From contig JBAZYF010000001.1 of NCBI GenBank assembly GCA_041659505.1, forward strand, positions 101,475-165,474: 64,000 nt of DNA, in the 5' to 3' direction. The stretch comes from Parcubacteria group bacterium. Its GTDB lineage: Bacteria; Patescibacteriota; Minisyncoccia; Moranbacterales; UBA2206. This document shows, one piece after another, positions 1 through 64,000 of this stretch; the stretch's first letter is position 1; each line of letters starts with the position of its first letter. The notes under the pieces were generated by a model. That model did no database searches, was not told where the DNA came from, and saw only the letters and a program-made list of their open reading frames with translations. Both the position numbers and the translations under genes were made by a program.

Positions 1-281
1 AAGGCTTTCTGGATATTCTCCGCACTTTCCAGATTAGTCAGCAAGATAATGGGTATTTTTTTAGTTTCCTCGTCGGCCTTTAACATATCCAAGACTTCAA
101 AGCCATCCTTTTTTGGCAGGATAATATCCAGCAAGATTAGGTCTAGATTTTTCGTTTTGGCCAATTTCACCGCCTCCTCGCCATCAAACACGTTCATAAC
201 TTCGAAACCTTCTTCAGTCAAGAATTCCAGCAAAGCCTTATTCAGAGTCGGCTCATCTTCCGCAACTAATATTTTCGTCAT
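1..281 (-). CDS. Response regulator, CheY-like receiver domain. The N-terminal part is in the window; the gene continues beyond the window start.
   Basis: Reverse translation from ATG at 279-281 reads MTKILVAEDEPTLNKALLEFLTEEGFEVMNVFDGEEAVKLAKTKNLDLILLDIILPKKDGFEVLDMLKADEETKKIPIILLTNLESAENIQKA... It has the acidic pocket, phospho-acceptor D and conserved K/T of REC domains. The + strand ORF 49..339 in the track is its antisense shadow. Confidence 0.75.
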   Translation of the reverse strand, partial: MTKILVAEDEPTLNKALLEFLTEEGFEVMNVFDGEEAVKLAKTKNLDLILLDIILPKKDGFEVLDMLKADEETKKIPIILLTNLESAENIQKA

Positions 282-361
282 ATTTTTTTATTCCTCCAGA
301 CCTCTCCTCTATAGAAAACAATCCGGACGAGAAAATTAATTAACTTTAAAAATTGTTAAAC

Positions 362-1336
362 TTATTCACTTTGGATACTTTTTTCTTGCTTGACTTTTCT
401 GCTTACCGGGATAGAAAAGCTAAAAATAGAACCAAGACCTTCTACTGAATCAAACCAAATTTCTCCCCCCAACTGACCAATTATGTTTTTAGAGATGTAC
501 AGACCCAACCCGGTCCCCTCTGTCTGATATTTGACAATGTTATCACTACGAAAAAATTTATCAAACACACGTCCGTGCTGCTCAAGCGGTATCCCGACGC
601 CATTATCTTTAATGCTGAAAATGACAAATTCTCCTTTCTTGAGAAGTTTTATCTCAATTTTTCCATGGTTAGTAGTATATTTAATTGCATTACCCAGAAG
701 ATTCTCCACTACCATTTGTAGTTTTTCCGGATCACCAAAAACCAATGGAACTTTTTTGGTATCACTAAAAATTACTTCGATAGATTTTTCCTTGGTTAAT
801 GGAGAGACGCCAGTAATCGCTCCTTTCGTAATTAATACAAGATTGGTAGGCATTCTTTTAATGATGAGCCTCCCTTGATCGATTCTTGCTACATCTAAAA
901 GATCATTGATTAATCTGGTCATCTTATTGCTGAGTGTATTGATATTTTCAATGCTTTCACGCTGCTTTCCGTCGATTTTTTCCTTGCGAAACTTGCACAA
1001 TAACAACTCTGTTTCCCAGCGGATAGCAGAAAGTGGGGTGCGTAACTGATGCGAAGCAACAGAAACAAATTCGCTTTTCATTTTATTTAGCTTTATCATT
1101 TGTTCCACCATAGTAATCACAACATTGCCCACAACCAAAACAACGATCACCACGAAACTTTCTGCCACAACTAAGAGCTCGGGACTATCATAATTCTTTG
1201 AAACATAGAAAGTCGCTGTCATTATTACTACAGCAACAACACCCATCATAATAAACAAAAACCCAGGGGTCTGCCAAAATTTTACCCCCAACTCACGCGC
1301 TTGTTTTTTTAAATTCAAATCATTGACGATCCACAT
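362..1336 (-). CDS. Sensor histidine kinase with an N-terminal TM region, a HisKA domain (H-box SHQLRTPL) and a HATPase_c domain (N box GNAIKYT, G1 DNGVGI, G2 GTGLGL).
   Basis: The 324 aa ORF carries canonical HK motifs. It lies immediately upstream of, and on the same strand as, the response regulator at 1-281, so it is probably a two-component operon. Confidence 0.85.
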   Translation of the reverse strand: MWIVNDLNLKKQARELGVKFWQTPGFLFIMMGVVAVVIMTATFYVSKNYDSPELLVVAESFVVIVVLVVGNVVITMVEQMIKLNKMKSEFVSVASHQLRTPLSAIRWETELLLCKFRKEKIDGKQRESIENINTLSNKMTRLINDLLDVARIDQGRLIIKRMPTNLVLITKGAITGVSPLTKEKSIEVIFSDTKKVPLVFGDPEKLQMVVENLLGNAIKYTTNHGKIEIKLLKKGEFVIFSIKDNGVGIPLEQHGRVFDKFFRSDNIVKYQTEGTGLGLYISKNIIGQLGGEIWFDSVEGLGSIFSFSIPVSRKVKQEKSIQSE

Positions 1337-1412
1337 ATATCTTTTGTTTTACTTCGCTCCGCCGTATCCGCCAGCTGGCGGAGAAGAAGAGCTATTTTTA
1401 TTTTGTAATTAA

Positions 1413-1421
1413 ATTATACCA
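1413..1421 (-). promoter_or_regulatory. Candidate extended -10 promoter (TGgTATAAT on the minus strand) for the HK-RR operon. A perfect 14 bp palindrome CCGCCAGCTGGCGG at 1368-1381 sits in the 5' leader.
   Basis: The reverse complement of 1413-1421 is TGGTATAAT. It lies ~77 nt upstream of the HK start at 1336. The palindrome is read directly from the sequence. Confidence 0.35.
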
Positions 1422-1508
1422 TAAAAAAATTAAAAAGTAGAGCACGCAACTAGAAAAGTTCTCCGATGCTAAACCTGCCGCATATAATCCAACCAGCAGA
1501 TCCCATTC

Positions 1509-3146
1509 TCACTCAACAGCAAGACCACTAGGAACACTGGGTGGAACCGTGTCCGCTCCTTGCAATTCATAGGCGCCGATATCATAGGCACCGCCTTGGG
1601 GACGGAGGAATGGTGAAGTGAATCCGGCACTGTTGATGGAAAGATTATAGGGACTGCCGAGGGTGGCGCCGGTGTTGATGGTGGGGCCTGATATGGTGGC
1701 GAAATAGTTTGTATTAGGAAGCATATTGGTGCCGTAGGTTCCATTAAAGCCGGTGGGAAGGGTGCCTCCGGTAAAGTTGGGGTCGGTGGTTTGGGCGGAT
1801 GCTTCCCAGGTGAGGACGCCGGCGCGATTATAACTCGTTCCACTACTGATGTGCGTGTCCGATAAACCAGAAGATCGATACACTAAATTGTTCGAGTGTG
1901 TCATAACATTATACTGATCGATAACCGGAATAAGATCATCGCCATAAACAATATTGTTCCGGAAATTGACTTCTGGTTCTCCGGTGTTTACACCAAAAAA
2001 TCCAATTGCGACAACGGCCTTAAAGTTTGTATTTTCATTCCCGGTTGAATAAATTGTATTATTATAGACATTAAAAACACTGCCCGTGTAATCATACCCG
2101 CCAGCAAGAGCAAACTCTGCTCCGTTTCCATTAGCATTCGTGATGCCATTATTGTAGATCAAGTTATTATAAAATGAAGCTGTTTCTGACAGACCTTGGA
2201 CATTAGTAATTGCAACGCCGTATAAAACATTTCCGCTGATAAGATTATTTCTAGCGATAAAATTATTCGGCGCCCCATTTTCCCCTTCCGGAGAAGTTCT
2301 GACAACTATTCCATAACCATTATTATTGATAAGCGTCGAGTATTCAACAGTAACATTGTCAACGTCATTGGCCATTTCCAGTCCACAGCCAGCTCCCAAT
2401 GCAGAACCGTTGTCCCGAGATACGCAATTCCTGATAAGCACACCGTCTATCTTGTTGCCGGGATAACCCCACGGAGCATACATGGCGATTCCTTCATGAT
2501 TGTTATTATGAAAGCTGGAGTTGAGAATTGATAAGTTGCTAGTAACTATGCCGGGGTTAGCCGTAGATATGACGTTTATGCCATAACCCCAATGTCCAGT
2601 GACGTTTGAATCTCCCGTATCCATAATATCGTGTACATCCACATTGTCGATCATGATGTTGGTTATATTCTCTGTGGCACTATTTCCAATCAAAATTCCT
2701 GAATTCCAATAATCATTCCCGTCCAGTTCAAATCCTCTGAATATCGTATTGCTAGTCGAGAGATCAACCATGCCATATGCGCCATTCGAATGATCTCCAA
2801 TGGCCTCAAATTTGGCTCTGGTTCCACTACCATAAGTTTCACCGTCATAGGTCACATTAGCTATGCCTATAGCTAAGACTCGTGATCCAGTTGGAGCAGC
2901 CCAGATATCTTGCGATCGGAAATAGACCGTGTCTCCATTGGCTAAAGTTACTGCTCCTGACCAGTTCGGCATTCCAGGGCAATGCGCCCAAGCATTTGCA
3001 TCATCTAGTCCAGAGAGAGCATCATTACCTCCGTTTTTGACATAGTAGGTGGCGGCACTAGCTTTAGCACTCATGCCAAAAATTGCAATAAACAAAATTG
3101 CTAGGAAAAAGATTTTTATTTTTGGATTTTTGATTTTGAGATTCAT
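1509..3146 (-). CDS. Secreted right-handed parallel beta-helix protein, array paralog P1 (545 aa), DUF1565-like.
   Basis: Signal peptide MNLKIKNPKIKIFFLAILFIAIFGMSAKASA followed by ATYYVKNGGND. The middle is Asn-rich and beta-helix-like (NN, YNN, FRNN motifs). The conserved C-terminal module is ...TWEASAQTTDPNFTGGTLPTGFNGTYG...GAYDIGAYELQGADTVPPSVPSGLAVE-stop. Confidence 0.85.
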   Translation of the reverse strand: MNLKIKNPKIKIFFLAILFIAIFGMSAKASAATYYVKNGGNDALSGLDDANAWAHCPGMPNWSGAVTLANGDTVYFRSQDIWAAPTGSRVLAIGIANVTYDGETYGSGTRAKFEAIGDHSNGAYGMVDLSTSNTIFRGFELDGNDYWNSGILIGNSATENITNIMIDNVDVHDIMDTGDSNVTGHWGYGINVISTANPGIVTSNLSILNSSFHNNNHEGIAMYAPWGYPGNKIDGVLIRNCVSRDNGSALGAGCGLEMANDVDNVTVEYSTLINNNGYGIVVRTSPEGENGAPNNFIARNNLISGNVLYGVAITNVQGLSETASFYNNLIYNNGITNANGNGAEFALAGGYDYTGSVFNVYNNTIYSTGNENTNFKAVVAIGFFGVNTGEPEVNFRNNIVYGDDLIPVIDQYNVMTHSNNLVYRSSGLSDTHISSGTSYNRAGVLTWEASAQTTDPNFTGGTLPTGFNGTYGTNMLPNTNYFATISGPTINTGATLGSPYNLSINSAGFTSPFLRPQGGAYDIGAYELQGADTVPPSVPSGLAVE

Positions 3147-3159
3147 TAGAAATTTTAAA

Positions 3160-4911
3160 TTATTCCACCGCTAGTCCGCTTGGCATATTCGGTGGAATCG
3201 CGTCAGATCCATGATATTCATAAGCACCAATGCTTGGAGGATTATTTATGGATTGTCCTAAATAATCCGTTGCCAGTCCCACATCGATTCCTGTCCATTT
3301 TGCGGGGGATGGAGCCGTTAGATTATAATCACCACCAGAAAAATTAAATAATAGAGGGTCAGAAACAGAACTATTAGCATCATACCCCAATGTGTTCCAT
3401 TGTAAAAATGTTTTACTTCCCCCATCATCTTCGATGGCCCATTCAGATGTGCCCCTATTAACATTGCTGGCCGGAAAGTACAAATTATAATTAATCACCG
3501 AGTTACTAACTGACCCTAAATACACAAGCCAATTTAAATTAGGGAGATTGTCGCTAACTACGATATTATTTTCAATGATATAGCTATCTAATTGGCCTAT
3601 TGAATATATGCCTATCCGACTGTCTGTTATGATCGTGTTATTATATATATAATTTTCTCCTCCTGGCGTAGCAATGGGAAAAATACTTAGATTACTAGTC
3701 CAACCATCAGAATTGCCGCCGTACAAAATATTGTAGTAAATTTTGTTATTATAAAAGGACGAGGCAAGTTGTTCAGGTGCTAATTGAATGGTATTTTGCA
3801 AAGTGTTGATATAATTTCTATAGATATTATTATTCGACCCATCGTGACAGGAACCGACATAATGAACAAATCCCCGGCACATCCCAGTAATATTATTTTC
3901 ATATACACTTGAGTTGTTTAAAGCTTGCGTCCCGATGCCTTCCGTATCTGTCCCACCTGACCAGCCCCAATATGTATAGGCGAAATCAATGTCATAATCA
4001 TTTCCGTATGTTCTCCAGATATAGGGGGTATTTTTGGCCTGAGAGCAATGAGTTATCGCATTAGATGCGATAGTTGCTCCCATAAAAGCACCCGCGTCAC
4101 CTTGAGTAGCAGTGTTAGCAGTTCCAAGCTCTATGCTATTTTGGACATAGCTAAAATTATTATCCGTGATACTAATTCCCGTGGATATGGCATTGTTGGT
4201 AAAAATCTGTACGCCTTGTATGATATCATCGAAATCAGAATTAGTAACTAGGATGTAATCATTATGAGAACCAGCAATGTTGGCAGTATAGACGCCATTG
4301 CCATATCTTCTAAAAGACAATCCATCAATAGTTATATAGCTATGAGAACCTAAGTTTATACCATACAAACGAGTATACTGAATAATGTGATCAGCCGGTA
4401 TCCCACTGGTTGGTTTATAGTAATTTTTCCATCCGCTTTCCCAGTATACATTTCCATAATTACATTCTGTGTCTCTGCCATATCTTAGTGGCACATCATC
4501 CTCATAGATTGCATTATTAGTCACCGCCGTTGTGCTATATACTCCAGCCACCGGATCATTGGCAGTCCACTCGGTAATTGTGACACTCCCATCCAGAATA
4601 GCCTTGCCTGTCCCATAAGAATTAATAATGATAGGATTCCCCTCTGTGCCAGAAGCGCCAACAGTAACTGTTCCATAATATGTCGTCCCACCTTTCTGCG
4701 AATAAGTATTGCCCGCCACCCACGATACTTCCGCCCAAGTTTTAAAAGGGCCACTAGCTCCGCAAGTTATAGTTGTACCATTGCCACTGCTTCCACAAGT
4801 TGGATCGATGTAGACCGTGGCAGCACTAGCCTTAGCACCAAAGCTAAAAAGGCCACAAAATATTAATAGACTTAGAAAAATTAATTTAGAATTTAGTAAT
4901 TTAGACTTCAT
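3160..4911 (-). CDS. Secreted beta-helix protein, array paralog P2 (583 aa), divergent subfamily.
   Basis: It has the same signal peptide style (…FGAKASA then ATVYIDPTCGSSGNGTT…PFKTWAEV). The cap and middle are different. It shares only the GAYEYHG motif and the terminal tail IPPNMPSGLAVE with the others. Confidence 0.8.
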   Translation of the reverse strand: MKSKLLNSKLIFLSLLIFCGLFSFGAKASAATVYIDPTCGSSGNGTTITCGASGPFKTWAEVSWVAGNTYSQKGGTTYYGTVTVGASGTEGNPIIINSYGTGKAILDGSVTITEWTANDPVAGVYSTTAVTNNAIYEDDVPLRYGRDTECNYGNVYWESGWKNYYKPTSGIPADHIIQYTRLYGINLGSHSYITIDGLSFRRYGNGVYTANIAGSHNDYILVTNSDFDDIIQGVQIFTNNAISTGISITDNNFSYVQNSIELGTANTATQGDAGAFMGATIASNAITHCSQAKNTPYIWRTYGNDYDIDFAYTYWGWSGGTDTEGIGTQALNNSSVYENNITGMCRGFVHYVGSCHDGSNNNIYRNYINTLQNTIQLAPEQLASSFYNNKIYYNILYGGNSDGWTSNLSIFPIATPGGENYIYNNTIITDSRIGIYSIGQLDSYIIENNIVVSDNLPNLNWLVYLGSVSNSVINYNLYFPASNVNRGTSEWAIEDDGGSKTFLQWNTLGYDANSSVSDPLLFNFSGGDYNLTAPSPAKWTGIDVGLATDYLGQSINNPPSIGAYEYHGSDAIPPNMPSGLAVE

Positions 4912-4938
4912 TTTAAATTTAGAATTTAGACTTTAAAA

Positions 4939-6438
4939 TTATTCTACTGCTAGTCCTGATGGAACTGTTGGTGGAGTTGTATCTGTTCCTTGGTATTCAT
5001 AGGCGCCGATGTCATAAGCTCCGACTGGACGTAAGAATGGTGAAGAGAGTCCGGCGCTGTTGATGGAAAGATTATAGGGACTGCCGAGGGTGGCGCCGGT
5101 GTTGATGGTGGGGCCTGATGTGGTGGCGAAATAGTTTGTATTAGGAAGCATATTGGTGCCGTAGGTTCCATTAAAGCCGGTGGGAAGGGTGCCTCCGGTA
5201 AAGTTGGGGTCGGTGGTTTGGGCGGTGGGTTCCCAGGTGAGGACATCGGATCGGTTATAATTTATATTTGTCACAACATGATCGGCAATATCACTTGAAG
5301 ATCTAAAAATTAGATTATTGGAATGAGTAAGTAGACCCAGATAATCATAAACTGCTTGATAGTTGTCAGAGCATGCAATATTATTCTTGAAATTTATTAT
5401 GGGAGTACCAATGGCCCAACGCAGATTAATAGCACTATAGACATCTGCAAAGAGTGTATTATTATAAAAATTCAAAACTGTTCCCGTTAGATCACCACCC
5501 AGATAAATTTCGTTTGAACCATTACTGTAAATAAGATTATTGTTAATACCACCAGTAACAGCCACACCAGCACTATCAACATCATACACGGTTATGCCAT
5601 GATCGCCATTATTATATATAATATTATATTTTATATCTAAACCGGTAGGGCTTCCATTTTCGCCAATAATAGATATCCCATTTGAGGCTGAATTGTAAAA
5701 AGATGAAAACTCTACTATAACATTTCTCGCGTCATTTTTAATCGCCAACCCAGATCCCCACGTTGATCCATCTTGCCCAGAGTCATGGCCCGAACAATTA
5801 CGTAATATTATATTGCTTTCAATGCCGCTTCCTCCACTATATACAACAAACGCCTCGTGTCCAGTATTATATACATTCGTATTAGATATTAAAACATCGC
5901 TAACGGCCGTACTAGGCTGTGCCGACACTCTGACACCATAAACATAATTACCCTCTGGGCAAATATTATCATGCACCTGACAATCATCAATTATTATATT
6001 TGATTTGTCAGCACCATAAATAGTAATACCATCAGTAATTTGGCTGTTCATATCGACATTAAAACTCCTAACCGTAACATTACTCTGCCCGATAAAAATC
6101 ACATAAGCTAGATTGCCAGTGGCTTTAAATGTAGCCCTCGTCCCGCTTCCATATATAGATCCATCATAAATTACACCTGCAGTAGCTACTAAAACAGGCG
6201 TCGTTGCGCTTGTCCACACATCTTGGCTACGAAAATATACAGTATCCCCGCTCGTCACTGTTGCCTCCACTTTGTCAATCGTCTCCCAAGCATTAGCATC
6301 ATCCAACCCGGAAAGAGAATCATTGCCTCCGTTTTTGACATAATAGGTGGCGGCGCTGGCTTTGGCACTCACGCCGAAAATTGCTAAAAATAAAATTGTT
6401 AGGAAAAAGATTTTTAGTTTTAAGTTTTGGTTTGGCAT
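4939..6438 (-). CDS. Secreted beta-helix protein, array paralog P3 (499 aa).
   Basis: N-terminus MPNQNLKLKIFFLTILFLAIFGVSAKASA then ATYYVKNGGNDSLSGLDDANAWETI. The C-terminal module is near-identical to P1 at the nucleotide level (about 170 nt). Confidence 0.85.
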   Translation of the reverse strand: MPNQNLKLKIFFLTILFLAIFGVSAKASAATYYVKNGGNDSLSGLDDANAWETIDKVEATVTSGDTVYFRSQDVWTSATTPVLVATAGVIYDGSIYGSGTRATFKATGNLAYVIFIGQSNVTVRSFNVDMNSQITDGITIYGADKSNIIIDDCQVHDNICPEGNYVYGVRVSAQPSTAVSDVLISNTNVYNTGHEAFVVYSGGSGIESNIILRNCSGHDSGQDGSTWGSGLAIKNDARNVIVEFSSFYNSASNGISIIGENGSPTGLDIKYNIIYNNGDHGITVYDVDSAGVAVTGGINNNLIYSNGSNEIYLGGDLTGTVLNFYNNTLFADVYSAINLRWAIGTPIINFKNNIACSDNYQAVYDYLGLLTHSNNLIFRSSSDIADHVVTNINYNRSDVLTWEPTAQTTDPNFTGGTLPTGFNGTYGTNMLPNTNYFATTSGPTINTGATLGSPYNLSINSAGLSSPFLRPVGAYDIGAYEYQGTDTTPPTVPSGLAVE

Positions 6439-6441
6439 TTT

Positions 6442-8046
6442 TTAATCTACACTTAGTCCACTCGGCGCATTCGGCGCAGTTATATCCGCTCCTTGATATT
6501 CATAAGCCCCAATATCATAAGCTCCAGCTAATCTAGCAATTGGATTGTCAGTACCGGCCGTGTTGATGTTGCCGTCATAGGGACTGCCAAGTGTGGCACC
6601 GTTGTTGATGGTGGGGCCGGATGTGGTGGCGAAATAATTGGTGTTGGGAAGCATGTCTGTGCCGTAGATGCCAGTGAAACCGGTAGGAAGCGTGCCGCCG
6701 TTAAATTGCGGGTCGGTGTTTTGGGCGGTGGGTTCCCAGGTATTGACCGCAGTTGAGGTATAGTCGGTAGTTTCCGTTTTAACTAACGTTCGACCAAGAG
6801 TTGTGGAATAAAATAAATTATTAGAATGATTCACAACTGGCGCTCCATCGATGAAAAGCTCTGTAAAATTACCGGCATACAAGATATTATTCTTAAAATT
6901 TACTTCTGCACCTTCTAGATTAGCCCACAAGCCTAAATTAACAAGACGAGCTGAATTCGTACAGGCCTTAGTCAGGGAATAAAAAGTATTATTGTAAATA
7001 TCAAAGACAGTGCCAGCCCCAAAAGCATCATCCGTGGCATTGCTACTTATGACAGAAAACTCAGCACAGTCCCCAATGCTCGGTTGACCATTTTCGTAAA
7101 GTAAGTTTCCATAGAAAGCACCTGACATAGTAAGTGCAGATGGGCTATATATGCGGATACCCGTATCAGCATTATTGTATATAACATTATATCTAACAAT
7201 CATGTTTATCGGGGCGGAAAAAACATTTTCCCCGCCTTCATAATCAGGCGAGGTTCTTACCAAAATTCCATCATGAATATTATCATACGCCCTGTTATAT
7301 TCGAGCGTAACATTTTTTGAATCATTAACGATAGAGAAACCTTCTAAATTATTGTGCGATATGCAATTTCTTACTAAAACAGTTTCGTTTTGGTTACCTG
7401 GCGTATTCCAACTAGCATAAACATCTATCCCGGTAGCATAGAGACAATCATATGTTTCAGTGTTTAATATTTGCACATTACTAGTTTTATGTCCTCCACT
7501 ATTGGAGACGATAATTCCATATCTGCCTGTATTGTGCACCGTACAATTATCAACGGTAATACCTGAGATGTCTTTGTCAGCAACATAGCCTATCCCGATA
7601 CCATCAAGCGAAGTTTGATCATTAGAATCTATATCAAACCCTCTAAAAATAATGTTACTTTCATTTAGGTCGGCAGTACTCCAATTGTTATACGAAGAGA
7701 CAGCATTTGATTTAAATTTAGCTCTTGTTCCTAATCCATAAGTAGCTCCGTCATAAATAACACCGCTAGTAGCATGCAACACGACTCCGGAAGTAATACT
7801 GGATTCCCACACATCTTGCGAACGAAAATAAACCATATCCCCGCTGGTCACTGTCGCCTCTACTTTAGCAATCGTCTCCCAAGCATTCGCATCATCCAAT
7901 CCCGAAAGACTATCATTGCCTCCGTTTTTGACGTAATAGGTGGCGGCACTGGCACTTGTACTCAAAACGAAAATCCCACTAAAGATAATTAGGCCAAAAA
8001 GGATTAAATTAAAATTTAGGAATCTAGTTTTCATTTCAAAATTCAA
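6442..8046 (-). CDS. Secreted beta-helix protein, array paralog P4 (534 aa).
   Basis: Same conserved cap. The C-terminal variant is ...DGNINTAGTDNPIARLAGAYDIGAYEYQGADITAPNAPSGLSVD, shared with P5. It is only 3 nt from the P3 start. Confidence 0.85.
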   Translation of the reverse strand: MNFEMKTRFLNFNLILFGLIIFSGIFVLSTSASAATYYVKNGGNDSLSGLDDANAWETIAKVEATVTSGDMVYFRSQDVWESSITSGVVLHATSGVIYDGATYGLGTRAKFKSNAVSSYNNWSTADLNESNIIFRGFDIDSNDQTSLDGIGIGYVADKDISGITVDNCTVHNTGRYGIIVSNSGGHKTSNVQILNTETYDCLYATGIDVYASWNTPGNQNETVLVRNCISHNNLEGFSIVNDSKNVTLEYNRAYDNIHDGILVRTSPDYEGGENVFSAPINMIVRYNVIYNNADTGIRIYSPSALTMSGAFYGNLLYENGQPSIGDCAEFSVISSNATDDAFGAGTVFDIYNNTFYSLTKACTNSARLVNLGLWANLEGAEVNFKNNILYAGNFTELFIDGAPVVNHSNNLFYSTTLGRTLVKTETTDYTSTAVNTWEPTAQNTDPQFNGGTLPTGFTGIYGTDMLPNTNYFATTSGPTINNGATLGSPYDGNINTAGTDNPIARLAGAYDIGAYEYQGADITAPNAPSGLSVD

Positions 8047-8062
8047 ATTAAAAAATTTTAAA

Positions 8063-9937
8063 TTATTCTACGGCCAGTCCGCTCGGCGCTCCGGGCGCGG
8101 TTGTATCCGCTCCTTGATATTCATAGGCGCCAATATCATAAGCTCCAGCTAATCTAGCAATTGGATTGTCAGTACCGGCCGTGTTGATGTTGCCGTCATA
8201 GGGACTGCCAAGTGTGGCACCGTTGTTGAGGGCATTGCCGGAAGTTATTTTGAAATAGTCGGTGTTGGGCACTATGTTGGCTCCATAAGTGCCGGAGAAT
8301 CCAGTTGGCAAAGTTCCGCCGGTAAATTGTGGGTCGGTGTTTTGGGCGGTGGGTTCCCAGACTGTAGTGACTGATCGATCATAGGTACTAGCCACCCACT
8401 TCTCACCAGCTACCGTATTCACATCTGAATACATATTGCCACCTTCATCGCGATAGACTTTGAGATAATTTGCTGAAACTTCATAGATATAAAATAAAGA
8501 ACCATTGAGATCGGGTGAGCTAAATCCTGTCCATTTCACAAAATTACCAACACTAAACAAACTGGTCCAATCACCTCCGCCAACTTTGGTAAAATACATA
8601 TAATCCCCCACGATGGATACCGTAACCACAGTCGAAGAAATTGGGATACTATCGTATGCAGCATCCCTAATGACCGCCAAAGAAGAACCGTCAGAACGAT
8701 AAATTAAATTGCTAGAATGAGTGAGCCAATGATGGCGATCATCTACGGCATAGCTATCGGAAGTATAAATTATATTATTTTTAAAATTAAATACTGGCGT
8801 TCCAAAAATATTTCCTCCGTATTCTGCAACAGCCATACCCGTGCCATAGCTACCATCATTATAAATAGTGTTATTATAAAAACTAAAAACGCTTGATGAG
8901 TAGTTAGCATTAGACACTGATATGCCAGGAGAGTTGTTATAAATAATATTTCCATAAAATGACCCACTCAAAATCTGACTATAATTATCTTGGATGAGAA
9001 TTCCTGAATCATTGTCATAAAGTTCATTATATCTGACAAGCATATTATTAGGTCCGCCATTACCCACCCCTCCATCGGGCGAAGTTCGTATGCTGATACC
9101 ATCTGCTTGTCCAAACAAGGCACAATATTCAACCGTCACATTATCAGAATTATTATTTATTGCTATGCCCATCCCAACACCCGTTCCAAGGACATCGGTC
9201 CCATTATCATGTACCTTACAATTCCTAATTAGCACCCTGTCAACACCATTTCCGGTGGAATTCCAACTGGGATATATAGCAATACCCTCATGATAATTAC
9301 TATAAACTTCGCTGTCTAGAATGCTGATGTCTGTGTTGATTATACCATCAGTCCGAGAACTTATTAATATTCCATACATCCATTCAGCTGATAAATTAGC
9401 TGGGTTTCCTAAATCAAAGACCTTGCAATTTTCAATAATAATATTTGAAATAGGTGCAATCAGACTTGCACTATAGCCAACAGATATTCCGGTCGTATTT
9501 ATTTGATTTCCATCAATGGAAAAATTATTAAATGAAACATCGCTTACGTTAATTTCAACCAACTCATTGGTAGCATCTCCAGTAAATCCAGTGCTGGCCT
9601 GCAATACAGCTCTTGTGCCACTGCCATAAGCAGAGCCATCGTAAGTTACGCCTTCTGTAGCTCTTAATAGTGGTACCACAGTTGATGAAGATGTCCACGT
9701 ATCCTGACTGCGAAAATAAACCGTATCCCCACTCGTCACGGAAGATTGAACTTTAGCAATCGTCTCCCAAGCATTGGCATCATCCAACCCCGAAAGGCTA
9801 TCATTGCCTCCGTTTTTGACGTAGTAGGTAGAGGCACTAGCTTTTGCACTCACACCAAAAACTGCACAAAATATAATTACCAGGAAAAAGATTTTTAGTT
9901 TTGAGTTTTGGATTTTGAGCTTCATTTTAAATTTCAA
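8063..9937 (-). CDS. Secreted beta-helix protein, array paralog P5 (624 aa), with an extra ~100 aa insert before the C-terminal module.
   Basis: Conserved cap. The insert YMYFTKVGGGDWTSLF...KWTGFSSPDLN is homologous to an insert in P8. The tail is APGAPSGLAVE. Confidence 0.85.
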   Translation of the reverse strand: MKFKMKLKIQNSKLKIFFLVIIFCAVFGVSAKASASTYYVKNGGNDSLSGLDDANAWETIAKVQSSVTSGDTVYFRSQDTWTSSSTVVPLLRATEGVTYDGSAYGSGTRAVLQASTGFTGDATNELVEINVSDVSFNNFSIDGNQINTTGISVGYSASLIAPISNIIIENCKVFDLGNPANLSAEWMYGILISSRTDGIINTDISILDSEVYSNYHEGIAIYPSWNSTGNGVDRVLIRNCKVHDNGTDVLGTGVGMGIAINNNSDNVTVEYCALFGQADGISIRTSPDGGVGNGGPNNMLVRYNELYDNDSGILIQDNYSQILSGSFYGNIIYNNSPGISVSNANYSSSVFSFYNNTIYNDGSYGTGMAVAEYGGNIFGTPVFNFKNNIIYTSDSYAVDDRHHWLTHSSNLIYRSDGSSLAVIRDAAYDSIPISSTVVTVSIVGDYMYFTKVGGGDWTSLFSVGNFVKWTGFSSPDLNGSLFYIYEVSANYLKVYRDEGGNMYSDVNTVAGEKWVASTYDRSVTTVWEPTAQNTDPQFTGGTLPTGFSGTYGANIVPNTDYFKITSGNALNNGATLGSPYDGNINTAGTDNPIARLAGAYDIGAYEYQGADTTAPGAPSGLAVE

Positions 9938-9945
9938 ATTGAAAA

Positions 9946-11538
9946 TTATTCCACCGCCAGTCCGCTCGGTGCCCCAGGTGCTGTTGTATCAGCTCCTTGG
10001 TATTCATAAGCCCCAATGTCATAAGCGCCGACTGGACGTAGAAAGGGAGAAGCTAATCCGGCACTATTGATGGAGCTATTGAAAGGACTGCCGAGGGTTG
10101 CGCCGGTATTGATAGTTGGCCCTGCGGTGGTGGCAAAATAATTAGTGTTGGGTAGCATATTTGATCCGTAGGTACCAGTAAATCCGGTGGGGAGGGTACC
10201 GCCGGTGAATTGCGGGTCGGTGTTTTGGGCGGTGGGTTCCCAATCGCCGATATTAGCACTTGTATATGTACTATTTTGAGTCCAAGCTAATGCACCCGCT
10301 GAAGGTCTGTAATAAATATTATTGGTATGTTGGGATGTTGTTAGTTGTGCGCCATAATCATAAAAACAACGAGCTGCCAAATCGCAATAATAAATATTAT
10401 TTCGGAACTCTATGCCGGAAGCATTACTACCTCCTTCATAAATTCCAGCGCAACCAAACATACTCGTGCTACCAGGAGAGTAAATTGTATTGTTATACAT
10501 CTTAATTGATTTGTCATGATAATCTATGCCACTCAATGCAATAGAAGCATCAATAAGTATATTGCCATAGAATGCGCCAGAACCATAAAAGTGAGGGAAG
10601 TCAAAATAACCGCTCGTAGAAAAACCAGTCCCCTGCATAAGATTATGCCTTATAATAAAATTATCCGGGTACTCATCTGGTCCGGTATAGTCTGGGCCGT
10701 AATTCAAAACAGCTATAGCTGAACCGCTTACAGTATTGTACTCAATGGTTATATTGTCCGAATCATTACCGATATCAATAGGATGAGTACTGCCACCAGC
10801 CTGCCCAACATCATACACGGTATTTCCTCGAACAAGCGCCATATTAACTCTATTGCCAGCGACACCCCAATTTGGATAAACAGCAATACCTTCATGCCCC
10901 GCTTCATGAACTATATTATTAGTCACCGTCACGTTGCTAGTTGTATGACTTCCGCGCGCTCCCACAAGAATTGCATAGTAGTAGGATGGATTAGGACTGT
11001 CTGTCGTGATGCCATTAATAATCTCACAATAATCCACAGTGATATCGGTAATGTCCCCCGACGGAGTTGGGCTAGTCCCGCCAATATACACACCACCGAG
11101 AGATAGCTCATTGCTATCAACCAAAAACCCCCTAAAAGTGACATTGCTTGTGTAAATTTGCACCACGCCATAACCAGCGACTCGGGACGTGGCTTGTAAT
11201 TTCGCTCTTGTTCCAGATCCGTATGTCGCCCCGTCATAAATCACCCCCTCCGTACAATTAAGCACGGGGTCTGCTCCTGTCCACGTATCCTGCGATCGAA
11301 AATACACAGTATCGCCACTCGTAGCAGAGGAGCTAACTTTGTCAATCGTCTCCCAAGCATTAGCATCATCCAACCCGGAAAGAGAATCATTGCCTCCGTT
11401 TTTGACATAATAGGTGGCGGCGCTGGCTTTGGCACTCAAGCCAAAAAAACCACAAAATATAATTACCAAAAAAATAATTTTGAATTTAAACTTGCTTGCC
11501 CCGGATGAGCAAAGCAATTTTTCGGAGTGTTTTTGCAT
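9946..11538 (-). CDS. Secreted beta-helix protein, array paralog P6. The ORF is open to 11607, but the start is most likely the Met of MQKHSEK... at 11538.
   Basis: ...KFKFKIIFLVIIFCGFFGLSAKASAATYYVKNGGNDSLSGLDDANAWETI... The conserved C-terminal module ends APGAPSGLAVE. The longer ORF would overlap the upstream ATPase stop at 11549. Confidence 0.8.
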   Translation of the reverse strand: MQKHSEKLLCSSGASKFKFKIIFLVIIFCGFFGLSAKASAATYYVKNGGNDSLSGLDDANAWETIDKVSSSATSGDTVYFRSQDTWTGADPVLNCTEGVIYDGATYGSGTRAKLQATSRVAGYGVVQIYTSNVTFRGFLVDSNELSLGGVYIGGTSPTPSGDITDITVDYCEIINGITTDSPNPSYYYAILVGARGSHTTSNVTVTNNIVHEAGHEGIAVYPNWGVAGNRVNMALVRGNTVYDVGQAGGSTHPIDIGNDSDNITIEYNTVSGSAIAVLNYGPDYTGPDEYPDNFIIRHNLMQGTGFSTSGYFDFPHFYGSGAFYGNILIDASIALSGIDYHDKSIKMYNNTIYSPGSTSMFGCAGIYEGGSNASGIEFRNNIYYCDLAARCFYDYGAQLTTSQHTNNIYYRPSAGALAWTQNSTYTSANIGDWEPTAQNTDPQFTGGTLPTGFTGTYGSNMLPNTNYFATTAGPTINTGATLGSPFNSSINSAGLASPFLRPVGAYDIGAYEYQGADTTAPGAPSGLAVE

Positions 11539-11548
11539 TTTTTTATTC

Positions 11549-12730
11549 TTACCGAATCTCCCCGCCCCAGATATAGTCGAAGAAGTTCGGCACAATCTGC
11601 CGACCAATCAGCCGGTACTTTTTCAGCCCGGCAGTCCGAGCTAAATTTTCCAGTTTCTTTTTGTCAGTTTCAATTGGTGTTTCTTTTACTTCCAATCCAA
11701 CTTTTTCATCAAGTACAAAATCAATCTCCCGACCGTTTTTGAGAGAATAATATTGCAACTTGCCCTGCTGGCGCAATTGATTGAAAATAGCATTTTCAAA
11801 TTTTGAACCGCCATTCAGATCCGCTAGGATTCCCGCCAGGCCATTGTCGCAAAAATAAATCTTTTGAGCTTTCACAATTTCTCGATCGAAACTTTTTGTA
11901 TAAATCGGGACTCTCTGGATTAAATAAGTTTTTTCGAAAAGATCCAAATAGCTGACTACTGTTGGACGAGAGAGATTGGAAAGACGTGCTAACTTGGAAT
12001 AATCCAGTTTTGTTCCAACGCGACCGGCTAACATTTTTAACAAATTATAGATATTCTGTTCGTTCCTAAAATCAGCCAAAAATTTAATGTCGATGTTGAG
12101 ATATGAGCTAATGATATCTCTAAGCAAATCCTTCTTTTCTTCCTCTGTATCGGCCAAAACCACTTCGGGAAAACCGCCAAATTCAACATAATTTTCATAG
12201 TAACTTCTTACTCGTTCATGCTCAATCGGATTGGCCTTTTTTTCCTGCCATTTCTCAGCTTTAAGATAGAAAACCTTATGAAAAACCAAATATTCTCCAA
12301 AATCCAAGGGATAGATTTCGAATATTTTTTTGCGCCCAGCCAGTGATTCACTGAAAAGATTTTTCAGATAATAGGAACTCGATCCGGTTACGATAAACTT
12401 CACATCAAAAGTATCGTATAAATATTTCAGAATACTAGCGATCGCTGGAAACATTTGAATTTCGTCTATTGCCAAATACATACGATCAGACATTGACAAC
12501 CCCTTGCTGGCAAGTTCCTTGAGAATGTTGTCATAATTTTTTTGATTAAACAGCGCCCGATTATCCACTCGCTCCAAATCGAGATAGAGTTTATTTTTTG
12601 AAGGAATGTCTTCCAGCAATTGATTGAGCAGTGTGGTCTTTCCTGTTCGGCGCATACCGGTAATCACGGTTATTTGCCTTGATTTGAGATGTTTTTTCAG
12701 TTCGGGATAAATTTTGCGCTCTAAAAACAT
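11549..12730 (-). CDS. AAA+ superfamily ATPase (COG1373/DUF4143 type) embedded in the beta-helix array.
   Basis: Walker A GMRRTGKTT, Walker B LAIDEIQ, and a sensor segment IVTGSSSY. The C-terminal half is of DUF4143 type. This is one of two such ATPases in the window; the other is at 33885-35126. Confidence 0.8.
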   Translation of the reverse strand: MFLERKIYPELKKHLKSRQITVITGMRRTGKTTLLNQLLEDIPSKNKLYLDLERVDNRALFNQKNYDNILKELASKGLSMSDRMYLAIDEIQMFPAIASILKYLYDTFDVKFIVTGSSSYYLKNLFSESLAGRKKIFEIYPLDFGEYLVFHKVFYLKAEKWQEKKANPIEHERVRSYYENYVEFGGFPEVVLADTEEEKKDLLRDIISSYLNIDIKFLADFRNEQNIYNLLKMLAGRVGTKLDYSKLARLSNLSRPTVVSYLDLFEKTYLIQRVPIYTKSFDREIVKAQKIYFCDNGLAGILADLNGGSKFENAIFNQLRQQGKLQYYSLKNGREIDFVLDEKVGLEVKETPIETDKKKLENLARTAGLKKYRLIGRQIVPNFFDYIWGGEIR

Positions 12731-12767
12731 AGATTTTTACATTAATAATTACTAAACTATATATATA

Positions 12768-12796
12768 ATATTACATTTAGTATCAATATTTGTCAA
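12768..12796 (-). promoter_or_regulatory. Sigma70-like promoter for the embedded ATPase. On the minus strand the -35 is TTGACA (12796-12791), the spacer is 17 nt, and the -10 is TAATAT (12773-12768).
   Basis: Hexamers were read on the reverse strand. The -10 lies ~38 nt upstream of the ATG at 12730. A 13 bp palindrome TGCTACTGTAGCA sits adjacent at 12797-12809. Confidence 0.45.
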
Positions 12797-12827
12797 CTGC
12801 TACTGTAGCATGGCTATTTTAAGCCTT

Positions 12828-14480
12828 TTATTCTACAGACAGTCCGCTAGGCGAAGCTGGCGGAGTTATCTCCGTGCCTTGATATTCATAGGCGCCGATA
12901 TCATATGTGCCAACTGGACGTAGAAAGGAAGTCTCCAGTCCGGCGCTGTTGATGGAACTGTTGTAGGGACTCCCAAGGGTGGCGCCAGTATCGAGAGCGT
13001 TGCCAGTTGTAATTTTAAAATAATCTGTATTAGGAAGCATATCGGTACCGTAGGTGCCGGTGAATCCGGTGGGGAGGGTGCCGCCAGTGAATGCGGGGTC
13101 GGTGGTTTGGGCGGTGGGTTCCCAAGTCAAAACGCCTGAACGGTTATAATTCACAGTGCTTGCAAATGTGGTAACGTGATTATCACTTGAACCGGATGAC
13201 CGAAAAATTAGATTGTTTGAATGTGTCAGGAAATTACCAGGGCAAGTAAAATCATCACTCCCACGACATTCTGCGATTCCTTCCCAGTTACTCGTGTAAA
13301 TCGCGTTATTTTTAAAATTAAACACAGGGATTGGAGTTCCTGCGATATCGCAGGAAGTATACTCGCAAGCCACAACTGGTTGCTTATACACGCACGGATT
13401 GTTAGTGCTGTAGATAGTATTATTATAATAACTGAATACTGATCCGCTATAATCACCATTAGGAATATCAATATCATGACATGCACCACTGCCACTCCAT
13501 CCAACACCAGTATCAAAGAATAAATTACCATAATATGCACCTGTCGAACCTTCCAGTCCCGCATCCCCGGTGCGATAAGACAACCCGAATCTATTATTAT
13601 AAATCATATTATAGCGCACAATTAGATTTGATACTGATTCGGAAGTGTCATAATTAGATGTTCCAACTATAATGCCCGTACCATTATCATGTATATTCGA
13701 GTACTCAATTGTAATATTATCTGATCTGTTCATGATATAAAAACCTTGGTCAAATCCAGAAGCATAAGTGATACCATCGCCACGACCAACATCGTATACT
13801 TCGCAATTTCTGACTGTTATTCTATTAATCCTACAGCCTGTCCTGTTCCAAGAATTATATAATGCAAACCCCTCATGACCCGTGCTGTACACCTTTGTAT
13901 CAGTAATTAATACATCGCTAACAACAACATCATTCGCGCTGATCCCTCCGACATAAAAACCATAAGCCCAATGGCCGGTAGGGACTAAGCTATTATGCAC
14001 ATCACAAGAATCAACAACTATATTACCAAAACTCACAGGAGCTCCCTGTCCGATGGCAAAAATGCATAATATCTGATCATTCCCATCTACATCAAATCCA
14101 CGAAAAACAACATTAGATACGTTTATTTTAACAACCGCCATATTATCAGCGGATGAGCTTGTTGCTCTCAGCGTGGCTTTTGCGCCAGAGCCATATTCAT
14201 TGCCAATATATGTTACCCCGGACACCGCAGTTAAAACAGTTGCTGCCCCTGTCCACGTATCCTGCGATCGAAAATACACAGTATCGCCACTCGTAGCAGA
14301 AGAGCTAACTTTAGCAATCGTCGCCCAAGCATTGGCATCATCCAATCCAGAAAAAGAATCATTACCTCCGTTTTTGACATAGTAGGTGGCAGCCTCAGAA
14401 TTCTTGACCATGCCAAAGAAGCTGCAAAATATAATTAAGTTAAAAAAGATTGCATTAAAAATTTTAAATTTAATTTTCAT
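12828..14480 (-). CDS. Secreted beta-helix protein, array paralog P7 (550 aa).
   Basis: MKIKFKIFNAIFFNLIIFCSFFGMVKNSEA then ATYYVKNGGNDSFSGLDDANAWATI. The C-terminal module ends TPPASPSGLSVE. Confidence 0.85.
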   Translation of the reverse strand: MKIKFKIFNAIFFNLIIFCSFFGMVKNSEAATYYVKNGGNDSFSGLDDANAWATIAKVSSSATSGDTVYFRSQDTWTGAATVLTAVSGVTYIGNEYGSGAKATLRATSSSADNMAVVKINVSNVVFRGFDVDGNDQILCIFAIGQGAPVSFGNIVVDSCDVHNSLVPTGHWAYGFYVGGISANDVVVSDVLITDTKVYSTGHEGFALYNSWNRTGCRINRITVRNCEVYDVGRGDGITYASGFDQGFYIMNRSDNITIEYSNIHDNGTGIIVGTSNYDTSESVSNLIVRYNMIYNNRFGLSYRTGDAGLEGSTGAYYGNLFFDTGVGWSGSGACHDIDIPNGDYSGSVFSYYNNTIYSTNNPCVYKQPVVACEYTSCDIAGTPIPVFNFKNNAIYTSNWEGIAECRGSDDFTCPGNFLTHSNNLIFRSSGSSDNHVTTFASTVNYNRSGVLTWEPTAQTTDPAFTGGTLPTGFTGTYGTDMLPNTDYFKITTGNALDTGATLGSPYNSSINSAGLETSFLRPVGTYDIGAYEYQGTEITPPASPSGLSVE

Positions 14481-14507
14481 TTCAAATTAAAAATTTTAAA
14501 TTTCAAA

Positions 14508-16424
14508 TTATTCCACTGCCAGTCCACCAGGCACACTGGGTGGAACCGTGTCCGCTCCTTGCAATTCATAGGCTCCAATATCATAGGCTCCGCCTTGGGG
14601 ACGCAAGAATGGCGAAGCCAGTCCGGCGCTGTTGATGGAGCTGTTAAATGGACTGCCGAGAGTCGCTCCAGTATCAATGGTTGGTCCTGTGGTGGTGGCG
14701 AAATAATTAGTGTTGGGTAGCAGATTGATGCCGTAGGTGCCGGTGAAACCGGTGGGAAGGGTGCCGACGGTGAACTCAGGGTCGGTGTTTTGGGCGGTTG
14801 GTTCCCAGGTAGCGACGGCTGAACGATTAAAATTAGTCATCGTCCCCTTTACTCCAGTCACAATATTAATATCCGTATAGGGTATTGAAGTTTTTGCAAC
14901 TCTCAGCTGATTTTCCGTCACCGCATCAACCATAAACACAATATTATTAAGTGCCGGCGTGGTAAAGCCAGACCATTTAAAAAAGTTATAATGTGTAAAA
15001 ATAGTTGTCCAGTCCGTACCGCCTGATTTGGTAAAATATGTATATGTTGCATCGTTAGAAACAGTTACTTCCGTCTCTGGAATAACCTCCGCGTAGCTCA
15101 TATTAGAAATGGCAGCCCCAGTCGATCCTGATGCTCTGTAAATAAGATTATTGGAGTGAGCTGTAATTTTAGTAAGATGATCATAAACTCCAATAGCATT
15201 ATTACTATAAATAATATTATTTTTAAAATTAACTATAGGGTAGTTCGCCATAGCGTTAGAGTATTGGAAAAAAGACACAATCCCATAACTTGTGGCTGAT
15301 ACGGTATTGTAAATAGTGTTGTTATAAATATCAAACGTACTTGCTTCGTATTCGCCATTACTAACTTCCAAATCGATGCCGGCATTATTGTAAAATATGT
15401 TGCTATAAATATTAGCATTAAGTGAGTGCACCAGGCCTATCTGCGTAGAAAAACCACTTCCCGTATTTTCATAAATCAGATTATTTCTAATTATCAAATT
15501 ATCTGGTGATCCGGCCGCAGCTTCCGGCGATGTCCGCTCCCAGATTCCCGTCATGCCATTATCACGGATACTATTAAATTCAACAGTGACATTATCTGCA
15601 TTGTTAGCGACAAGCACTCCTACTCCGCCATTGCCATATGTGCCGTTAGCATTGGTATAGGTCGGCCTAGTACCGCAATCATGAACATTATTTCCCCGCA
15701 CTGACACACCATCAACTCTCGGGTTCGTTCTTACCCATGCTGTGTAAATAGCAACACCTTCATGATAGGTATAGGCAACTTCATTATTGATTATATTAAA
15801 ATTAGTATGTGTGATATTATCATCGCCACCAGCAGCATAAAGTCCATATTGCCAGTTAGGTTGCCAAGTTTCATTAAGAATATTAGGATCAGTAATGCTG
15901 TGATTACCTCCGACAAGATTCGGATTGCCTGTGTGATGAATATAACAGTCCTTAACTGTAATATTGTCGATGGCCTTTCCGGCTCCATATCCAACATAAA
16001 GGCCACCACCGGTCCCCATTGAACTACCATCTACCTCAAATCCCTTGAAAACCACATCACTTTCATTGATAACGACTAAGCGATGCGTGTCCGCCTCAAG
16101 GCCAGTTATACCCTTTAATTCTGCCTTGACGCCAGCGGATGGCCACTCATTTCCAATATAAGAAACCCCTCTCTCGGCAGTCAAAAATGGGGCCGTTGAA
16201 AATTCCCAAATATCGCCGGAATTAAAATACACCATGTCCCCGCTAGTGACTGTCAATTGAACTTTGGCAATCGTCTCCCAAGCGCTGGCATCATCCAATC
16301 CAGAAAGACTATCATTGCCTCCGTTTTTGACGTAGTAAGTCGCAGCCTCTGAATTTCTTGCCATTCCAAAGATTCCGCAAAACAAAATTAGAAAGACGAA
16401 AATTTTTAATTTAGTTATTTTCAT
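14508..16424 (-). CDS. Secreted beta-helix protein, array paralog P8 (638 aa), with the same insert domain as P5.
   Basis: MKITKLKIFVFLILFCGIFGMARNSEA then ATYYVKNGGNDSLSGLDDASAWETI. The last ~80 nt are near-identical to P1 (...RPQGGAYDIGAYELQGADTVPPSVPGGLAVE). Confidence 0.85.
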   Translation of the reverse strand: MKITKLKIFVFLILFCGIFGMARNSEAATYYVKNGGNDSLSGLDDASAWETIAKVQLTVTSGDMVYFNSGDIWEFSTAPFLTAERGVSYIGNEWPSAGVKAELKGITGLEADTHRLVVINESDVVFKGFEVDGSSMGTGGGLYVGYGAGKAIDNITVKDCYIHHTGNPNLVGGNHSITDPNILNETWQPNWQYGLYAAGGDDNITHTNFNIINNEVAYTYHEGVAIYTAWVRTNPRVDGVSVRGNNVHDCGTRPTYTNANGTYGNGGVGVLVANNADNVTVEFNSIRDNGMTGIWERTSPEAAAGSPDNLIIRNNLIYENTGSGFSTQIGLVHSLNANIYSNIFYNNAGIDLEVSNGEYEASTFDIYNNTIYNTVSATSYGIVSFFQYSNAMANYPIVNFKNNIIYSNNAIGVYDHLTKITAHSNNLIYRASGSTGAAISNMSYAEVIPETEVTVSNDATYTYFTKSGGTDWTTIFTHYNFFKWSGFTTPALNNIVFMVDAVTENQLRVAKTSIPYTDINIVTGVKGTMTNFNRSAVATWEPTAQNTDPEFTVGTLPTGFTGTYGINLLPNTNYFATTTGPTIDTGATLGSPFNSSINSAGLASPFLRPQGGAYDIGAYELQGADTVPPSVPGGLAVE

Positions 16425-16671
16425 TTTTAATACAACGCACCCTAAAAAAACTTCCTGGGAATATCCTTATTTTAGCATGAAACAGGTGAAAAATAAACCT
16501 AGACTATTCTACCCACAAAGAAAAAAATTAGTATAATTTCAAAATCCTAATTTCCAGCGTCAAATTAATTTCAAATGCCAAATTTCAAATTAAACAGCTT
16601 CTTTTGTAATTTGAGCTTTAGATTTGGTTGGAAATTTAACATTTTGATTTTGAAATTAGCCCTTAGCATTA

Positions 16672-16710
16672 CAAAAAAAGACGCCACTTGCAAGCGTCCC
16701 TTTTGTTTTT
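16672..16710 (-). terminator. Rho-independent terminator downstream of groEL. The hairpin GACGC-N9-GCGTC is flanked by A/T runs and looks bidirectional.
   Basis: AAAAAAAGACGCCACTTGCAAGCGTCCCTTTTGTTTTTT lies directly after the groEL stop at 16739. Confidence 0.5.
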
Positions 16711-16738
16711 TATTTCTTGCTTCCTGTTTCTTTTATTC

Positions 16739-18415
16739 CTACATCATCCCACCCATCCCTCCCATTCCCGGCATTCCCATTCCGCCGCCTGCTCCCGCTT
16801 CTTTTTTCTCCGGCTTATCAGCGACTGCCGCTTGAGTAGTAAGGAAAATTGCCGCGATACTCACGGCATTTTCCAGCGCTGCTCGCGTCACTTTCATCGG
16901 ATCGATAATCCCGCTTTTCAGCATATCCGGGACAAATTCACCTGTGCTGGCATCAAATCCGAAATTGACTGATTTATTCTTAGTAATTTCATAAACAACC
17001 ACGCCAGGATCTTTCTGTCCGCCGTTAGCCACGATTTGTTTGGCCGGTTCTTCTAAGGCGCGCAAAAGCAGTTTGTAGCCCACACCATATTCCAGATCCT
17101 TGAATTTATTTCCCGCCAGAGCGCTTTCGGCTTTTGCGGACAAGTTCGCCGCTACTCGCAAGAGCGCCACACCCCCGCCCGCCACAATCCCCTCGGCATA
17201 GGCCGCGCGGGTTGCCGCCAGGGCGTCTTCCATTTTGTGTTTCATATAGGTCAATTCTGTTTCGGTCGCCGCGCCAACTTTAATGACCGCCACACCGCCG
17301 GAAATCTTAGCGAGCCGTTTTTGCAATTTTTCTTTGTCCCATTTGCTGTCGCTGGCTGATAGTTGCTTTTTAATCTGCGCTTCGCGCGCATCAATATCTT
17401 TTTTCTTACCCTTGCCACCGACAATCGTCGTTACATCTTTCGTCGCGATAACCTTGGAAGCTTGCCCAAGCATCGAAAGTTCCACATTTTCCATTTTCAT
17501 TCCGGTTTCATCAGAAATCACTTTACCTCCAGTGATGATGGCAATGTCTTCCAGAATGGCTTTTTTATTATCCCCAAATTCCGGCGCTTTTACTGCGAGC
17601 ACATTCAAAGTCCCTCGCAACTTATTCACAACCAAAGTCGTCAGTGCCTCGCCATCGACGTCTTCCGCGATAATTACAATGTCTTTTTTTCCACCGGCTG
17701 TGATCTTTTCCAAGATCGGCAAAATTTCCGCAATAGTAGAAATCTTTTTGTCCGTGATAATGATATAGGCCTCTTTCATCTCCGCTTTCAGCGATTCATT
17801 GTTAGTGAGCATATATGGTGAGATGTAGCCCTTGTCAAAATTCATGCCTTCCACCAATTCTTTTTCCAAGCCAAATGTCTGTGATTCTTCCACCGTCACC
17901 ACGCCGTCTTTTCCGACCTGCGAAATCACCTCAGAAATCATTTTCCCCATCTCGACACTTTCCGCGGAAATCGTCGCTACTTGAGCAATTTCTTCCTTGG
18001 AAGTGACGGCCTTGGCTGTTTTTTTCAGCTCCGCCACGACATCATTTTTCGCGTCTTCAATCCCCCGCCGGATACTGATCGGATTCATCCCAGTCGCCAC
18101 CAGTTTTGAACCTTCCCGCACGATCGCTTGCGCAAGAACTGTCGCCGTGGTCGTACCGTCGCCGGCCGTGTCATTAGTTTTGTTCGCGACTTCCTTGATC
18201 AAATCAGCTCCGATGTTTTCAAACTTATCCTCCAGCTCGATTTCCTTGGCAATGGAAACTCCGTCATTGGTGATGACCGGCGACCCAAAACCTCTATCCA
18301 AAATCACATTCCGCCCTCTTGGTCCAATCGTGATTTTAATCGCGTCCGCCACTTTGTCAATCCCCGCCTTGATTTTTTTCCTTGCGTCTTCATCAAACTT
18401 GATAATTTTGCTCAT
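16739..18415 (-). CDS. groEL: Chaperonin GroEL (Cpn60).
   Basis: 558 aa. The N-terminus MSKIIKFDEDARKKI..., the segment ...AVKAPEFGDNKKA... and the C-terminal GGM repeat tail GGGMGMPGMGGMGGMM are all typical of GroEL. Confidence 0.95.
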   Translation of the reverse strand: MSKIIKFDEDARKKIKAGIDKVADAIKITIGPRGRNVILDRGFGSPVITNDGVSIAKEIELEDKFENIGADLIKEVANKTNDTAGDGTTTATVLAQAIVREGSKLVATGMNPISIRRGIEDAKNDVVAELKKTAKAVTSKEEIAQVATISAESVEMGKMISEVISQVGKDGVVTVEESQTFGLEKELVEGMNFDKGYISPYMLTNNESLKAEMKEAYIIITDKKISTIAEILPILEKITAGGKKDIVIIAEDVDGEALTTLVVNKLRGTLNVLAVKAPEFGDNKKAILEDIAIITGGKVISDETGMKMENVELSMLGQASKVIATKDVTTIVGGKGKKKDIDAREAQIKKQLSASDSKWDKEKLQKRLAKISGGVAVIKVGAATETELTYMKHKMEDALAATRAAYAEGIVAGGGVALLRVAANLSAKAESALAGNKFKDLEYGVGYKLLLRALEEPAKQIVANGGQKDPGVVVYEITKNKSVNFGFDASTGEFVPDMLKSGIIDPMKVTRAALENAVSIAAIFLTTQAAVADKPEKKEAGAGGGMGMPGMGGMGGMM

Positions 18416-18449
18416 AAATTTATTTAGAATATTAATGAATTAAGCTATT

Positions 18450-18476
18450 TTAGCAATCACAATACTAGAGTGCTAA
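18450..18476. promoter_or_regulatory. CIRCE-like inverted repeat (HrcA operator) upstream of groEL: TTAGCAaTC-N9-GAGTGCTAA.
   Basis: It matches the CIRCE consensus TTAGCACTC-N9-GAGTGCTAA with one mismatch. It lies 35-60 nt upstream of the groEL ATG at 18415. Confidence 0.6.
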
Positions 18477-18529
18477 CATAGTCTATTTTGACAAAATCTG
18501 AAAATTTAGTCAAGCAACCCCGCGCGCGC

Positions 18530-19522
18530 CTAATAATTTATCGTTGCTTCTGCTATTTTTTCTACCCTTGCCTTAAATTCCTCAAATACTCTCGGGCCTT
18601 GTTTTTCAAAATTAGGCCAAAAAGCCAGTTCTTCGTCTGCATAAATTATCACTCCGCCTATTTTTTTTGTTTTTGGATTAGCCTTTATTTTAGCTGTTTG
18701 AAATTCTCGCAGATTGTTTTCAATAATTCTTGGGGCAAAAATCTTTTCCAAATTTTCTCTTACTGTTTTTGAAAATTGACTGTCTCTTATTTCTTTCATG
18801 TTTGCCAACCTATCGCTGAAGTTTGGACGAATCTCCTCTATCCATTTGTTTTTTTCTAAAAATTCATGATAAAAATTAAGCCCAAAAATTGGTACCATAA
18901 ACACATATTCATGGGCGGAAAAAAGATCCTTTATTGATACAGAAAAATCCGTAGATAAAAAATGATTGAGACAAATCTTATTTTTTATCTTTTCTCCGTG
19001 CCTTCTTATGCCAAGAACAGAAAGAAAAGCTACTGTCAAAAATCTTCCTGTAAAAATATGACCTTTTTCCAAAATAATCATCAAGTCCAAATCACTCTTC
19101 TCCTCGGCATTTTTCATTGCCATACGACCTGTCACGGCAATCATTCGGATAAATGGCACAAAGCGCAAAAGCTTAATTACGCGCCGAACAATTTTGTATT
19201 TCTCTTCCGAAATCTTATTCCTCTCGATTCTTTGCGCCACCAAATCTTTTCGCCCAGGCAAAAAATAATACCCACGAAAAGTTTCGATTTGCTTTTTCAA
19301 CGCTTCACTTTCTAATTCATTAATGATATCTATAATTAATATTTTCTTTTTTTCTTGCTTGCTTGCCGTAGCATTTTTGTCCACCGCAGCTTTAGCGGAT
19401 GAGGAGGCATAGGCAGGATCACTGATCAAATATTTCCACAACTCAAAAACCGTCAAAGGATAATCCAAGACGTCATAGTAGCAAATAGTGGCGAGAATGT
19501 TTTGGGAAAGACTATCAGACAT
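18530..19522 (-). CDS. Hypothetical protein with a Pol-beta-like nucleotidyltransferase fold motif (VTGRMAMKNAEEKSDLDLMII).
   Basis: 330 aa ORF with a G-x(10)-SDLDL pattern typical of the minimal NTase fold. No other recognisable domain. Confidence 0.45.
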   Translation of the reverse strand: MSDSLSQNILATICYYDVLDYPLTVFELWKYLISDPAYASSSAKAAVDKNATASKQEKKKILIIDIINELESEALKKQIETFRGYYFLPGRKDLVAQRIERNKISEEKYKIVRRVIKLLRFVPFIRMIAVTGRMAMKNAEEKSDLDLMIILEKGHIFTGRFLTVAFLSVLGIRRHGEKIKNKICLNHFLSTDFSVSIKDLFSAHEYVFMVPIFGLNFYHEFLEKNKWIEEIRPNFSDRLANMKEIRDSQFSKTVRENLEKIFAPRIIENNLREFQTAKIKANPKTKKIGGVIIYADEELAFWPNFEKQGPRVFEEFKARVEKIAEATINY

Positions 19523-19640
19523 TAATTTTCAATTTCTAATTTTCAATTTTCAAACAATTTTCAATGTTATAATTTTTGAATTTAGAAATTAATTCATTGG
19601 TCATTGTTTAGAAATTGGAAATTAGAAATTAGAAATTTCC

Positions 19641-22448
19641 CTAAAGGTATTTCCCCGTCCAACTTTTTTTGCATTTTTTCAGTTCCGCTGGTGAGCCTTC
19701 AAACACAATTTCTCCTCCGCCCGATCCGCCTTCCGGACCCAGATCGATCACCCAATCAGAATTGCGGATCACATCCACATTATGTTCAACGACTAAAACT
19801 GTATTACCTTTGTCGACCAGTGCGTCCAAAACACCCAGGAGTTTGCGGATATCTTCAAAGTGCAGTCCAATCGTTGGTTCATCTAAGATGTACAAAGTTT
19901 TTCCCGTTGCTCGACGTGCCAGCTCCGTGGCCAATTTGATCCGCTGCGCCTCACCACCAGAAAGATCAACGGCGCTTTGTCCTAATTTTAAATAACCCAA
20001 GCCGACTTTTTCCAGCGTGGATAATTTATCTGTCACTAGTTTGGAGTTTTTGAAAAACGCCAGAGCATAGCTCACGCTCATATCAAGTACTTGCGCAATA
20101 TTCACTCCGCGGTATTCAATCTCAAGAGTCCGCTGATTATACTTCGCGCCATTACACGTTTCACACGGCACATAGACATCCGGCAAGAGGTGCATCTCGA
20201 TTTTTTTCTTGCCCTCACCTTGGCAATCCTCACAACGTCCGCCCTTCATATTGAAACTGAAACGGCTAGCATCATACCCACGCGTCTGTGCCTCCTCTGT
20301 TTCGGCAAACAGCTCACGGATGAGCGAAAAAACTCCGGTGTAAGTTGCGGCGTTCGAGCGCGGGGTGCGACCGATCGGTGCTTGATTGATACTGATCACC
20401 TTGTCGATGTTTTCCATTCCGCTAATTTTTTTGTGCTGTCCAGGAGCTTCTTTGGTATTGAAAAAATGTTTAGCCAAAGCTTTGGACAAAATGTCTGAAA
20501 CTAAAGTTGATTTGCCCGAACCGGAAACGCCGGTAAGCGAAATAAATTTTCCCAAAGGTAAGCTCACATCAATATCTTTCAAATTATGCTCTGTCGCTCC
20601 CTGAATCTTGATAAATTTGCCCGAACCCTTGCGCGCTTTTTTCTTATCCCCGACCTGTCTTTTTCCGTTCAGGTACTGCGCGGTCACGGTTTTAGATTTG
20701 AGCAGCGTCGCGAGGTCACCAGAAAAAATCACCTCGCCACCTTCTTCGCCAGCCCCTGGCCCCATATCAATAATCCAATCTGCTGCCCGAATGATCTGTT
20801 CGTCGTGCTCCACGGTAATCAAAGAATTACCCGCTTCACGCAATTCTTCCATCGTCGCAATTAATTTTTCCGTATCACGATTATGCAATCCGATCGATGG
20901 TTCGTCTAAGACATAGGTGATGCCGGAGAGTTCTGAGCCAATCTGCGTCGCCAAGCGAATCCGCTGTCCTTCTCCGCCAGAAATCGAATTAGCCGAGCGC
21001 GAAAGTGAGAGATAACCCAATCCCACATTTTGGAGTGCGGCACTGCGCGCTTTCATTTCCTTGACCAATGGTAAAATAATATTTTTCTTCGCTGAGCTGA
21101 TGTTGATTTTTTCCAGCGCTTCCAAGAATTGCGAAAAATCAACCAGTGGCATATCCACAACCTGATCAATTGATTTGTCCGCCACGAGCACTGAAAGATA
21201 CTCCCCGCGCAGACGCTTGCCCAAACAAAGCGGGCAAACTTTCTCAATCATATATTTTTCAATCTCGCTTCTCAGATAGTTGGAATTCAGTTCTTCATAT
21301 TTCTTTTTCATCGTCGGGATGACGCCTTCGAAAATGATCTTCGGGTCATTGGATCCATAGAGCACGATATTCAAATGTTCCCGACTGATTTTTTTCACCG
21401 GAATATCGACAGAAAATCCATATTTCTCTCCCAGCATTTGCAAAATGTTATTCCCGCTCGTCAGCACGCTTGAGCGTCCGCCGGATTTGTTCCACGACAA
21501 AATCGCACCTTCAGCCAGTGTGAGATTTTTATTAGGAATGAGCAAATCTTCATCGATTTCCTTAATCACACCCAATCCTGAACAATGTTGGCAGGCGCCC
21601 TCGGGACTATTGAAAGAAAAATGTTTCGGTGTAATGTCCGCCACTTCAAAAAAACATTTCTTGCAGACAAAATCACGGTTATAAATTTTTTCTGTCTCAT
21701 TATCTTTAACAACCACGGCAGCACCTTTGCCCAATTTAAAAGCCGTTTCAATCGAATCTAAGATCCGTTCTCGATCAGGATTTTTCTTATTAAGCACGAT
21801 GCGATCAATTACAATTTCTGCGCTACACGTTTCGTCTGCTTCCAATTCGTTCTGCGACAGTGCCTCGGTCAGCGACACGATTTTTCCTCGAAATCGAATC
21901 CGCGCATAACCCAATTGACTGACACTTTTGAGCCGCTCTTTCAAGCTCTGATCTTTACCATTCAGCTTAGCGAGAATTGCAATATTAGTCTTTTCCGGCG
22001 AATCAAGAATGTCCTCCAATACTTCGGCATTAGAAATTTTTTCCAACGGCGTCTTGCAGTGCGGACAATGCGGCGCTCCGGCCTTAGCATAAAGCACACG
22101 CAGATAATCATAGATCTCTGTGAGCGTCCCCACCGTCGAACGCGGACTGCGCGCGATACTTTTTTGATCGATCGAGATAGTTGGCGTCAGATTTTCAATC
22201 TTGTCCACATCCGGTTTAGCCGACACATCCAGAAACTGTGTCGCATAACTCGACATGCCCTCGAGATAGCGCCGATTGCCTTCCGCATAAATCGCATCAA
22301 ACGCCAAAGAAGATTTTCCACTGCCAGAGAGTCCGGTAATGACCACCAGCTTATCCCGCGGAATTTCCACATCAATATTTTTCAAATTATTCACCCGCGC
22401 TCCGCGGACAATGATTTTGCTCCGATCTTTGGGTTTGTTTTTTGACAT
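19641..22448 (-). CDS. uvrA: Excinuclease ABC subunit A (UvrA), canonical length.
   Basis: 935 aa. Two ABC ATPase modules ([20 protein letters not shown]), zinc-finger Cys pairs, and the C-terminal LSGGE signature. Confidence 0.95.
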
Positions 22449-22541
22449 AAAGAAAAAAGAGGTTACATTTTTTAAAAAGACGCTAAAAGCATTACTAGGA
22501 ACAAATTTTACACTAGTTTTTAGGTTTTGGCAAGCTGCTGA

Positions 22542-23219
22542 CTATTCCAACGTCAAAACCTTACTATTCTCACGAAGCCATTTTCTGGCTGTTTTATATT
22601 CCGGCATCACGGTGGCGACTTTGTTCCAAAATTTTTGCGAATGGTTTTTTTCCGGAATGTGCATTAGCTCGTGGATGATGACATAATCTACCACCGCCTC
22701 CGGCGCCATAATGAGCCTCCAATTGAAGTTCAAACTATTTTTTGGTCCGCAAGAGCCCCAGTTGGTTTTGGCGTTGGAAATTTTAAGCGAACAGTATTTG
22801 AGGTTTAACTCTCCCGCGATCATTTTTGTCCGCTCGGAAATGGCTTCCTGCGCTTGTTTTTTGTACCAATCATGCATTCGTGCTTTTGCCCGCCACAAAA
22901 AAACTCTAGGAAAAAGTAATTTATGATCTTCGGTGACTTTAATCGTTGTCCCTTCCACTATTTCTAATTTATATCTTTTTCCCAGATAGAGAAATTCTTC
23001 GCCCGCCTCAAAAGTTTTTTTGGTCGCCTTGGGGCGCCGTTCAAATTCGCGCATCTTCCTTTCAATCCAAGCAAATTTTTCCTCGACCATTTTTTCGATG
23101 TAGCTGAGCGGCGTGCGCATCGGCGCACGCACGACCAACATCGCATCATGTGTAACCATAAGGGCAATATTTTTTCGCTTAGAGCGGATGATTTTTGAGA
23201 TTTTGATTTTATTTTCCAT
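22542..23219 (-). CDS. YgjP-like zinc metallohydrolase (DUF45/M48-like, HEXXH motif HELMH).
   Basis: The ORF is open to 23294. The first 25 codons read through a REP-like repeat, so the start is more likely [10 protein letters not shown] at 23219. [12 protein letters not shown] is a typical DUF45 motif. Confidence 0.65.
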
Positions 23220-23239
23220 ATCGCTAGCTTTATTTATAT

Positions 23240-23294
23240 CCCCTTCTCCATTAGGGAGAAGGTGGCCAAAGGCCGGATGAGGGAGGAGCCTCAC
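23240..23294. repeat. REP/MITE-like palindromic element (family 1, half copy). It has a CCTTCTCC-ATTA-GGAGAAGG hairpin plus a GGCCAAAGGCCGGATGAGGGAGG module.
   Basis: The same modules recur at 23658-23882, 51524-51669, 53911-54068 and 58318-58390. Confidence 0.7.
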
Positions 23295-23641
23295 GAAAAC
23301 TCATCAAGCTTCAGAAACACTCCAGTTAAATTAGAATTAATTTCTCCATTCCAAACTCTTAATACTCGATAGCCTTGTCTTTCAAGATACTTAGTACGCT
23401 CTAAGTCGTACTCCTCTTGTTCGCTATGCTGCCAGCCATCTAGTTCTATTATTAACTTCTTTTCTTCGCAGATAAAATCCACAATATATTTCCCGATTTG
23501 ATATTGTCTTCTAAACTTTAGGTTCTTGAACTGTCTGTTTTTAATTCTAGACCAGAGAATTATTTCTTGTGGCGTTGATTCTTTTCTTAGCTTTCTGCTT
23601 CGTTGTAAAGTTTTGGCTGTTAATTTTACTCTGAGTTTCAT
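23291..23641 (-). CDS. DUF559-type endonuclease domain protein (Vsr/PD-(D/E)xK-like).
   Basis: ...YIVDFICEEKKLIIELDGWQHSEQEEYDLERTKYLERQGYRVLRVWN matches the DUF559 pattern. The ORF's N-terminal extension (to 23704) runs through the repeat, so the start is likely MKLRVKL at 23641. Confidence 0.65.
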   Translation of the reverse strand: MKLRVKLTAKTLQRSRKLRKESTPQEIILWSRIKNRQFKNLKFRRQYQIGKYIVDFICEEKKLIIELDGWQHSEQEEYDLERTKYLERQGYRVLRVWNGEINSNLTGVFLKLDEFS

Positions 23642-23657
23642 TGGGTTTTGTTCAATG

Positions 23658-23882
23658 CCCCTTCTCCTCTCGGGAGAAGGTGCCCGGAGGGCGGATGAGG
23701 GCAAGGGCGTTTGATTAAGAAAAAATTAGCTTTGTTTAGATTATTCTTAGCTTATCACCCTTGCCCTCACCTGTCATGAGTACATGACATCCTCTCCCGA
23801 GGGGAGAAGAGGAATTGAAGAGACTATTTTATAGCCTCACCTGTCACGTGCTCGTGACATCCTCTCCCTAAGGGAGAGGAGG
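23658..23882. repeat. REP/MITE-like composite element (family 1). Two inverted arms flank ~55 bp, plus an extra tandem half.
   Basis: The left arm ...GGGAGAAGGTGCCCGGAGGGCGGATGAGGGCAAGGGC and the right arm CCCTTGCCCTCACCTGTCATGAGTACATGACATCCTCTCCCGAGGGGAGAAG are reverse complements in their modules. The GTCACGTGCTCGTGAC and TCCTCTCCCTAAGGGAGAGGA hairpins repeat at 23826-23882. Confidence 0.75.
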
Positions 23883-23891
23883 AAATTTTTA

Positions 23892-25262
23892 TTATTCCAT
23901 AAAACTCTTCCCTCGTAATTTTTTATGATACGTAATTGCAAAACGATGGGCTTCGTCGCGGACGCGTTCGATGATTTCGTCGGATATTTCCGGCACACTA
24001 CCGAAAGAATAGCGGTCGAGTTTTTTACGGGTCGGACCTTTGGCGACAGCCAAAAGCGGGATCTCCAGATGAAAATTTTTGAGCACACGCCGCACCGCTG
24101 TGAGATGACCTTGCCCGCCGTCTAAAATTATAAGATCTGGCATCGGCCAATTATTGCCAAATCTGCGCCCCAAAACTTCCGCCATCGAAGCCGTATCATT
24201 TGCGCCTTCGATGGTTTTTATTTTAAATTTGCGATACTGACTCTTGTTTGGGCCTATTTCCCCATTCGCATTATCAAACACCACCATAGACCCGACGCTC
24301 GATTTTCCGGAAATATTAGAAATGTCATAACCCTCAATGCGAAATGATTTTGCGTCGCCCTTGTAGAGACGAGGCACTGCCTCGTCTTGGCATTGTTGGT
24401 TTGCGCATTGACGTTCATTGCTCTCAAGACGTGGCAATGCCACGTCTCTACCTTCTGATATCAACGCAATATCCCGAATATGCTGCAACGCAAAAATCGC
24501 ATTGCGCATTTTCCCCGCTTTTTCAAATTCCTGTTTCTCGCTTAATTCTGACATTTCTTTTTTCATTTTCGCAAGCAATGTTTTTTTCTTGCCTTCCAAA
24601 ATCATCCGTATGCCACGGATATTTTTCATATAATCCTCTTTAGAAATCGCCCCAGCATATGGCCCCGGACAAAGCCCGATCTGAAAATCCAAGCAACCAC
24701 TTTCCGTTTTTTGCGCCTTGGAATGATAGGGAAAAATTTTCCTAAGTATTTTCAGCGCAATTTCAATATTTTTTTTGGAAATATATGGACCATAGATTTT
24801 ACTAAATTTGGATTTTATATCGACATCTTGATCCATTTCTCTTTTTCGCAAAAACAATATCCGCGGAAAATCTTCTTTTGTAATGGCAACATAAGAAAAT
24901 GACTTATCATCTTTTCCATCCACATTAAACTTCGGCTGCCACTTTTTGATCAGTCCCTGCTCTAAAATATATGCCTCCAAAACCGTCTCGGTTTTTCGAA
25001 CTTCAATATCCGCCACTTGAGAAATAAACATTTCAATCGGTCGCGATCCCATTCGTAAATTCGTAGGGGTTTGATTCATCAAACCCTCGGCTATTCCGGG
25101 TTCAATAAATTGAACCCCTACAAAATACGAACCAACCCGGTCTTTAAGTGATGTCGCTTTGCCCACATACAAAATTTTCCCAGAATCATTTCTAAAAATA
25201 TAGACACCGGGAGAGGTGGGCAGACTTTTCAGTTTTTTGGCGATTTTGGTTGACATTTGCAT
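23892..25262 (-). CDS. uvrC: Excinuclease ABC subunit C (UvrC). This is a short form lacking the C-terminal HhH region and carrying an in-frame palindromic-element insertion.
   Basis: GIY-YIG domain (GVYIFRNDSGKILYVGKATSLKDRVGSYF), UVR-like segment (EKQEFEKAGKMRNAIFALQ), and the RNase H-like endonuclease domain (YDISNISG...PDLIILDGGQGHL...RDEAHRFAITYH). 456 aa. Confidence 0.9.
   Translation of the reverse strand: MQMSTKIAKKLKSLPTSPGVYIFRNDSGKILYVGKATSLKDRVGSYFVGVQFIEPGIAEGLMNQTPTNLRMGSRPIEMFISQVADIEVRKTETVLEAYILEQGLIKKWQPKFNVDGKDDKSFSYVAITKEDFPRILFLRKREMDQDVDIKSKFSKIYGPYISKKNIEIALKILRKIFPYHSKAQKTESGCLDFQIGLCPGPYAGAISKEDYMKNIRGIRMILEGKKKTLLAKMKKEMSELSEKQEFEKAGKMRNAIFALQHIRDIALISEGRDVALPRLESNERQCANQQCQDEAVPRLYKGDAKSFRIEGYDISNISGKSSVGSMVVFDNANGEIGPNKSQYRKFKIKTIEGANDTASMAEVLGRRFGNNWPMPDLIILDGGQGHLTAVRRVLKNFHLEIPLLAVAKGPTRKKLDRYSFGSVPEISDEIIERVRDEAHRFAITYHKKLRGKSFME
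24363..24450. repeat. Palindromic element (family 4) inserted in frame inside uvrC. It has two perfect hairpins, GACGAGGCACTGCCTCGTC and GACGTGGCAATGCCACGTC, flanked by TAGAGA...TCTCTA.
   Basis: Read directly from the sequence. It encodes ...RDVALPRLESNERQCANQQCQDEAVPRLYK... in the UvrC linker. A second copy lies intergenic at 41158-41226. Confidence 0.75.
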
Positions 25263-25322
25263 AGATATAAGCTACATTACAACATCTTCTTTGACAATAC
25301 AATTAACCAAATTGGAGGATAT

Positions 25323-25505
25323 ATGGCAGAAAAGGAACTGTTGTATAAATATCTTATAGTTATTTGCCGCGAAGGAATAACCGAAGTTATTCCCTTCGAA
25401 AACGAAATTACTCCCGAAAGTGTCGATGCATATTTCGAACGCGTTTCTGAACAATGGTCAGATGCATATTTTTGCAAAGTCCTTAAGGGGCCAATTAAAA
25501 TATAA
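25323..25505 (+). CDS. Small hypothetical protein (60 aa) with a strong Shine-Dalgarno (GGAGGatatatATG).
   Basis: MAEKELLYKYLIVICREGITEVIPFENEITPESVDAYFERVSEQWSDAYFCKVLKGPIKI. It is the first gene of a two-gene + strand module between uvrC and uvrA2. Confidence 0.5.
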   Translation: MAEKELLYKYLIVICREGITEVIPFENEITPESVDAYFERVSEQWSDAYFCKVLKGPIKI

Positions 25506-25522
25506 AAATAGGAGGTACAAAA

Positions 25523-25989
25523 TGGTAGACTGGAAGAAAGCCAAACATTTCTTTTTTAAGGCGATGATCAACGGATGGGCCGGTAACGCAGAAAAAATTA
25601 CGCTACCGCAAATGCCCGGATACAAAGTGATTTCATTCAGTGAGGAAGATTTATATCTCACTGATTGCTATTGCGTAACACCGGATTCCACAAGTTCGGT
25701 AGGAACCACTACGATATATTACGAGGATAATCCTATTTGGATTATGCAATACGGCGGTTACTACAGAAAAGAAGCTATTGGATTTCTTAAGGAAGTATTG
25801 CTTTCTTCCTATGAAAACCGTGACTTCATTGGCGGACGTGGCCCATATCAACAAAAAAATCATGACCTGATTTATACAAACAACCCATCAACAAATCGAT
25901 TTCATGATTTTAAAGGAGAAGAGAACATACACAACCAGACATATAACATCAAAATGGGATATCACCATTATTGGGGCATGAGTTTTTAA
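25523..25989 (+). CDS. Hypothetical protein (155 aa) with a strong Shine-Dalgarno (AGGAGGtacaaaATG).
   Basis: MVDWKKAKHFFFKAMINGWAGNAEKITLPQMPGYKVISFSEEDLYLTDCYC...IWIMQYGGYYRKEAIGFLKEVL... I recognise no confident family. It starts 17 nt after the upstream small gene. Confidence 0.55.
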
Positions 25990-26082
25990 TCTGAAATTTT
26001 CCCACCTCTCCCATAATCGCTCAACAGCACCAACCCGGACAATCGTCACAACCGACTTTTGCCCGGTTTTTTATTTCCAAAA

Positions 26083-26143
26083 AATCAGTGAAATCACTTT
26101 AATCAGTGAAAATCAGTGGTTCTGATGTTTAGTGGTTCAGGCA
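26083..26143. repeat. CACTGATT-rich repeat (family 6) immediately 3' of uvrA2. It contains AATCAGTGGTTCTGAT.
   Basis: AAAATCAGTGAAATCACTTTAATCAGTGAAAATCAGTGGTTCTGATGTTTAGTGGTTCAGG. A related element with terminal inverted repeats is at 39925-40026. Confidence 0.6.
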
Positions 26144-29100
26144 TTCTTTCAGATATTTCCCCGTCCAACTCTCTTTATCCCACTTCGCCACTTCTTCCGG
26201 TGTGCCGGAAACAATCACTTTGCCGCCTTCTTTCCCGCCTTCCGGACCCAGATCAATGATCCAATCGGCGGTTTTTATCACATCTAAATTGTGCTCGATT
26301 ACAATCACGGTGTTGCCCGCATCCACCAGACGATTAAGAATGCCCAACAATTTTTTGATATCATCGAAATGCAAGCCAGTCGTCGGTTCGTCGAGAATGT
26401 AAAGCGTGTCGCCTGTTGCACGACGAGAAAGTTCCGTGGAAAGTTTGATCCGTTGGGCTTCTCCGCCGGAGAGCGTCGTGGCTGATTGGCCGAGTTGAAT
26501 GTAGCCCAAGCCGACATCTTCCAAAACTTTGAGCTTGTCGGCGATATCATGAAAATTAGCAAAAAATTCGCGCGCTTCGGAGATAGTCAAGGCCAGCACA
26601 TCCGCAATATTTTTGTCACGGTATTTCACTTTCAGCGTTTCACTATTGTAGCGTTTTCCACCGCAAACATCGCAAGGCAGATAAACATCCGGCATAAATT
26701 GCATTTCGATCTTATTATATCCATCCCCCTGGCAATTATCACAGCGTCCGCCTTTGACATTGAAAGAAAAGCGTCCCGGCGAATAGCCTTTCGCTTTGGC
26801 GTCGCGCGTTTCGGCAAACAGTTCGCGAATGGCCGTGAATAGTCCCGTGTAGGTCGCGGGATTGGACCGTGGCGTGCGACCGATCGGCGATTGATCAATC
26901 ATAATTACTTTGTTGAGATAATGATCGCCGACAATTTCACTGTGCTTGCCTGGCCGTTCCAGAGAACGCATAATTTTGGCTGAAAGCGCTTTGTAGAGAA
27001 TATCTTCCACCAGCGTTGATTTTCCCGAACCGGACACTCCGGTCACGCAGGTCAAAACTTTGAGCGGAAACGACACAGTAATATTTTGCAAATTATGTTC
27101 GCGCGCTCCCCGCACCACGAGCGTTTTTTTGCTTTTGAGCGATCGACGATATGCCGGGGCTTCAATCGAAAGATCTCCCCGTAAATATTTGGCCGTCAGT
27201 GATTCTTCACTTTTCATCACTTCTAGAGGCGTTCCTTCGGCGACAATTTCTCCGCCGTGTTTTCCCGCGCCTGGCCCGATGTCCACGAGGTAGTCCGCGG
27301 CGCGCATCGTTTCTTCATCGTGCTCCACCACAATCAAGGTATTACCCACATCGCGCAGTTGCAAAAGCGTCGCAAGCAGTTTGGCGTTGTCCCGCGCATG
27401 CAGACCAATTGATGGCTCATCAAGGATATACAGCACGCCAACGAGCTGGGAGCCGATCTGTGAGGCTAGGCGGATGCGTTGTGATTCTCCACCGGCTAAA
27501 GTGTTAGCGGCGCGACCGAGCGAAAGATAGCCAAGGCCGACGTCTTGCAAAAATCCCAAGCGATTTTGAATTTCTTTCAAGATCCGGCTAGCGATCAACT
27601 CTTCACGTTTGGTGAAATTTATTTTTTGAAAAAAATCCAACGTTTCCCGCACACTGATGGTGGAAACTTCATGGATGTTTTTCCCGCCTGCAACGCTATG
27701 CTCTTCAGAACTAGTACTTTCCTTTATTTTTTTACTATAACCGTCAGAATTCTCCGTTCCACTTAACAGCGTAGCATTGCGGGCAGGATCGCCCACAGTC
27801 ACAAGTAAAGCTTCTTTTTTATAGCGCGAACCGAGACAAGTCGAACAGGGATTTTGGGACATATATTTCTCAATGTCTGTGCGCACGCCTTCCGAATCAG
27901 TCTTGAGATAGCGATCCTGCAAATAGCCCACCACTCCCCGCCAGTGCATATTATATTTCCAACTTGATCCGGTCTTGCTTCTCAAGGTCACAGGAATTTC
28001 ATCCCCGCCCGCATCGCTACGCGAAGCGTTGCGGGCGGGAGCGCCTTCCTCTAACGTTATATCCGTTATATCTGAAGTGCCATAGAGCAGGGTATTAAAA
28101 TCATCATCGGAAAGGTCGCGCAAACGCACATTATCCCGAATGTCATAAAAATTCGTCACTGCGCGCAAAATTGTTCCCTGCCAATTGTTTTTCTTATAAC
28201 TCCACGGCATAATTCCGCCTTCCGCGATCGTTTTGTTCATATCCGGCACAACCAGATCAGGATCAATCTCTTTTTTCACGCCCAACCCTTCACAGGATGG
28301 ACAAGCACCAAACGGACTATTGAAAGAAAACAGGCGCGGTTCCAATTCCGGAAAATCCACCTCATGCACCGGACAAGAAAAATTCTGATTGAAAATCATT
28401 TCGCCATCAAAACTAGGACCAGAGCTAAGCTCTCGGCTCCGAGAGCTTAGCTCTGGTTTCTCTAGTTTTTCGGATTTAAGTCCTCTTATGGTTTTTTTTG
28501 CTGTTTTATTTTTCCCATCTCCTGTCATCAATTTTATTTTCACAATTCCCTTAGACAATTTCAAGGCTTGTTCCACACCTTCAAAGATCCGCGAAATATT
28601 CTCGGAATTTATTTCTACCTTATCAACTAAGATATCAATATTGTGTTTTTTATAACGTTCTAATTTCACCCGTGTGCCGATCTTTTCATCCAGCGCATAT
28701 TTTTTTCCGTTGACAAAGGCGGTGGAGAAACCGCGCCGAAACATCTCCTCGAGAAGTGTCGAGTATTCCCCTTTGCGTTCCCGCACGATAGGAGAAAAAA
28801 TTTCAATCGCACAATCATCTTTTTTTGATTTTTTATCCTTACCTGTCGTGCAAATATTCAAAATCCGATCCACAATTTCATCTGTGGACAGTTTCACGAT
28901 TTCTCGGTTGCAAATCGGACAATGCGCCACACCGATTTTGGCATAAAGCAGACGCAGATAGTCGTGAATTTCCGTCACCGTTCCCACGGTTGAACGTGGA
29001 TTGTGTGAAGCGGCTTTTTGGTCAATCGAAATCGCGGGACTAAGCCCCTCGATTGAATCGACTTCCGGCTTTCCCATCTGACCCAAAAACTGGCGGGCAT

Positions 29101-29281
29101 AGCTCGACAGACTTTCCAGATATCGCCGTTGTCCCTCGGCAAAAATGGTATCAAAAGCCAGCGTACTCTTGCCTGAGCCGGAAATTCCGGTGAAAACAAT
29201 AAATTTATTCCGCGGTAGATCGAGATTGATATTCTTGAGATTGTGCTCTCTCGCTCCGCGAATGATTAATTCGTCTTGCAT
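26129..29281 (-). CDS. uvrA: UvrA paralog (UvrA2), 1050 aa. It is a complete two-module UvrA with several G+C-rich insertions.
   Basis: [65 protein letters not shown]... plus a second module [11 protein letters not shown] and the LSGGEAQR signature. It is ~110 aa longer than the copy at 19641-22448 because of three insert segments. Confidence 0.9.
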   Translation of the reverse strand: MQDELIIRGAREHNLKNINLDLPRNKFIVFTGISGSGKSTLAFDTIFAEGQRRYLESLSSYARQFLGQMGKPEVDSIEGLSPAISIDQKAASHNPRSTVGTVTEIHDYLRLLYAKIGVAHCPICNREIVKLSTDEIVDRILNICTTGKDKKSKKDDCAIEIFSPIVRERKGEYSTLLEEMFRRGFSTAFVNGKKYALDEKIGTRVKLERYKKHNIDILVDKVEINSENISRIFEGVEQALKLSKGIVKIKLMTGDGKNKTAKKTIRGLKSEKLEKPELSSRSRELSSGPSFDGEMIFNQNFSCPVHEVDFPELEPRLFSFNSPFGACPSCEGLGVKKEIDPDLVVPDMNKTIAEGGIMPWSYKKNNWQGTILRAVTNFYDIRDNVRLRDLSDDDFNTLLYGTSDITDITLEEGAPARNASRSDAGGDEIPVTLRSKTGSSWKYNMHWRGVVGYLQDRYLKTDSEGVRTDIEKYMSQNPCSTCLGSRYKKEALLVTVGDPARNATLLSGTENSDGYSKKIKESTSSEEHSVAGGKNIHEVSTISVRETLDFFQKINFTKREELIASRILKEIQNRLGFLQDVGLGYLSLGRAANTLAGGESQRIRLASQIGSQLVGVLYILDEPSIGLHARDNAKLLATLLQLRDVGNTLIVVEHDEETMRAADYLVDIGPGAGKHGGEIVAEGTPLEVMKSEESLTAKYLRGDLSIEAPAYRRSLKSKKTLVVRGAREHNLQNITVSFPLKVLTCVTGVSGSGKSTLVEDILYKALSAKIMRSLERPGKHSEIVGDHYLNKVIMIDQSPIGRTPRSNPATYTGLFTAIRELFAETRDAKAKGYSPGRFSFNVKGGRCDNCQGDGYNKIEMQFMPDVYLPCDVCGGKRYNSETLKVKYRDKNIADVLALTISEAREFFANFHDIADKLKVLEDVGLGYIQLGQSATTLSGGEAQRIKLSTELSRRATGDTLYILDEPTTGLHFDDIKKLLGILNRLVDAGNTVIVIEHNLDVIKTADWIIDLGPEGGKEGGKVIVSGTPEEVAKWDKESWTGKYLKECLNH
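28419..28456. repeat. Perfect 38 bp palindrome CCAGAGCTAAGCTCTCGG|CTCCGAGAGCTTAGCTCTGG, inserted in frame in uvrA2.
   Basis: Read directly. It encodes KPELSSRSRELSSGP within a uvrA2-specific insert. Related GC-rich palindromes (CCCGCCCGC...GCGGGCGGG at ~28004-28046 and ~27770-27800) lie in two further inserts, both of which encode PARNA motifs. Confidence 0.7.
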
Positions 29282-29335
29282 AATATATAAAAAGTGTGAT
29301 GTGTTTAAATTTAGTATACTCTAGTTTACAGCTCT

Positions 29336-29354
29336 TTGAGTTTTCCTGCAAGCG
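29336..29354. repeat. 19 bp direct repeat TTTGAGTTTTCCTGCAAGC (copy 1). It is followed by two hairpins at 29374-29425.
   Basis: An identical 19-mer recurs at 30285-30303. The pair brackets the single gene 29411-30157. Confidence 0.7.
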
Positions 29355-29410
29355 AACTGTCCCTAAAATATTACGAGCCGGTACAAATGAGTTTGCACCG
29401 GCTCGCTTCC

Positions 29411-30157
29411 CTATTTAGGGATGTTGAAAGCTGTTTTTTTGAAAACCAGTCCGAAGAGCTGGCCACCACGCAAGGCTCGCTTGCTTATTTTTGCCTGATC
29501 AACAGAAAGAATCTCACTGAGATATCCCTCCCCATCGTCCCGTGGCAATACCACGCTTAGAATCTGAATAATCCAGAAATTTCCATCGGCATCTTGCAAT
29601 AAAGAGTTGTTAATATCGCAGACCCGACTTAAAGATATCGTGGTTAAATCAGCGACATAACAATAGTTGTAGATCGCCGAGGAATCCTGTGGCAAAAGGT
29701 CTTGATCCAAAATCCCTAGCTGAAGAAATTCCGATTTTTTGACTTGCCCGAATGCAAATAAATAACAGGCCGGACTAGTGATCACACCTCTCAGCGAGAA
29801 ACTGACCGGTTTGTCCTTATAAAGGGCATATATCCCTCTCGGCAGGACATTAGAATCGTGCAGTGCCCAGGCATAAGACCCATTGGCATATTTGAAATGG
29901 CATAATGTTCCTAGTCCTTCATTAAATACTAGCTCCATTTCAGAAGGGACGGTAAAAAATGACCATCCGCTAGACTGATAAAACGGGGACTCCAAAAAGA
30001 CCTGGTTCAGAATTGACATCGTTTCAACCACTATCCTTTTCTGATGGATTATTTCCTTTCCATTAAAAAAGTACAGAGCTCTCTGCTCACTTGCAAATGC
30101 TAACAAAGAACTTGATAACAAAACAATCATTACCATTAAACACAACCCTCTTTTCAT
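29411..30157 (-). CDS. Secreted hypothetical protein (248 aa) with an N-terminal signal peptide.
   Basis: MKRGLCLMVMIVLLSSSLLAFASEQ... No recognisable domain. It is flanked by the 19 bp direct repeats. Confidence 0.55.
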   Translation of the reverse strand: MKRGLCLMVMIVLLSSSLLAFASEQRALYFFNGKEIIHQKRIVVETMSILNQVFLESPFYQSSGWSFFTVPSEMELVFNEGLGTLCHFKYANGSYAWALHDSNVLPRGIYALYKDKPVSFSLRGVITSPACYLFAFGQVKKSEFLQLGILDQDLLPQDSSAIYNYCYVADLTTISLSRVCDINNSLLQDADGNFWIIQILSVVLPRDDGEGYLSEILSVDQAKISKRALRGGQLFGLVFKKTAFNIPK

Positions 30158-30284
30158 AAGACACCTCCTTGTGTGGTTTGTTGAAAAAATAATTGGTTAT
30201 CCTTATGTTTACACCAAAGAACAGCTTAGTCAAATAGCTCCTCAGTATAGGCTAAGATTTGAAACACTACATGGCTTGAAACTT

Positions 30285-30303
30285 TTTGAGTTTTCCTGCA
30301 AGC
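30285..30303. repeat. 19 bp direct repeat TTTGAGTTTTCCTGCAAGC (copy 2).
   Basis: Exact match to 29336-29354. Confidence 0.7.
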
Positions 30304-30389
30304 CAAAATCTTAGAAAAAAATTCAAGCCAGCTTTTAATAGAACAAAGCTGGCTTTTTTAGGCAGAGACATTGCACTGCACTTCTGGAG

Positions 30390-30575
30390 TTAATAGAAAA
30401 TGGCCATATCCCCTGGCTTGAGAGAAATGCCTTTTTCCACTCCCTTATTAAGATCGAATGAGGCAGATCCAAGTTCAACCATCTCCGAGTTTGCAATTGA
30501 GGCTGGATCATACATATACACTTTCTCGATGAACTCACCGAGAGTTCTTGAGTCTACAACTGGAAATTCTGGCAT
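30390..30575 (-). CDS. Small hypothetical protein (61 aa) with a strong Shine-Dalgarno (AAGGAGGaatcatATG).
   Basis: MPEFPVVDSRTLGEFIEKVYMYDPASIANSEMVELGSASFDLNKGVEKGISLKPGDMAIFY. The longer track ORF (to 30692) has no RBS and is rejected. The gene overlaps the upstream gene's 3' end by 36 nt. Confidence 0.5.
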   Translation of the reverse strand: MPEFPVVDSRTLGEFIEKVYMYDPASIANSEMVELGSASFDLNKGVEKGISLKPGDMAIFY

Positions 30576-30609
30576 ATGATTCCTCCTTTTAAAAAAGATT
30601 AAAAAAAAA

Positions 30610-31188
30610 TTAAGCAACGAACACTCTTCTGTAGCAGGCACGATCATTCTTACGAATTGGATCATGAAGCCCAATGCGCATCTGGCCATCACAAATCAAT
30701 GAGGTTACCCACCCTATACCAGGAATGCTGTCATCATTGAAACGTGACCCAGCGCAAAAAGCGATACGATTATGATCCAGTTGAAGTCCAGTTTCGTCGA
30801 AAAATTTGAGCGCATGGATCATTCCCTCAGTCAACGTTGCAGTCAAAACTCCAACCATTGAGACTTCCTTGGGAGACAATCCTCCCAAATCATCATCCGG
30901 CTCATCTCGCATAAGAATTGCATATGATCCGTTTTGCGCATGTCGATCGCTTTTCGCGACAAGTCGGTCTAGTTTTTTTTGCTCTGGAAGCCATAGATTG
31001 AATAGCTTTACAAATTTGTCGCGGAGTTGCTCGAAAGGAACATCTGCCATGACTATGTGTCTATAGCCGACTTTACTCTCAGGCATTTTAACATTAGAAA
31101 AATCACAATACATGTCAAAATGCCTCTTGTAAAAAGACTGTAAATCTTTGATGGCTTCCATGCAAGATTTTTCTGGTAATATTGGCAT
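30610..31188 (-). CDS. Hypothetical protein (193 aa) with a strong Shine-Dalgarno (AAGGAGGagactggtcATG).
   Basis: MPILPEKSCMEAIKDLQSFYKRHFDMYCDF... I recognise no family. It lies immediately downstream of the LexA-like repressor on the same strand. Confidence 0.5.
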   Translation of the reverse strand: MPILPEKSCMEAIKDLQSFYKRHFDMYCDFSNVKMPESKVGYRHIVMADVPFEQLRDKFVKLFNLWLPEQKKLDRLVAKSDRHAQNGSYAILMRDEPDDDLGGLSPKEVSMVGVLTATLTEGMIHALKFFDETGLQLDHNRIAFCAGSRFNDDSIPGIGWVTSLICDGQMRIGLHDPIRKNDRACYRRVFVA

Positions 31189-31303
31189 GACCAGTCTCCT
31201 CCTTACGTTCAAAAATGTTAAAGAGCCAAACTCTCCGTTAAATATAGCTACCGCTATAATAAACCAATTTATTACAATAAACCAGCGTTGTCAACCCCAA
31301 AAC

Positions 31304-31963
31304 CTAAAGGCTCACATATTTCACCGGCAAAACTTTTCGGAAAATGCCGGCAAAAATGAAGGAGTCGGATTTGTGGATAAAGATCGGCTGGTGGATCGGG
31401 TTGGTCGATTTGGGAAAAAGGCCGATCACGTCTTCACTGACTTTTTTGTAGCGTTTGATGGTGGCCATGCCGTTCACCACTGCCACGACAATCTTACCTT
31501 CCAATTCTTCCTGGTGTTCATATTTCTCAAAAATGACGTAGTCGCCATCGTTGATTTTTTCCTTGTCCATCGAATCGCCCAAGGCCTTCACGGCAAAAAG
31601 CAAAGACTCATCTTTGTCACGAAAAAGCGCTTTGGAAATTTGCAAAAAGCCGTCGACATTGTCCTGCGCATAAGCCAGCGCTTCTCCGCAAGATGCCAAG
31701 CCATAGACCGGCACAGAGAAAATATTTTTAAAATTAGTATAATTCTTGTTTTCCACCAGATAGATTTTCTTGTTCTTATCACGCTTGATTAGATCCTTTT
31801 TTTCGAGTGATTCAATCACTTGCATTACCGATTTCAAACTATCCTTCACACCTTGCGACTCCAAAAATTTTTGCAACCGATAGCTGGTGGGATTAGCTTT
31901 CCCCTGGTCGATCAGCTCTCGGATCGATTCCAGGATGTTTTGTTGTTTGGCTGTTAGGATCAT
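31304..31963 (-). CDS. lexA: LexA-like repressor (N-terminal wHTH plus S24 peptidase domain with Ser/Lys dyad).
   Basis: 219 aa. The N-terminus MILTAKQQNILESIRELIDQG is wHTH-like. It has the self-cleavage region VYGLASCGEA, the catalytic GDSM, and the Lys in ATIKRYKK. This matches the LexA/CI/UmuD S24 family. Confidence 0.75.
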   Translation of the reverse strand: MILTAKQQNILESIRELIDQGKANPTSYRLQKFLESQGVKDSLKSVMQVIESLEKKDLIKRDKNKKIYLVENKNYTNFKNIFSVPVYGLASCGEALAYAQDNVDGFLQISKALFRDKDESLLFAVKALGDSMDKEKINDGDYVIFEKYEHQEELEGKIVVAVVNGMATIKRYKKVSEDVIGLFPKSTNPIHQPIFIHKSDSFIFAGIFRKVLPVKYVSL

Positions 31964-32029
31964 AGTTTTATTTTGGTTTTTACGCGTCTAAATTTTAGTA
32001 AACACGTAAATCCTCTTTTTTTAATAATT

Positions 32030-32064
32030 ACAGTGTTATTTTAACATTGATAGTCTAACACTGT
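32030..32064. promoter_or_regulatory. Candidate operator upstream of the lexA-like gene: ACAGTGTTA-N17-TAACACTGT, with an inner 13 bp palindrome TGTTATTTTAACA (32034-32046).
   Basis: The inverted repeats were read directly. They lie 70-100 nt upstream of the repressor start at 31963. Assignment as an operator is inference. Confidence 0.3.
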
Positions 32065-32084
32065 CAAGTGCCCCTATTTACACT

Positions 32085-32112
32085 AAAAAAGCCCCGAATA
32101 ATCGGGGCTTTT
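32085..32112 (-). terminator. Rho-independent terminator (GCCCCG-AATAAT-CGGGGC plus a T run on the minus strand) after the DsbA-like gene.
   Basis: AAAAAAGCCCCGAATAATCGGGGCTTTT. The A run on + equals a T run on the minus strand, downstream of the stop at 32134. Confidence 0.6.
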
Positions 32113-32133
32113 GGCACTAATAAATTCTCAGGC

Positions 32134-33210
32134 TTAATTTCCGCAAGCAGCACCAGAGGCACTAGCAGCGGCAGGAGCAGTGCCCTCACCAAATCCCGGT
32201 GCGGGAGCAGCAGAGGAAAGTGTTGTCGAACATTCTTTCGGTTCAGTCTTAAATCCAGAGCAAATAGTTTTCAAAAGACTTGTAGCATCTCTTCCAGCTG
32301 AAGCAGCCTCCACCCCGTTAATTACGAGTGTTGGAGAACCTTTCACGCCATATTTTTCATTATCCGCCTTGTTCACATTGAACGGCGGGTATGATCCTTG
32401 GTAAGTACTCTTATCCTCATAATTTTTCGTCACGTCAAATTGAGTATCCGCTTGCGTCATGCAGGTTTTCACTGTTGCCGCAGCGACACCGGCTGTTTGC
32501 ATACAACTATCCTCTGTACCTTGCCCAACCTTGAGAAAACAAGTCAGGTAAGCACTTAATTTTGCCGGCTGATTTTTTTGGATGCAATATTGTCTCAAAT
32601 TTTCATCCAATTCTTTTTTGTCATGCATCGCGTAGTTGACAAATTTCAGAGTATAGTTAATTTTTGTTCCAAGAGCAGTGAGTACTGGCAGGATGCCTTT
32701 TTCAATCTGTGTTCCATATGGGCAATAACTCATCACGAACAGTTCCACAACCGGCTTGTCAGTTTTAGGAATTTCTGCCACAGGCTTGGTTTCTCCCGGT
32801 GTTTGCTCAGCAGCCATTTTTTGCTCTGTTTCCGCGATATCCATCACGCTAGGAAAAAACTTTGATCCGTCAGTTGATAGATAGGAAGTAATTTCTTGCT
32901 TTTGCGCTCCTTCGCCGATTGAAACCATCACTTTAAACATTCCGTTTTCCTTGGCCACTGACGTGATGTCGGCTTTCGCTCCACCTTGCATCAAATTGTT
33001 GTTGATGAAATCTGCCACTTTTGCCTTCGCCTGGCTTTCCGTCAAATTGTGTTTACTCCAAACTAGCTTATAGTAACCATAACCACCAAGCGCAACAACC
33101 AAAAGGATGATTGCAATAATCTTGGGCAAATGTTTTTTATATTTCTCGCAACCGCAAGTCCCCTTCTCGCAGCAGTCCGCATCCATGGACTCTTTCTTTT
33201 CTTCTTCCAT
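32134..33210 (-). CDS. Membrane-anchored thioredoxin-fold thiol-disulfide oxidoreductase (DsbA-like, CPYG active site).
   Basis: A TM segment IIAIILLVVALGGYGYY, then ...VMSYCPYGTQ... and a C-terminal Cys-rich region. Confidence 0.6.
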   Translation of the reverse strand: MEEEKKESMDADCCEKGTCGCEKYKKHLPKIIAIILLVVALGGYGYYKLVWSKHNLTESQAKAKVADFINNNLMQGGAKADITSVAKENGMFKVMVSIGEGAQKQEITSYLSTDGSKFFPSVMDIAETEQKMAAEQTPGETKPVAEIPKTDKPVVELFVMSYCPYGTQIEKGILPVLTALGTKINYTLKFVNYAMHDKKELDENLRQYCIQKNQPAKLSAYLTCFLKVGQGTEDSCMQTAGVAAATVKTCMTQADTQFDVTKNYEDKSTYQGSYPPFNVNKADNEKYGVKGSPTLVINGVEAASAGRDATSLLKTICSGFKTEPKECSTTLSSAAPAPGFGEGTAPAAASASGAACGN

Positions 33211-33357
33211 AATTTATTTTGAATTATTTATTAGATTACCGGTGATTGCCGATACTTTTGCTATTATAACCAATCAGCGAATTTCGTGCAAGCGCTCATT
33301 TTTAGCATCCGCATCCAAAATTTTATCCAGATCTTTGATAAATTAATTACTCCACGC

Positions 33358-33861
33358 CTAAGGCAACAGCGACTCAATATATTTTTTCATATTCGATACA
33401 AACTCTTCCGGTCGCTCTTGTGCATGTTTTCTCAATTCTTCTGGCGAAATCCAAGCCACCGCCTCAACTTCATCTTCTTGCAACACAAATTCATCGGCTT
33501 TTTTATCAATAGTCAGCATAAACCATTGAGTGAAATGGTAGCTCCCGTCAATTTTTGTTTTTGGTCCAAGTTCTGGTTTAATATTTTTTAGTCCCAATTC
33601 TTCTTCGGCTTCTTTGATTATATTATCCAAATAAGTTTCCCCTTTCTCGACTGTTCCCGCAACCGCAGGTCCCCACATCCCTGGATGATGCGCCTTAGAA
33701 TGATGCCGCTTCGCCAAAAGAATTTCACCACGAGAATTAGTTATCCATAAAGCCGAGACGCGATAAATGTTTTTCTTTTTGAAAGCGCCTCTCTCTTCAT
33801 GCCCAATAATTTCATCATTTTCATCAACGATGATTATTTTTTGTTTGGCTGGTTCGGTCAT
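33358..33861 (-). CDS. NUDIX hydrolase.
   Basis: NUDIX box GTVEKGETYLDNIIKEAEEELGL (Gx5Ex7REUxEExGU). Confidence 0.8.
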   Translation of the reverse strand: MTEPAKQKIIIVDENDEIIGHEERGAFKKKNIYRVSALWITNSRGEILLAKRHHSKAHHPGMWGPAVAGTVEKGETYLDNIIKEAEEELGLKNIKPELGPKTKIDGSYHFTQWFMLTIDKKADEFVLQEDEVEAVAWISPEELRKHAQERPEEFVSNMKKYIESLLP

Positions 33862-33884
33862 AGTAAGTACTTATTCTTTTTATA

Positions 33885-35126
33885 CTAAATTTTTCTGAAA
33901 CAATCAATTATTTCAATCTTTTCTATTTTTTTCAGTTGTCCAATTGTAACAACATAGCCAACGAGAAGTTTATTCTTTTCCACAAAACGCTTGACTGCAG
34001 AGATATCCTTTGCGCTGGTGTTTTTTTTGAATTTAATCTCTATTGGGATAAGCGCGGGAGCCGCGTCAAGCAAGATATCAATTTCTTCCCCACTTTTTGT
34101 GCGATAATATTTAATCGTTTCTGGATCCACTCCTTTTTTAATCAGCTCGGAAACATAAAATCCTTCAAAGAGAAATCCCGCGTCAGAACGCGCGTCAACT
34201 GAAGAAAAATTTCCCAAAAAATAATTTCGCACGCCATTATCAAGAAAATAAATTTTGGGCATTTTAGAAATTTCCTTGTTTTTGTTGGTAAAATATGGAC
34301 GCAGAATTGAAATAATATATGTCTCTTGCAAAATAGCCAAATAATTTTGCACGGTTTCTGTGCTTATCTCCGCTGCCGCTCCATACTTGGCATAGTTCGC
34401 CGTCTGCCCATGATTGATGGCTAAAATTTTCATGAGCTGACTGGCATTTCTTAACTTTTCCATTCTGACATATTCGGCAAAATCCTTTTTAATATAGAGA
34501 TCAAAAATGGAACGCAGTGCCTCTTTTTTTTCTTCAATAGTTTTGGACAAAACGACATCCGGATATCCACCAAAGACTAAAAATTCTTCCAGCAAAGCAT
34601 AGGCTTCGCGCATTGGAGAGAAGTAGTCTCCCGTTTGTACTTTTGGGAGTTGGTTTATTTTTGCAATAAGCTCAGACCTATCCTTAAAGTACAAAAATTC
34701 CTCAAAACTCAGTGGATAGACATGGGTGATTATTTTTCGTCCTGCCAAACTTTCTTGAATTGAATTTTTTATTTCCAATGATGATGATCCGGTAGCATAT
34801 ATTTTAATATTACTGTGGTGATCGTGGACGGATTTTATCACTCGCGATAAATCAACGTAACGTTGGAATTCATCCAAAAAAACATAGAAGAAATTTTTCT
34901 GTTTTTCCTCATAACCGTTTGTCTTGAAAGTGGCGATAGCTTTTTCGTAGGTCGCTACTTGCTCATAATCTGAAAAAATATCCACATCAAAAAAAATTCC
35001 TCCCAACTGTCGGTGCAGTTCTTTCAGAATTGTCGTTTTCCCCACTTGCCGGGGTCCAATGATAATTGAAGCCTTTTGGGAATTCTGTTGACCCAATATT
35101 TTACTGAAAACAAGCCTTTTTTTCAT
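33885..35126 (-). CDS. AAA+ superfamily ATPase (COG1373/DUF4143 type), second paralog.
   Basis: Walker A GPRQVGKTT, Walker B FLDEFQ, and YATGSSS. The start is taken at MKKRLVFSK. The ORF is open to 35204. Confidence 0.75.
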   Translation of the reverse strand: MKKRLVFSKILGQQNSQKASIIIGPRQVGKTTILKELHRQLGGIFFDVDIFSDYEQVATYEKAIATFKTNGYEEKQKNFFYVFLDEFQRYVDLSRVIKSVHDHHSNIKIYATGSSSLEIKNSIQESLAGRKIITHVYPLSFEEFLYFKDRSELIAKINQLPKVQTGDYFSPMREAYALLEEFLVFGGYPDVVLSKTIEEKKEALRSIFDLYIKKDFAEYVRMEKLRNASQLMKILAINHGQTANYAKYGAAAEISTETVQNYLAILQETYIISILRPYFTNKNKEISKMPKIYFLDNGVRNYFLGNFSSVDARSDAGFLFEGFYVSELIKKGVDPETIKYYRTKSGEEIDILLDAAPALIPIEIKFKKNTSAKDISAVKRFVEKNKLLVGYVVTIGQLKKIEKIEIIDCFRKI

Positions 35127-35190
35127 ATTTTTTACTAAAATAAGGTTATACCTGCTTTTAGTATATACTTTTATCTGGCATACGTCAAGT

Positions 35191-35607
35191 TTAGTATAAA
35201 TCATCTTCCGTCAAAACTTCAATGCCATTTTTCTTGAGCAGTTTTGTCATCACTCCGTCACCCTCAATCATAACGCCGGAAAAAGTGCCGTCATAAATTT
35301 TTCCACATCCACAGGATGGACTTTTTTGCTTCAAAATGGCAGTTGTAATTCCTCTGGCTTTAGCAATCTTCAAAACCTGCTCGGCACCGATTTTGAAATT
35401 AGCCGTCACATCAACCCCGCTTTTTGTGAAAACCCGATCGCCTCTTATCTCAGTTTGCTCCCGCGGAGTCAAAAGCCCCCTCAACTGCTCAGGACAAACC
35501 GGAACCAAAGTTTCTTTTTTAGCCAAAGCCAAAACTTTTTCATTGGCCTTATCACTGCCATCGTAACGACATTTTATACCCAAAAGGCATGCGCTGCAAA
35601 GTTTCAT
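35191..35607 (-). CDS. DUF523 family protein (TudS-like, Cys-rich).
   Basis: MKLCSACLLGIKCRYDG...VPVCPEQLGG...KSPSCGCG is the DUF523 pattern. Confidence 0.65.
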   Translation of the reverse strand: MKLCSACLLGIKCRYDGSDKANEKVLALAKKETLVPVCPEQLRGLLTPREQTEIRGDRVFTKSGVDVTANFKIGAEQVLKIAKARGITTAILKQKSPSCGCGKIYDGTFSGVMIEGDGVMTKLLKKNGIEVLTEDDLY

Positions 35608-35610
35608 AAA

Positions 35611-35832
35611 TTATTCATTTATCAATTTAAATCTAGGAGTTTCTTTCCCATCAACTATCACGTTTTCCAAAAACATCTGCTTGGGCCGCACCCATACGGA
35701 ACCTTTTCCAAAAGTTCTACATTCGTATAGTGCCCTATATACGACCATCTCTTCCAGTGTCTCGCTATGATGAGCGACGGCGATAACTTCAATGATGCCA
35801 CCCTTATAATGTTTATATTTTCCTAGTTTCAT
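35611..35832 (-). CDS. DUF1653 family small protein.
   Basis: MKLGKYKHYKGG...ALYE...GSVWVRPKQMF. Confidence 0.65.
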   Translation of the reverse strand: MKLGKYKHYKGGIIEVIAVAHHSETLEEMVVYRALYECRTFGKGSVWVRPKQMFLENVIVDGKETPRFKLINE

Positions 35833-35862
35833 AAAGCGTTTTATTACTCCTCTCTATGCGAT

Positions 35863-36366
35863 TTAAATTGAAGTTTTTATTTTCTCCGCCATTTTTTTTA
35901 ATTTTTTAAAATCCGCCATCGGGCCATCAGCTGAACTCAGATAGCCGGCATATTTTTTAAAATATTCAGATTTTTCACTGTTATACCGTTTCCAAATACC
36001 TTTTTTCATATGCCCCGTTCCGTGCATTGGAACAAGCTTGATGTGTGCATGGTCTATTCCGGTGCCTTCCATAATGAGTCCAACTCGACCAACGTCTTTA
36101 AAATAATCTTCCAAAAGTTTTGCTACTTTCTTGGCGGCTAGGATAAAATTTGCCAAAGCCTTGTCATCCATTTTCAAGACGTCGCTAGCGTAATGCTTTT
36201 TGGGAATAATCATCGCAAATCCTTCCGTATTGGGAAAAGGAGACAGCCAAGCCATATAGTTTTTATCCTCCCAAATCAAACTATCACCTAAGGGTTTGAT
36301 TTTACCTTTGGCGATTTCGCAAAAGATGCATTCACCCACGTCTGTTTTGTTTTTGTAGTTTGCCAT
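35863..36366 (-). CDS. HIT family hydrolase.
   Basis: Histidine triad IDHAHIKLVP. N-terminal CIFCEI. Confidence 0.8.
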   Translation of the reverse strand: MANYKNKTDVGECIFCEIAKGKIKPLGDSLIWEDKNYMAWLSPFPNTEGFAMIIPKKHYASDVLKMDDKALANFILAAKKVAKLLEDYFKDVGRVGLIMEGTGIDHAHIKLVPMHGTGHMKKGIWKRYNSEKSEYFKKYAGYLSSADGPMADFKKLKKMAEKIKTSI

Positions 36367-36459
36367 AATATTTTAAAGCTTGCTTAAAATTATATTTCGT
36401 GTTATTTTCCAGTATCAGCAACGACTGATATTGAAAATCATAGCCAAAAGGAGGCAAAA

Positions 36460-36753
36460 ATGCAACAAGCAAAACGAGATGACACAGGCTGCTGTATCGG
36501 CGAGATAAAAGCGGTAATGCCAGGCGACATTCTTACGCTTTTCCCAAGCGGCGATATTTTATTTCTTCGTGGATGTTATGGAATCGCAATTCCAGAAAGC
36601 GGAGTCATGCCAGAAAACGGGATTTGGACAGAAAAAAGCGTCTCTTCCCTAATCGCTTTCATTATAGACGAATTCGGACTTGCCGTAGAAAGAACGGAGA
36701 AAAAAAGCCTAATCTCCCCGGGTAATAATGTTTATTACCGCTTCATGCGATAA
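36460..36753 (+). CDS. Hypothetical small protein (97 aa) with a strong Shine-Dalgarno (AAAGGAGGcaaaaATG).
   Basis: MQQAKRDDTGCCIGEIKAVMPGDILTLFPSGD... No recognised family. Confidence 0.5.
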   Translation: MQQAKRDDTGCCIGEIKAVMPGDILTLFPSGDILFLRGCYGIAIPESGVMPENGIWTEKSVSSLIAFIIDEFGLAVERTEKKSLISPGNNVYYRFMR

Positions 36754-36768
36754 AACATCGCACGAAGC

Positions 36769-36812
36769 ATATGCCCGTTCAAGGATTAAAACCTTGCGGG
36801 CATATTATTTTT

Positions 36813-36815
<3 letters not shown>
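36769..36815. terminator. Convergent terminator hairpin ATATGCCCG-N19-CGGGCATAT plus a T run, between the hypothetical gene and the uvrB stop.
   Basis: Read directly. TATTTTTTT follows the stem. Confidence 0.55.
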
Positions 36816-38876
<2,061 letters not shown>

Positions 38877-38963
38877 AATGATTATATCTTGATAATATCA
38901 GACATTCTTTAAAATTTGAATTATTCGGACTGCAATCACCATTCACTCAAAAAGGAGGACCAG

Positions 38964-39380
38964 ATGAATACTAATACTAGATTTACTATTTCAGGTGCCA
39001 TTATAATGACAATAGTACTGGGACTTTTGCTGCTAGCTCATAGATTAGATGAAAGGGGGGTGGTTTCTGCTGGTATTACCAGCGCCGCTATACAGGAAAT
39101 ACGGCCTATCAGCACAACCCGTGACCCACAAAACATCAACCCAGAAAATGATTTTATTGGATTCGAGATTATCTTCACCAGTGAAATCCAATGCGGAAAA
39201 TTCAAAACCAATGTGGTAAGATTTTCCGCAGATCATTCAACTGGGTCTGGGCTTAGACAGATATTTATTATTGCTGGAAACCCCCAGCATAAATATGAAC
39301 TCCAGGATTTTACCATTCGCACCAAAGATGGTGGTAAAAGTTTTTATGTGATAACTTCGGTTATCGCAATCCTGAAATAA
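38964..39380 (+). CDS. Hypothetical membrane-anchored protein (138 aa), Shine-Dalgarno AAAAAGGAGGaccagATG.
   Basis: MNTNTRFTISGAIIMTIVLGLLLLAH... The upstream in-frame extension to 38916 lacks an RBS. Confidence 0.5.
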   Translation: MNTNTRFTISGAIIMTIVLGLLLLAHRLDERGVVSAGITSAAIQEIRPISTTRDPQNINPENDFIGFEIIFTSEIQCGKFKTNVVRFSADHSTGSGLRQIFIIAGNPQHKYELQDFTIRTKDGGKSFYVITSVIAILK

Positions 39381-39418
39381 TTCAATTCCATCTTCTTTCC
39401 AAGCGAACTCACTCGCAC

Positions 39419-39461
39419 CTGCCATATTTCCAAGAAACATCGGGAATATGGCAGTTTTTTT
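39419..39461 (+). terminator. Rho-independent terminator CTGCCATATTTCC-N-GGAATATGGCAG followed by TTTTTTT.
   Basis: Read directly, 40 nt after the stop at 39380. Confidence 0.7.
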
Positions 39462-39558
39462 ATTTTAAATTGTCTTGAACTGTGATTTTTGTGATTATTT
39501 GATGGACTATGATTTCTTAATCAAAATCCCAATCATAGTTTTCATTCAATCAGACGAA

Positions 39559-39861
39559 TCATAGTTCGAGATTAAGATAACAAGCGTAGCGATCAAGTTT
39601 CCAATCCCGCACCTGCCTTACAGTATTTGAACCTATTTCGACCATTTTAACCAACTGGTTAAAATGGTTATCCGTGTCCTGAACGCTATTAATGCAAGCC
39701 TTTATAGCCCTACTGATAACTTCCTGGGCTTTTTGCCAATTTGGATAACCCAAGAGAGGCATCAGCTCCCGCGCTTCCCAAAATTCGACACCATTTTCAT
39801 CGATCTTTTTAATGTTCTCAAAGTCCTTGTGGACTCCCAATGCAACTTCCATTTTTGTCAT
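39559..39861 (-). CDS. DinD-family (DNA-damage-inducible protein D) N-terminal domain protein, only 100 aa.
   Basis: ...GVEFWEARELMPLLGY...VEIGSNTVRQVRDWKLDRYACYLNL closely parallels the N-terminal domain of E. coli DinD (…GAEQWSARQLGKLLGY…VKIGSNAKRALKDIVLSRYACYL…). It lacks the C-terminal two-thirds. Confidence 0.6.
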   Translation of the reverse strand: MTKMEVALGVHKDFENIKKIDENGVEFWEARELMPLLGYPNWQKAQEVISRAIKACINSVQDTDNHFNQLVKMVEIGSNTVRQVRDWKLDRYACYLNLEL

Positions 39862-39924
39862 AGTTTTAGTGTTAGTTTTATTATAATGATATTATAACAC
39901 TAAAGCAAAACTACTGTCAATTGT

Positions 39925-40026
39925 CTGAACCACTGATTATCACATGAGCTCACATGATTTCACTGATTTATGAATCTAATCATGTGAAATCAGCGTAATC
40001 AGTGCGAATCAGTGGTTCTGATTTAT
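39925..40026. repeat. CACTGATT-family element (family 6) with ~15 bp terminal inverted repeats (TCTGAACCACTGATT ... AATCAGTGGTTCTGA) 3' of manC.
   Basis: The inverted termini were read directly. Internal CACATGA and CACTGATT repeats. Related to 26083-26143. Confidence 0.6.
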
Positions 40027-41096
40027 AGATACTTCCCTCCCCGCTCTTTCAACTCTTCCACTATTTTTTTCACATCCTGCGCTCGGGATTTGGGACAAAT
40101 GAGCAGTGCATCATCCGTGTCCACAATTAGCAAATTGTCTATGCCAATTGTTGCAATCAATTTATTTCCATTCCCCTTGATAAGCGAGTTTCTGCTTTCA
40201 ATAGCCAAAATATTACCATCCGTATAGGCTTGTTCTGGAGAAGCTAGGTATTCATAAATAACCCCCCAGGTGCCCATGTCCATCCACTTAAATGGATTGA
40301 TAATCAGGTAGGTCTGATCAAAAATATGTTTTGTAACATCTTCTACTGGGCCAGATTTCATAGAAGCATAAATTTTATCCACTTCCCTCGTTGAATCTTT
40401 TTTCCCGAGAGCTGTTTTTATCTTCATCAGTGCCTTATGCCAGGCGGGGTTATGTTTTTCATAAAGAGCCAGCATCAAATCGGGATACCAGCAATAGTGA
40501 TTTGAGTGGGTTGCTATTTTGAAATTACTGATTAGCTCCTCTGTTTCTTCGTAGGTATCCAGCCGGGGGATAAATTTTTGAATTTTGAAAATATCCATAT
40601 CCTCCTTGCTTTTGACCTGCTCACCTAGCATTAAATAGTCAATGCCCATATCTGGGTAGAGCGCTTTTTGTCCTCCAGTTACCAGCTTTTTCTCTTTCTT
40701 AACTAGTCTTTCGGCGGCTCTTGTCATTTCAATGAATTTTTTGTCCGGCTTACGAAGGCAATCCGCTTGAACAATCATGAAAGGTTCTTTGGGATATTTC
40801 ATAGCTACTTTCACAATTGCAAAGCCTGTGGCTGGCCCGGTATTTCTCGCCACGTCCGGTTCAATAATAATATTTTCTAGAGATATTTCCGGCGCATCTT
40901 CAACTACATACTTCACATATCTTCTTTTGGTTGAAACAAAAATATCCTGAGATCCATATTCCTTGAGTAACGATTCAACATTTTGCCTGAAGAGAGTTTT
41001 ATTTCCCACTATTGGCTGAAATTGCTTTGGCTTGTCTTCTCGACTCAATGGCCAAAGTTTAGTTCCTTGCCCTCCTGCGAAGATTATAAATTTCAT
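40023..41096 (-). CDS. manC: Mannose-1-phosphate guanylyltransferase (GDP-mannose pyrophosphorylase).
   Basis: The N-terminus MKFIIFAGGQGTKLWPLS is the nucleotidyl transferase glycine loop. 357 aa. Confidence 0.75.
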   Translation of the reverse strand: MKFIIFAGGQGTKLWPLSREDKPKQFQPIVGNKTLFRQNVESLLKEYGSQDIFVSTKRRYVKYVVEDAPEISLENIIIEPDVARNTGPATGFAIVKVAMKYPKEPFMIVQADCLRKPDKKFIEMTRAAERLVKKEKKLVTGGQKALYPDMGIDYLMLGEQVKSKEDMDIFKIQKFIPRLDTYEETEELISNFKIATHSNHYCWYPDLMLALYEKHNPAWHKALMKIKTALGKKDSTREVDKIYASMKSGPVEDVTKHIFDQTYLIINPFKWMDMGTWGVIYEYLASPEQAYTDGNILAIESRNSLIKGNGNKLIATIGIDNLLIVDTDDALLICPKSRAQDVKKIVEELKERGGKYL

Positions 41097-41157
41097 ACTG
41101 TTTCTTTTTAGTTAATTAAGTGGATTACCCCCTAATTAAACCACACCATTTGAAAAA

Positions 41158-41226
41158 ACGGAAATCTGGTAGAGACGAGGCACTGCCTCGTCTTAATGCT
41201 GGTGGTTTTTAAGACGAGGCAGTGCC
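41158..41226. repeat. Palindromic element (family 4), intergenic copy: GGTAGAGACGAGGCACTGCCTCGTCTT-N15-AAGACGAGGCAGTGCCTCGTCTCTAC.
   Basis: It has the same hairpin module as the uvrC in-frame insert (24363-24450). Confidence 0.75.
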
Positions 41227-41351
41227 TCGTCTCTACGGGGGATATTCGGCTATTACAAGCCAAGAAATGACTTAAAATAGCCATTTTGGACTTGACGAAA
41301 GAATGGCGCCGTGCTAACCTCAAATGAGTCATAGACTGGAAATTTTAATCT

Positions 41352-41597
41352 TTGATTTTCAAAAAAATGCTAAAAATCATTAATATTGCTGAAATCGTCA
41401 TCGCTATCGCGCTCATCGTTTCTATCTTATTGCAAAACAGAGGCGCGGGACTGTCCGGCACATTCGGTGGCGGATTTGAAGGCTATTACACCCGACGTGG
41501 ATTCGAAAAGTTCTTGGTCTATTTTTCCATCTTTCTTTCCACCGCCTTTATCATTCTGGCTATTATTAATTTGATTTTGACTAACAAGTTAAACTAA
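41352..41597 (+). CDS. secG: Preprotein translocase subunit SecG.
   Basis: Two TM helices flank LLQNRGAGLSGTFGGG, which matches the SecG signature (LLQ.GKG.GLG..FGG). Confidence 0.75.
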   Translation: MIFKKMLKIINIAEIVIAIALIVSILLQNRGAGLSGTFGGGFEGYYTRRGFEKFLVYFSIFLSTAFIILAIINLILTNKLN

Positions 41598-41706
41598 ACA
41601 TATTAGTAAACCGCTCGAAAATTGCAAGTGGCTCTCACCGCAATGTTTTGCGAAGCTCTACAGAGTCAGCAACTTCAAAGAAAAACTGCTCCTTTCTTTT
41701 TTAGTC

Positions 41707-43314
41707 TTGCTTTTCATTTCTTCTCTCGGCTATTGGGGGATTTCTTTCTATTATTCGCACACCCAAGCATTGCCAAATTATGGCGGTGAATACATCGAGG
41801 GTAGCGTCGGTCAACCGCAACATATCAATCCTTTGCTCAGCGCGTCCAATGATGTTGATGCTGATCTGTCTAAGATTATCTATAACGGCCTTCTGAAATA
41901 TGACGACAAAGGAGCACTTATCCCTGACTTAGCAGAGCGCTACGAAATCAGCGAAGATAAGACCGTCTATACTTTTTATCTGAAAAAAAATGTCACTTGG
42001 CATGATGGCGTGTCCTTTTCTGCCCGGGATGTAATTTTTACTTTCAACCTGATTAGTGACCCGGCCTACAAAAGCCCTCTACGCTCCAATTGGCAAGGCG
42101 TCACAGCCAATCTTGTCGATGATTCCACTGTCACTTTTACCACCAGCCCATATGCCGGGTTTCTCAGCAATGCTACTTTTGGCATTCTCCCTCAGCATCT
42201 ATGGGACAGTGTAAAACCAGAAAATTTTTCTTTGGCCCAATTTAATCTGGAACCGATCGGCACCGGACCGTTCAAATATAGCGGTTCATACCAAAAAGAT
42301 TCCAAAGGCAACATCCTTTCCTACAAACTAGTCGCCAATCCAAACTATTTCGACGGGAAACCTTATCTTTCCAAAATCACTTTTAATTACTACACGGACG
42401 AAGATTCCGCGCTAGACGCCTATAACCGCAAAGAGATTATGGGGATGAGCAGCATCTCTTCTCAGAAAATAGCTGCGATAAAGAATAAAAACAGTTCATT
42501 GGAACATATTTTTTCCATTCCGCGCTATTCGGCAGTTTTCCTCAATCAAAGCAAAAGCCTGCCCTTGGCTGACGATAAGGTCAGAGAAGCCCTGAACTAT
42601 GCCACCGACCGGAAGGAAATCATCCAACTCGTACTTGATGGAAAAGGCACGCCCGTCTACTCCCCGATTCTCCCGGGAATGCTTGGCTATTCTGCCGATC
42701 TAGGAAAAGTAGATTATGATCAGGAAAAAGCCAAAAAAATTCTGGATGATGCCGGCTGGAAAGTATCCGATGATAAATTCCGCAAAAAAAATGATACGCT
42801 GTTGGAAATAAATCTTATCACTACTGATTGGGATGAATTTACTGAAAGCGCAGAAATTCTCAAGACTCAGTGGGAAAAAATCGGAGCCAAGGTTGCCATA
42901 GAAAGTCTCTCTGTTTCGGATATCCAACAAAATTTTATCCGGCCAAGAGAATATGAAGCTTTGCTTTTCGGCCAAGTGATGGGTGCCGACCCCGACCTCT
43001 ATTCTTTCTGGCACTCGGCCCAGAAAAAAGATCCCGGTCTCAATCTCGCAATGTTCGGCGATAGTGAAACAGATAAATTGATCGAGAATGCTCGCATCGA
43101 ATTTGATCCCGCCAAGCGCGCCGAGCTTTATACGCAATTCCAAGAGAAATTAGTGGCTGAAATACCCGCTATCTTTCTTTGCAGCCCGGAATATATCTAC
43201 CCAGTCAACAAAAAAGTCCAAGGCATCGACATCCAAAATCTCATCTCCCCCGCCAAACGCTTTTCCAATATTGACAAGTGGTTCATCAGCACCAAACGGG
43301 TTTGGAAGAAATAA
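41707..43314 (+). CDS. ABC transporter substrate-binding protein, family 5 (peptide/nickel type). It is an orphan with no adjacent permease. It starts at TTG with no in-frame ATG upstream.
   Basis: N-terminal signal-anchor then ...LSKIIYNGLLKYDDKGALIPDLAERYEISEDKTVYTFYLKKNVTWHDGVSFSARDVIFTF..., the SBP_bac_5 pattern. Confidence 0.75.
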   Translation: MLFISSLGYWGISFYYSHTQALPNYGGEYIEGSVGQPQHINPLLSASNDVDADLSKIIYNGLLKYDDKGALIPDLAERYEISEDKTVYTFYLKKNVTWHDGVSFSARDVIFTFNLISDPAYKSPLRSNWQGVTANLVDDSTVTFTTSPYAGFLSNATFGILPQHLWDSVKPENFSLAQFNLEPIGTGPFKYSGSYQKDSKGNILSYKLVANPNYFDGKPYLSKITFNYYTDEDSALDAYNRKEIMGMSSISSQKIAAIKNKNSSLEHIFSIPRYSAVFLNQSKSLPLADDKVREALNYATDRKEIIQLVLDGKGTPVYSPILPGMLGYSADLGKVDYDQEKAKKILDDAGWKVSDDKFRKKNDTLLEINLITTDWDEFTESAEILKTQWEKIGAKVAIESLSVSDIQQNFIRPREYEALLFGQVMGADPDLYSFWHSAQKKDPGLNLAMFGDSETDKLIENARIEFDPAKRAELYTQFQEKLVAEIPAIFLCSPEYIYPVNKKVQGIDIQNLISPAKRFSNIDKWFISTKRVWKK

Positions 43315-43397
43315 CTTTTTTCTGTTTTTTCACTTTTCATAAGATAACTGTTCCGATAAAAAATCTGGTAATAAGTAATTTTTTTAAAATAATCCTT

Positions 43398-44423
43398 ATG
43401 CCAAAAACAAACAAGATCGACAAAGAAAATCTGCGTCAAGTCATCATCGACTCTCCCAAGCAGTTTGCCGAAGGATTCCGGTTAGCAAAAAACATCAAAC
43501 TAAAAAAACAGAAATTCACCGCCGTCTGCGTTTCCGGTATGGGAGGCTCATCACTGCCGGCTGATCTGCTACGAACTTACGTTGATCATCTTTTTGAAAC
43601 CAACTCAAAGGATAATGCGCCCTTGGAAATAATCCAAAATAAATCCTACGCCCTTCCCAAAAGGACACTCAAAAATTGCTTACACATCTTCGCATCTTAT
43701 TCCGGCAATACAGAAGAGACGCTTTCTGCTCTCGACGAAGCGATAAAATTGAAACTTCCTTCTGTCGGGCTGATGCACGGCGGAAAATTGCAAGAACTTT
43801 GCACGAAAAACAACATCCCATATGTCATCCTACCAGCCGTCAGTCAACCGCGCTATGCCAGTGGCTATTTTTTCGCTACCAGCCTGCAGATTCTTAATAA
43901 TCTCAACCTTATTGAAGATAAATCAAAAGAAATCGATCGTCTGGCTAAAAAACTGGAGGAGATGGTTACAACACTCGAAGCACCAGGGAAAATTTTGGCC
44001 AAGAAATTAAATGGAAAAACGCCGATTATCCACACGACAGACAAATATCGATCGGTTGCTCTTATCTGGAAAATTAAAATTAACGAAAATGCCAAGACGC
44101 CTTGTTTTTGGAATTTTTATCCAGAACTCAATCATAATGAAATGGTCGGCTACACTTTGCCCCAAGGAAAATTTCACATCGTAACGCTCCTTGACCCGAC
44201 TGATAATCCCAGAATTATAAAGCGGATGAAAATCACCGCCCCCCTGCTCAAAACTAAAGGAATCGAAACGACTTTTTTTGAAATGCCCGGTACTGAATTA
44301 TTCACCAAAATTTTTAGCACGCTACTTTTTGGCGATTGGGTTTCCTATTACCTCGCCCTTGCCTACGGCCAAGACCCAACGCCAGTTGATATGGTGGAAG
44401 ATTTGAAAAAAGCCCTAGCTTAG
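43398..44423 (+). CDS. Bifunctional phosphoglucose/phosphomannose isomerase (SIS domain, archaeal-type PGI/PMI).
   Basis: MPKTNKIDKENLRQVIIDSPKQF...AVCVSGMGGSSL... 341 aa. The track ORF extends upstream to 43278 without an RBS. Confidence 0.65.
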   Translation: MPKTNKIDKENLRQVIIDSPKQFAEGFRLAKNIKLKKQKFTAVCVSGMGGSSLPADLLRTYVDHLFETNSKDNAPLEIIQNKSYALPKRTLKNCLHIFASYSGNTEETLSALDEAIKLKLPSVGLMHGGKLQELCTKNNIPYVILPAVSQPRYASGYFFATSLQILNNLNLIEDKSKEIDRLAKKLEEMVTTLEAPGKILAKKLNGKTPIIHTTDKYRSVALIWKIKINENAKTPCFWNFYPELNHNEMVGYTLPQGKFHIVTLLDPTDNPRIIKRMKITAPLLKTKGIETTFFEMPGTELFTKIFSTLLFGDWVSYYLALAYGQDPTPVDMVEDLKKALA

Positions 44424-44433
44424 AAAACAAAAA

Positions 44434-44466
44434 ACCGCGCTTTTCAAAAGTGCGGTTTTTTTATGG
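44434..44466 (+). terminator. Terminator-like hairpin (AACCGC...GCGGTT with a nested CTTTTCAAAAG) plus a T run after the PGI/PMI gene.
   Basis: AAAAACCGCGCTTTTCAAAAGTGCGGTTTTTTT. Confidence 0.5.
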
Positions 44467-44470
44467 AACG

Positions 44471-44479
44471 TGGTATAAT
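44471..44479 (+). promoter_or_regulatory. Extended -10 promoter TGgTATAAT for the phosphomannomutase gene.
   Basis: TGGTATAAT at 44471-44479, 30 nt upstream of the ATG at 44509. Confidence 0.4.
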
Positions 44480-44508
44480 TGAAGCACTTAATTTTTAACT
44501 ACAAAACT

Positions 44509-45846
44509 ATGGAACCAAAAATTTTCAAAGCCTATGATATTCGCGGACTTTATCCGGCAGAAATCAACAAAGACGTCGCTTATACTATCGGCCGGGCACT
44601 CGTTACGCATACCAGTGCCAAAAAAGTGATCGTTGGATTTGATATGCGCGAATCTTCTCCGGAATTAGAAGCGGGTTTAATTTCCGGCATTACTGACCAA
44701 GGTGCTGACATTATCAGAATTGGAATCTCCACCACCCCGATGCTCTATTTTGCCTCCTGGCAAATTGAGGCAGATGTGGCAGTGATAATCACCGCTTCGC
44801 ACAATCCGGCCGAATGGAATGGGATGAAATTTTGCCTCAAAGGCGCTGTACCAATCGGTGAAGGCAGTGGGATGGAAGAGGTGCGAGACCTGGCCATTGC
44901 TGGAAATTTTCCAGAAAATACCACAAAGGGCGTGGTGACAGAAGAACTGGATTTTCACCAGAAATATCTCAGCTATATGGAACAGTTTTTTGTCACAGGT
45001 AAACCAAAGAAAAAATTAGTGATTGATTTTGCCAACGGAATGGGCATTTTGGATAAAGAAGTTTTTGAAAAATTTCCGACTGAAATTGAGGCGATTTATA
45101 TGTACGATACGCTCGACGGAAACTTCCCTAACCACGAAGCCAACCCGTTGAAAACGGAAACGCTCGCCGCGCTTCAGGAAAAAGTCGTGGCAGAAAAAGC
45201 CGATCTCGGCATCGCTTATGATGGTGATGCGGACCGCGTCGGTTTTGTTACAGAAACCGGAGAGGTTGTTTCCATGGATTACCTCATCGCCCTTTTGGCC
45301 AAGGAAGTACTCAAAAAAGATCCGGGAAGCCTCATCCTAATGGATCTGCGTAGTTCTAATGCGGTACGAGAAGTGATTGAAGAAGCGGGCGGGAAAGTGA
45401 ATCGTTGTCGCGTCGGACATTCACTGATCAAAAAACAGATGCGCGAGCAAGGGGCAGTTTTTGCCGGCGAACTTTCCGGCCACTATTTCTTCGCGGAAAA
45501 TAGTAAAGCAGAAATGACCACATTCGCTGTCATCACACTTTTAAATCTCATGAATGAAACTGGCAAAAAAATGTCTGAATTAATTACTGAATTAAAAAGG
45601 TATTTTCACAGCGGAGAAATTAATTCTGATGTCGCCGACAAAGATGCAGTGATGAGAAACCTCAAAGAAATTTACAAAGCCGGAAAGTTGGATGAGCTAG
45701 ATGGCATCCGCATCGACTTTCCTGAATGGTGGTTTAACGTTCGCGCCTCAAACACCGAACCAAAGTTAAGATTAAATTTGGAAGCGAAGACAAAGGAGTT
45801 GATGGAAGAAAAAAGGGATGAAGTTCTGGGGATTATTAGAGGCTAA
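44509..45846 (+). CDS. Phosphomannomutase/phosphoglucomutase (alpha-D-phosphohexomutase).
   Basis: MEPKIFKAYDIRG..., active-site TASHNP (IITASHNPAEWNGMKF), and Mg-binding DGDADR. Confidence 0.85.
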   Translation: MEPKIFKAYDIRGLYPAEINKDVAYTIGRALVTHTSAKKVIVGFDMRESSPELEAGLISGITDQGADIIRIGISTTPMLYFASWQIEADVAVIITASHNPAEWNGMKFCLKGAVPIGEGSGMEEVRDLAIAGNFPENTTKGVVTEELDFHQKYLSYMEQFFVTGKPKKKLVIDFANGMGILDKEVFEKFPTEIEAIYMYDTLDGNFPNHEANPLKTETLAALQEKVVAEKADLGIAYDGDADRVGFVTETGEVVSMDYLIALLAKEVLKKDPGSLILMDLRSSNAVREVIEEAGGKVNRCRVGHSLIKKQMREQGAVFAGELSGHYFFAENSKAEMTTFAVITLLNLMNETGKKMSELITELKRYFHSGEINSDVADKDAVMRNLKEIYKAGKLDELDGIRIDFPEWWFNVRASNTEPKLRLNLEAKTKELMEEKRDEVLGIIRG

Positions 45847-45856
45847 TAATCAAAAA

Positions 45857-45879
45857 AGAGCCTCGAGGCTCTTTTTTTA
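45857..45879 (+). terminator. Rho-independent terminator AGAGCCTC-GAGGCTCT followed by TTTTTTT.
   Basis: Read directly after the PMM stop. Confidence 0.7.
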
Positions 45880-45880
45880 T

Positions 45881-46051
45881 GTGTCATTCCCGCGAAGGCG
45901 GGAATCCAGGTTCCACTAGCTTTAAACTCTGGAAAATCGAGATGCAAGTCTAACATGCTTTTAGTTTCAGTAAGTCTTGAATTTTAATAATTCGTTTTTT
46001 CCTAGTGTTGAACTTGAGGTGCCTGGATCCCCGCCTTCGCGAGGATGACAC
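45881..46051. repeat. MITE-like element, family 2, copy 1. Its ~30 bp terminal inverted repeats are GTGTCATTCCCGCGAAGGCGGGAATCCAGGTTCCACTAG ... CCTGGATCCCCGCCTTCGCGAGGATGACAC.
   Basis: The terminal inverted repeats were read directly. There are three copies in the window (also 59118-59320 and 63497-63665). Confidence 0.8.
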
Positions 46052-46126
46052 TCATTGAAGTGTCTTGCAAAAAAAAGAAACGAGTCATCGGCTCGCTTCT
46101 CATCTTTCTCAGTAAATTAGAACAAT

Positions 46127-47293
46127 TTAAAGGATAAACCCCACTTTTTTCTTCACCTCATCCAACTTCTTCTTCGCCAATGGTCGGACTTTTTTGGCGC
46201 CGTCTTCGAGGATCTTTAGCACTTTTTCGTCAGACAATTCCGCCATCCGTCTTTGGAACGGTTCGAGGAATTTGATAATTACTTCTGCGAGTTCTGTTTT
46301 GAAGTCAGAATACTTTTTACCCACAAAAAGCTCCGCCACTTCTTGGGGTTTTTTATTGTCCAAAAGAGCATAAATATTGATCAAATTTTTGAGCGCCGGT
46401 TTATCGTCAGAATAAATAATTTCACTGCCGCTGTCCGTCACCGCTTTTTTGATTTTTCTCTTCACTGTATCCGCGTCATCGCTAAGTGCGATGTAGTTAT
46501 ATTCCGATTTGGCCGATTTAGACATTTTCTTGGTTGGATCATCAAGACCCATGATATTTTCACTTTCTTTGTTTGTGTACGCCTCTGGCACCACAAATGT
46601 CTCGCCAAATTTATGATTAAATCTTTGTGCTAAAGTCCGCGCTAGTTCGATGTGTTGCTTTTGGTCTTTGCCGACAGGCACCGCCTGGGTATCATAGAGC
46701 AAAATATCAGCCGCCATTAAAACTGGGTAATCAAAAAGACCAACCGAAGATTTATTAAATGTTTCTCTGATAAATTTTTTATATACATCAACGGTTGAAA
46801 GTATGGCTGTTTTATGCAAAAAATTTGCAAGTTCAAGAATCTTATCTGCTTTAACCGCTCTATCGATTACGAACCCATTGTTTTCTAAATTCGTTATTAT
46901 ATCTTCCTTTGATTTTTCCATCATTGCTTCAACAAAAACATCTTCGTCAAAACCAGTCTTATCTTTGAATTGAGTCATTTTATTCAGATCACCATTCTGG
47001 GTAATCGTATTTAAAATCCAACTCAGCTCCGCATGCTCCGAAACGTGCGATTGGATAAAAATTGAACATTTCCCTGGGTCTATCCCCGCTGCCAAATAAA
47101 TCTTGGCGATTTCAATTGTGCGACGACGTAGCGTTTCCGGATCTTGCGGAACCGTGATGGCGTGCATATCCACGACACAAAAAATCGAATCATACTCCTC
47201 TTGTAACTTGACCCAATTCTGGATTGCGCCGAGATAGTTTCCAATGTGAAGATTCCCCGATGGCTGAATGCCAGAAAATATGCGTTTTTTCAT
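46127..47293 (-). CDS. trpS: Tryptophan--tRNA ligase (TrpRS) with an ~60-70 aa insertion.
   Basis: HIGH-region GIQPSGNLHIGNYLG, KMSKS motif, and the TrpRS-specific GKDQKQHIELAR. Confidence 0.85.
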   Translation of the reverse strand: MKKRIFSGIQPSGNLHIGNYLGAIQNWVKLQEEYDSIFCVVDMHAITVPQDPETLRRRTIEIAKIYLAAGIDPGKCSIFIQSHVSEHAELSWILNTITQNGDLNKMTQFKDKTGFDEDVFVEAMMEKSKEDIITNLENNGFVIDRAVKADKILELANFLHKTAILSTVDVYKKFIRETFNKSSVGLFDYPVLMAADILLYDTQAVPVGKDQKQHIELARTLAQRFNHKFGETFVVPEAYTNKESENIMGLDDPTKKMSKSAKSEYNYIALSDDADTVKRKIKKAVTDSGSEIIYSDDKPALKNLINIYALLDNKKPQEVAELFVGKKYSDFKTELAEVIIKFLEPFQRRMAELSDEKVLKILEDGAKKVRPLAKKKLDEVKKKVGFIL

Positions 47294-47297
47294 AGGA

Positions 47298-48137
47298 TTA
47301 TTTACCGCTTAGTTTTTTAGTATCTTTATTTTTCAAAAAATTATTCTTCGAAACAATCGGCCGTTTCAATTTCCTTTCAATTTGCTTTCTGGCCGTTCCA
47401 GCAATTTGTCCACCGACTCGCGCGTCATCTTTCAGTCTCGGCAAGCCCTGGGAATCTTTTGTGCGATGAATTTCCGTCGTTGTTCTTTCTCCGAGCATCG
47501 TGAGTATGAGCTCGAAATCATCCATGTGATCACGCAGATTTTCCCACTTCAACCCTTTCACCTTTTTATATTCCGCTGGCGTTATACCAAAAGTAGCCTT
47601 GGAAATTTCTGCAGTCAAAATTTCATAATCCCGCTGCTCTTTTGCTCCACGTTTTTGCCATTCATCGGTTAGTTCTTCGCGAACAGCAATACCGCGCATC
47701 CGTTTTTCAATCCAATCTTCGGGATAGCCTTTGAGCTTATAGAGCAGTTTCGTTCTTTTAGTCGCCAGTTCAGGATTTTCAATTTCTTGTATTCGCTCAT
47801 AGCCCACTTTCGCCAACCAACGTTTTAGTGGCTCAGCTTTGGGCGAAGGAATTGATTGAACAATACGAAACATTCCCTCAGTATTGGCGCAATCAGTTTC
47901 ATATTTTTTCCCATCTGTCGCCTCCAATTTCAGTTGTACCCAAATTGGGGACAACTGAAGATCAATAAACTCGCGCCGTTTTACCTTACCCCAATATTGC
48001 CTTGGGGTGGGGCTATCTGTTAGTACAGCAACCACATCAACAATCGAAAACCACCACTCTTTCTGATGCAGCGTTTTTCGAATTGACTTGCCTCTAAATA
48101 TGGCGATTTGATTATTTTGATTTTCGCTGTCCAACAC
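47298..48137 (-). CDS. Bro-N domain / DinD-family protein (DNA-damage-inducible protein D-like, antirepressor-like), 279 aa.
   Basis: The N-terminus IAIFRGKSIRKTLHQKEWWFSIVDVVAVL is Bro-N/KilA-N-like. The C-terminal half (...KGLKWENLRDHMDDFELILTMLGERTTTEIHRTKD...) parallels the E. coli DinD C-terminal region. The DinD comparison is from memory. Confidence 0.5.
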   Translation of the reverse strand: MLDSENQNNQIAIFRGKSIRKTLHQKEWWFSIVDVVAVLTDSPTPRQYWGKVKRREFIDLQLSPIWVQLKLEATDGKKYETDCANTEGMFRIVQSIPSPKAEPLKRWLAKVGYERIQEIENPELATKRTKLLYKLKGYPEDWIEKRMRGIAVREELTDEWQKRGAKEQRDYEILTAEISKATFGITPAEYKKVKGLKWENLRDHMDDFELILTMLGERTTTEIHRTKDSQGLPRLKDDARVGGQIAGTARKQIERKLKRPIVSKNNFLKNKDTKKLSGK

Positions 48138-48303
48138 AATTTTACAAAAAATTAACTAAATCCATTTTAGCCCATTTTATCGTTTCGGGCAATTCTCGCT
48201 AAAACAAAAGCCCCGCCTAAGCAGAGCTCCTGTATTTTTACTGATTCCCGTTCACTGCTTGCCTACCAAAGCTTTAGCGTGGGCAGGTTTACTGCTCACT
48301 GTT

Positions 48304-50121
48304 TTAAACTTCAATAATCACCGGCAAAACCATTGGGCGTCTTTGCGTCTGTTGGAAGAGATAGAGTCCGACGACTTCGCGGATGTTGTCTTCGATGAAT
48401 TTCTTTTCTGGTGAAGTTTTTTTGGAGGTCGTATCCTTGATCGCTTTTTGCACGCGCCGCTTTGTTTCATTGATCAGGTCAAAGTTATCTTTGACATAGA
48501 TGAATCCGCGAGAAGTGATTTGAATGTTACCGACAATTTCTTTTTTCTTGCTGTCAAGAATGACTGTGATGACAAACATTCCATCAGCGCTGAGCACTTG
48601 ACGGTCACGAATGACCACTTGTCCCACGTCGCCGACACCCAGTCCATCCACCATCACATAGCTCGTGTCAACTTTTTTCGGCAAGACTTTGGCTTTACCT
48701 TTTTGCACTTCCAAAACGTTGCCGTTGTCCAGCACAAAAATATTTTCTTTGCGAAATCCGATCCGCACTGCCAGTTTTTCCGCTTCTTTGAGCATATAGT
48801 GATTAGCATAGACCGGCAAGAAAAAATCTGGGCGCACTTGCCTGAGCATCTCTTGGATATCTTGTGCGCTACAATGACCACTAGTGTGGACATCCATCAC
48901 ATCCGAGTGGATGACATTGTCGCATTTGCGATAAAGATTATCTTTCAAACGTTGGACCGTCCGTTCGTTGCCCGGAATGACCGAGGAAGAAAAGATGACT
49001 GTATCGTTTTTCTTGATTTTGATGAAGCGATGATTGTCCGTGATGATGCGTGAAAGCACAGCATTCCCCTCGCCTTGCGCACCGGTACAGATGATCACTA
49101 CTTTGTTTTCCGGGTATTTGTGCAAGTCGTTGACGGTAATCAGGGTTTCTTTGTGCATCTTGATGTACCCCAGTTCTTTAGCAATCTCCACATTCATTTT
49201 CATGCTATAGCCATCCAGGGCTACTTTCTTGCCGACTTTTTCGGCATATTCCAAAATGTGGCCGATGCGCCTGATCTGGGAAGAAAAGGTACCAATGATA
49301 ATCTTGCCGGTCGCTTCGCGGATCAGTTTTTCCAAGTTATAGTACATTTCCTCTTCGGTCGTACGGGATGGATTGGTAACGATTGCGCCGAGGCTTTCCA
49401 GCATCAAAATTCTAGGGCTGGGCAATTTCGACAAATGATCATAGGTCAAAAGCTTTCCGCCCTCGGGCGTTTTTTCCATCGTCCAGTCGCCGGGATGAAT
49501 CACGGTTCCGTCCGGGGTTTTGAGAATCACGCCGACGGCGTCCATGATGGAATGTTCGATCTCAAAAAATTCGATAGTAAACTTTCCTAAGGATACTTTA
49601 TCCGTGACTGATTTGACGCGGATGGTTTTCAGATTTTGAGCAGAACCTTTTTCAAAGTCTTCCAATTTTTTCTTGACCATAGCGAGCGTCATGTCGCGAC
49701 CGATGATTGGCGGATAGCCCAGTTGGCGCAGAAGGATCGGCGCCGCACCGATATGATCCAAATGGCCATGGCTCAAAACGACACCACGGATATTTTTTTC
49801 TTTACCTTTGAGATAGCTGATATTGGGAATGATGTAATCAATTCCCGGCATATCTTCTTCCGGAAATTGCAGACCCATGTCAAGGATGACGATATCTCCG
49901 CCATATTCAAACACAGTCATGTTGCGCCCAACTTCCTCATTACCGCCCAAGGGAATGATGCGCAAACTCTCCTTAGAACTTCCCGAATTTGTTGTCATCG
50001 GCATCGGGCTGCGATTTGGTTTTGGTTTTAGCCTCGCTAAACCGTCGAGGTTTTTGGGTATCGCAAAACTGTTTGGACGTGCCAAACCAGCTGGCGATAC
50101 ATTGGTTGTTTTCTTAAACAT
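48304..50121 (-). CDS. rnj: Ribonuclease J (metallo-beta-lactamase/beta-CASP RNase). The start is uncertain; an alternative Met lies ~40 codons in.
   Basis: The HxHxDH motif (VVLSHGHLDHIGAAP), the beta-CASP region and the C-terminal domain all match RNase J. Confidence 0.85.
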   Translation of the reverse strand: MFKKTTNVSPAGLARPNSFAIPKNLDGLARLKPKPNRSPMPMTTNSGSSKESLRIIPLGGNEEVGRNMTVFEYGGDIVILDMGLQFPEEDMPGIDYIIPNISYLKGKEKNIRGVVLSHGHLDHIGAAPILLRQLGYPPIIGRDMTLAMVKKKLEDFEKGSAQNLKTIRVKSVTDKVSLGKFTIEFFEIEHSIMDAVGVILKTPDGTVIHPGDWTMEKTPEGGKLLTYDHLSKLPSPRILMLESLGAIVTNPSRTTEEEMYYNLEKLIREATGKIIIGTFSSQIRRIGHILEYAEKVGKKVALDGYSMKMNVEIAKELGYIKMHKETLITVNDLHKYPENKVVIICTGAQGEGNAVLSRIITDNHRFIKIKKNDTVIFSSSVIPGNERTVQRLKDNLYRKCDNVIHSDVMDVHTSGHCSAQDIQEMLRQVRPDFFLPVYANHYMLKEAEKLAVRIGFRKENIFVLDNGNVLEVQKGKAKVLPKKVDTSYVMVDGLGVGDVGQVVIRDRQVLSADGMFVITVILDSKKKEIVGNIQITSRGFIYVKDNFDLINETKRRVQKAIKDTTSKKTSPEKKFIEDNIREVVGLYLFQQTQRRPMVLPVIIEV

Positions 50122-50467
50122 ACTTTTCGAAAATTAAAGACACCAAAAAAAGTTGGTTGCCCTTAACAAAAGCGACATACGCGCTTTTTTATTTAAAGAA
50201 ATTAGTTAGTATTATCAATCCCAGAGAAACTCCGGGCTTTTTTTCTACAAAAAGCTACGCGAAACAAATAATAAGCTCGTCACGCCGTAGCCCTGGCGGA
50301 GGAGGAGTTAATAATAAAGAAATAGAATAATTGACTAAAACAAAAGGTTTTCTTCCACTGCTGAAATTATATCATACTATTATACACGAATCAACAGAAT
50401 TGTCAAATGGTCTTGTGGAAACCGGTGAAATTAGCTAGACTGAAAATATTATCCATAAAGAAACACT

Positions 50468-51520
50468 ATGTCACTAAAAATCGGGATTGTCGGACTGCCA
50501 AATGTGGGAAAATCAACCCTTTTTAAAGCCTTAACCAGGACACAGGTAGATATCAGCAACTACCCTTTTTGCACGATCGAACCCAATGTGGGAATCGTAA
50601 AAGTGCCAGATGAACGCCTTGATAAGCTGGCTGAAATGTCAAAGTCGGCCAAAATCATTCCAGCCATCATTGAATTTGTCGACATTGCCGGCATCGTGAA
50701 AGGCGCCTCGACTGGGGAAGGCTTGGGTAACAAATTCCTTTCCAATATCCGCGAGGTTGACGCCATCTGCCAAGTCGTTCGAGTATTTGATAATTCTAGC
50801 ATCATTCACGTTAATAATAAAATCGATCCAGAAAGTGACATTGAAACGATCAACACTGAACTAATTTTGGCTGATCTAGAAACTATTGGCAAAGTGAAAA
50901 TTCGCCTTGAAAAAGAAATGCGTGGCAATAAAAAGGGCGCTGCTGAACAACTGGACGTACTGAATAAAATTAGGGAAAATCTTGAAGCAGGAAAAACGGC
51001 CAACTCTACCAGCCTAGATCTTGAAGAAGAAAACACAAAAATCATCGTGCGCGAACTGTCCCTACTCACGATGAAACCGTTTTTATACATTTTCAATGTC
51101 GCTGACGTCGAAACTAAATTATCGGAAAATCTGGAAAAATTACCGCATGTCAAATTGGATATAAAAATCGAAGAAGAATTGATCGAGATGACGAAAGCGG
51201 AAGCCGAGGAACTGAGCGTGCGATCAAATCTAGATGAACTCATCGTACGCGCCTATGAACTTTTGGGGCTCATCACCTTTCTCACTACCGGCAAAGATGA
51301 AACGCGCGCCTGGACAATCAAAAAGGGCTGGACCGCACCGCTGGCCGGCACCGCCATCCACAATGATTTCAAAGATAAATTCATCCGCGCCGAAGTGATC
51401 AACTGGCAAAAACTCCTGGACGCCGAAACCTGGTCAAAAGCCAAAGAACTCGGAACACTCCGCTTGGAAGGCAAGGAATATGTCGTTGCCGATGGGGATG
51501 TGATTGAGTTTAAGATTTAA
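50468..51520 (+). CDS. ychF: Redox-regulated ATPase YchF (Obg-family GTPase/ATPase with a C-terminal TGS domain).
   Basis: [23 protein letters not shown]... 350 aa. The C-terminal [22 protein letters not shown] matches the TGS domain. Confidence 0.9.
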
Positions 51521-51523
51521 ATC

Positions 51524-51669
51524 CACCTCATCCGGCCTTCGGCCACCTTCTCCTTAGTAAGGAGAAGGGCTCAACGCATAACCTCCTCGATTCCTAAGCT
51601 CAGAGAAATTGATACAACATATCTGCATTTGTCCCCTCTCCTTACTAAGGAGAGGGTTAGGGTGAGGTG
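51524..51669. repeat. REP/MITE-like element (family 1). Two inverted arms flank ~55 bp.
   Basis: CACCTCATCCGGCCTTCGGCCACCTTCTCCTTAGTAAGGAGAAGGGC ... CCCCTCTCCTTACTAAGGAGAGGGTTAGGGTGAGGTG. Confidence 0.7.
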
Positions 51670-51699
51670 AATTAATTCGTAATTCTTAGAGAAAACTAT

Positions 51700-52503
51700 A
51701 TGACCATCATCCACGCAATAATTTTCGGCATCATTCAGGGCTTGGGAGAATTTTTGCCCATCTCCTCTTCTGCTCACCTAGTAATCTTTCCTTGGCTGTT
51801 CAATTTTCCAGATCCGGGACTGGCTTTTGATGTCGCGTTGCATTTTGGCACATTAATCGCTGTCGTATTATTTTTCTGGAAAGATTGGCTGAAAATTATT
51901 GCCCTCGCTTTTGGTTTTTCGAAAAAATTAAAATTAACTTCAGTCATAAATTATCCCAAAAATACGTTTTGGCTTTTGGTGATCGCCACAATTCCGGGAG
52001 CGCTTATTGGGTATCTTCTCGAAAAACAAGCGGAAACAATTTTCCGCTCTCCGCTCCTCATCGCCGGTACACTAGTTCTGGCCGGATTAGTTTTGTATTG
52101 GGTTGATAAAATGGGCAAGAAAAATCAGAACTTTGATAAAGTCACTCCCAAAAATGCACTCCTAATCGGGCTTTCCCAAGCCGTCGCGATTATTCCCGGC
52201 ATTTCTCGTTCCGGTGCAACAATTTCAACGGCTCTCGCTTTGGGCCTTGATCGTACGAGCGCCGCGCGTTTTTCATTCCTGATGTCTGCGCCAATTATTT
52301 TTGGCGCGACGATTTTAAAATTTTCCGATCTCATTGCTGATTTCAGTTTTGTCCAATTTATTGCTATCCTCTTTTCCGCCCTCTCCGGTTTTCTCGCTAT
52401 CGCCTGGATGTTAAAATTCATCGAACGCGTAAGCTACAAAATCTTTTTCTGGTACCGTTTGGCTTTTGCGGTGGTTATTGTTTTGATTTTTTTCTGGCGC
52501 TAA
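51700..52503 (+). CDS. uppP: Undecaprenyl-diphosphate phosphatase (UppP/BacA).
   Basis: MTIIHAIIFGIIQGLGEFLPISSSAHLVIF... is the BacA signature. 267 aa, polytopic membrane protein. Confidence 0.9.
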   Translation: MTIIHAIIFGIIQGLGEFLPISSSAHLVIFPWLFNFPDPGLAFDVALHFGTLIAVVLFFWKDWLKIIALAFGFSKKLKLTSVINYPKNTFWLLVIATIPGALIGYLLEKQAETIFRSPLLIAGTLVLAGLVLYWVDKMGKKNQNFDKVTPKNALLIGLSQAVAIIPGISRSGATISTALALGLDRTSAARFSFLMSAPIIFGATILKFSDLIADFSFVQFIAILFSALSGFLAIAWMLKFIERVSYKIFFWYRLAFAVVIVLIFFWR

Positions 52504-52647
52504 ATTTGACTAATCCCCCATTATGCGCTAAACTGTGCAAACAACCTAGAAAGCCCCGAAGTTCTCTCGCCTGGCAACTTTTTTTGCCAGGATAAGAGCA
52601 CAAACATTCCGCATCGGGGCAAACTCTGGCGGTTTTTGTTTTTAGGT

Positions 52648-52784
52648 GTCATCCTGAGCGTAGTCCGTACTCGGACGAAGTCGAAGGATCTGCTATCGAA
52701 TATCGTTAGCTTCATATCTAAAGGCTAAGTGTTGGGTTACGCAAAGCAGATTCTTCGACTCCGCTGCGCTGCGCTCAGAATGAC
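52648..52784. repeat. MITE-like element, family 3: GTCATCCTGAGCG...CGAAGTCGAAGGATCTGCT // AGCAGATTCTTCGACTCCG...CGCTCAGAATGAC.
   Basis: Nested imperfect inverted repeats plus an internal GTCCGTACTCGGAC palindrome. Single copy in the window. Confidence 0.65.
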
Positions 52785-52851
52785 AATTGCGATTTTTCAT
52801 ACACAAGAGTAAAGTTATATTAATTAACTAATTCATTAGAACGAAAAAATT

Positions 52852-53358
52852 ATGCGTTACGAACTGTTCTATCTCGTCGGTGTTTCGAAAGAAGTCGACT
52901 TGGATAAAATCAAGGCTGAGGTAGACGAAATTGTCACCAGCCACGCGGGTGTTTTTGAAGAAAAGATGACCCAGGAAAAAAGAAAGATGGCTTATAAGAT
53001 CAAAAAGGACACTCATGGCATTTATGTAGCCAAGCGGTTTTCCACTGAAGAACCGGCTAACGTCCCGGAAATCATCAACAAGCTCAATCTCCACCCGGGA
53101 GTTTTGCGTTTCATCATCAGCGATGCATCGGAACTGCCAGAACTGAAAACGAAAGAAGAGCGCATCGAGCAAGAAGAAAAAAGAGGTGAAGTAGAAAAAA
53201 TGCGCGAGGCGAAAAAAGAAGCGGAAGAGCTAGAAAAAAATCCGGTCAAAAAAGAAGAAGTAGCCCCAGCCGCTCCAAAGACCCCAGAAGAAGTCACCCA
53301 AAAAGCCGAAGACGCCGAGGCGTTGGATAAAAAACTGGACGAAATTCTCAACAGCTAG
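52852..53358 (+). CDS. rpsF: 30S ribosomal protein S6 with an acidic/lysine-rich C-terminal extension.
   Basis: MRYELFYLVGVSKEV...MAYKIKKDTHGIYV matches the S6 core. Confidence 0.85.
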   Translation: MRYELFYLVGVSKEVDLDKIKAEVDEIVTSHAGVFEEKMTQEKRKMAYKIKKDTHGIYVAKRFSTEEPANVPEIINKLNLHPGVLRFIISDASELPELKTKEERIEQEEKRGEVEKMREAKKEAEELEKNPVKKEEVAPAAPKTPEEVTQKAEDAEALDKKLDEILNS

Positions 53359-53422
53359 TTTTTATTAATTATTAAGTATAGACGACCTGCAATTGCGGGA
53401 CGTCTCTACCGATAACAAAAAT

Positions 53423-53905
53423 ATGAACATCAACAAAGTGATCCTCGTCGGAAGATTGACTCGGGATCCCGAAGTAAGAACTACAACTACCGGACAAACT
53501 GTCACTTCCATCTCAATTGCTACTAACCGCTTCTGGAAAGACAAGAACGGACAAAAGCAAGACCAGACAGAATTCCACAATGTCGTACTTTGGGGCAAGC
53601 TCGGTGAAATTGCCGGACAATATCTGACAAAAGGACAAGAAGCCTATTTCGAAGGTAGAATGTCCACAAGGAAATATACTGGAAAAGATGGCACTGAACG
53701 ACGCACAACCGAAGTAGTCGCCGAGAATATGCAACTGGGATCGCGCGCCGGACAAGGTGGCGGACAAGCAGCGGGAACTTACAACAAACCGATTGCTGCT
53801 CCAGCGCAAGCTCAAAGTCCACAAGCACCATCTTCAGAAGAAATCCCCACGATAAATCTTGATGAAGAGGAAGACGAGGTGAGAATTGAGGACGTACCAT
53901 TTTAG
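53423..53905 (+). CDS. ssb: Single-stranded DNA-binding protein.
   Basis: MNINKVILVGRLTRDPEVRTTTTGQTVTSISIATNRFW... is an OB fold. It has a Gly/Gln-rich linker and an acidic tail ending DVPF. Confidence 0.9.
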   Translation: MNINKVILVGRLTRDPEVRTTTTGQTVTSISIATNRFWKDKNGQKQDQTEFHNVVLWGKLGEIAGQYLTKGQEAYFEGRMSTRKYTGKDGTERRTTEVVAENMQLGSRAGQGGGQAAGTYNKPIAAPAQAQSPQAPSSEEIPTINLDEEEDEVRIEDVPF

Positions 53906-53910
53906 TAATT

Positions 53911-54068
53911 CCTCCTCTCCCTTAGGGAGAGGATGTCACATACTCGTGACAGGTGAGGGAAAAGGGCTAAAAAATTATAGGTAAACTAACTAAAATTAGT
54001 CTTTCTATAACATCAAGTCCCCTCCCTCATCCGCCCTTCGGGCACCTTCTCCCTAAGGGAGAAGGGGT
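53911..54068. repeat. REP/MITE-like element (family 1). Two inverted arms flank ~55 bp.
   Basis: CCTCCTCTCCCTTAGGGAGAGGATGTCACATACTCGTGACAGGTGAGGGAAAAGGGC ... CCCCTCCCTCATCCGCCCTTCGGGCACCTTCTCCCTAAGGGAGAAGGGG. Confidence 0.7.
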
Positions 54069-54098
54069 AATTCGTTTAATTTGTAAGTAATTTAAAGT

Positions 54099-54341
54099 AT
54101 GTATAACAATCGCAACAGCAACGAAATCAGCGTGCCGGAGAAAAAACTCTGCCACTTCTGCCAGAATCGGATCGAAAAGATCGATTTCAAGGATGCCTAT
54201 TTCATCCGCCGTTTTATGAATTCTCAAGGCAAGATTTATCCACCAAAGCGTCATGGAACCTGCACCAAACACCAAAGAGTGCTCACGAACGCGATCAAAA
54301 AAGCCCGCGTCATGGCGCTGGTGCCTTTTGTGGCAAGATAG
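54099..54341 (+). CDS. rpsR: 30S ribosomal protein S18.
   Basis: ...CHFCQNRIEKIDFKDAYFIRRFMNSQGKIYPPKRHGTCTKHQRVLTNAIKKAR. Confidence 0.9.
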   Translation: MYNNRNSNEISVPEKKLCHFCQNRIEKIDFKDAYFIRRFMNSQGKIYPPKRHGTCTKHQRVLTNAIKKARVMALVPFVAR

Positions 54342-54475
54342 CCTTTTAGTGTCATTAAAAGCAGGTTCGAGTTTGTAACTCGAACCTCATAGTTTACTAG
54401 CTAAATCTGTTCTATGGTAAACTAAAAGGACCGGGTTACAAACCCGCTCCTGCGAAATTAAATAAAAAAATATTT

Positions 54476-55033
54476 ATGATTGGAATTTCAGATATCAAGA
54501 CTGGGAAAAATATCATCTTGAATGGGATGCCATTTGCCGTGCTTTACCACGAACACTCCAAGACCGGACGCGCGGGATCAGTGCTGCGCACGCGCCTCAA
54601 GAACCTGACGACCGGAGCGGTCCTCGAAAAAACCTTTCAAGGTGCCGAACATGTGGAAGAAGCGACGATCACCAAATCCAAAGCCCAGTTTCTCTACAAA
54701 GAAAACACCGATTATTGTTTTATGGATAACGAATCCTACGAACAATTCTCGCTTTCCACGGAAACACTGGGAGATAATGTGGATTACTTGACCGAAGGAA
54801 CGGAAGTGATGTTTCTCAATTTTGAAGGTAACGCAATCAACATCGAACTGCCGGTCAAGATGAAACTGAAAGTGACTGAAGCGCCACCAGGCATCAAAGG
54901 CAATACCGTTTCCACTGGAGGCAAAATGGTCACCCTAGAAACCGGTAAAAAAATCTCCACTCCTCTTTTCGTTGAAGCTGGAGATGAAATTATCGTCAAC
55001 ACGGAAAAGGGTGAATATGTCAGTCGAGCGTAA
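54476..55033 (+). CDS. efp: Elongation factor P.
   Basis: MIGISDIKTGKNIILNGMPFAVLYHEHSKTGRAGSVLRTRLKNLTTGA... matches EF-P domain I with its conserved loop. Confidence 0.9.
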   Translation: MIGISDIKTGKNIILNGMPFAVLYHEHSKTGRAGSVLRTRLKNLTTGAVLEKTFQGAEHVEEATITKSKAQFLYKENTDYCFMDNESYEQFSLSTETLGDNVDYLTEGTEVMFLNFEGNAINIELPVKMKLKVTEAPPGIKGNTVSTGGKMVTLETGKKISTPLFVEAGDEIIVNTEKGEYVSRA

Positions 55034-55052
55034 AATTAGAATTTATTCGTAG

Positions 55053-55075
55053 AGACGCCCCGCTGGGCGTCTTTA
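55053..55075 (+). terminator. Possible efp terminator hairpin AGACGCCC-CGCT-GGGCGTCT. The T run is weak.
   Basis: Read directly. Confidence 0.4.
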
Positions 55076-55130
55076 AAAACCAGTTATTTTACAAAATACT
55101 TTTAGGGGAGTCAAAGGAAAGGAGAGCGAT

Positions 55131-55526
55131 ATGAAAGATGAGAATAGCACCGGGAATAAAGGCCCCGAGCGCATACTCAAGATCGGACATAACATGTACA
55201 CGACCTTGGAAGCGCAACAGCTCAAGGCAAGAATAAAATCTCCTGATTTGATGGACATTGAACCAATAACTGCGGGCGAACTTATTGAGCAACCAAAAGA
55301 GAAAACGCAAAGTCCCGCAAAAAAACGTAGAAAAAAGTACTTCAACGGAAGGGGGCCATTTTCCAAGATTAACCAATTAACAACCACTATCGGCATGATT
55401 AATGCCGTAACTAACCATGGCCTGGGCGGAGATGGATTTAGTGCCATCAGAAGCTCCGAAATTGCCCAAGGCGTATCAGAATATTACAAGATCGCCACCG
55501 ATCTAAATTATGGGAAAATAAAATGA
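55131..55526 (+). CDS. Hypothetical protein (131 aa) flanked by 15 bp perfect inverted repeats. Shine-Dalgarno AAAGGAAAGGAGagcgatATG.
   Basis: MKDENSTGNKGPERILKIGHNMYTTLEAQQLKARIKSPDLMDIEPITAGE... The basic segment KKRRKKY. No recognised family. Confidence 0.5.
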   Translation: MKDENSTGNKGPERILKIGHNMYTTLEAQQLKARIKSPDLMDIEPITAGELIEQPKEKTQSPAKKRRKKYFNGRGPFSKINQLTTTIGMINAVTNHGLGGDGFSAIRSSEIAQGVSEYYKIATDLNYGKIK

Positions 55527-55610
55527 TTTATCCAAAATCGACTCCCTGAAAAAAGGGGAACAGCGATTCCCCTCCCCTAAAAGTATTTGGTGAAAATTAA
55601 CTATCCGAGT

Positions 55611-56231
55611 TTAAATCCCCACCAACCGATTGACTTCTTTTTGAATCACTTTTTTTATTTCTTCCCAATCCGCCCTTTGGAGCATCACAGGAGATGCTTC
55701 ATTTTGTGCGTCCTCAAAATAGACAAGACTTTTCAAAATATGCATCTTATTGTAGTGGATATTGGCGTATCTTTTTTCAAAAAATCCGATAATTTCTTCC
55801 AAAGAATATTTTTTCAATAAAAAATACAGATCAATAAAATCTTTTTTGCTTCCTCGTGACGAGATAGCATCAACTTTCATCGCCGCGATATCCCGCTCAT
55901 CCGCCAGTTTTGCATCCTCAAAAGCAATAAAGGGAAATAGTGGCGAATAATTATAATATAAAAATGTTATTTTCACCCCATCCAAAATTCCATGCAAAGT
56001 TCCTGGGGCTTCGCTAACCACTTCAAAATTACCAGTATCTGCCAACTGGCCTTTTAATTTTCCCAAACTAAACTCTTTTTCCGTAAACCAATCCAAATCA
56101 ATCGACTCACGTTGGCCAAGTTGAATTGCCAAGGCTGTTCCGCCAGCCAGATAAAAATCTTTGACGATGCCGGATGAGACTAGTTTGTCCAAAACGGACT
56201 GAGTTTTTTTTGTGATTGCTTCTTTGTGCAT
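55611..56231 (-). CDS. AbiEii/AbiGii-family nucleotidyltransferase (type IV toxin-like).
   Basis: The N-terminal motif FYLAGGTALAIQLGQRESIDLDWF matches the AbiEii/DUF1814 signature (F.LkGGTAL...R.S.DlD.f). 206 aa. Confidence 0.6.
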   Translation of the reverse strand: MHKEAITKKTQSVLDKLVSSGIVKDFYLAGGTALAIQLGQRESIDLDWFTEKEFSLGKLKGQLADTGNFEVVSEAPGTLHGILDGVKITFLYYNYSPLFPFIAFEDAKLADERDIAAMKVDAISSRGSKKDFIDLYFLLKKYSLEEIIGFFEKRYANIHYNKMHILKSLVYFEDAQNEASPVMLQRADWEEIKKVIQKEVNRLVGI

Positions 56232-56470
56232 TCTATTTGTGATAAATTAAAATATTGGCACCAAAAAAACTGCGACTTCGGATTCAGCTTATTACTTTCA
56301 AGCGCATATTGCTTTAGCTTCTCCTTGCCATATTGCTCACTTGCCCACCGCACATCATCTGTGTCGCCAAAAGCCAAAATTCTCTCCACGACGAATTTTT
56401 CATTTTTTTGAGCATTTAGTTCTTTTAGGTCAACATCCCAAAAAAGGGCTGTTTTTTGTAGTGTTTCCAT
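56180..56470 (-). CDS. Small hypothetical protein (96 aa) overlapping the AbiEii-like gene. It is a putative cognate partner (antitoxin?).
   Basis: METLQKTALFWDVDLKELNAQKNEKFVVERILAFGDTDDVRWASEQYG... It overlaps the downstream toxin-like ORF by 52 nt. It has no AbiEi-type HTH. Confidence 0.35.
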   Translation of the reverse strand: METLQKTALFWDVDLKELNAQKNEKFVVERILAFGDTDDVRWASEQYGKEKLKQYALESNKLNPKSQFFWCQYFNLSQIECTKKQSQKKLSPFWTN

Positions 56471-56549
56471 ATCTTCAATTATAGCACAAAATCACCAAAA
56501 AATCCAGCTTTCTATTGTAAGCGCTAGAAATACTTGCTAGACTAGTCTT

Positions 56550-56996
56550 ATGGGCGTACTTGCAATCAACAAAAGAGCCAATTTTGACTATTCCCTCCTG
56601 GATCAGTATGAGGCTGGTTTGGTTTTGAGCGGACAGGAGGTCAAATCGGCCCGATCAGGCCAAGTCAGTCTGAAAGAAAGCTTTGTGACGCTCAAAGGCA
56701 CGGAATTATACCTTACTAACGCCTACATTGCACCATATAAGCAAGCGGGGCTAAAACAGGTCAATGATCCGACCCGCGCGAGAAAACTGCTCCTGCGAAA
56801 GTCAGAAATCCGCCAATTGATTGGAAAAGTCCGCACAGAAGGCTTGACATTAGTGCCACTTAGGTTGTATACTAAGAAACGACTATTGAAGTTATCTTTT
56901 GCCGTGGGAAAAGGCAAAAAGAAGTTCGATAAGCGCGAGGATTTAGCCAAAAAAGAGGCCAAACGGAATATTGATAGGGCGCTCAAGAATTCTTAA
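56550..56996 (+). CDS. smpB: SsrA-binding protein SmpB.
   Basis: ...ANFDYSLLDQYEAGLVLSGQEVKS... and a C-terminal basic tail. It lies adjacent to tmRNA. Confidence 0.9.
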   Translation: MGVLAINKRANFDYSLLDQYEAGLVLSGQEVKSARSGQVSLKESFVTLKGTELYLTNAYIAPYKQAGLKQVNDPTRARKLLLRKSEIRQLIGKVRTEGLTLVPLRLYTKKRLLKLSFAVGKGKKKFDKREDLAKKEAKRNIDRALKNS

Positions 56997-57099
56997 CTTT
57001 TGCAGTTTCTGATATCTAAATAAATAATCTCTGTGCTTGGAAATTAGGGCAATTGGGATTTGTTTAGAAATTAGAAATTGAAAATTAGAAATTATACCT

Positions 57100-57528
57100 G
57101 GGGATGCCTGGTTTCGACAGGTTGTACGTTTAAAATATGCAAGCCGAGCTCTTATAGCTGCTCGTAAAACCGCTATTAAAGTTATAAGTGTAAACTTACT
57201 AACAAAAGCAAAAACTGCGATTGCGCAAGCTTTCACAGTCAACTTTGCTACCGCTCTTGCCTAATACTAGTCTTTACTAGTTAGGGCACCAGCCATCGGA
57301 CTTATTTTCGCCCAAGAGGTAAAATCCGGTGTCACATCATTGGGCTAGCTCTCGATATTTTTCTTGACGATCAAGAGCAAAACTAAAGTCAGGGATAGAT
57401 CGGAAAGGTTTTGTTCGCCATTCACTTTTCGATCGACCCGCCTCGTGCGGAAAATAAGGCGGAATAAGCTTGTAGTATATTTTGAATGAATAATTTTGGA
57501 CGCGAGTTCAACTCTCGCCATCTCCACA
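57100..57528 (+). ncRNA. ssrA: tmRNA (SsrA).
   Basis: The 5' end GGGGATGCCTGGTTTCGACAGG and the 3' end GGACGCGAGTTCAACTCTCGCCATCTCCAC match the conserved tRNA-like ends (E. coli: GGGGCUGAUUCUGGAUUCGACGGG ... GGACGCGGGUUCAACUCCCGCCAGCUCCACCA). The internal ORF ends ...FATALA-TAA, as tag peptides typically do. It lies immediately downstream of smpB. Confidence 0.8.
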
Positions 57529-57787
57529 AAATATTTCAATACTATTTGAAATATACGAGTAATGGGTTTCCGCCCAAGGCGGATCAGCCTCGGGCTGACA
57601 ACTCCCATCATCTCCACAACTACGAATTACGAATTTATACGAATGTACTAACGCGTGAATCGCTTAGCGTATAAATAATATAAAGTTTATATATTTTTCG
57701 TACATTCGTACCAATTCGTAATTCGTAGAGAATACGAAACATAATCATTAAATTAAAGCTATCAGACGAACACCCTACAAACGACCA

Positions 57788-58312
57788 GTGGTCAGAAAAG
57801 GACCGATCACGAGAATCAACGATCAGATCCGCGTACCGGAAGTGCGGGTTATTCGTGATTCTGATAATGCGCAATTGGGCGTCATCCCGACCAGCCAAGC
57901 CTTGGAGCTGGCACATGACGAAGGACTTGATCTCGTGGAAATCGCTCCTCAAGCCAAACCTCCGGTTTGCAAGATTATGGATTTTGGAAAATTTCAATAC
58001 CAAAAATCTCGTTTGGAAAGAGTGAATAAGACCAAGCAGAAAAAATCCGAAGTGAAAGGCATCCGATTGGGAGTTCGTACCGATACGCACGATTTGGAAT
58101 TTAAGAAAGCCCAAGCAGAAAAATTTTTGAAAAAAGGCGCTAAGGTGAAAGTAGAACTAACAATGCGTGGAAGAGAAAAGGCCCATCAAGATCTGGCTCG
58201 GGCCAATCTGAAACAGTTCCTCCATGAGATCGCGATCCCCTACAAGATCGAACAAGAGATCAAGCGCTATCCAGGAGGATTCAATGCTATTATCGCTCCG
58301 GACGAAGAATAG
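57788..58312 (+). CDS. infC: Translation initiation factor IF-3.
   Basis: ...INDQIRVPEVRVIRDSDNAQLGVIPTSQALELAHDEGLDLVEIAPQAKPPVCKIMDFGKFQYQ... The true start may be a non-AUG codon upstream. Confidence 0.9.
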   Translation: MVRKGPITRINDQIRVPEVRVIRDSDNAQLGVIPTSQALELAHDEGLDLVEIAPQAKPPVCKIMDFGKFQYQKSRLERVNKTKQKKSEVKGIRLGVRTDTHDLEFKKAQAEKFLKKGAKVKVELTMRGREKAHQDLARANLKQFLHEIAIPYKIEQEIKRYPGGFNAIIAPDEE

Positions 58313-58317
58313 CTCCA

Positions 58318-58390
58318 TTCCCCTTCGCCCCTAGGGAGAAGCCTGCCTGCCGGTAGGCAGGGTGGCCAAAGGCCGGATGAGGGAAAGGGC
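58318..58390. repeat. REP/MITE-like element (family 1, half copy): ...CCTGCCTGCCGGTAGGCAGGGTGGCCAAAGGCCGGATGAGGGAAAGGGC.
   Basis: It shares the GGCCAAAGGCCGGATGAGGGA module with 23240-23294. Confidence 0.65.
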
Positions 58391-58448
58391 TAAATAATAT
58401 AGAAAACATTTTTTAAGATAAATAATTATTGAGTTAGATTTTAAATTT

Positions 58449-58643
58449 ATGCCAAAGCTAAAAACGAAAAAAGCGCTTGCCAAGAAGATCAAGATAACGA
58501 AAAACAAAAAGGTGATCCGCCGATCAACTGGACAAAACCACTATAACTCGAAAGAAAACGGCAAGGTCGGACGAGAGAAAAAGGGCGACAAAAGACTCTT
58601 CAAAGCTGATGAGAAAAATGTCCTAAAGAGAATGCACTGTTAA
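58449..58643 (+). CDS. rpmI: 50S ribosomal protein L35.
   Basis: MPKLKTKKALAKKIKITKNKKVIRR... is L35. Confidence 0.9.
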   Translation: MPKLKTKKALAKKIKITKNKKVIRRSTGQNHYNSKENGKVGREKKGDKRLFKADEKNVLKRMHC

Positions 58644-58724
58644 ATTGTTAAATGGTTACATTGTTTCATTGCTAATATATTTTCATAACCATTTAGCAAT
58701 TTAACAATATAACAATGTAAATAT

Positions 58725-59069
58725 ATGACTAGAGTAAAACGCGGAATGGCCGCCTCAAAAAGAAGAAAGAATCTCTTGGAAGACGCCAAAGGTTTCAAAT
58801 GGAGAAGAAGTACTAATTATCGCGCCGCCAAAGAAGCTGTGATCAAAGCGGGCTCTTATGCTTTCCGCGATCGCCGAGCGAAAAAGCGCGTGATGCGAAA
58901 ATTGTGGATCACAAGGCTCAATATTGCTCTTCGCGAATTGGGATTCAAATACAGCCAATTTATTAAAATTATGGCTGACAAAAAAATTGAGCTAGATCGC
59001 AAAGTGCTTTCTCAGATGGCCGTAACTGAACCGAAAGTTTTTGCTAAGTTGATCGAGTCGGTGAAATAG
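58725..59069 (+). CDS. rplT: 50S ribosomal protein L20.
   Basis: MTRVKRGMAASKRRKNLLEDAKGFKWRRS...RDRRAKKR... is L20. The order infC-rpmI-rplT is classic. Confidence 0.9.
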   Translation: MTRVKRGMAASKRRKNLLEDAKGFKWRRSTNYRAAKEAVIKAGSYAFRDRRAKKRVMRKLWITRLNIALRELGFKYSQFIKIMADKKIELDRKVLSQMAVTEPKVFAKLIESVK

Positions 59070-59092
59070 ATTTTATTTCAACATTTTTAAAA

Positions 59093-59114
59093 CCCCGCAT
59101 GAGCGGGGTTTTTT
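59093..59114 (+). terminator. Rho-independent terminator CCCCGC-ATGA-GCGGGG followed by TTTTTT.
   Basis: Read directly after the rplT stop. Confidence 0.75.
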
Positions 59115-59117
59115 GAT

Positions 59118-59320
59118 GTGTCATTCCCGCGACCGCGTGCCGCCTTAGCTTTAGCGGTGGAGCAAGGCGGGAATCCAGTTTCCACTAGTTATCAACTCTG
59201 GAAAATCGAGATGCAAGTCCAGCAAGCTCTCAATTTCAGTTAGTCTTGAATTTCAATAATTCGTTTTTTCTTAATTTAAGATCTGAGGTGCCTGGATCCC
59301 CGCCTTCGCGGGGATGACAC
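59118..59320. repeat. MITE-like element, family 2, copy 2.
   Basis: GTGTCATTCCCGCGACCGCG...GGCGGGAATCCAGTTTCCACTAG ... CCTGGATCCCCGCCTTCGCGGGGATGACAC. The internal sequence is similar to copy 1. Confidence 0.8.
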
Positions 59321-59332
59321 AAGAGAAAAACA

Positions 59333-59533
59333 TTACCTCTTCTTCCCCAAAATCACCTCACGGATCAAACGTCGGAGGCCATAAAAGGGCAACCAGATCC
59401 AGAGTGTTTTTTTGAACCAGGTGTTCCAAAAAGCATTGGGATTGGTGGCGAAATAATCAAAGACAAGGTAGAGGATGAAAAAAAGCAGAATGAATGGTCC
59501 AAACATCAGCACATAGGCATCAAATATATTCAT
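59333..59533 (-). CDS. Small hypothetical membrane protein (66 aa).
   Basis: MNIFDAYVLMFGPFILLFFILYLVFDYF... One or two TM helices. Confidence 0.4.
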   Translation of the reverse strand: MNIFDAYVLMFGPFILLFFILYLVFDYFATNPNAFWNTWFKKTLWIWLPFYGLRRLIREVILGKKR

Positions 59534-59553
59534 GAATTTGGCTAAAAAATAAA

Positions 59554-60273
59554 TTAATTTTTATTATTAATCTCATAGAGCACGTCTTTTTTCTCCACCA
59601 TAATTTTCCAGCCTTTCTTTTGAGCGATCTGGCGCAGATTCAAATCGGGATTGAAAGCGATCGGCGCATCGACCAGTTCCAAAAATGATGCGTCAGATTG
59701 CGTATCACCAATCCCAAAAGATCCGACCAGCGAGATATCATTTTCTGCCACAAACTGCTTCACGACTGAACCCTTGTCATGCGTCGGCTCAAAGACAGTT
59801 TTCCCCGTATAAAGCTTATTTTTGTCGATTTCATAGACACTGCCATAGTAAGCATCAAATTGGAGAATTTCGGCATATTCTTTCACGATCTCGATCGGTG
59901 AACCGGAAATCATGAGCATCACGTGGTCATGGCGCATCTCTTCAATAATTTTTTTAGCAAAGATGTAGGTCCGCTTGGCATTGAAATCAGCCACTACCTT
60001 TGCCGCCTTGATGATATCCTCCTGACTCTTGCCTTTTAGATTTTTTTCATATAAATCCACTAGTTTCACGCGATACGCCTCATAGGTCCCCTCGTTGTCC
60101 AGCCAGTGGCCATAGAGAGTCATTAGTTCACTACGGACAGTTTTGGGAAATATCTTCATCCAAGACAATTCGTTCAAAAGTTCAAAAGCTAAATTTTTAC
60201 GAAAAATCGTACCATCAATATCAAAAATAGCAATTTTTTTCTTATGCATTTTTTTGCAGATTTCTTTGATCAT
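59554..60273 (-). CDS. HAD-IB family hydrolase (phosphoserine phosphatase-like).
   Basis: Motif I IAIFDIDGTI, motif II S/T in MLMISGS, motif III K, and motif IV GDTQSD. Confidence 0.7.
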   Translation of the reverse strand: MIKEICKKMHKKKIAIFDIDGTIFRKNLAFELLNELSWMKIFPKTVRSELMTLYGHWLDNEGTYEAYRVKLVDLYEKNLKGKSQEDIIKAAKVVADFNAKRTYIFAKKIIEEMRHDHVMLMISGSPIEIVKEYAEILQFDAYYGSVYEIDKNKLYTGKTVFEPTHDKGSVVKQFVAENDISLVGSFGIGDTQSDASFLELVDAPIAFNPDLNLRQIAQKKGWKIMVEKKDVLYEINNKN

Positions 60274-60280
60274 GCTTTTT

Positions 60281-60949
60281 TCAAAATCTTAGATATTTAT
60301 CCCAATGCGCATACAGCTCGGCAGTCGTGGCCAGATCGCGCGCACAATACCTGGCAATCTCCAAATACTTTCCTGCCTGATAGAGCTCACCTACCATATC
60401 TCCTGTAATACCTTCGTCTTTGGAACTAACGATTCCGAAAAATTTAGCATAAAAATCCAAATTGTACCGGCGCGTCGCTCCATAAAAAGTCAACTGCTCT
60501 AAGAGATCGCAATGTGTCACGTGGGAATAACGATAACCGAAAAGATTCTTGGCGGGATGAATTTCATGTTTGGCACTGCGAAGTGCCAGAAACGGTCCGT
60601 CGAAACTACGCCCGTTGAACGTGATGATCTGGTCATAGCTTTGCATCAGTTCCCAAAATTTTTCCAAGATTTCTCTTTCTGTCCCACTCACATATTTCAC
60701 TCCATTTTCTTCAAATTCAATTTTTTCTTCGCCCTTATTTTGAAAAAGGATCAGCCCCTTTAACGTGCCCGGATTAAGCATCCCAATCGTTACAATCTCG
60801 CCCGTGAGAGGGCTAAGCCCCAGGCGCTTTTTCACTTCATCCTGCTCTTCATCATCTTTGGCGTATTTGAGCAGATACTCCTGCGTTTCCCTTTCCAACG
60901 CCTCAAAATCAAAACCGATCGTCTCGATATCAACAACAATTCTTGCCAT
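60281..60949 (-). CDS. RNase H-like fold 3'-5' exonuclease domain protein.
   Basis: MARIVVDIETIGFDFE... is the Exo I motif DxE. ...ITFNGRSFDGPFL... and the C-terminal YCARDL (Exo III-like Y..D). Confidence 0.55.
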   Translation of the reverse strand: MARIVVDIETIGFDFEALERETQEYLLKYAKDDEEQDEVKKRLGLSPLTGEIVTIGMLNPGTLKGLILFQNKGEEKIEFEENGVKYVSGTEREILEKFWELMQSYDQIITFNGRSFDGPFLALRSAKHEIHPAKNLFGYRYSHVTHCDLLEQLTFYGATRRYNLDFYAKFFGIVSSKDEGITGDMVGELYQAGKYLEIARYCARDLATTAELYAHWDKYLRF

Positions 60950-61005
60950 AAAATTATCTTGAACTGAAATTGTTTAGGCTTTTTTAGTATTCAATTTATT
61001 TCTGT

Positions 61006-61284
61006 CTATTCTTCCCCGTTCGCTTCCATCAAATCTACACCATGCTTCTTATGTATCAAACGCAATTCATCAAATCTTTTGACTTGCAATGTAATTTTTC
61101 TTATTGCCTCAGGATCTCCTTTTGTCACTGTATCATATAGCAGTTCCATTAATGATTTTTTATATTCTTCCCAGTCTATACTTTTATCAGCTTTAAGTTC
61201 TTCCCTGACAGTCTCCATGAAAAACAACCCTGGGTCATCTGCTTTTTTTTCGATCCCCCTATTTTCTCCAAACAATTCTACCAT
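61006..61284 (-). CDS. Hypothetical protein (92 aa).
   Basis: ORF only. No recognised motifs. Confidence 0.3.
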   Translation of the reverse strand: MVELFGENRGIEKKADDPGLFFMETVREELKADKSIDWEEYKKSLMELLYDTVTKGDPEAIRKITLQVKRFDELRLIHKKHGVDLMEANGEE

Positions 61285-61314
61285 ATTTTTTTCTTTAATA
61301 ATTACACATCTATT

Positions 61315-62463
61315 CTAATACACAATCACCGGAGTGCCAACCTCGGCCCAGTCGTAGACGATTTTGGCCGGTCCGACGCCCAAGCGCATACAACCATGCG
61401 AAACGGGGATCCCCAGGTGATTGGCGCCTTCCTTGTAGCCTCCTGGCCACTCCGGTAGCTCGTGGATGCCGAATTTACCACCTGGAACGATAGCCATCCA
61501 GTTAGGCATATAGAGACCGTAGGCTTTGGAATAGGCACGCGGCGTTTTATTGTAAATCTGGTGCGTACCGACCGGCGTTTCCATTCCCCGCTTGCCTGAT
61601 GAAATCAGAAAAGCGTCGAGCAGTGTTCCGCTTTCAAAGGTGGTCATTATTTGAGTAGCCAGATTAACATCAATATATTTCCCTTCGGTTATTTTGGCCT
61701 TGGTATATTTTTTCGCTTGATCGATGCGGAGCGCATGATCTTTTTCCCAAACAACTGGAGTAGGCTTCAATGTTTCAAACACTCCATCATAAATCTGCTT
61801 GTAGTTTTCATCCCCGTCCTCCGTCACTTTAGCAAATATTTTCAACGTATATTTTATACCATTTTCAATATTGCTTTTTGGTAAAATTTTAAATTGAGTC
61901 TTCTGGGGATTGAGCTGGTAATCCAAGCCATTGCCTGGATTTAGGACAAATTTGATGTAATAATTTTCAACTGATCGATTGAAATTGACCATAATCGGAT
62001 CTTCTGCTCCCAAAACCACATCTGTCGCGCCATCAACTGGAAAAACTGATCCTATCTCTGGAAGTCCAGCTACAGAAAAAGCTAGCTTTCTGTCTAAAAT
62101 TTTGGTCAGCATCGTTGTGCGCCCTTCTGGCAGACTGATTACATAGCTCACTGTAGGCTGCCAAAAAGTTCTCGGGGTGATAGTCAATTTTCTTTTTGCC
62201 TCATCAAAATCAAACGTCACTTTTTCATCTGGAATAATTTTTATCCCTTTTGCATAATCAGCATTCCAGACCGGTACAGAAAAATTAATTTCAACCGCCT
62301 CTTTCACGCCAACATCTTTTGTTTTCTTCACTACGACATTTTCCTGATAAGCTTTCCCATAAAACTGCCAGCCATAAAAAGCGATCAAACTCAAAGAAGC
62401 CAAAATCAAGCAAAATAAAAATGTTTTGACGAAAAGTTGGAAGAAGTTTGATTTTTTTTGCAT
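61315..62463 (-). CDS. L,D-transpeptidase (YkuD domain) with an N-terminal TM anchor.
   Basis: Catalytic HGCMRL near the C-terminus (...GIPVSHGCMRLGVGPAKIVYDW...). Confidence 0.8.
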   Translation of the reverse strand: MQKKSNFFQLFVKTFLFCLILASLSLIAFYGWQFYGKAYQENVVVKKTKDVGVKEAVEINFSVPVWNADYAKGIKIIPDEKVTFDFDEAKRKLTITPRTFWQPTVSYVISLPEGRTTMLTKILDRKLAFSVAGLPEIGSVFPVDGATDVVLGAEDPIMVNFNRSVENYYIKFVLNPGNGLDYQLNPQKTQFKILPKSNIENGIKYTLKIFAKVTEDGDENYKQIYDGVFETLKPTPVVWEKDHALRIDQAKKYTKAKITEGKYIDVNLATQIMTTFESGTLLDAFLISSGKRGMETPVGTHQIYNKTPRAYSKAYGLYMPNWMAIVPGGKFGIHELPEWPGGYKEGANHLGIPVSHGCMRLGVGPAKIVYDWAEVGTPVIVY

Positions 62464-62466
62464 AAA

Positions 62467-63483
62467 TTATTGATTATGAAACATCCCTTTCGCCGTGTCC
62501 CACAGTTCTGGGTGATTATTATTCACTTTCAACCAATACCACCACTCCGCGCCCCAGAGATAGATTTCTGGAAAACCAACTTGCCGGGCGAAGGAAACAT
62601 TATCCTGCAGTTTTTGGACATTCATTGACTCAAATTGTTTTTCCAGAGGTTGATTAGTTGTCCAGCCATTGATCCATGGTTCCGCTTGCAACTCAATCAC
62701 AATTGCATTGTCATTTTTGACAAACAACTGATTCATCCAATATTTGAATTGAAAAAAGCGCGGACCGATCGGATAGGTATAAAAAAGATCATATTTAGCA
62801 GTATAAATCGTCCGGTACATTGTCGTACCGAAAATATCCGCCCGAGAAATTGCATTGTACCATAAGCTAAGTTCTCCCGAATCAGTCACGATGATTTTTC
62901 GACTGGGGTCAGTTTTGTGCGCCATCGCGATTTCACTATCCAATAGATTTTTGTCCAAGACCGGACACTCCCCAAATTTCAAAAACGGCTCATTCTCAAT
63001 CTGCCAATATTTGACCGCCTTAGAATTTTTATAATGCTCAACCACGACCCGCACAAATTCCACCAGCTCCATTTTTCTCTTAGCATCATCATTTTTGAGA
63101 TATTCCGGGATGAAACATTCTGGCCAACGTGGCACTTTTTGTCCAACGGCGAGAATTATTTCGGCATTGCGTTTTTCGGCCTCCTGCATCTGCCAATCTA
63201 GATCAGTAAAATCATATTGACCTTCTTGCGGTTCCACCCAATCCCAATAGACCGGCACACGGATCTTTTTCACACCCAAATCATCCAAAGTAGCAAGGTA
63301 GGCCGCGCGCCAATCCAGACCAATATCCTCAGCGTAGCGCTTGGAAAAGGTGACACCCAGTTTTGCGTCAGTATTTTCTTTGGCTACAGGAATATTAAAA
63401 AAAATCAGAATTACACAAGCAAGAGCAAAGATGACGAGGAAGGTTTTGAAGATAATTTTGAGCACTTTTTTTGTTTTTTGCAT
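62467..63483 (-). CDS. Membrane-anchored TIM-barrel glycoside hydrolase (GH5-like clan GH-A). NEP catalytic motif WQIENEP.
   Basis: 338 aa. N-terminal TM helix. ...KYWQIENEPF... is the typical acid/base NEP of clan GH-A. Confidence 0.55.
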   Translation of the reverse strand: MQKTKKVLKIIFKTFLVIFALACVILIFFNIPVAKENTDAKLGVTFSKRYAEDIGLDWRAAYLATLDDLGVKKIRVPVYWDWVEPQEGQYDFTDLDWQMQEAEKRNAEIILAVGQKVPRWPECFIPEYLKNDDAKRKMELVEFVRVVVEHYKNSKAVKYWQIENEPFLKFGECPVLDKNLLDSEIAMAHKTDPSRKIIVTDSGELSLWYNAISRADIFGTTMYRTIYTAKYDLFYTYPIGPRFFQFKYWMNQLFVKNDNAIVIELQAEPWINGWTTNQPLEKQFESMNVQKLQDNVSFARQVGFPEIYLWGAEWWYWLKVNNNHPELWDTAKGMFHNQ

Positions 63484-63496
63484 TTTTGTTTCTGCC

Positions 63497-63665
63497 GTGT
63501 CATTCCCGCGAAGGCGGGAATCCAGGTTCCACTAGTTATGTATTATAAAAAAATGAATTATAAATTCTCAGATTTCATATTACAGCTTGTTTATTTTTTA
63601 TTTGTTCGTTTTCTCTAAAAGTTAAGCCTGAGGTATCTGGATCCCCGCCTTCGCGGGGATGACAC
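63497..63665. repeat. MITE-like element, family 2, copy 3. Same terminal inverted repeats, different AT-rich interior.
   Basis: GTGTCATTCCCGCGAAGGCGGGAATCCAGGTTCCACTAG ... CTGGATCCCCGCCTTCGCGGGGATGACAC. Confidence 0.8.
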
Positions 63666-63672
63666 GAATTAA

Positions 63673-63993
63673 TTATCTCTTCACATGCGAAACCAGTCCG
63701 ATTCCAACGGCAATAATAATAATCGCTAAAATCTTCTGCAGAACGGTTTTCCAATCTTTTTTTTCTTGCATCACTTCGGGCACCCAGGCGGAAAAAAGGA
63801 TGCTGAGGATGAAAATAAAGACATATTCGACAGAAACCAGTGCGCTCACGATCGTCACACTAGCTGTGGCCAGTGAGGTGGCATATTCTTTCAGAAACGA
63901 TCCACTGCCACCCATAATTTTGGCCAGCACAAAAGAAGCGCCTGATTTTTGGTGGTCTTTTTGGGGCTTTTTAAATTTCAAAAGTGAACCCAA
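63673..63993 (-). CDS. Hypothetical membrane protein (106 aa). It may extend beyond the window end.
   Basis: Two predicted TM helices (…ASVTIVSALVSVEYVFIFILSILFSAWV…, …ILAIIIIAVGIGLVSHV). The start lies within 8 nt of the window edge. Confidence 0.35.
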   Translation of the reverse strand: MGSLLKFKKPQKDHQKSGASFVLAKIMGGSGSFLKEYATSLATASVTIVSALVSVEYVFIFILSILFSAWVPEVMQEKKDWKTVLQKILAIIIIAVGIGLVSHVKR

Positions 63994-64000
63994 GATGGCT

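Follow-up and report, generated by a model that had tools for sequence, protein, structure and literature searches.

A LexA gene with two adjacent candidate operator dyads and a variable gene slot in a Moranbacteria-type CPR bacterium

A gene for an S24-type repressor lies among excision-repair genes in the stretch of DNA analysed here (64 kb in full length, hereafter the window), and two small genes follow it on the same strand (Table 1). This arrangement raises the question of whether the repressor is a self-cleaving switch that controls cargo of its own or is the LexA of the genome. A sequence-only reading of the DNA had likened the repressor and its neighbours to prophage remnants, switches of the ImmR/ImmA type or toxin modules induced by DNA damage, with a bona fide LexA as the fallback. 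We find that the fallback is the reading to keep: judged from its sequence, the locus is quite probably the chromosomal SOS switch of a member of Candidatus Moraniibacteriota (Patescibacteria/CPR), in which LexA is autorepressed via two dyads and a variable slot holds passenger genes.

Table 1. Positions of the features of the lexA locus and of related sites in the window.
Feature	Position	Strand	Description
uvrA promoter	29323-29351	-	TTGCAG, 17-nt spacer, TAAACT; without LexA box
Intrinsic terminator	30325-30355	-	End of the lexA-ORF192-ORF61 unit; 11-bp perfect stem, then U7; z=-2.7
ORF61	30390-30575	-	61 aa; small soluble protein; strong Shine-Dalgarno site; orthologue in L011
ORF192	30610-31188	-	192 aa; predicted C-type-lectin/FGE-like fold
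18-bp tandem duplication inside P2	31255-31284	.	TGGTTTATTGTA / TGGTTTATTATA; repeat search
Secondary promoter P2	31266-31294	-	TTGACA, 17-nt spacer, TAAATT; just past the lexA stop codon; without LexA box
lexA	31304-31963	-	219 aa; predicted winged-helix DNA-binding domain and S24 autopeptidase
Predicted lexA 5' UTR	31964-32031	-	12-bp hairpin; RNA fold -13.5 kcal/mol, z=-3.6
Inverted repeat	32030-32064	.	9-nt arms; ACAGTGTTA-N17-TAACACTGT
Candidate LexA box 2	32034-32046	.	Perfect dyad TGTTATTTTAACA; holds the -10 TAAAAT (32038-32043, minus strand)
Candidate LexA box 1	32048-32060	.	TGATAGTCTAACA on the plus strand, TGTTAGACTATCA in gene orientation; between -35 and -10
PlexA -35 hexamer	32062-32067	-	TTGACA; promoter scan
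Intrinsic terminator, upstream 358-aa gene	32087-32112	-	11-bp perfect stem AAAAGCCCCGA/TCGGGGCTTTT, then U-run
Shortened dinD-like gene	39559-39852	-	97 aa; Bro-N only; NF008573 and Pfam Bro-N
Third exact candidate LexA box	39887-39899	.	Lies over the TG-extended -10 (TATAAT) in the dinD-like gene's promoter

The S24 assignment itself is borne out by Pfam, in which Peptidase_S24 (PF00717) matches the product with E=2e-18 and LexA_DNA_bind (PF01726) matches its N-terminus weakly (E=2e-3; 18.3 bits versus a gathering score of 23.7). The LexA model TIGR00498 is matched over its full length with 88.2 bits, under the curated cut-off of 110.95; since the coverage is full-length, this score reads as that of a divergent CPR orthologue. 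Residues 3-207 align to residues 4-191 of E. coli LexA, and residues 3-65 are in register both with E. coli LexA and with TIGR00498 from position 4. In this alignment, the predicted catalytic residues Ser131 and Lys170 correspond to S119 and K156 of E. coli LexA, and the predicted cleavage site Cys92-Gly93 corresponds to A84-G85. Orthologues with 65-98% identity are found in 18 species-level genomes named as Moraniibacteriota, Parcubacteria or Patescibacteria, and the gene order uvrB...p358-lexA-uvrA-uvrC-uvrA2 is fixed across their lexA loci. The dN/dS value of lexA versus L011 is about 0.02. By alignment and synteny, the repressor is assigned as the full-length, ordinary LexA of a Moranbacteria-type CPR bacterium, set amid excision-repair genes. 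It resembles E. coli LexA (PDB 1JHH/3JSO; TIGR00498) in its predicted two-domain architecture, full-length alignment and Ser/Lys dyad. In contrast, its predicted cleavage site resembles that of UmuD in being Cys-Gly and not Ala-Gly, its scores fall under the curated cut-offs, and no Shine-Dalgarno site precedes the lexA ATG.

These features bear directly on the prophage reading, in which a decayed prophage or integrative element would have the repressor as its CI/ImmR-like switch and the two small genes as its cargo or toxins. The strain-specific cargo would suit such an element, as would the PHROGs match of the repressor (phrog_4, 'transcriptional repressor', E=1e-19), although this match is due to the common S24 domain. 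However, the N-terminus is, by alignment, of the LexA type and not XRE/HTH_3, and within about 10 kb there is neither an ImmA/M78 protease nor an integrase nor any structural gene of a phage. Searches of 50,697 phage genomes, IMG/VR and PADLOC give no match, base composition does not differ from that of the neighbouring genes, and the identity and uvr synteny kept across the 18 genomes also argue against a mobile origin. The prophage reading is thus effectively refuted, and we regard it as extremely improbable.

Regarding the control of lexA, the terminator of the upstream gene (RNA fold -19.6 kcal/mol, z=-4.8) is predicted to isolate the lexA promoter, PlexA, from transcription coming from upstream. 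The promoter scan gives PlexA 11 of 12 matches, with an 18-nt spacer and a TG-extended -10 TAAAAT at 32043-32038, and the -35 is TTGACA or TTGCAG in all 19 orthologous loci. The sequence-only reading had noted an inverted repeat with an N17 spacer and an inner palindrome upstream of the repressor. Both are present: the repeat occurs once in 64 kb (0 expected in 100 shuffles), the repeat search finds the same element, and the inner palindrome is box 2. What had been missed is a second dyad, box 1, and the overlap of the whole element with a near-consensus promoter. The arms of the inverted repeat are made up of the outer half-site of each box together with the conserved CAG/CTG flanks, and two tandem TGWTA-N3-TAWCA dyads are the better reading of the element; they are adjacent, 13 bp each and centred 14 bp apart. 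Box 1 matches this motif exactly in the window; across the 19 orthologous promoters, it is exact in ten, has one mismatch in four and is degenerate in five, while box 2 is exact in 16 and has one mismatch in three. The arms of box 1 are kept while its 3-nt spacer drifts (GAC, ATG, GTC, GGC, GTG, GCA, GCG, AAC and others). On sequence evidence, lexA therefore carries a putative autoregulatory operator in its own promoter. The 5' end of its leader was placed from the position of the -10; in the relatives, other hairpins or palindromic inserts occupy the equivalent spot.

The same dyad recurs at other SOS genes. The window holds three exact TGWTA-N3-TAWCA sites versus 0.34 expected, and the third belongs to the promoter of the dinD-like gene (TTGACA at 39920-39915, 18-nt spacer, TATAAT at 39896-39891). 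This gene matches NF008573, 'DNA damage-inducible protein D', with E=8.6e-33 over profile positions 9-95 of 288. It is thus similar to the N-terminus of the SOS-induced Bro-N protein DinD of E. coli and has a candidate box over its -10, but it is cut down to the Bro-N domain. In a 98%-identical relative (L032), the gene encodes 271 aa and abuts uvrB, as full-length dinD does in relatives; the rest of dinD in the window is replaced by an unrelated 720-bp segment. In the dinD loci (333 kb), seven of the 11 exact boxes are placed -35 to -41 relative to the dinD ATG, in seven metagenome loci with dinD(-uvrB). In the lexA loci (253 kb), 28 exact boxes are found versus 2.4 expected, of which 26 are at lexA promoters, one is at a dinD-like promoter and one is at the recA promoter of a single relative (L025); the two outside lexA promoters are a chance-level count for 253 kb, and only their placement at SOS promoters is informative. 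The recA gene of the source genome lies outside the window. No box is found at the flanking uvrA, uvrC and uvrA2 genes, and uvrA has a conserved, box-less promoter of its own, which the window shares with L009, L010, L012, L013, L014 and L015. One-mismatch boxes number 12 in the window versus 8.8 expected, which is chance level, and one near ychF (50362) was dismissed after inspection. Because the dyad lies over the -10 at the dinD-like gene, at dinD(-uvrB) in the seven metagenome loci and at the recA gene of a single relative, TGWTA-N3-TAWCA is very likely, by its placement, the SOS box of this lineage. A search for such palindromes upstream of SOS genes had been proposed by the sequence-only reading, which would have been abandoned for a repeat occurring nowhere else and a different box at the SOS genes; since the dyad recurs at dinD and recA promoters, that situation does not arise.

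It could be argued that the dyads are promoter elements only, or the operator of another regulator, and that LexA would recognize some other motif. In box 2 and in the dinD box, the left half TGTTA coincides with the extended -10 (TGnTAnAAT), so part of its conservation is promoter conservation. In addition, PMC7739468, where it cites Sanchez-Osuna et al. (2017), counts that work among the reports of direct-repeat LexA motifs. However, box 1 lies in the -35/-10 spacer, which is normally unconstrained in promoters, yet both of its arms are kept, and past the -10 lies the right arm, TAWCA(CTG), which is no promoter element. The dyad also recurs at recA and dinD promoters in differing sequence contexts, and autoregulatory operators in lexA promoters are the rule in the family (PMC8565304). 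We consider this alternative very unlikely, and LexA remains the preferred ligand of the dyads.

The predicted operator can be compared with those of known systems. LexA has been validated for one Collierbacteria and one Parcubacteria genome (Sanchez-Osuna, Barbe & Erill 2017, Environ Microbiol 19:3465, PMID 28618189, as listed in Table S2 of PMC8565304). That Patescibacteria network, as these citing papers present it, belongs to the same superphylum and is likewise a small LexA regulon inferred by comparative genomics; PMC7739468 counts it among the reports of direct-repeat motifs, whereas the sites described here are dyads. Boxes 1 and 2 together can also be read as a 14-bp direct repeat. 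The Bdellovibrio LexA box, TTAC-N3-GTAA (quoted in PMC8565304), is also a short dyad with a 3-nt spacer, although its half-site sequence differs and the lineage is unrelated. E. coli LexA shares the palindromic operator over its own promoter and the presence of the dyad at recA and dinD promoters; however, the E. coli box is CTGT-N8-ACAG compared with the 13-bp box here, and in the window the two boxes abut with a 14-bp period and the flanking uvrA and uvrC have none.

From the anatomy of the locus and established LexA biology, we propose the following mechanism. A strong sigma-70-type promoter would drive lexA, and the two adjacent 13-bp dyads would occupy its spacer and -10, so that LexA dimers bound to them would occlude RNA polymerase and give negative autoregulation. 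When DNA is damaged, LexA would cut itself at Cys92-Gly93 through Ser131/Lys170, stimulated by RecA, and thereby release the promoter. A small SOS regulon of the lineage would be marked out by the recurrence of this dyad over the -10 of the dinD(-uvrB) and recA promoters.

The second part of the question concerns the two genes behind lexA. Strong Shine-Dalgarno sites had been reported for both and are found: AAGGAGGAG at 31196-31204 lies 7 nt ahead of the ORF192 ATG at 31188, and AAGGAGG at 30582-30588 lies 6 nt ahead of the ORF61 ATG at 30575. Other details of the sequence-only reading need correction. The larger ORF, given there as 193 aa, has 192 aa, as does the NCBI call for the identical protein, and the two ORFs do not overlap but are separated by a 34-nt spacer (30576-30609); an overlap needs an unsupported upstream GTG at 30692. 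The hairpin that ends the unit (AAGCCAGCTT...GGCTT) stands right after lexA in L010, L012 and L013, and in L009 and L015 it comes behind the cargo; this terminator is the orthologue of the one directly after lexA in the cargo-less relatives. The space between lexA and this hairpin is empty in four close relatives (L010, L012, L013 and L026) and elsewhere contains small ORFs, NYN, four-helix-bundle or 23S-rRNA-IVP genes. Small ORFs of 60-95 aa recur at the same position in at least six genomes, sometimes in tandem. The lexA-uvrA gap is, by this comparison of loci, a variable slot or apparent insertion hot spot, bounded by the lexA stop codon and the conserved lexA terminator.

The slot is also equipped with a promoter. 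P2 scores 10 of 12 in the promoter scan, and TTGACA-N17-TATGGT, TATGAT or TATTAT is kept after lexA in the cargo-bearing loci L009, L014, L015 and L016, while P2 is missing in the relatives with an empty slot. In the window, the tandem duplication displaces the ancestral -10 and appears as a 9-column insertion in the alignment to the relatives. The lexA-ORF192 spacer is unstructured and without a strong terminator in the terminator and promoter scans and the RNA fold, and Rfam gives no family at threshold within 29000-33500. Ahead of ORF192, a weak 7-bp hairpin and the U-rich tract behind it could reduce read-through. Since the slot brings its own box-less P2, ORF192 and ORF61 are probably transcribed at a basal level from it, and since no strong terminator separates lexA from the cargo, SOS-inducible read-through from PlexA is also probable. 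The two genes would thus probably combine basal expression from P2 with SOS-inducible read-through.

The claim that neither small protein has a recognizable domain stands for Pfam, PHROGs, NCBIfam and PADLOC, in which neither ORF192 nor ORF61 has a match, but it fails for ORF192 in a wider sense. An exhaustive HMMER search finds 769 homologues of ORF192 at E<=1e-3, a large un-annotated family; this search was required for the relatives, as a word-indexed homology search returned only ORF192 itself. The fold of ORF192 is confidently predicted as C-type-lectin/FGE-like, while the single-sequence AlphaFold model (pLDDT 36) is uninformative. Foldseek of the model against the PDB and BFVD and a profile search of the family against PDB chains give no match, and PF03781 (FGE-sulfatase) matches neither ORF192 nor 44 relatives in Pfam, so the likeness is at the fold level only. 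Compared with known proteins of this fold type (pFGE 1Y4J, PvdO, the EgtB C-domain, PorK and TvpA/Mtd), ORF192 lacks a PF03781 or PDB-chain profile match, is small, has no signal peptide and no DGR link, and has conserved residues of its own (Y89, E121, C145 and G147-S148). It may be a binding protein of the cytoplasm, encoded by a solo gene, or it may possibly depend on a thiol.

The predicted C-type-lectin fold raises the possibility that ORF192 serves a diversity-generating retroelement (DGR) as its variable (target) protein, displaying a hypervariable binding surface, and one homologue, P0153 (L004/L005), does lie 280 nt upstream of a reverse transcriptase with the DGR-type LGxxxSQ motif. 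However, relaxed BLASTN and an adenine-aware mismatch scan find no template repeat for the 3' end of ORF192 in the 64-kb window, none is found for P0153 within +/-6 kb, and no reverse transcriptase is among the annotated genes of the window. Near-identical P0153 variants show no C-terminal hypervariability, and the missing FGE-sulfatase match in Pfam also speaks against a DGR target. After three lines of testing this reading was rejected, and we give it almost no chance of being correct.

ORF192 occupies the lexA slot in this genome only, and its relatives are missing from the other 18 lexA loci. They are solo genes beside PolA, RecO, ClpB/PolX, a ribosomal cluster, TatD, an RND pump and others, with no conserved neighbourhood across 11 loci (eight distinct contexts) and no LexA box found upstream. 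The link to DNA repair that PolA, PolX and RecO had at first suggested was not upheld over these 11 loci. The leaders of the relatives contain hairpins, with no conserved RNA motif.

ORF61 has an orthologue with 77% identity in L011, without ORF192 there, and its dN/dS value of about 0.18 indicates purifying selection. Only 11 relatives are found among 5.8 billion proteins, and those with a named source are from Moraniibacteriota/Parcubacteria. Similarity to the other slot ORFs is weak and transitive in pairwise comparison (about 10-20 bits), and jackhmmer from ORF61 does not recruit them. A ThiS/MoaD-like beta-grasp fold, considered from the alignment pattern, finds no support in the PDB profile search or Pfam. 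By its conservation, ORF61 is a real gene and appears to be a member of a narrow, fast-evolving, Moranbacteria-specific set of small proteins in the same slot of relatives. The notion of a two-gene module is not sustained by these distributions: as far as the compared genomes indicate, ORF192 and ORF61 are independent strain-variable passengers and not a conserved repressor-plus-effector or damage-response module.

Small SOS effectors in other phyla are often lexA-adjacent, as with sulA, yneA and Rv2719c. By analogy, ORF192 and/or ORF61, together with the related small slot proteins, could be genuine SOS effectors under LexA by co-transcription, with the slot as a dedicated cargo site; candidate roles would be modulators of cell division or RecA, or damage-induced host-interaction factors. 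The cargo does lie inside the lexA unit, before the conserved terminator, in the window, L009 and L015 (L014 and L016 show the P2-plus-cargo arrangement only), and lexA has no strong terminator behind it. The recurrence of 60-95 aa ORFs with weak transitive similarity at this exact position and the purifying selection on ORF61 are also consistent with such a role. However, the slot is empty in four relatives and holds NYN or 23S-rRNA-IVP genes in others, ORF192 relatives elsewhere have neither a LexA link nor an upstream box, and the cargo has its own box-less promoter. Furthermore, no hydrophobic or transmembrane segment is visible in the sequence of either protein, and neither resembles known SOS effectors or toxins (SulA, YneA, TisB, SymE, DinI etc.) by Pfam, NCBIfam, PHROGs, PADLOC or PDB match. 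We therefore judge the effector role unlikely and retain LexA autoregulation with passengers in a variable slot as the preferred reading.

In summary, the locus holds a system of the ordinary kind, in a phylum that has received little study, with no phage, ImmA, toxin or DGR signature. Its value is in annotation: the LexA identity is fixed in a Moranbacteria genome, a false lead to a prophage/toxin module is removed, and TGWTA-N3-TAWCA, in tandem at lexA, provides a testable SOS box for this CPR clade. The predicted regulon takes in dinD(-uvrB) and recA and leaves out the lexA-adjacent uvrA and uvrC. Left over are a promoter-equipped variable slot in the lexA unit and a large un-annotated family with a C-type-lectin/FGE-like model. 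The slot may, though we think this decidedly unlikely, be a dedicated SOS-read-through cargo site with its own conserved promoter and leader and not a neutral hot spot, swapping in and out fast-evolving small proteins (the 60-95 aa ORF61 set, at times in tandem) and, here, a C-type-lectin-fold protein as novel damage-induced effectors. If true, its contents would be candidate modulators of the cell cycle, RecA or host interaction in ultra-small episymbiotic bacteria, and ORF192 would provide the first functional handle on an un-annotated family of more than 750 members.

The repressor gene, lexA, opens a transcription unit on the minus strand (see the table). Its product matches Peptidase_S24 in Pfam (E = 2e-18), with a LexA_DNA_bind match below threshold, and aligns end to end with the NCBIfam lexA equivalog at 88 bits versus a cut-off of 110.95. 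It thus misses curated score cut-offs only, as expected for a CPR protein. Residues 3–207 align with residues 4–191 of E. coli LexA, which places Cys92–Gly93 at Ala84–Gly85, Ser131 at Ser119 and Lys170 at Lys156. Cys–Gly is the cleavage site of UmuD. Among genomes sampled at one per GTDB species, 18 loci encode LexA proteins 65–98% identical, with source titles naming Candidatus Moraniibacteriota, Moranbacteria, Parcubacteria or Patescibacteria, and the order uvrB ... 358-aa protein–lexA–uvrA–uvrC–second uvrA holds wherever contigs extend far enough. The dN/dS against the L011 orthologue is ~0.02. The sequence-only reading had likened the arrangement to prophage remnants, ImmR/ImmA-like switches and damage-induced toxins, with the genome's bona fide LexA as an equal alternative. 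No phage-like genes were found among the annotated genes surrounding lexA in the window, IMG/VR holds no relatives of LexA or of ORF192 (the 192-aa ORF downstream), and 50,697 phage genomes gave no match to ORF192 or to ORF61, the 61-aa ORF that follows it. A CI/ImmR-type switch was rejected. In architecture, catalytic residues, operator and regulon the locus behaves like any autoregulated LexA. The S24 domain, the full-length LexA alignment and the 18 syntenic orthologues all point to the alternative, and we assign the repressor as the chromosomal LexA on this comparative evidence.

Features of the lexA transcription unit and of related promoters in the window
Feature	Position	Strand	Details
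Third exact box	39887–39899		over the TG-extended -10 (TATAAT) of a strong promoter with TTGACA and an 18-nt spacer
Terminator hairpin upstream of PlexA	32087–32112	-	z = -4.8
PlexA (lexA promoter)	TTGACA 32067–62; TAAAAT 32043–38	-	near-consensus; 18-nt spacer; TG-extended -10
Inverted repeat	32030–32064		ACAGTGTTA-N17-TAACACTGT
Box 1	32048–60		within -35/-10 spacer
Box 2	32034–46		encloses -10
lexA leader	31964–32031	-	68 nt; 12-bp stem, z = -3.6
lexA	31304–31963	-	219-aa ORF
lexA–ORF192 spacer		-	115 nt; holds second promoter-like site
P2 (secondary promoter)	TTGACA 31294–89; TAAATT 31271–66	-	17-nt spacer
ORF192	30610–31188	-	Shine–Dalgarno AAGGAGGAG 7 nt before ATG
ORF192–ORF61 gap			34 nt
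ORF61	30390–30575	-	AAGGAGG 6 nt before ATG
Terminator after ORF61	30325–30355	-	11-bp perfect hairpin then U7; z = -2.7
uvrA promoter	29351–29323	-	TTGCAG, 17-nt spacer, TAAACT; conserved

The inverted repeat proposed earlier as the operator is real and occurs once in the window (0 expected in 100 shuffles); a second dyad and the overlap with the promoter had been overlooked. In gene orientation, PlexA reads TTGACAG-TGTTAGACTATCA-A-TGTTAAAATAACA-CTGT, with two TGWTA-N3-TAWCA dyads (boxes) of 13 bp each; the long repeat consists of their outer half-sites with CAG/CTG flanks. Among 19 orthologous promoters, box 2 is exact in 16 and carries one mismatch in three (degenerate in none); the corresponding numbers for box 1 are 10, four and five. 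Because the left half-site of box 2 (TGTTA) coincides with an extended -10, its conservation is partly due to the promoter itself. The spacer of box 1 varies across orthologues (GAC, ATG, GTC, GGC, GTG, GCA, GCG, AAC and others) with both arms retained, as expected for a dyad bound by a protein dimer and not for a promoter spacer, and LexA probably binds at these dyads. The lexA leader of every genome has a hairpin, which differs in sequence from genome to genome. In L009, L011 and L014, a ~110-nt insertion between operator and ATG, with an inverted repeat at its ends (CATCCCCCACCACTTTT...AAAAGTGGTGGGGGAT), looks like a MITE.

The window contains three exact boxes versus 0.34 expected. The third belongs to the promoter of a gene whose 97-aa product matches the N-terminal part of 'DNA damage-inducible protein D' (E = 8.6e-33). 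The lexA loci, 253 kb in all, contain 28 exact boxes versus 2.4 expected: 26 at lexA promoters, one at the dinD site of the window and one in L025, where it covers the -10 of a promoter that lies ~130 nt upstream of recA. Of 80 metagenome loci retrieved with the DinD fragment, seven have an exact box at positions -35 to -41 relative to the dinD ATG, in promoters that differ outside the box. The boxed promoter leads to a full-length dinD adjoining uvrB in L032 and L057; a twin-box promoter resembling that of lexA leads to a DUF3276 (Pur-alpha-like) ORF directly upstream of dinD in L050 and L095. In related Patescibacteria this ORF (~85–100 aa; L050:1005–1400, L095:2500–2900), which presumably binds ssDNA/RNA, is a candidate for an SOS gene. 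uvrA, uvrC and the second uvrA each have a conserved promoter, in which no box was found. Since the dyad recurs at dinD and recA promoters, it is not a repeat confined to lexA with another box at the SOS genes, the outcome that would have spoken against the sequence-only reading; TGWTA-N3-TAWCA is very probably a regulon motif. LexA boxes differ widely among phyla and short N3 dyads are known elsewhere (PMC8565304); an SOS study of Patescibacteria, with motifs validated by EMSA, is already published (PMID 28618189).

In the region 38853–39900 of the window, the dinD-like gene ends prematurely after 97 aa. Here 720 bp (38853–39572) stand in for the 519 bp completing dinD in the 98%-identical L032, where dinD encodes 271 aa and abuts uvrB; with this 3' part replaced, transcription from the boxed promoter may no longer extend to uvrB in this genome. 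The segment holds an antisense 154-aa ORF (38916–39380) with no family match. Just 5' of uvrB, 38881–38900 holds a perfect palindrome, TGATA-T-TATCA (LexA-box half-sites with a 1-nt spacer), then TATAAT, with the ATG (38870) only ~10 nt further on, so that the uvrB mRNA may be nearly leaderless; the feature showed no conservation among the relatives examined. In more distant relatives, a DnaA-box-like aGTTATCCACAG lies 8–10 nt upstream of the -35 at several boxed SOS promoters (lexA, recA, dinD and DUF3276; L020–L025, ~5790–5925 / 3385; L025:9681; L046:2908; L050:1023; L095:2517). It also occurs upstream of a few other genes and is missing from PlexA of the window. Many other TTATCCACA matches are codons for VDNHF within dinD, nothing more.

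Downstream of lexA, a two-gene module of overlapping 193- and 61-aa genes had been described; the first is 192 aa long and the two are separated by a gap. Their position is occupied differently among the relatives. In L010, L012 and L013, a terminator (AAAAAGCCAGCTTCG...GGTTGGCTTT) directly follows lexA, then the uvrA promoter, and in L026 uvrA starts 13 nt past lexA. Other genomes carry additional genes in the lexA–uvrA gap, in L009 and L015 demonstrably between the lexA stop codon and this terminator. The contents are two small ORFs (L009, L016), one small ORF (L015), one small ORF with a secreted 270-aa protein (L014), an NYN-domain gene with several small ORFs (L011) or a 23S-rRNA-IVP four-helix-bundle gene (L022, L023). 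In the window, ORF192 and ORF61 precede the terminator and a secreted 248-aa protein with its own terminator follows. The 'module' is thus best read as a variable slot, empty in some relatives. The 248-aa protein (29411–30157), encoded between the terminator of lexA and the promoter of uvrA, has an N-terminal signal-like hydrophobic segment, no family match, a 15-bp-stem terminator (29373–29406) and a 30% identical homologue at the corresponding position in L014.

Genomes with cargo have a promoter in common immediately past the lexA stop, TTGACA-N17-TATGGT/TATGAT/TATTAT; its counterpart in the window, P2, is displaced by an 18-bp tandem duplication (31255–31284). The lexA–ORF192 spacer has no significant RNA structure (z = 0.07), and the hairpins flanking the unit are significant. 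From the shared P2 and this unstructured spacer between structured hairpins, we infer that the cargo would be expressed basally from P2 and, by SOS-inducible read-through, from PlexA. lexA has no Shine–Dalgarno sequence, its leader being A-rich (...AAAATAAAACT-ATG, 31964–31980), and its orthologues likewise lack one; the sites of ORF192 (31189–31204) and ORF61 (30576–30588) are near-perfect AAGGAGG.

ORF192 had no match in curated libraries, and a word-indexed search returned only itself. Exhaustive searching with HMMER gave 769 relatives at E <= 1e-3 (227 at E <= 1e-10), typically ~240 aa long with a 50–60-aa N-terminal extension missing in ORF192. Y89, E121 and C145 are invariant in the family alignment, and R82, S105, D138 and G147–S148 nearly so; the AlphaFold2 model built from it has a pLDDT of 92 and a pTM of 0.89. 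The relatives are solo genes beside PolA, RecO, ClpB/PolX, a ribosomal-protein cluster, TatD, an RND pump or hypothetical genes. None was found at the other 18 lexA loci, and no box upstream of any relative. Our best guess, at low confidence, is that ORF192 acts in the cytoplasm as a ligand-binding module or, possibly, as a thiol-dependent one. In L004/L005, a reverse transcriptase with the LGNVTSQ motif typical of diversity-generating retroelements (DGRs) and YCDD (7014–7790) adjoins the ORF192 homologue P0153, with a Trp-repressor-like HTH protein downstream (8055–8453); no template/variable repeat pair involving P0153 was found. A role for ORF192 as a DGR target was rejected: no template repeat occurs in the window or beside P0153, adenine-aware scan included, and close variants lack C-terminal hypervariability.

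ORF61 is a real gene: L011 has a 77% identical orthologue (dN/dS ~0.18) and the NCBI annotation includes the identical 61-aa protein. A profile of nine slot ORFs retrieved only 11 proteins among 5.8 billion, the source-named ones from Moraniibacteriota or Parcubacteria; the family is narrow. Weak transitive scores and a common hydrophobic pattern hint at kinship with other slot ORFs, which jackhmmer did not confirm, and sequence and profile searches gave no assignable fold.

Elsewhere in the window, ~8 tandem paralogues of 500–640 aa (1509–16424, minus strand), several matching the right-handed beta-helix repeat (PF13229), are split by an AAA_14/DUF4143 ATPase (11549–12730) with a second copy at 33885–35204. 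The two UvrA paralogues (19641–22448, 935 aa; 26129–29281, 1050 aa with low-complexity insertions) are ~46% identical, each with its own conserved promoter without a LexA box.

The least ordinary parts of the locus are the promoter-equipped cargo slot within the lexA unit and the unannotated family of ORF192, with its predicted C-type-lectin fold.

Follow-up and report, generated by a model that had tools for sequence, protein, structure and literature searches.

Inverted SRM hairpin-repeat dimers in a Moranbacteria genome and their probable relation to SRM-ssn-SRM units

Three elements with common ends

Within a 64,000-nucleotide stretch of bacterial DNA, in the following called the window, three short non-coding elements share their ends. 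This raises the question to which class of repeat they belong, and by which means they could have reached their present sites. A sequence-only reading of the window had regarded them as a MITE-like mobile family. The host is a Moranbacteria member, i.e. a bacterium of the candidate phyla radiation (CPR); the best relatives of its TrpRS reach at most 79% identity and are labelled Candidatus Moranbacteria or Moraniibacteriota. The G+C content is approximately 42%.

The three elements, copy A (45881..46051, 171 bp), copy B (59118..59320, 203 bp) and copy C (63497..63665, 169 bp), span 169-203 bp and are bounded by inverted repeats of 28-30 nt. Their positions were exactly as the sequence-only reading had given them, and chance predicts none: with up to three mismatches allowed, GTGTCATTCCCGCGAAGGCGGGAATCCAGG (30 nt) is found five times in the window, compared to 0.00 expected from 100 shuffles. 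At the sixth end, on the left of copy B, the motif recurs with a hairpin loop enlarged by 32 bases (approximately 59133-59164). The 5' half-motif GTCATYCCCGCG occurs exactly six times in the window, once per element end, and solitary copies are therefore absent from it.

The interiors are related as well. Over 157 nt, copies A and B share 87% identity, in agreement with the similar interior that had been claimed for two of the copies. The interior of copy C had been called unrelated, which did not hold: copies B and C align with 74% identity over 159 nt, and in a three-way alignment the similarity extends well inward of both terminal repeats. It is just the central part of copy C that is AT-rich and different from the other two. 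The spacer between the two terminal motifs of copy A has a length of about 113 nt.

All three copies were expected to lie directly after terminators or gene ends, and this is the case. Copy A sits between two convergent terminators, of which that of the phosphomannomutase gene (45852..45878, plus strand) ends 2 nt before the element and is conserved in the closest relative (L122), and that of the TrpRS gene (46065..46101, minus strand) lies 13 nt past its right end. Copy B starts 3 nt after a bidirectional terminator behind rplT (59089..59114); this terminator is shared between rplT and a 66-aa ORF on the other side of the element (59333-59533, minus strand), which is conserved in relatives. 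Copy C takes up the space from the stop codon of one gene (63673-63993) to the start codon of the next (62467-63483), both on the minus strand, with its boundary 13 nt away from the start codon. Thus copies A and B are located between convergent genes, and copy C between genes of the same direction.

An open reading frame at 63217-63618 had been suspected to be a spurious product of the repeat, and it indeed reads RVIPAKAGIQ through the left end of copy C. For annotation this means that the repeats yield false small ORFs, recognizable by peptides such as VIPAKAGIQ, SFPRRRES and similar ones.

The hairpin motif, its folding and its distribution

The Neisseria Transformation Sequence (NTS), CGTCATTCCCGCGMAVGCGGGAATCYRG, contains the repeat dRS3 and has been generalised as the SRM motif (Chenal et al. 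2025, Nat Commun 16:2388, PMC11893778). The SRM pattern HGTCWYN(0-2)YYVSBRHN(0-5)WNVSBRGN(0-2)RNCYNB matches five of the six element ends, compared to 0.08 matches expected per dinucleotide-shuffled window; the left end of copy B is missed because loops in the pattern are limited to 0-5 nt. All three elements are inverted dimers of this motif. The left SRMs of copy A (TGTCATTCCCGCGAAGGCGGGAATCCAG, 45882..45909, plus strand) and copy C (63498..63525, plus strand) equal the Neisseria NTS consensus in 27 of 28 positions, and the left SRM of copy B (59119..59178, plus strand) is the long-loop variant. On the minus strand, the right SRM of copy A (TGTCATCCTCGCGAAGGCGGGGATCCAG, 46023..46050) has one stem pair weakened to G-T, and the right SRMs of copy B (59292..59319) and copy C (63637..63664) fit the pattern.

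A second description of the same repeat is the family CGTC-1 of the CGTC-tagged REPs, whose stem has 8 bp, whose loop has 4 nt and whose tag often reads TGTC (Di Nocera et al. 2013, BMC Genomics 14:522, PMC3733652). These repeats occur mostly as inverted dimers after genes and correspond to dRS3 in Neisseria and RPE-6 in Rickettsia conorii (PMC3733652). The window ends possess the unpaired TGTC tag, an 8-bp stem starting with A-T followed by T-A, the 4-nt loop, and a short conserved tail, with the left end of copy B departing in its loop length; they form three inverted dimers near the 3' ends of convergent or same-direction genes. Their membership in the SRM/CGTC-1 class is close to certain. 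Since the ends are a hairpin repeat already described, the elements add a further case to a known system and do not constitute a new kind of transposon.

Folded as single-stranded DNA, every end forms an 8-bp stem with a 4-nt loop (36 nt in the left end of copy B), with folding energies of −6.3 to −9.7 kcal/mol. The usual SRM loop is GAAG, and the hairpin is preceded by a conserved GTC and followed by a conserved C; all six ends follow the scheme GTC-[AT(T/C)CC(C/T)GC...GCGGG(A/G)AT]-C. These positions are of importance, as the GTC 5' and the C 3' of the palindrome are critical for cutting and binding by SsnA, a 94-aa GIY-YIG nuclease (PMC11893778).

The stems are alike in copies A, B and C, with ATTCCCGC/GCGGGAAT on the left and ATCCCCGC/GCGGGGAT on the right. 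Left and right stems differ by a compensated pair, which shows that each hairpin is kept for itself rather than for pairing between the two ends. A comparison of 62 distinct sequences from the loci listed (see below) gave the same picture: the pairing is intact in 94-100% of them at each stem position, and the stem positions covary, one pair for example occurring as T-A (33), C-G (19), G-C (3) or A-T (3). The search pattern permitted uncompensated combinations at this pair, and such combinations are almost absent. Both ends of a single element often bear different compensated stems.

This has consequences for the reading as a classical MITE, i.e. a deletion derivative of an insertion sequence on whose 30-bp terminal inverted repeats a DDE transposase acts in trans. 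The terminal inverted repeats, the small size, the lack of coding capacity, the several copies and the ends TG...CA, which are shared with many DDE elements, would all suit such an origin. The compensatory changes do not, because they keep each hairpin even where the two ends thereby become different.

The entire copy A can alternatively fold as one long hairpin (−39.3 kcal/mol, z = −7.75). Together with the position of the elements directly after genes, this strong fold could indicate that they are kept mainly for an RNA function (3' stabiliser, terminator or small RNA) rather than as selfish DNA. A further hint in this direction arises from two Rfam families whose consensus contains the SRM, FtrB (RF02748), reading GuCauuCcCGCGuAGGCGgGaauC, and WsnRNA46 (RF02625), a dimer of SRMs whose stem is of the Wolbachia type. 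Against both, the window copies reach 23-35 bits, the match to WsnRNA46 having 34.7 bits (E = 9.4e-06), and stay below the gathering scores of 65-66; at gathering thresholds Rfam reports the tmRNA alone in the window and none of the elements. Matches to plant microRNAs at relaxed Rfam thresholds reflect the long-hairpin shape only and were discarded. Two more points speak against a main function as RNA. Elements are missing at the same sites in relatives that possess the same genes (see the following section), and are thus not needed there, and SsnA does not bind RNA (PMC11893778). We consider it very unlikely that RNA function is what mainly maintains the elements, although such a function is compatible with the explanation proposed below and does not exclude it. 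Conversely, SRM repeats probably underlie some of the small RNAs that have been catalogued, such as WsnRNA46 and FtrB.

To see how widely the motif occurs, one genome per species was scanned with GTGTCATYCCCGCGAAGGCGGGRATCCAG. The exact 29-mer was found in at least 120 genome stretches from many phyla, and is thus not specific to this genome. Among the stretches listed are Rickettsia, many Alpha-, Beta-, Gamma- and Deltaproteobacteria and many Patescibacteria, besides Omnitrophota, Planctomycetota, Nitrospirota, Chloroflexota, Acidobacteriota, Elusimicrobiota, Bacteroidota and others; on viral contigs (IMG/VR) the motif was present in 83 stretches. The 120 loci listed contain 244 motif copies (at most five mismatches) and 85 inverted pairs spanning 63-431 bp, with a median spacer of 30 nt between neighbouring motifs. 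The unit conserved in the loci listed consists of (C/T)GTC, the hairpin and CCAG. Of 102 neighbouring pairs in the 120 loci listed, 89 have their tags pointing outward, nine inward, and four have the same orientation. The dimers of the window follow the prevailing geometry, with TGTC tags facing outward and a lineage-specific spacer between the motifs; in CPR bacteria with very small genomes, the dimers form a conserved family of 160-200 bp. Upstream of the SRM, a weak pyrimidine-rich bias is visible at −3 to −9 in the loci listed, from which no target preference was drawn, because it is weak and at −1/−2 partly forced by the search pattern.

The architecture of an inverted hairpin pair with an unpaired tag, located intergenically after genes and free of duplications, is also that of a REPIN, which would be mobilised by RAYT or another enzyme of the IS200/IS605 type. 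In the present case the tag is (C/T)GTC and not GTAG, and clustering of ORFs (see the following section) found no recurrent Y1-transposase neighbour in the 120 loci listed. Moreover, RAYT and IS200 genes are reported not to be flanked by CGTC units, and the CGTC-1 family was judged to be without a dedicated transposase (PMC3733652); the gene associated with the motif is ssn (PMC11893778). Mobilisation of the elements by RAYT hence appears hardly credible. In its favour, the window also contains a GTAG-tagged dimer at 41168-41233, so that the genome may possess a system of the RAYT type.

Sites in relatives and the ssn gene

A metagenome scan, for which the gene located between copies B and C served as query, returned 29 loci. 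The site of copy C is a 13-nt spacer in two relatives (L129 and L132) and carries unrelated palindromic inserts in others. The site of copy B is empty in a third relative (L136), where the bidirectional terminator lies directly behind the stop codon of the 66-aa ORF, and no SRM was present at this site in any relative examined among these loci. A strain 99.84% identical to the window sequence (L127) has copies B and C unchanged, all eight differences being located within genes. The flanking genes of the relatives are only 67-88% identical at the protein level, a divergence that prevents placing the junctions between empty and filled sites to the base. Since syntenic relatives lack an element at both sites, copies B and C are insertions specific to this lineage.

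The site of copy A offers a different picture. In the closest relative (L122, TrpRS 79% identical) the intergenic region between the TrpRS and phosphomannomutase genes holds a 305-bp unit in which two SRMs enclose the gene ssn. Its offset from the conserved terminator differs from that of copy A, and its ssn is a decayed pseudogene that has lost residues 42-60 and contains a frameshift. Other Moranbacteria-like genomes carry related dimers of 159-170 bp in unrelated gene contexts, 76-82% identical to the window copies over the full length. The SRM dimer family has thus moved or was transferred within this clade.

Target-site duplications, which the sequence-only reading had proposed to look for beside each copy, were absent from copies A, B and C. 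To put this on a broader basis, 81 elements from many phyla among the matches listed were analysed at boundary offsets of −2 to +3 and lengths of 1-9, with shuffled partners as the null. No target-site duplication was detected in them: exact matches and mean identity equalled the shuffled-partner expectation at every offset and length. The same absence was noted for the units carrying ssn. The empty orthologous sites and the absence of duplications taken together, the dimers arrive as insertions without duplicating their target.

The idea of mobility would have to be given up if duplications were absent and the copies were also strictly conserved in position; only the first of these was found. 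What stands of the MITE-like family is its dispersed, non-coding nature and its presence or absence at orthologous sites (L129, L132, L136), and what falls is the classical MITE, with neither duplications nor an element bearing a transposase being found.

The latter point was addressed by comparing 2,820 ORFs of the 120 loci listed all against all and clustering them. No recurrent transposase-like neighbour, including Y1- or RAYT-like ones, emerged from these loci, and the clustering surfaced a small GIY-YIG protein adjoining the motifs, which was then used in tblastn searches. Every coding element found between such ends proved to be of the GIY-YIG kind. We therefore regard movement by a DDE transposase as highly improbable. 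The DDE-type MITE and the RAYT-driven REPIN each fail a defining test.

The GIY-YIG gene is ssn. Its product is a single-domain GIY-YIG protein (cd10448) and the gene is typically flanked by SRMs, on both sides in 42% of the homologs (PMC11893778). Among the loci analysed here, ssn lies between inward-reading SRMs in a Patescibacteria locus (L058, 420 bp), a Saccharibacteria locus (L103, 431 bp) and a third locus (L092, 417 bp), with intact flanked genes in the two CPR genomes L058 and L103; a further locus (L039) has a degenerate copy between the motifs. The left end of the L092 unit has a long loop, like copy B. An apparent long element of 1,055 bp in L092 turned out to be two separate small elements around an ordinary gene. 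On viral contigs, six of eight ssn genes have an SRM on either side, the units measuring 372-432 bp. The only coding elements found between such ends carry ssn, in units of this same size.

The proteins encoded by the units have approximately 95 aa with GIY-YIG as the sole domain. The family is very large: a threshold of E ≤ 1e-10 gave no fewer than 7,955 proteins in the database, the best-scoring ones having almost all 95-96 aa. The SsnA ortholog of Neisseria gonorrhoeae, taken from a chromosome filed among plasmids, has 94 aa with Y6, Y17 and E64 as described (PMC11893778). The unit proteins are 55-61% identical to it (L092 61%, L103 55%) and keep all three residues. In the neighbourhood of ssnA in N. 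gonorrhoeae, NTS copies occur in inverted pairs of 105-183 bp and in arrays of such dimers.

No ssn was found in the 64-kb window nor in the additional 4.5 kb that the strain L127 covers beyond it. The possibility that the spacers of the window copies are remnants of ssn after internal deletion found no support, as they have no similarity to ssn at the protein or DNA level. A blastn search of plasmids with an ssn unit gave no match; the motif of Rhizobium plasmids bearing ssn is a variant (CTCATTCCTGTG...) not recognised by the SRM pattern. Such plasmids, 96-97% identical over aligned stretches, differ only in tandem copy number, by a 263-bp indel corresponding to one versus two dimers.

A possible role of Ssn and comparison with known systems

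We propose, with a rough probability of 70%, that the window elements are inverted SRM dimers whose ends are recognised by Ssn, and that they represent gene-less counterparts of the SRM-ssn-SRM units of 0.37-0.43 kb. Each element consists of an inverted SRM pair with its TGTC tags outward and a lineage-specific spacer in between. The hairpins of the SRMs would serve in single-stranded form as recognition sites of the approximately 95-aa Ssn and be nicked about 3 nt upstream, in accordance with SsnA, whose binding is restricted to the single-stranded form of the motif and whose cut lies 3 nt upstream of it (PMC11893778); binding and cutting have been published for the Neisseria and Wolbachia enzymes (PMC11893778). 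Extrapolated from the Neisseria enzyme, the top-strand nicks would fall at approximately 45878/45879 and 59115/59116, right behind the T-runs of the terminators, and the bottom-strand nicks about 3 nt beyond the right ends. The elements entered this Moranbacteria lineage by insertion without target-site duplication into short gaps beside terminators.

The mechanistic part of this proposal is more tentative. By analogy to what has been proposed for RAYTs and REPINs, Ssn acting in trans might make the breaks by which dimers are copied or moved, a step that we regard as plausible but somewhat more doubtful than not. The SRMs being inverted, there is one cleavable site per strand, and a simple single-strand excision does not follow from the known activity. 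The number of dimers can also change by recombination between dimers, as the Rhizobium plasmids with one and two of them indicate, which is counter-evidence. Further points against the proposal are the absence of ssn from the window and the adjoining 4.5 kb, the pseudogene state of ssn in the closest relative, and the lack of any resemblance between ssn and the window spacers. The only Ssn biology demonstrated is the cutting of incoming single-stranded DNA in transformation of N. meningitidis, where SsnA lowers transformation by NTS-bearing DNA (PMC11893778).

The main rival is a recombination-cassette model. If the SRMs were break or recombination sites and not transposon ends, as in the Neisseria intergenic mosaic elements, the segments between them would be cassettes that are duplicated, swapped and transferred by homologous or illegitimate recombination and by horizontal transfer, and Ssn would be a host-side or selfish nuclease that does no more than cut at the SRMs. 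Several observations fit such cassettes: the mosaic appearance with common ends and sub-terminal parts but different centres, tandem units with an 11-nt linker in L092, the dimer arrays of the Neisseria ssnA region, the Rhizobium plasmids, whose difference by a dimer plus spacer resembles unequal recombination, and the absence of duplications in all 81 elements of the loci listed. In seven loci among those listed, a 5' half-SRM is followed after a gap of 6-21 nt by a full SRM, and this recurrence would fit as well. Against it, copies B and C were inserted cleanly into gaps of 0-13 nt that are SRM-free in relatives, so that recombination between pre-existing repeats cannot explain these two copies. 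The outward orientation of the tags in 89 of the 102 neighbouring pairs in the loci listed further indicates that the dimer behaves as a unit. Recombination cassettes as the origin of the elements are in our view unlikely, but less so than any of the other rivals.

A bolder form of the proposal would take the units of approximately 0.4 kb as autonomous transposons, the smallest known, with a GIY-YIG protein as transposase that leaves no duplications, the window dimers as their non-autonomous derivatives, and a spread between phyla partly on phages. Such a spread would explain why a 29-nt end is identical from Rickettsia to CPR bacteria. We mention this as a possibility that is rather doubtful at present.

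Compared to the NTS/SRM system with SsnA, the window elements have the same sequence and hairpin with the same GTC and C positions, and inverted pairs are likewise present around the Neisseria ssnA; SRM-ssn-SRM units are found in the related loci. They differ in their first base, which is T and not C, in the CPR host, in a conserved spacer of approximately 113 nt within the dimers, in one 36-nt loop outside the published pattern, and in the absence of ssn from the window and the adjoining 4.5 kb; insertion polymorphism is documented here. The NTS-ssnA-NTS arrangement has been likened to an insertion sequence and to REP/RAYT, with mobility left as a hypothesis (PMC11893778). With CGTC-1, the elements have in common the TGTC variant of the tag, the stem, loop and tail, the inverted dimers and the positions at 3' ends, whereas the survey of that family covered five phyla, none of them CPR, and spacers of 20-100 bp (PMC3733652). 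The additions made here are modest: the system extends to CPR bacteria with very small genomes, it includes dimers with long spacers, motif variants with long loops and empty sites without duplications, and compact SRM-ssn-SRM units, one of them decaying, are present in CPR genomes and viral contigs. With these points, it becomes testable on defined substrates whether Ssn mobilises its own repeats, as RAYT is thought to do for REPINs.

The elements QMITE1 and QMITE2 of Coxiella (PMC5896051) are similar in size to the window copies and likewise bounded by terminal inverted repeats; they too can form strong hairpins, lie close to the 3' ends of genes and give rise to spurious small ORFs. Direct repeats, of 2-4 or 7-11 nt, are present in the Coxiella elements but not in the window copies. 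For this reason, and because they were reported to be genus-specific (PMC5896051), the QMITEs were dropped as a possible identity.

An analogy in organization is provided by REPINs and RAYT (Bertels and Rainey 2011, PMC3116915), with inverted hairpin-repeat dimers, no duplications, and a gene for a single-strand-specific nuclease that is itself flanked by the repeats. They differ in the GTAG tag and in the enzyme, an HUH tyrosine transposase in one case and a GIY-YIG protein in the other, and REPIN families are largely lineage-specific, whereas the 29-mer of the window is identical across phyla.

Long-loop, truncated and extended forms of the motif

Some Ssn-related motifs (SRMs), the hairpin repeats whose dimers form copies A, B and C, carry loops of 20-36 nt instead of the usual 4 nt. 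Such a long-loop SRM lies within copy B (extra loop bases at about 59133-59164 of the window), and others were found in motif-bearing genome loci at L092 5621-5670 and L039 3981-4028 as well as near position 7649 of L111 and position 6468 of L016. The published SRM pattern, which permits a loop of 0-5 nt, misses these sequences, and the published SRM counts are therefore probably underestimates.

A truncated form was also observed. At seven loci among the matches listed (L014, L028, L029, L076, L091, L103 and L109) a 5' half-SRM (GTCAYYCCYGC) lies upstream of a complete SRM, separated from it by a gap of 6-21 nt. This recurrent scar might be a record of abortive or nested events. In the Rickettsia endosymbiont (L001, L108) the SRM dimers are enclosed by a longer repeat, tggctctagaaaagtgccgt..., which continues at least 20 nt past both tags, so that the repeated unit there exceeds the dimer.

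The site of copy C and further palindromic repeats

The site between genes where copy C lies in the window (63497-63665) is filled in other relatives by two unrelated families of palindromic inserts, located at L128 4691-4825, L130 approximately 4575-4770 and L131 approximately 2160-2355. L129 and L132 carry no insert there. The site is a repeatedly used landing place of small hairpin elements.

The window contains a second hairpin-repeat family, tagged by GTAG (GTAGAGACGAGGCACTGCCTCGTCT): two copies form an inverted dimer at 41168-41233, and one stands alone at 24360-24402. Classical REPs and REPINs show this signature, and both tag classes may therefore coexist within one small genome. We further report a third palindromic repeat family, CCTCACCTGTCA...TGACATCCTCTCCC-NNN-GGGAGAGGAGGAA, with two tandem 70-bp copies at 23765-23896 and one distant partial copy at 54043-54081.

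Genes of the window

Between copy B (59118-59320) and the gene of a HAD-family hydrolase (59554-60273, minus strand) lies an ORF of 66 aa (MNIFDAYVLMFGPFILLFF...GKKR; 59333-59533, minus strand). It is kept in every syntenic relative (L128, L129, L133 and L136) and probably represents a real small membrane protein. The TrpRS gene at 46127-47293 (minus strand) encodes 388 aa, and its profile match is split into two stretches. Among the relatives the TrpRS lengths fall into two classes, approximately 327 aa and approximately 383-398 aa, and part of the clade therefore seems to possess a TrpRS with about 60 inserted residues. A same-strand run of about nine ORFs of 393-638 aa occupies 1509-18415; at least seven of them have common repeat blocks (families D1-D4) at both gene ends, and the run resembles a gene family amplified in tandem.

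The motif on viral contigs, on plasmids and in annotated small RNAs

Exact SRMs were found on 83 stretches of viral contigs (IMG/VR, L156-L235), several of which carry complete SRM-ssn-SRM units of approximately 380 bp, e.g. L194 3388-3769, L211 8600-8980 and L233 18-398. These contigs, putatively phage or prophage-flanking host DNA, are a possible route of spread between phyla. On Rhizobium plasmids a variant dimer, CTCATTCCTGTGCTCGTCACAGGAATCCAG..., that is not picked up by the SRM pattern adjoins ssn (L240 20457-20857, compared with L242). Some plasmids possess two copies and others one, a 263-bp indel between plasmids that are 96-97% identical.

The SRM is also present in the consensus of two Rfam families, RF02625 (WsnRNA46) and RF02748 (FtrB), which were compared with positions 45870-46064 of the window. 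The WsnRNA46 consensus is an SRM dimer, and both "sRNAs" are probably repeat copies that are transcribed.
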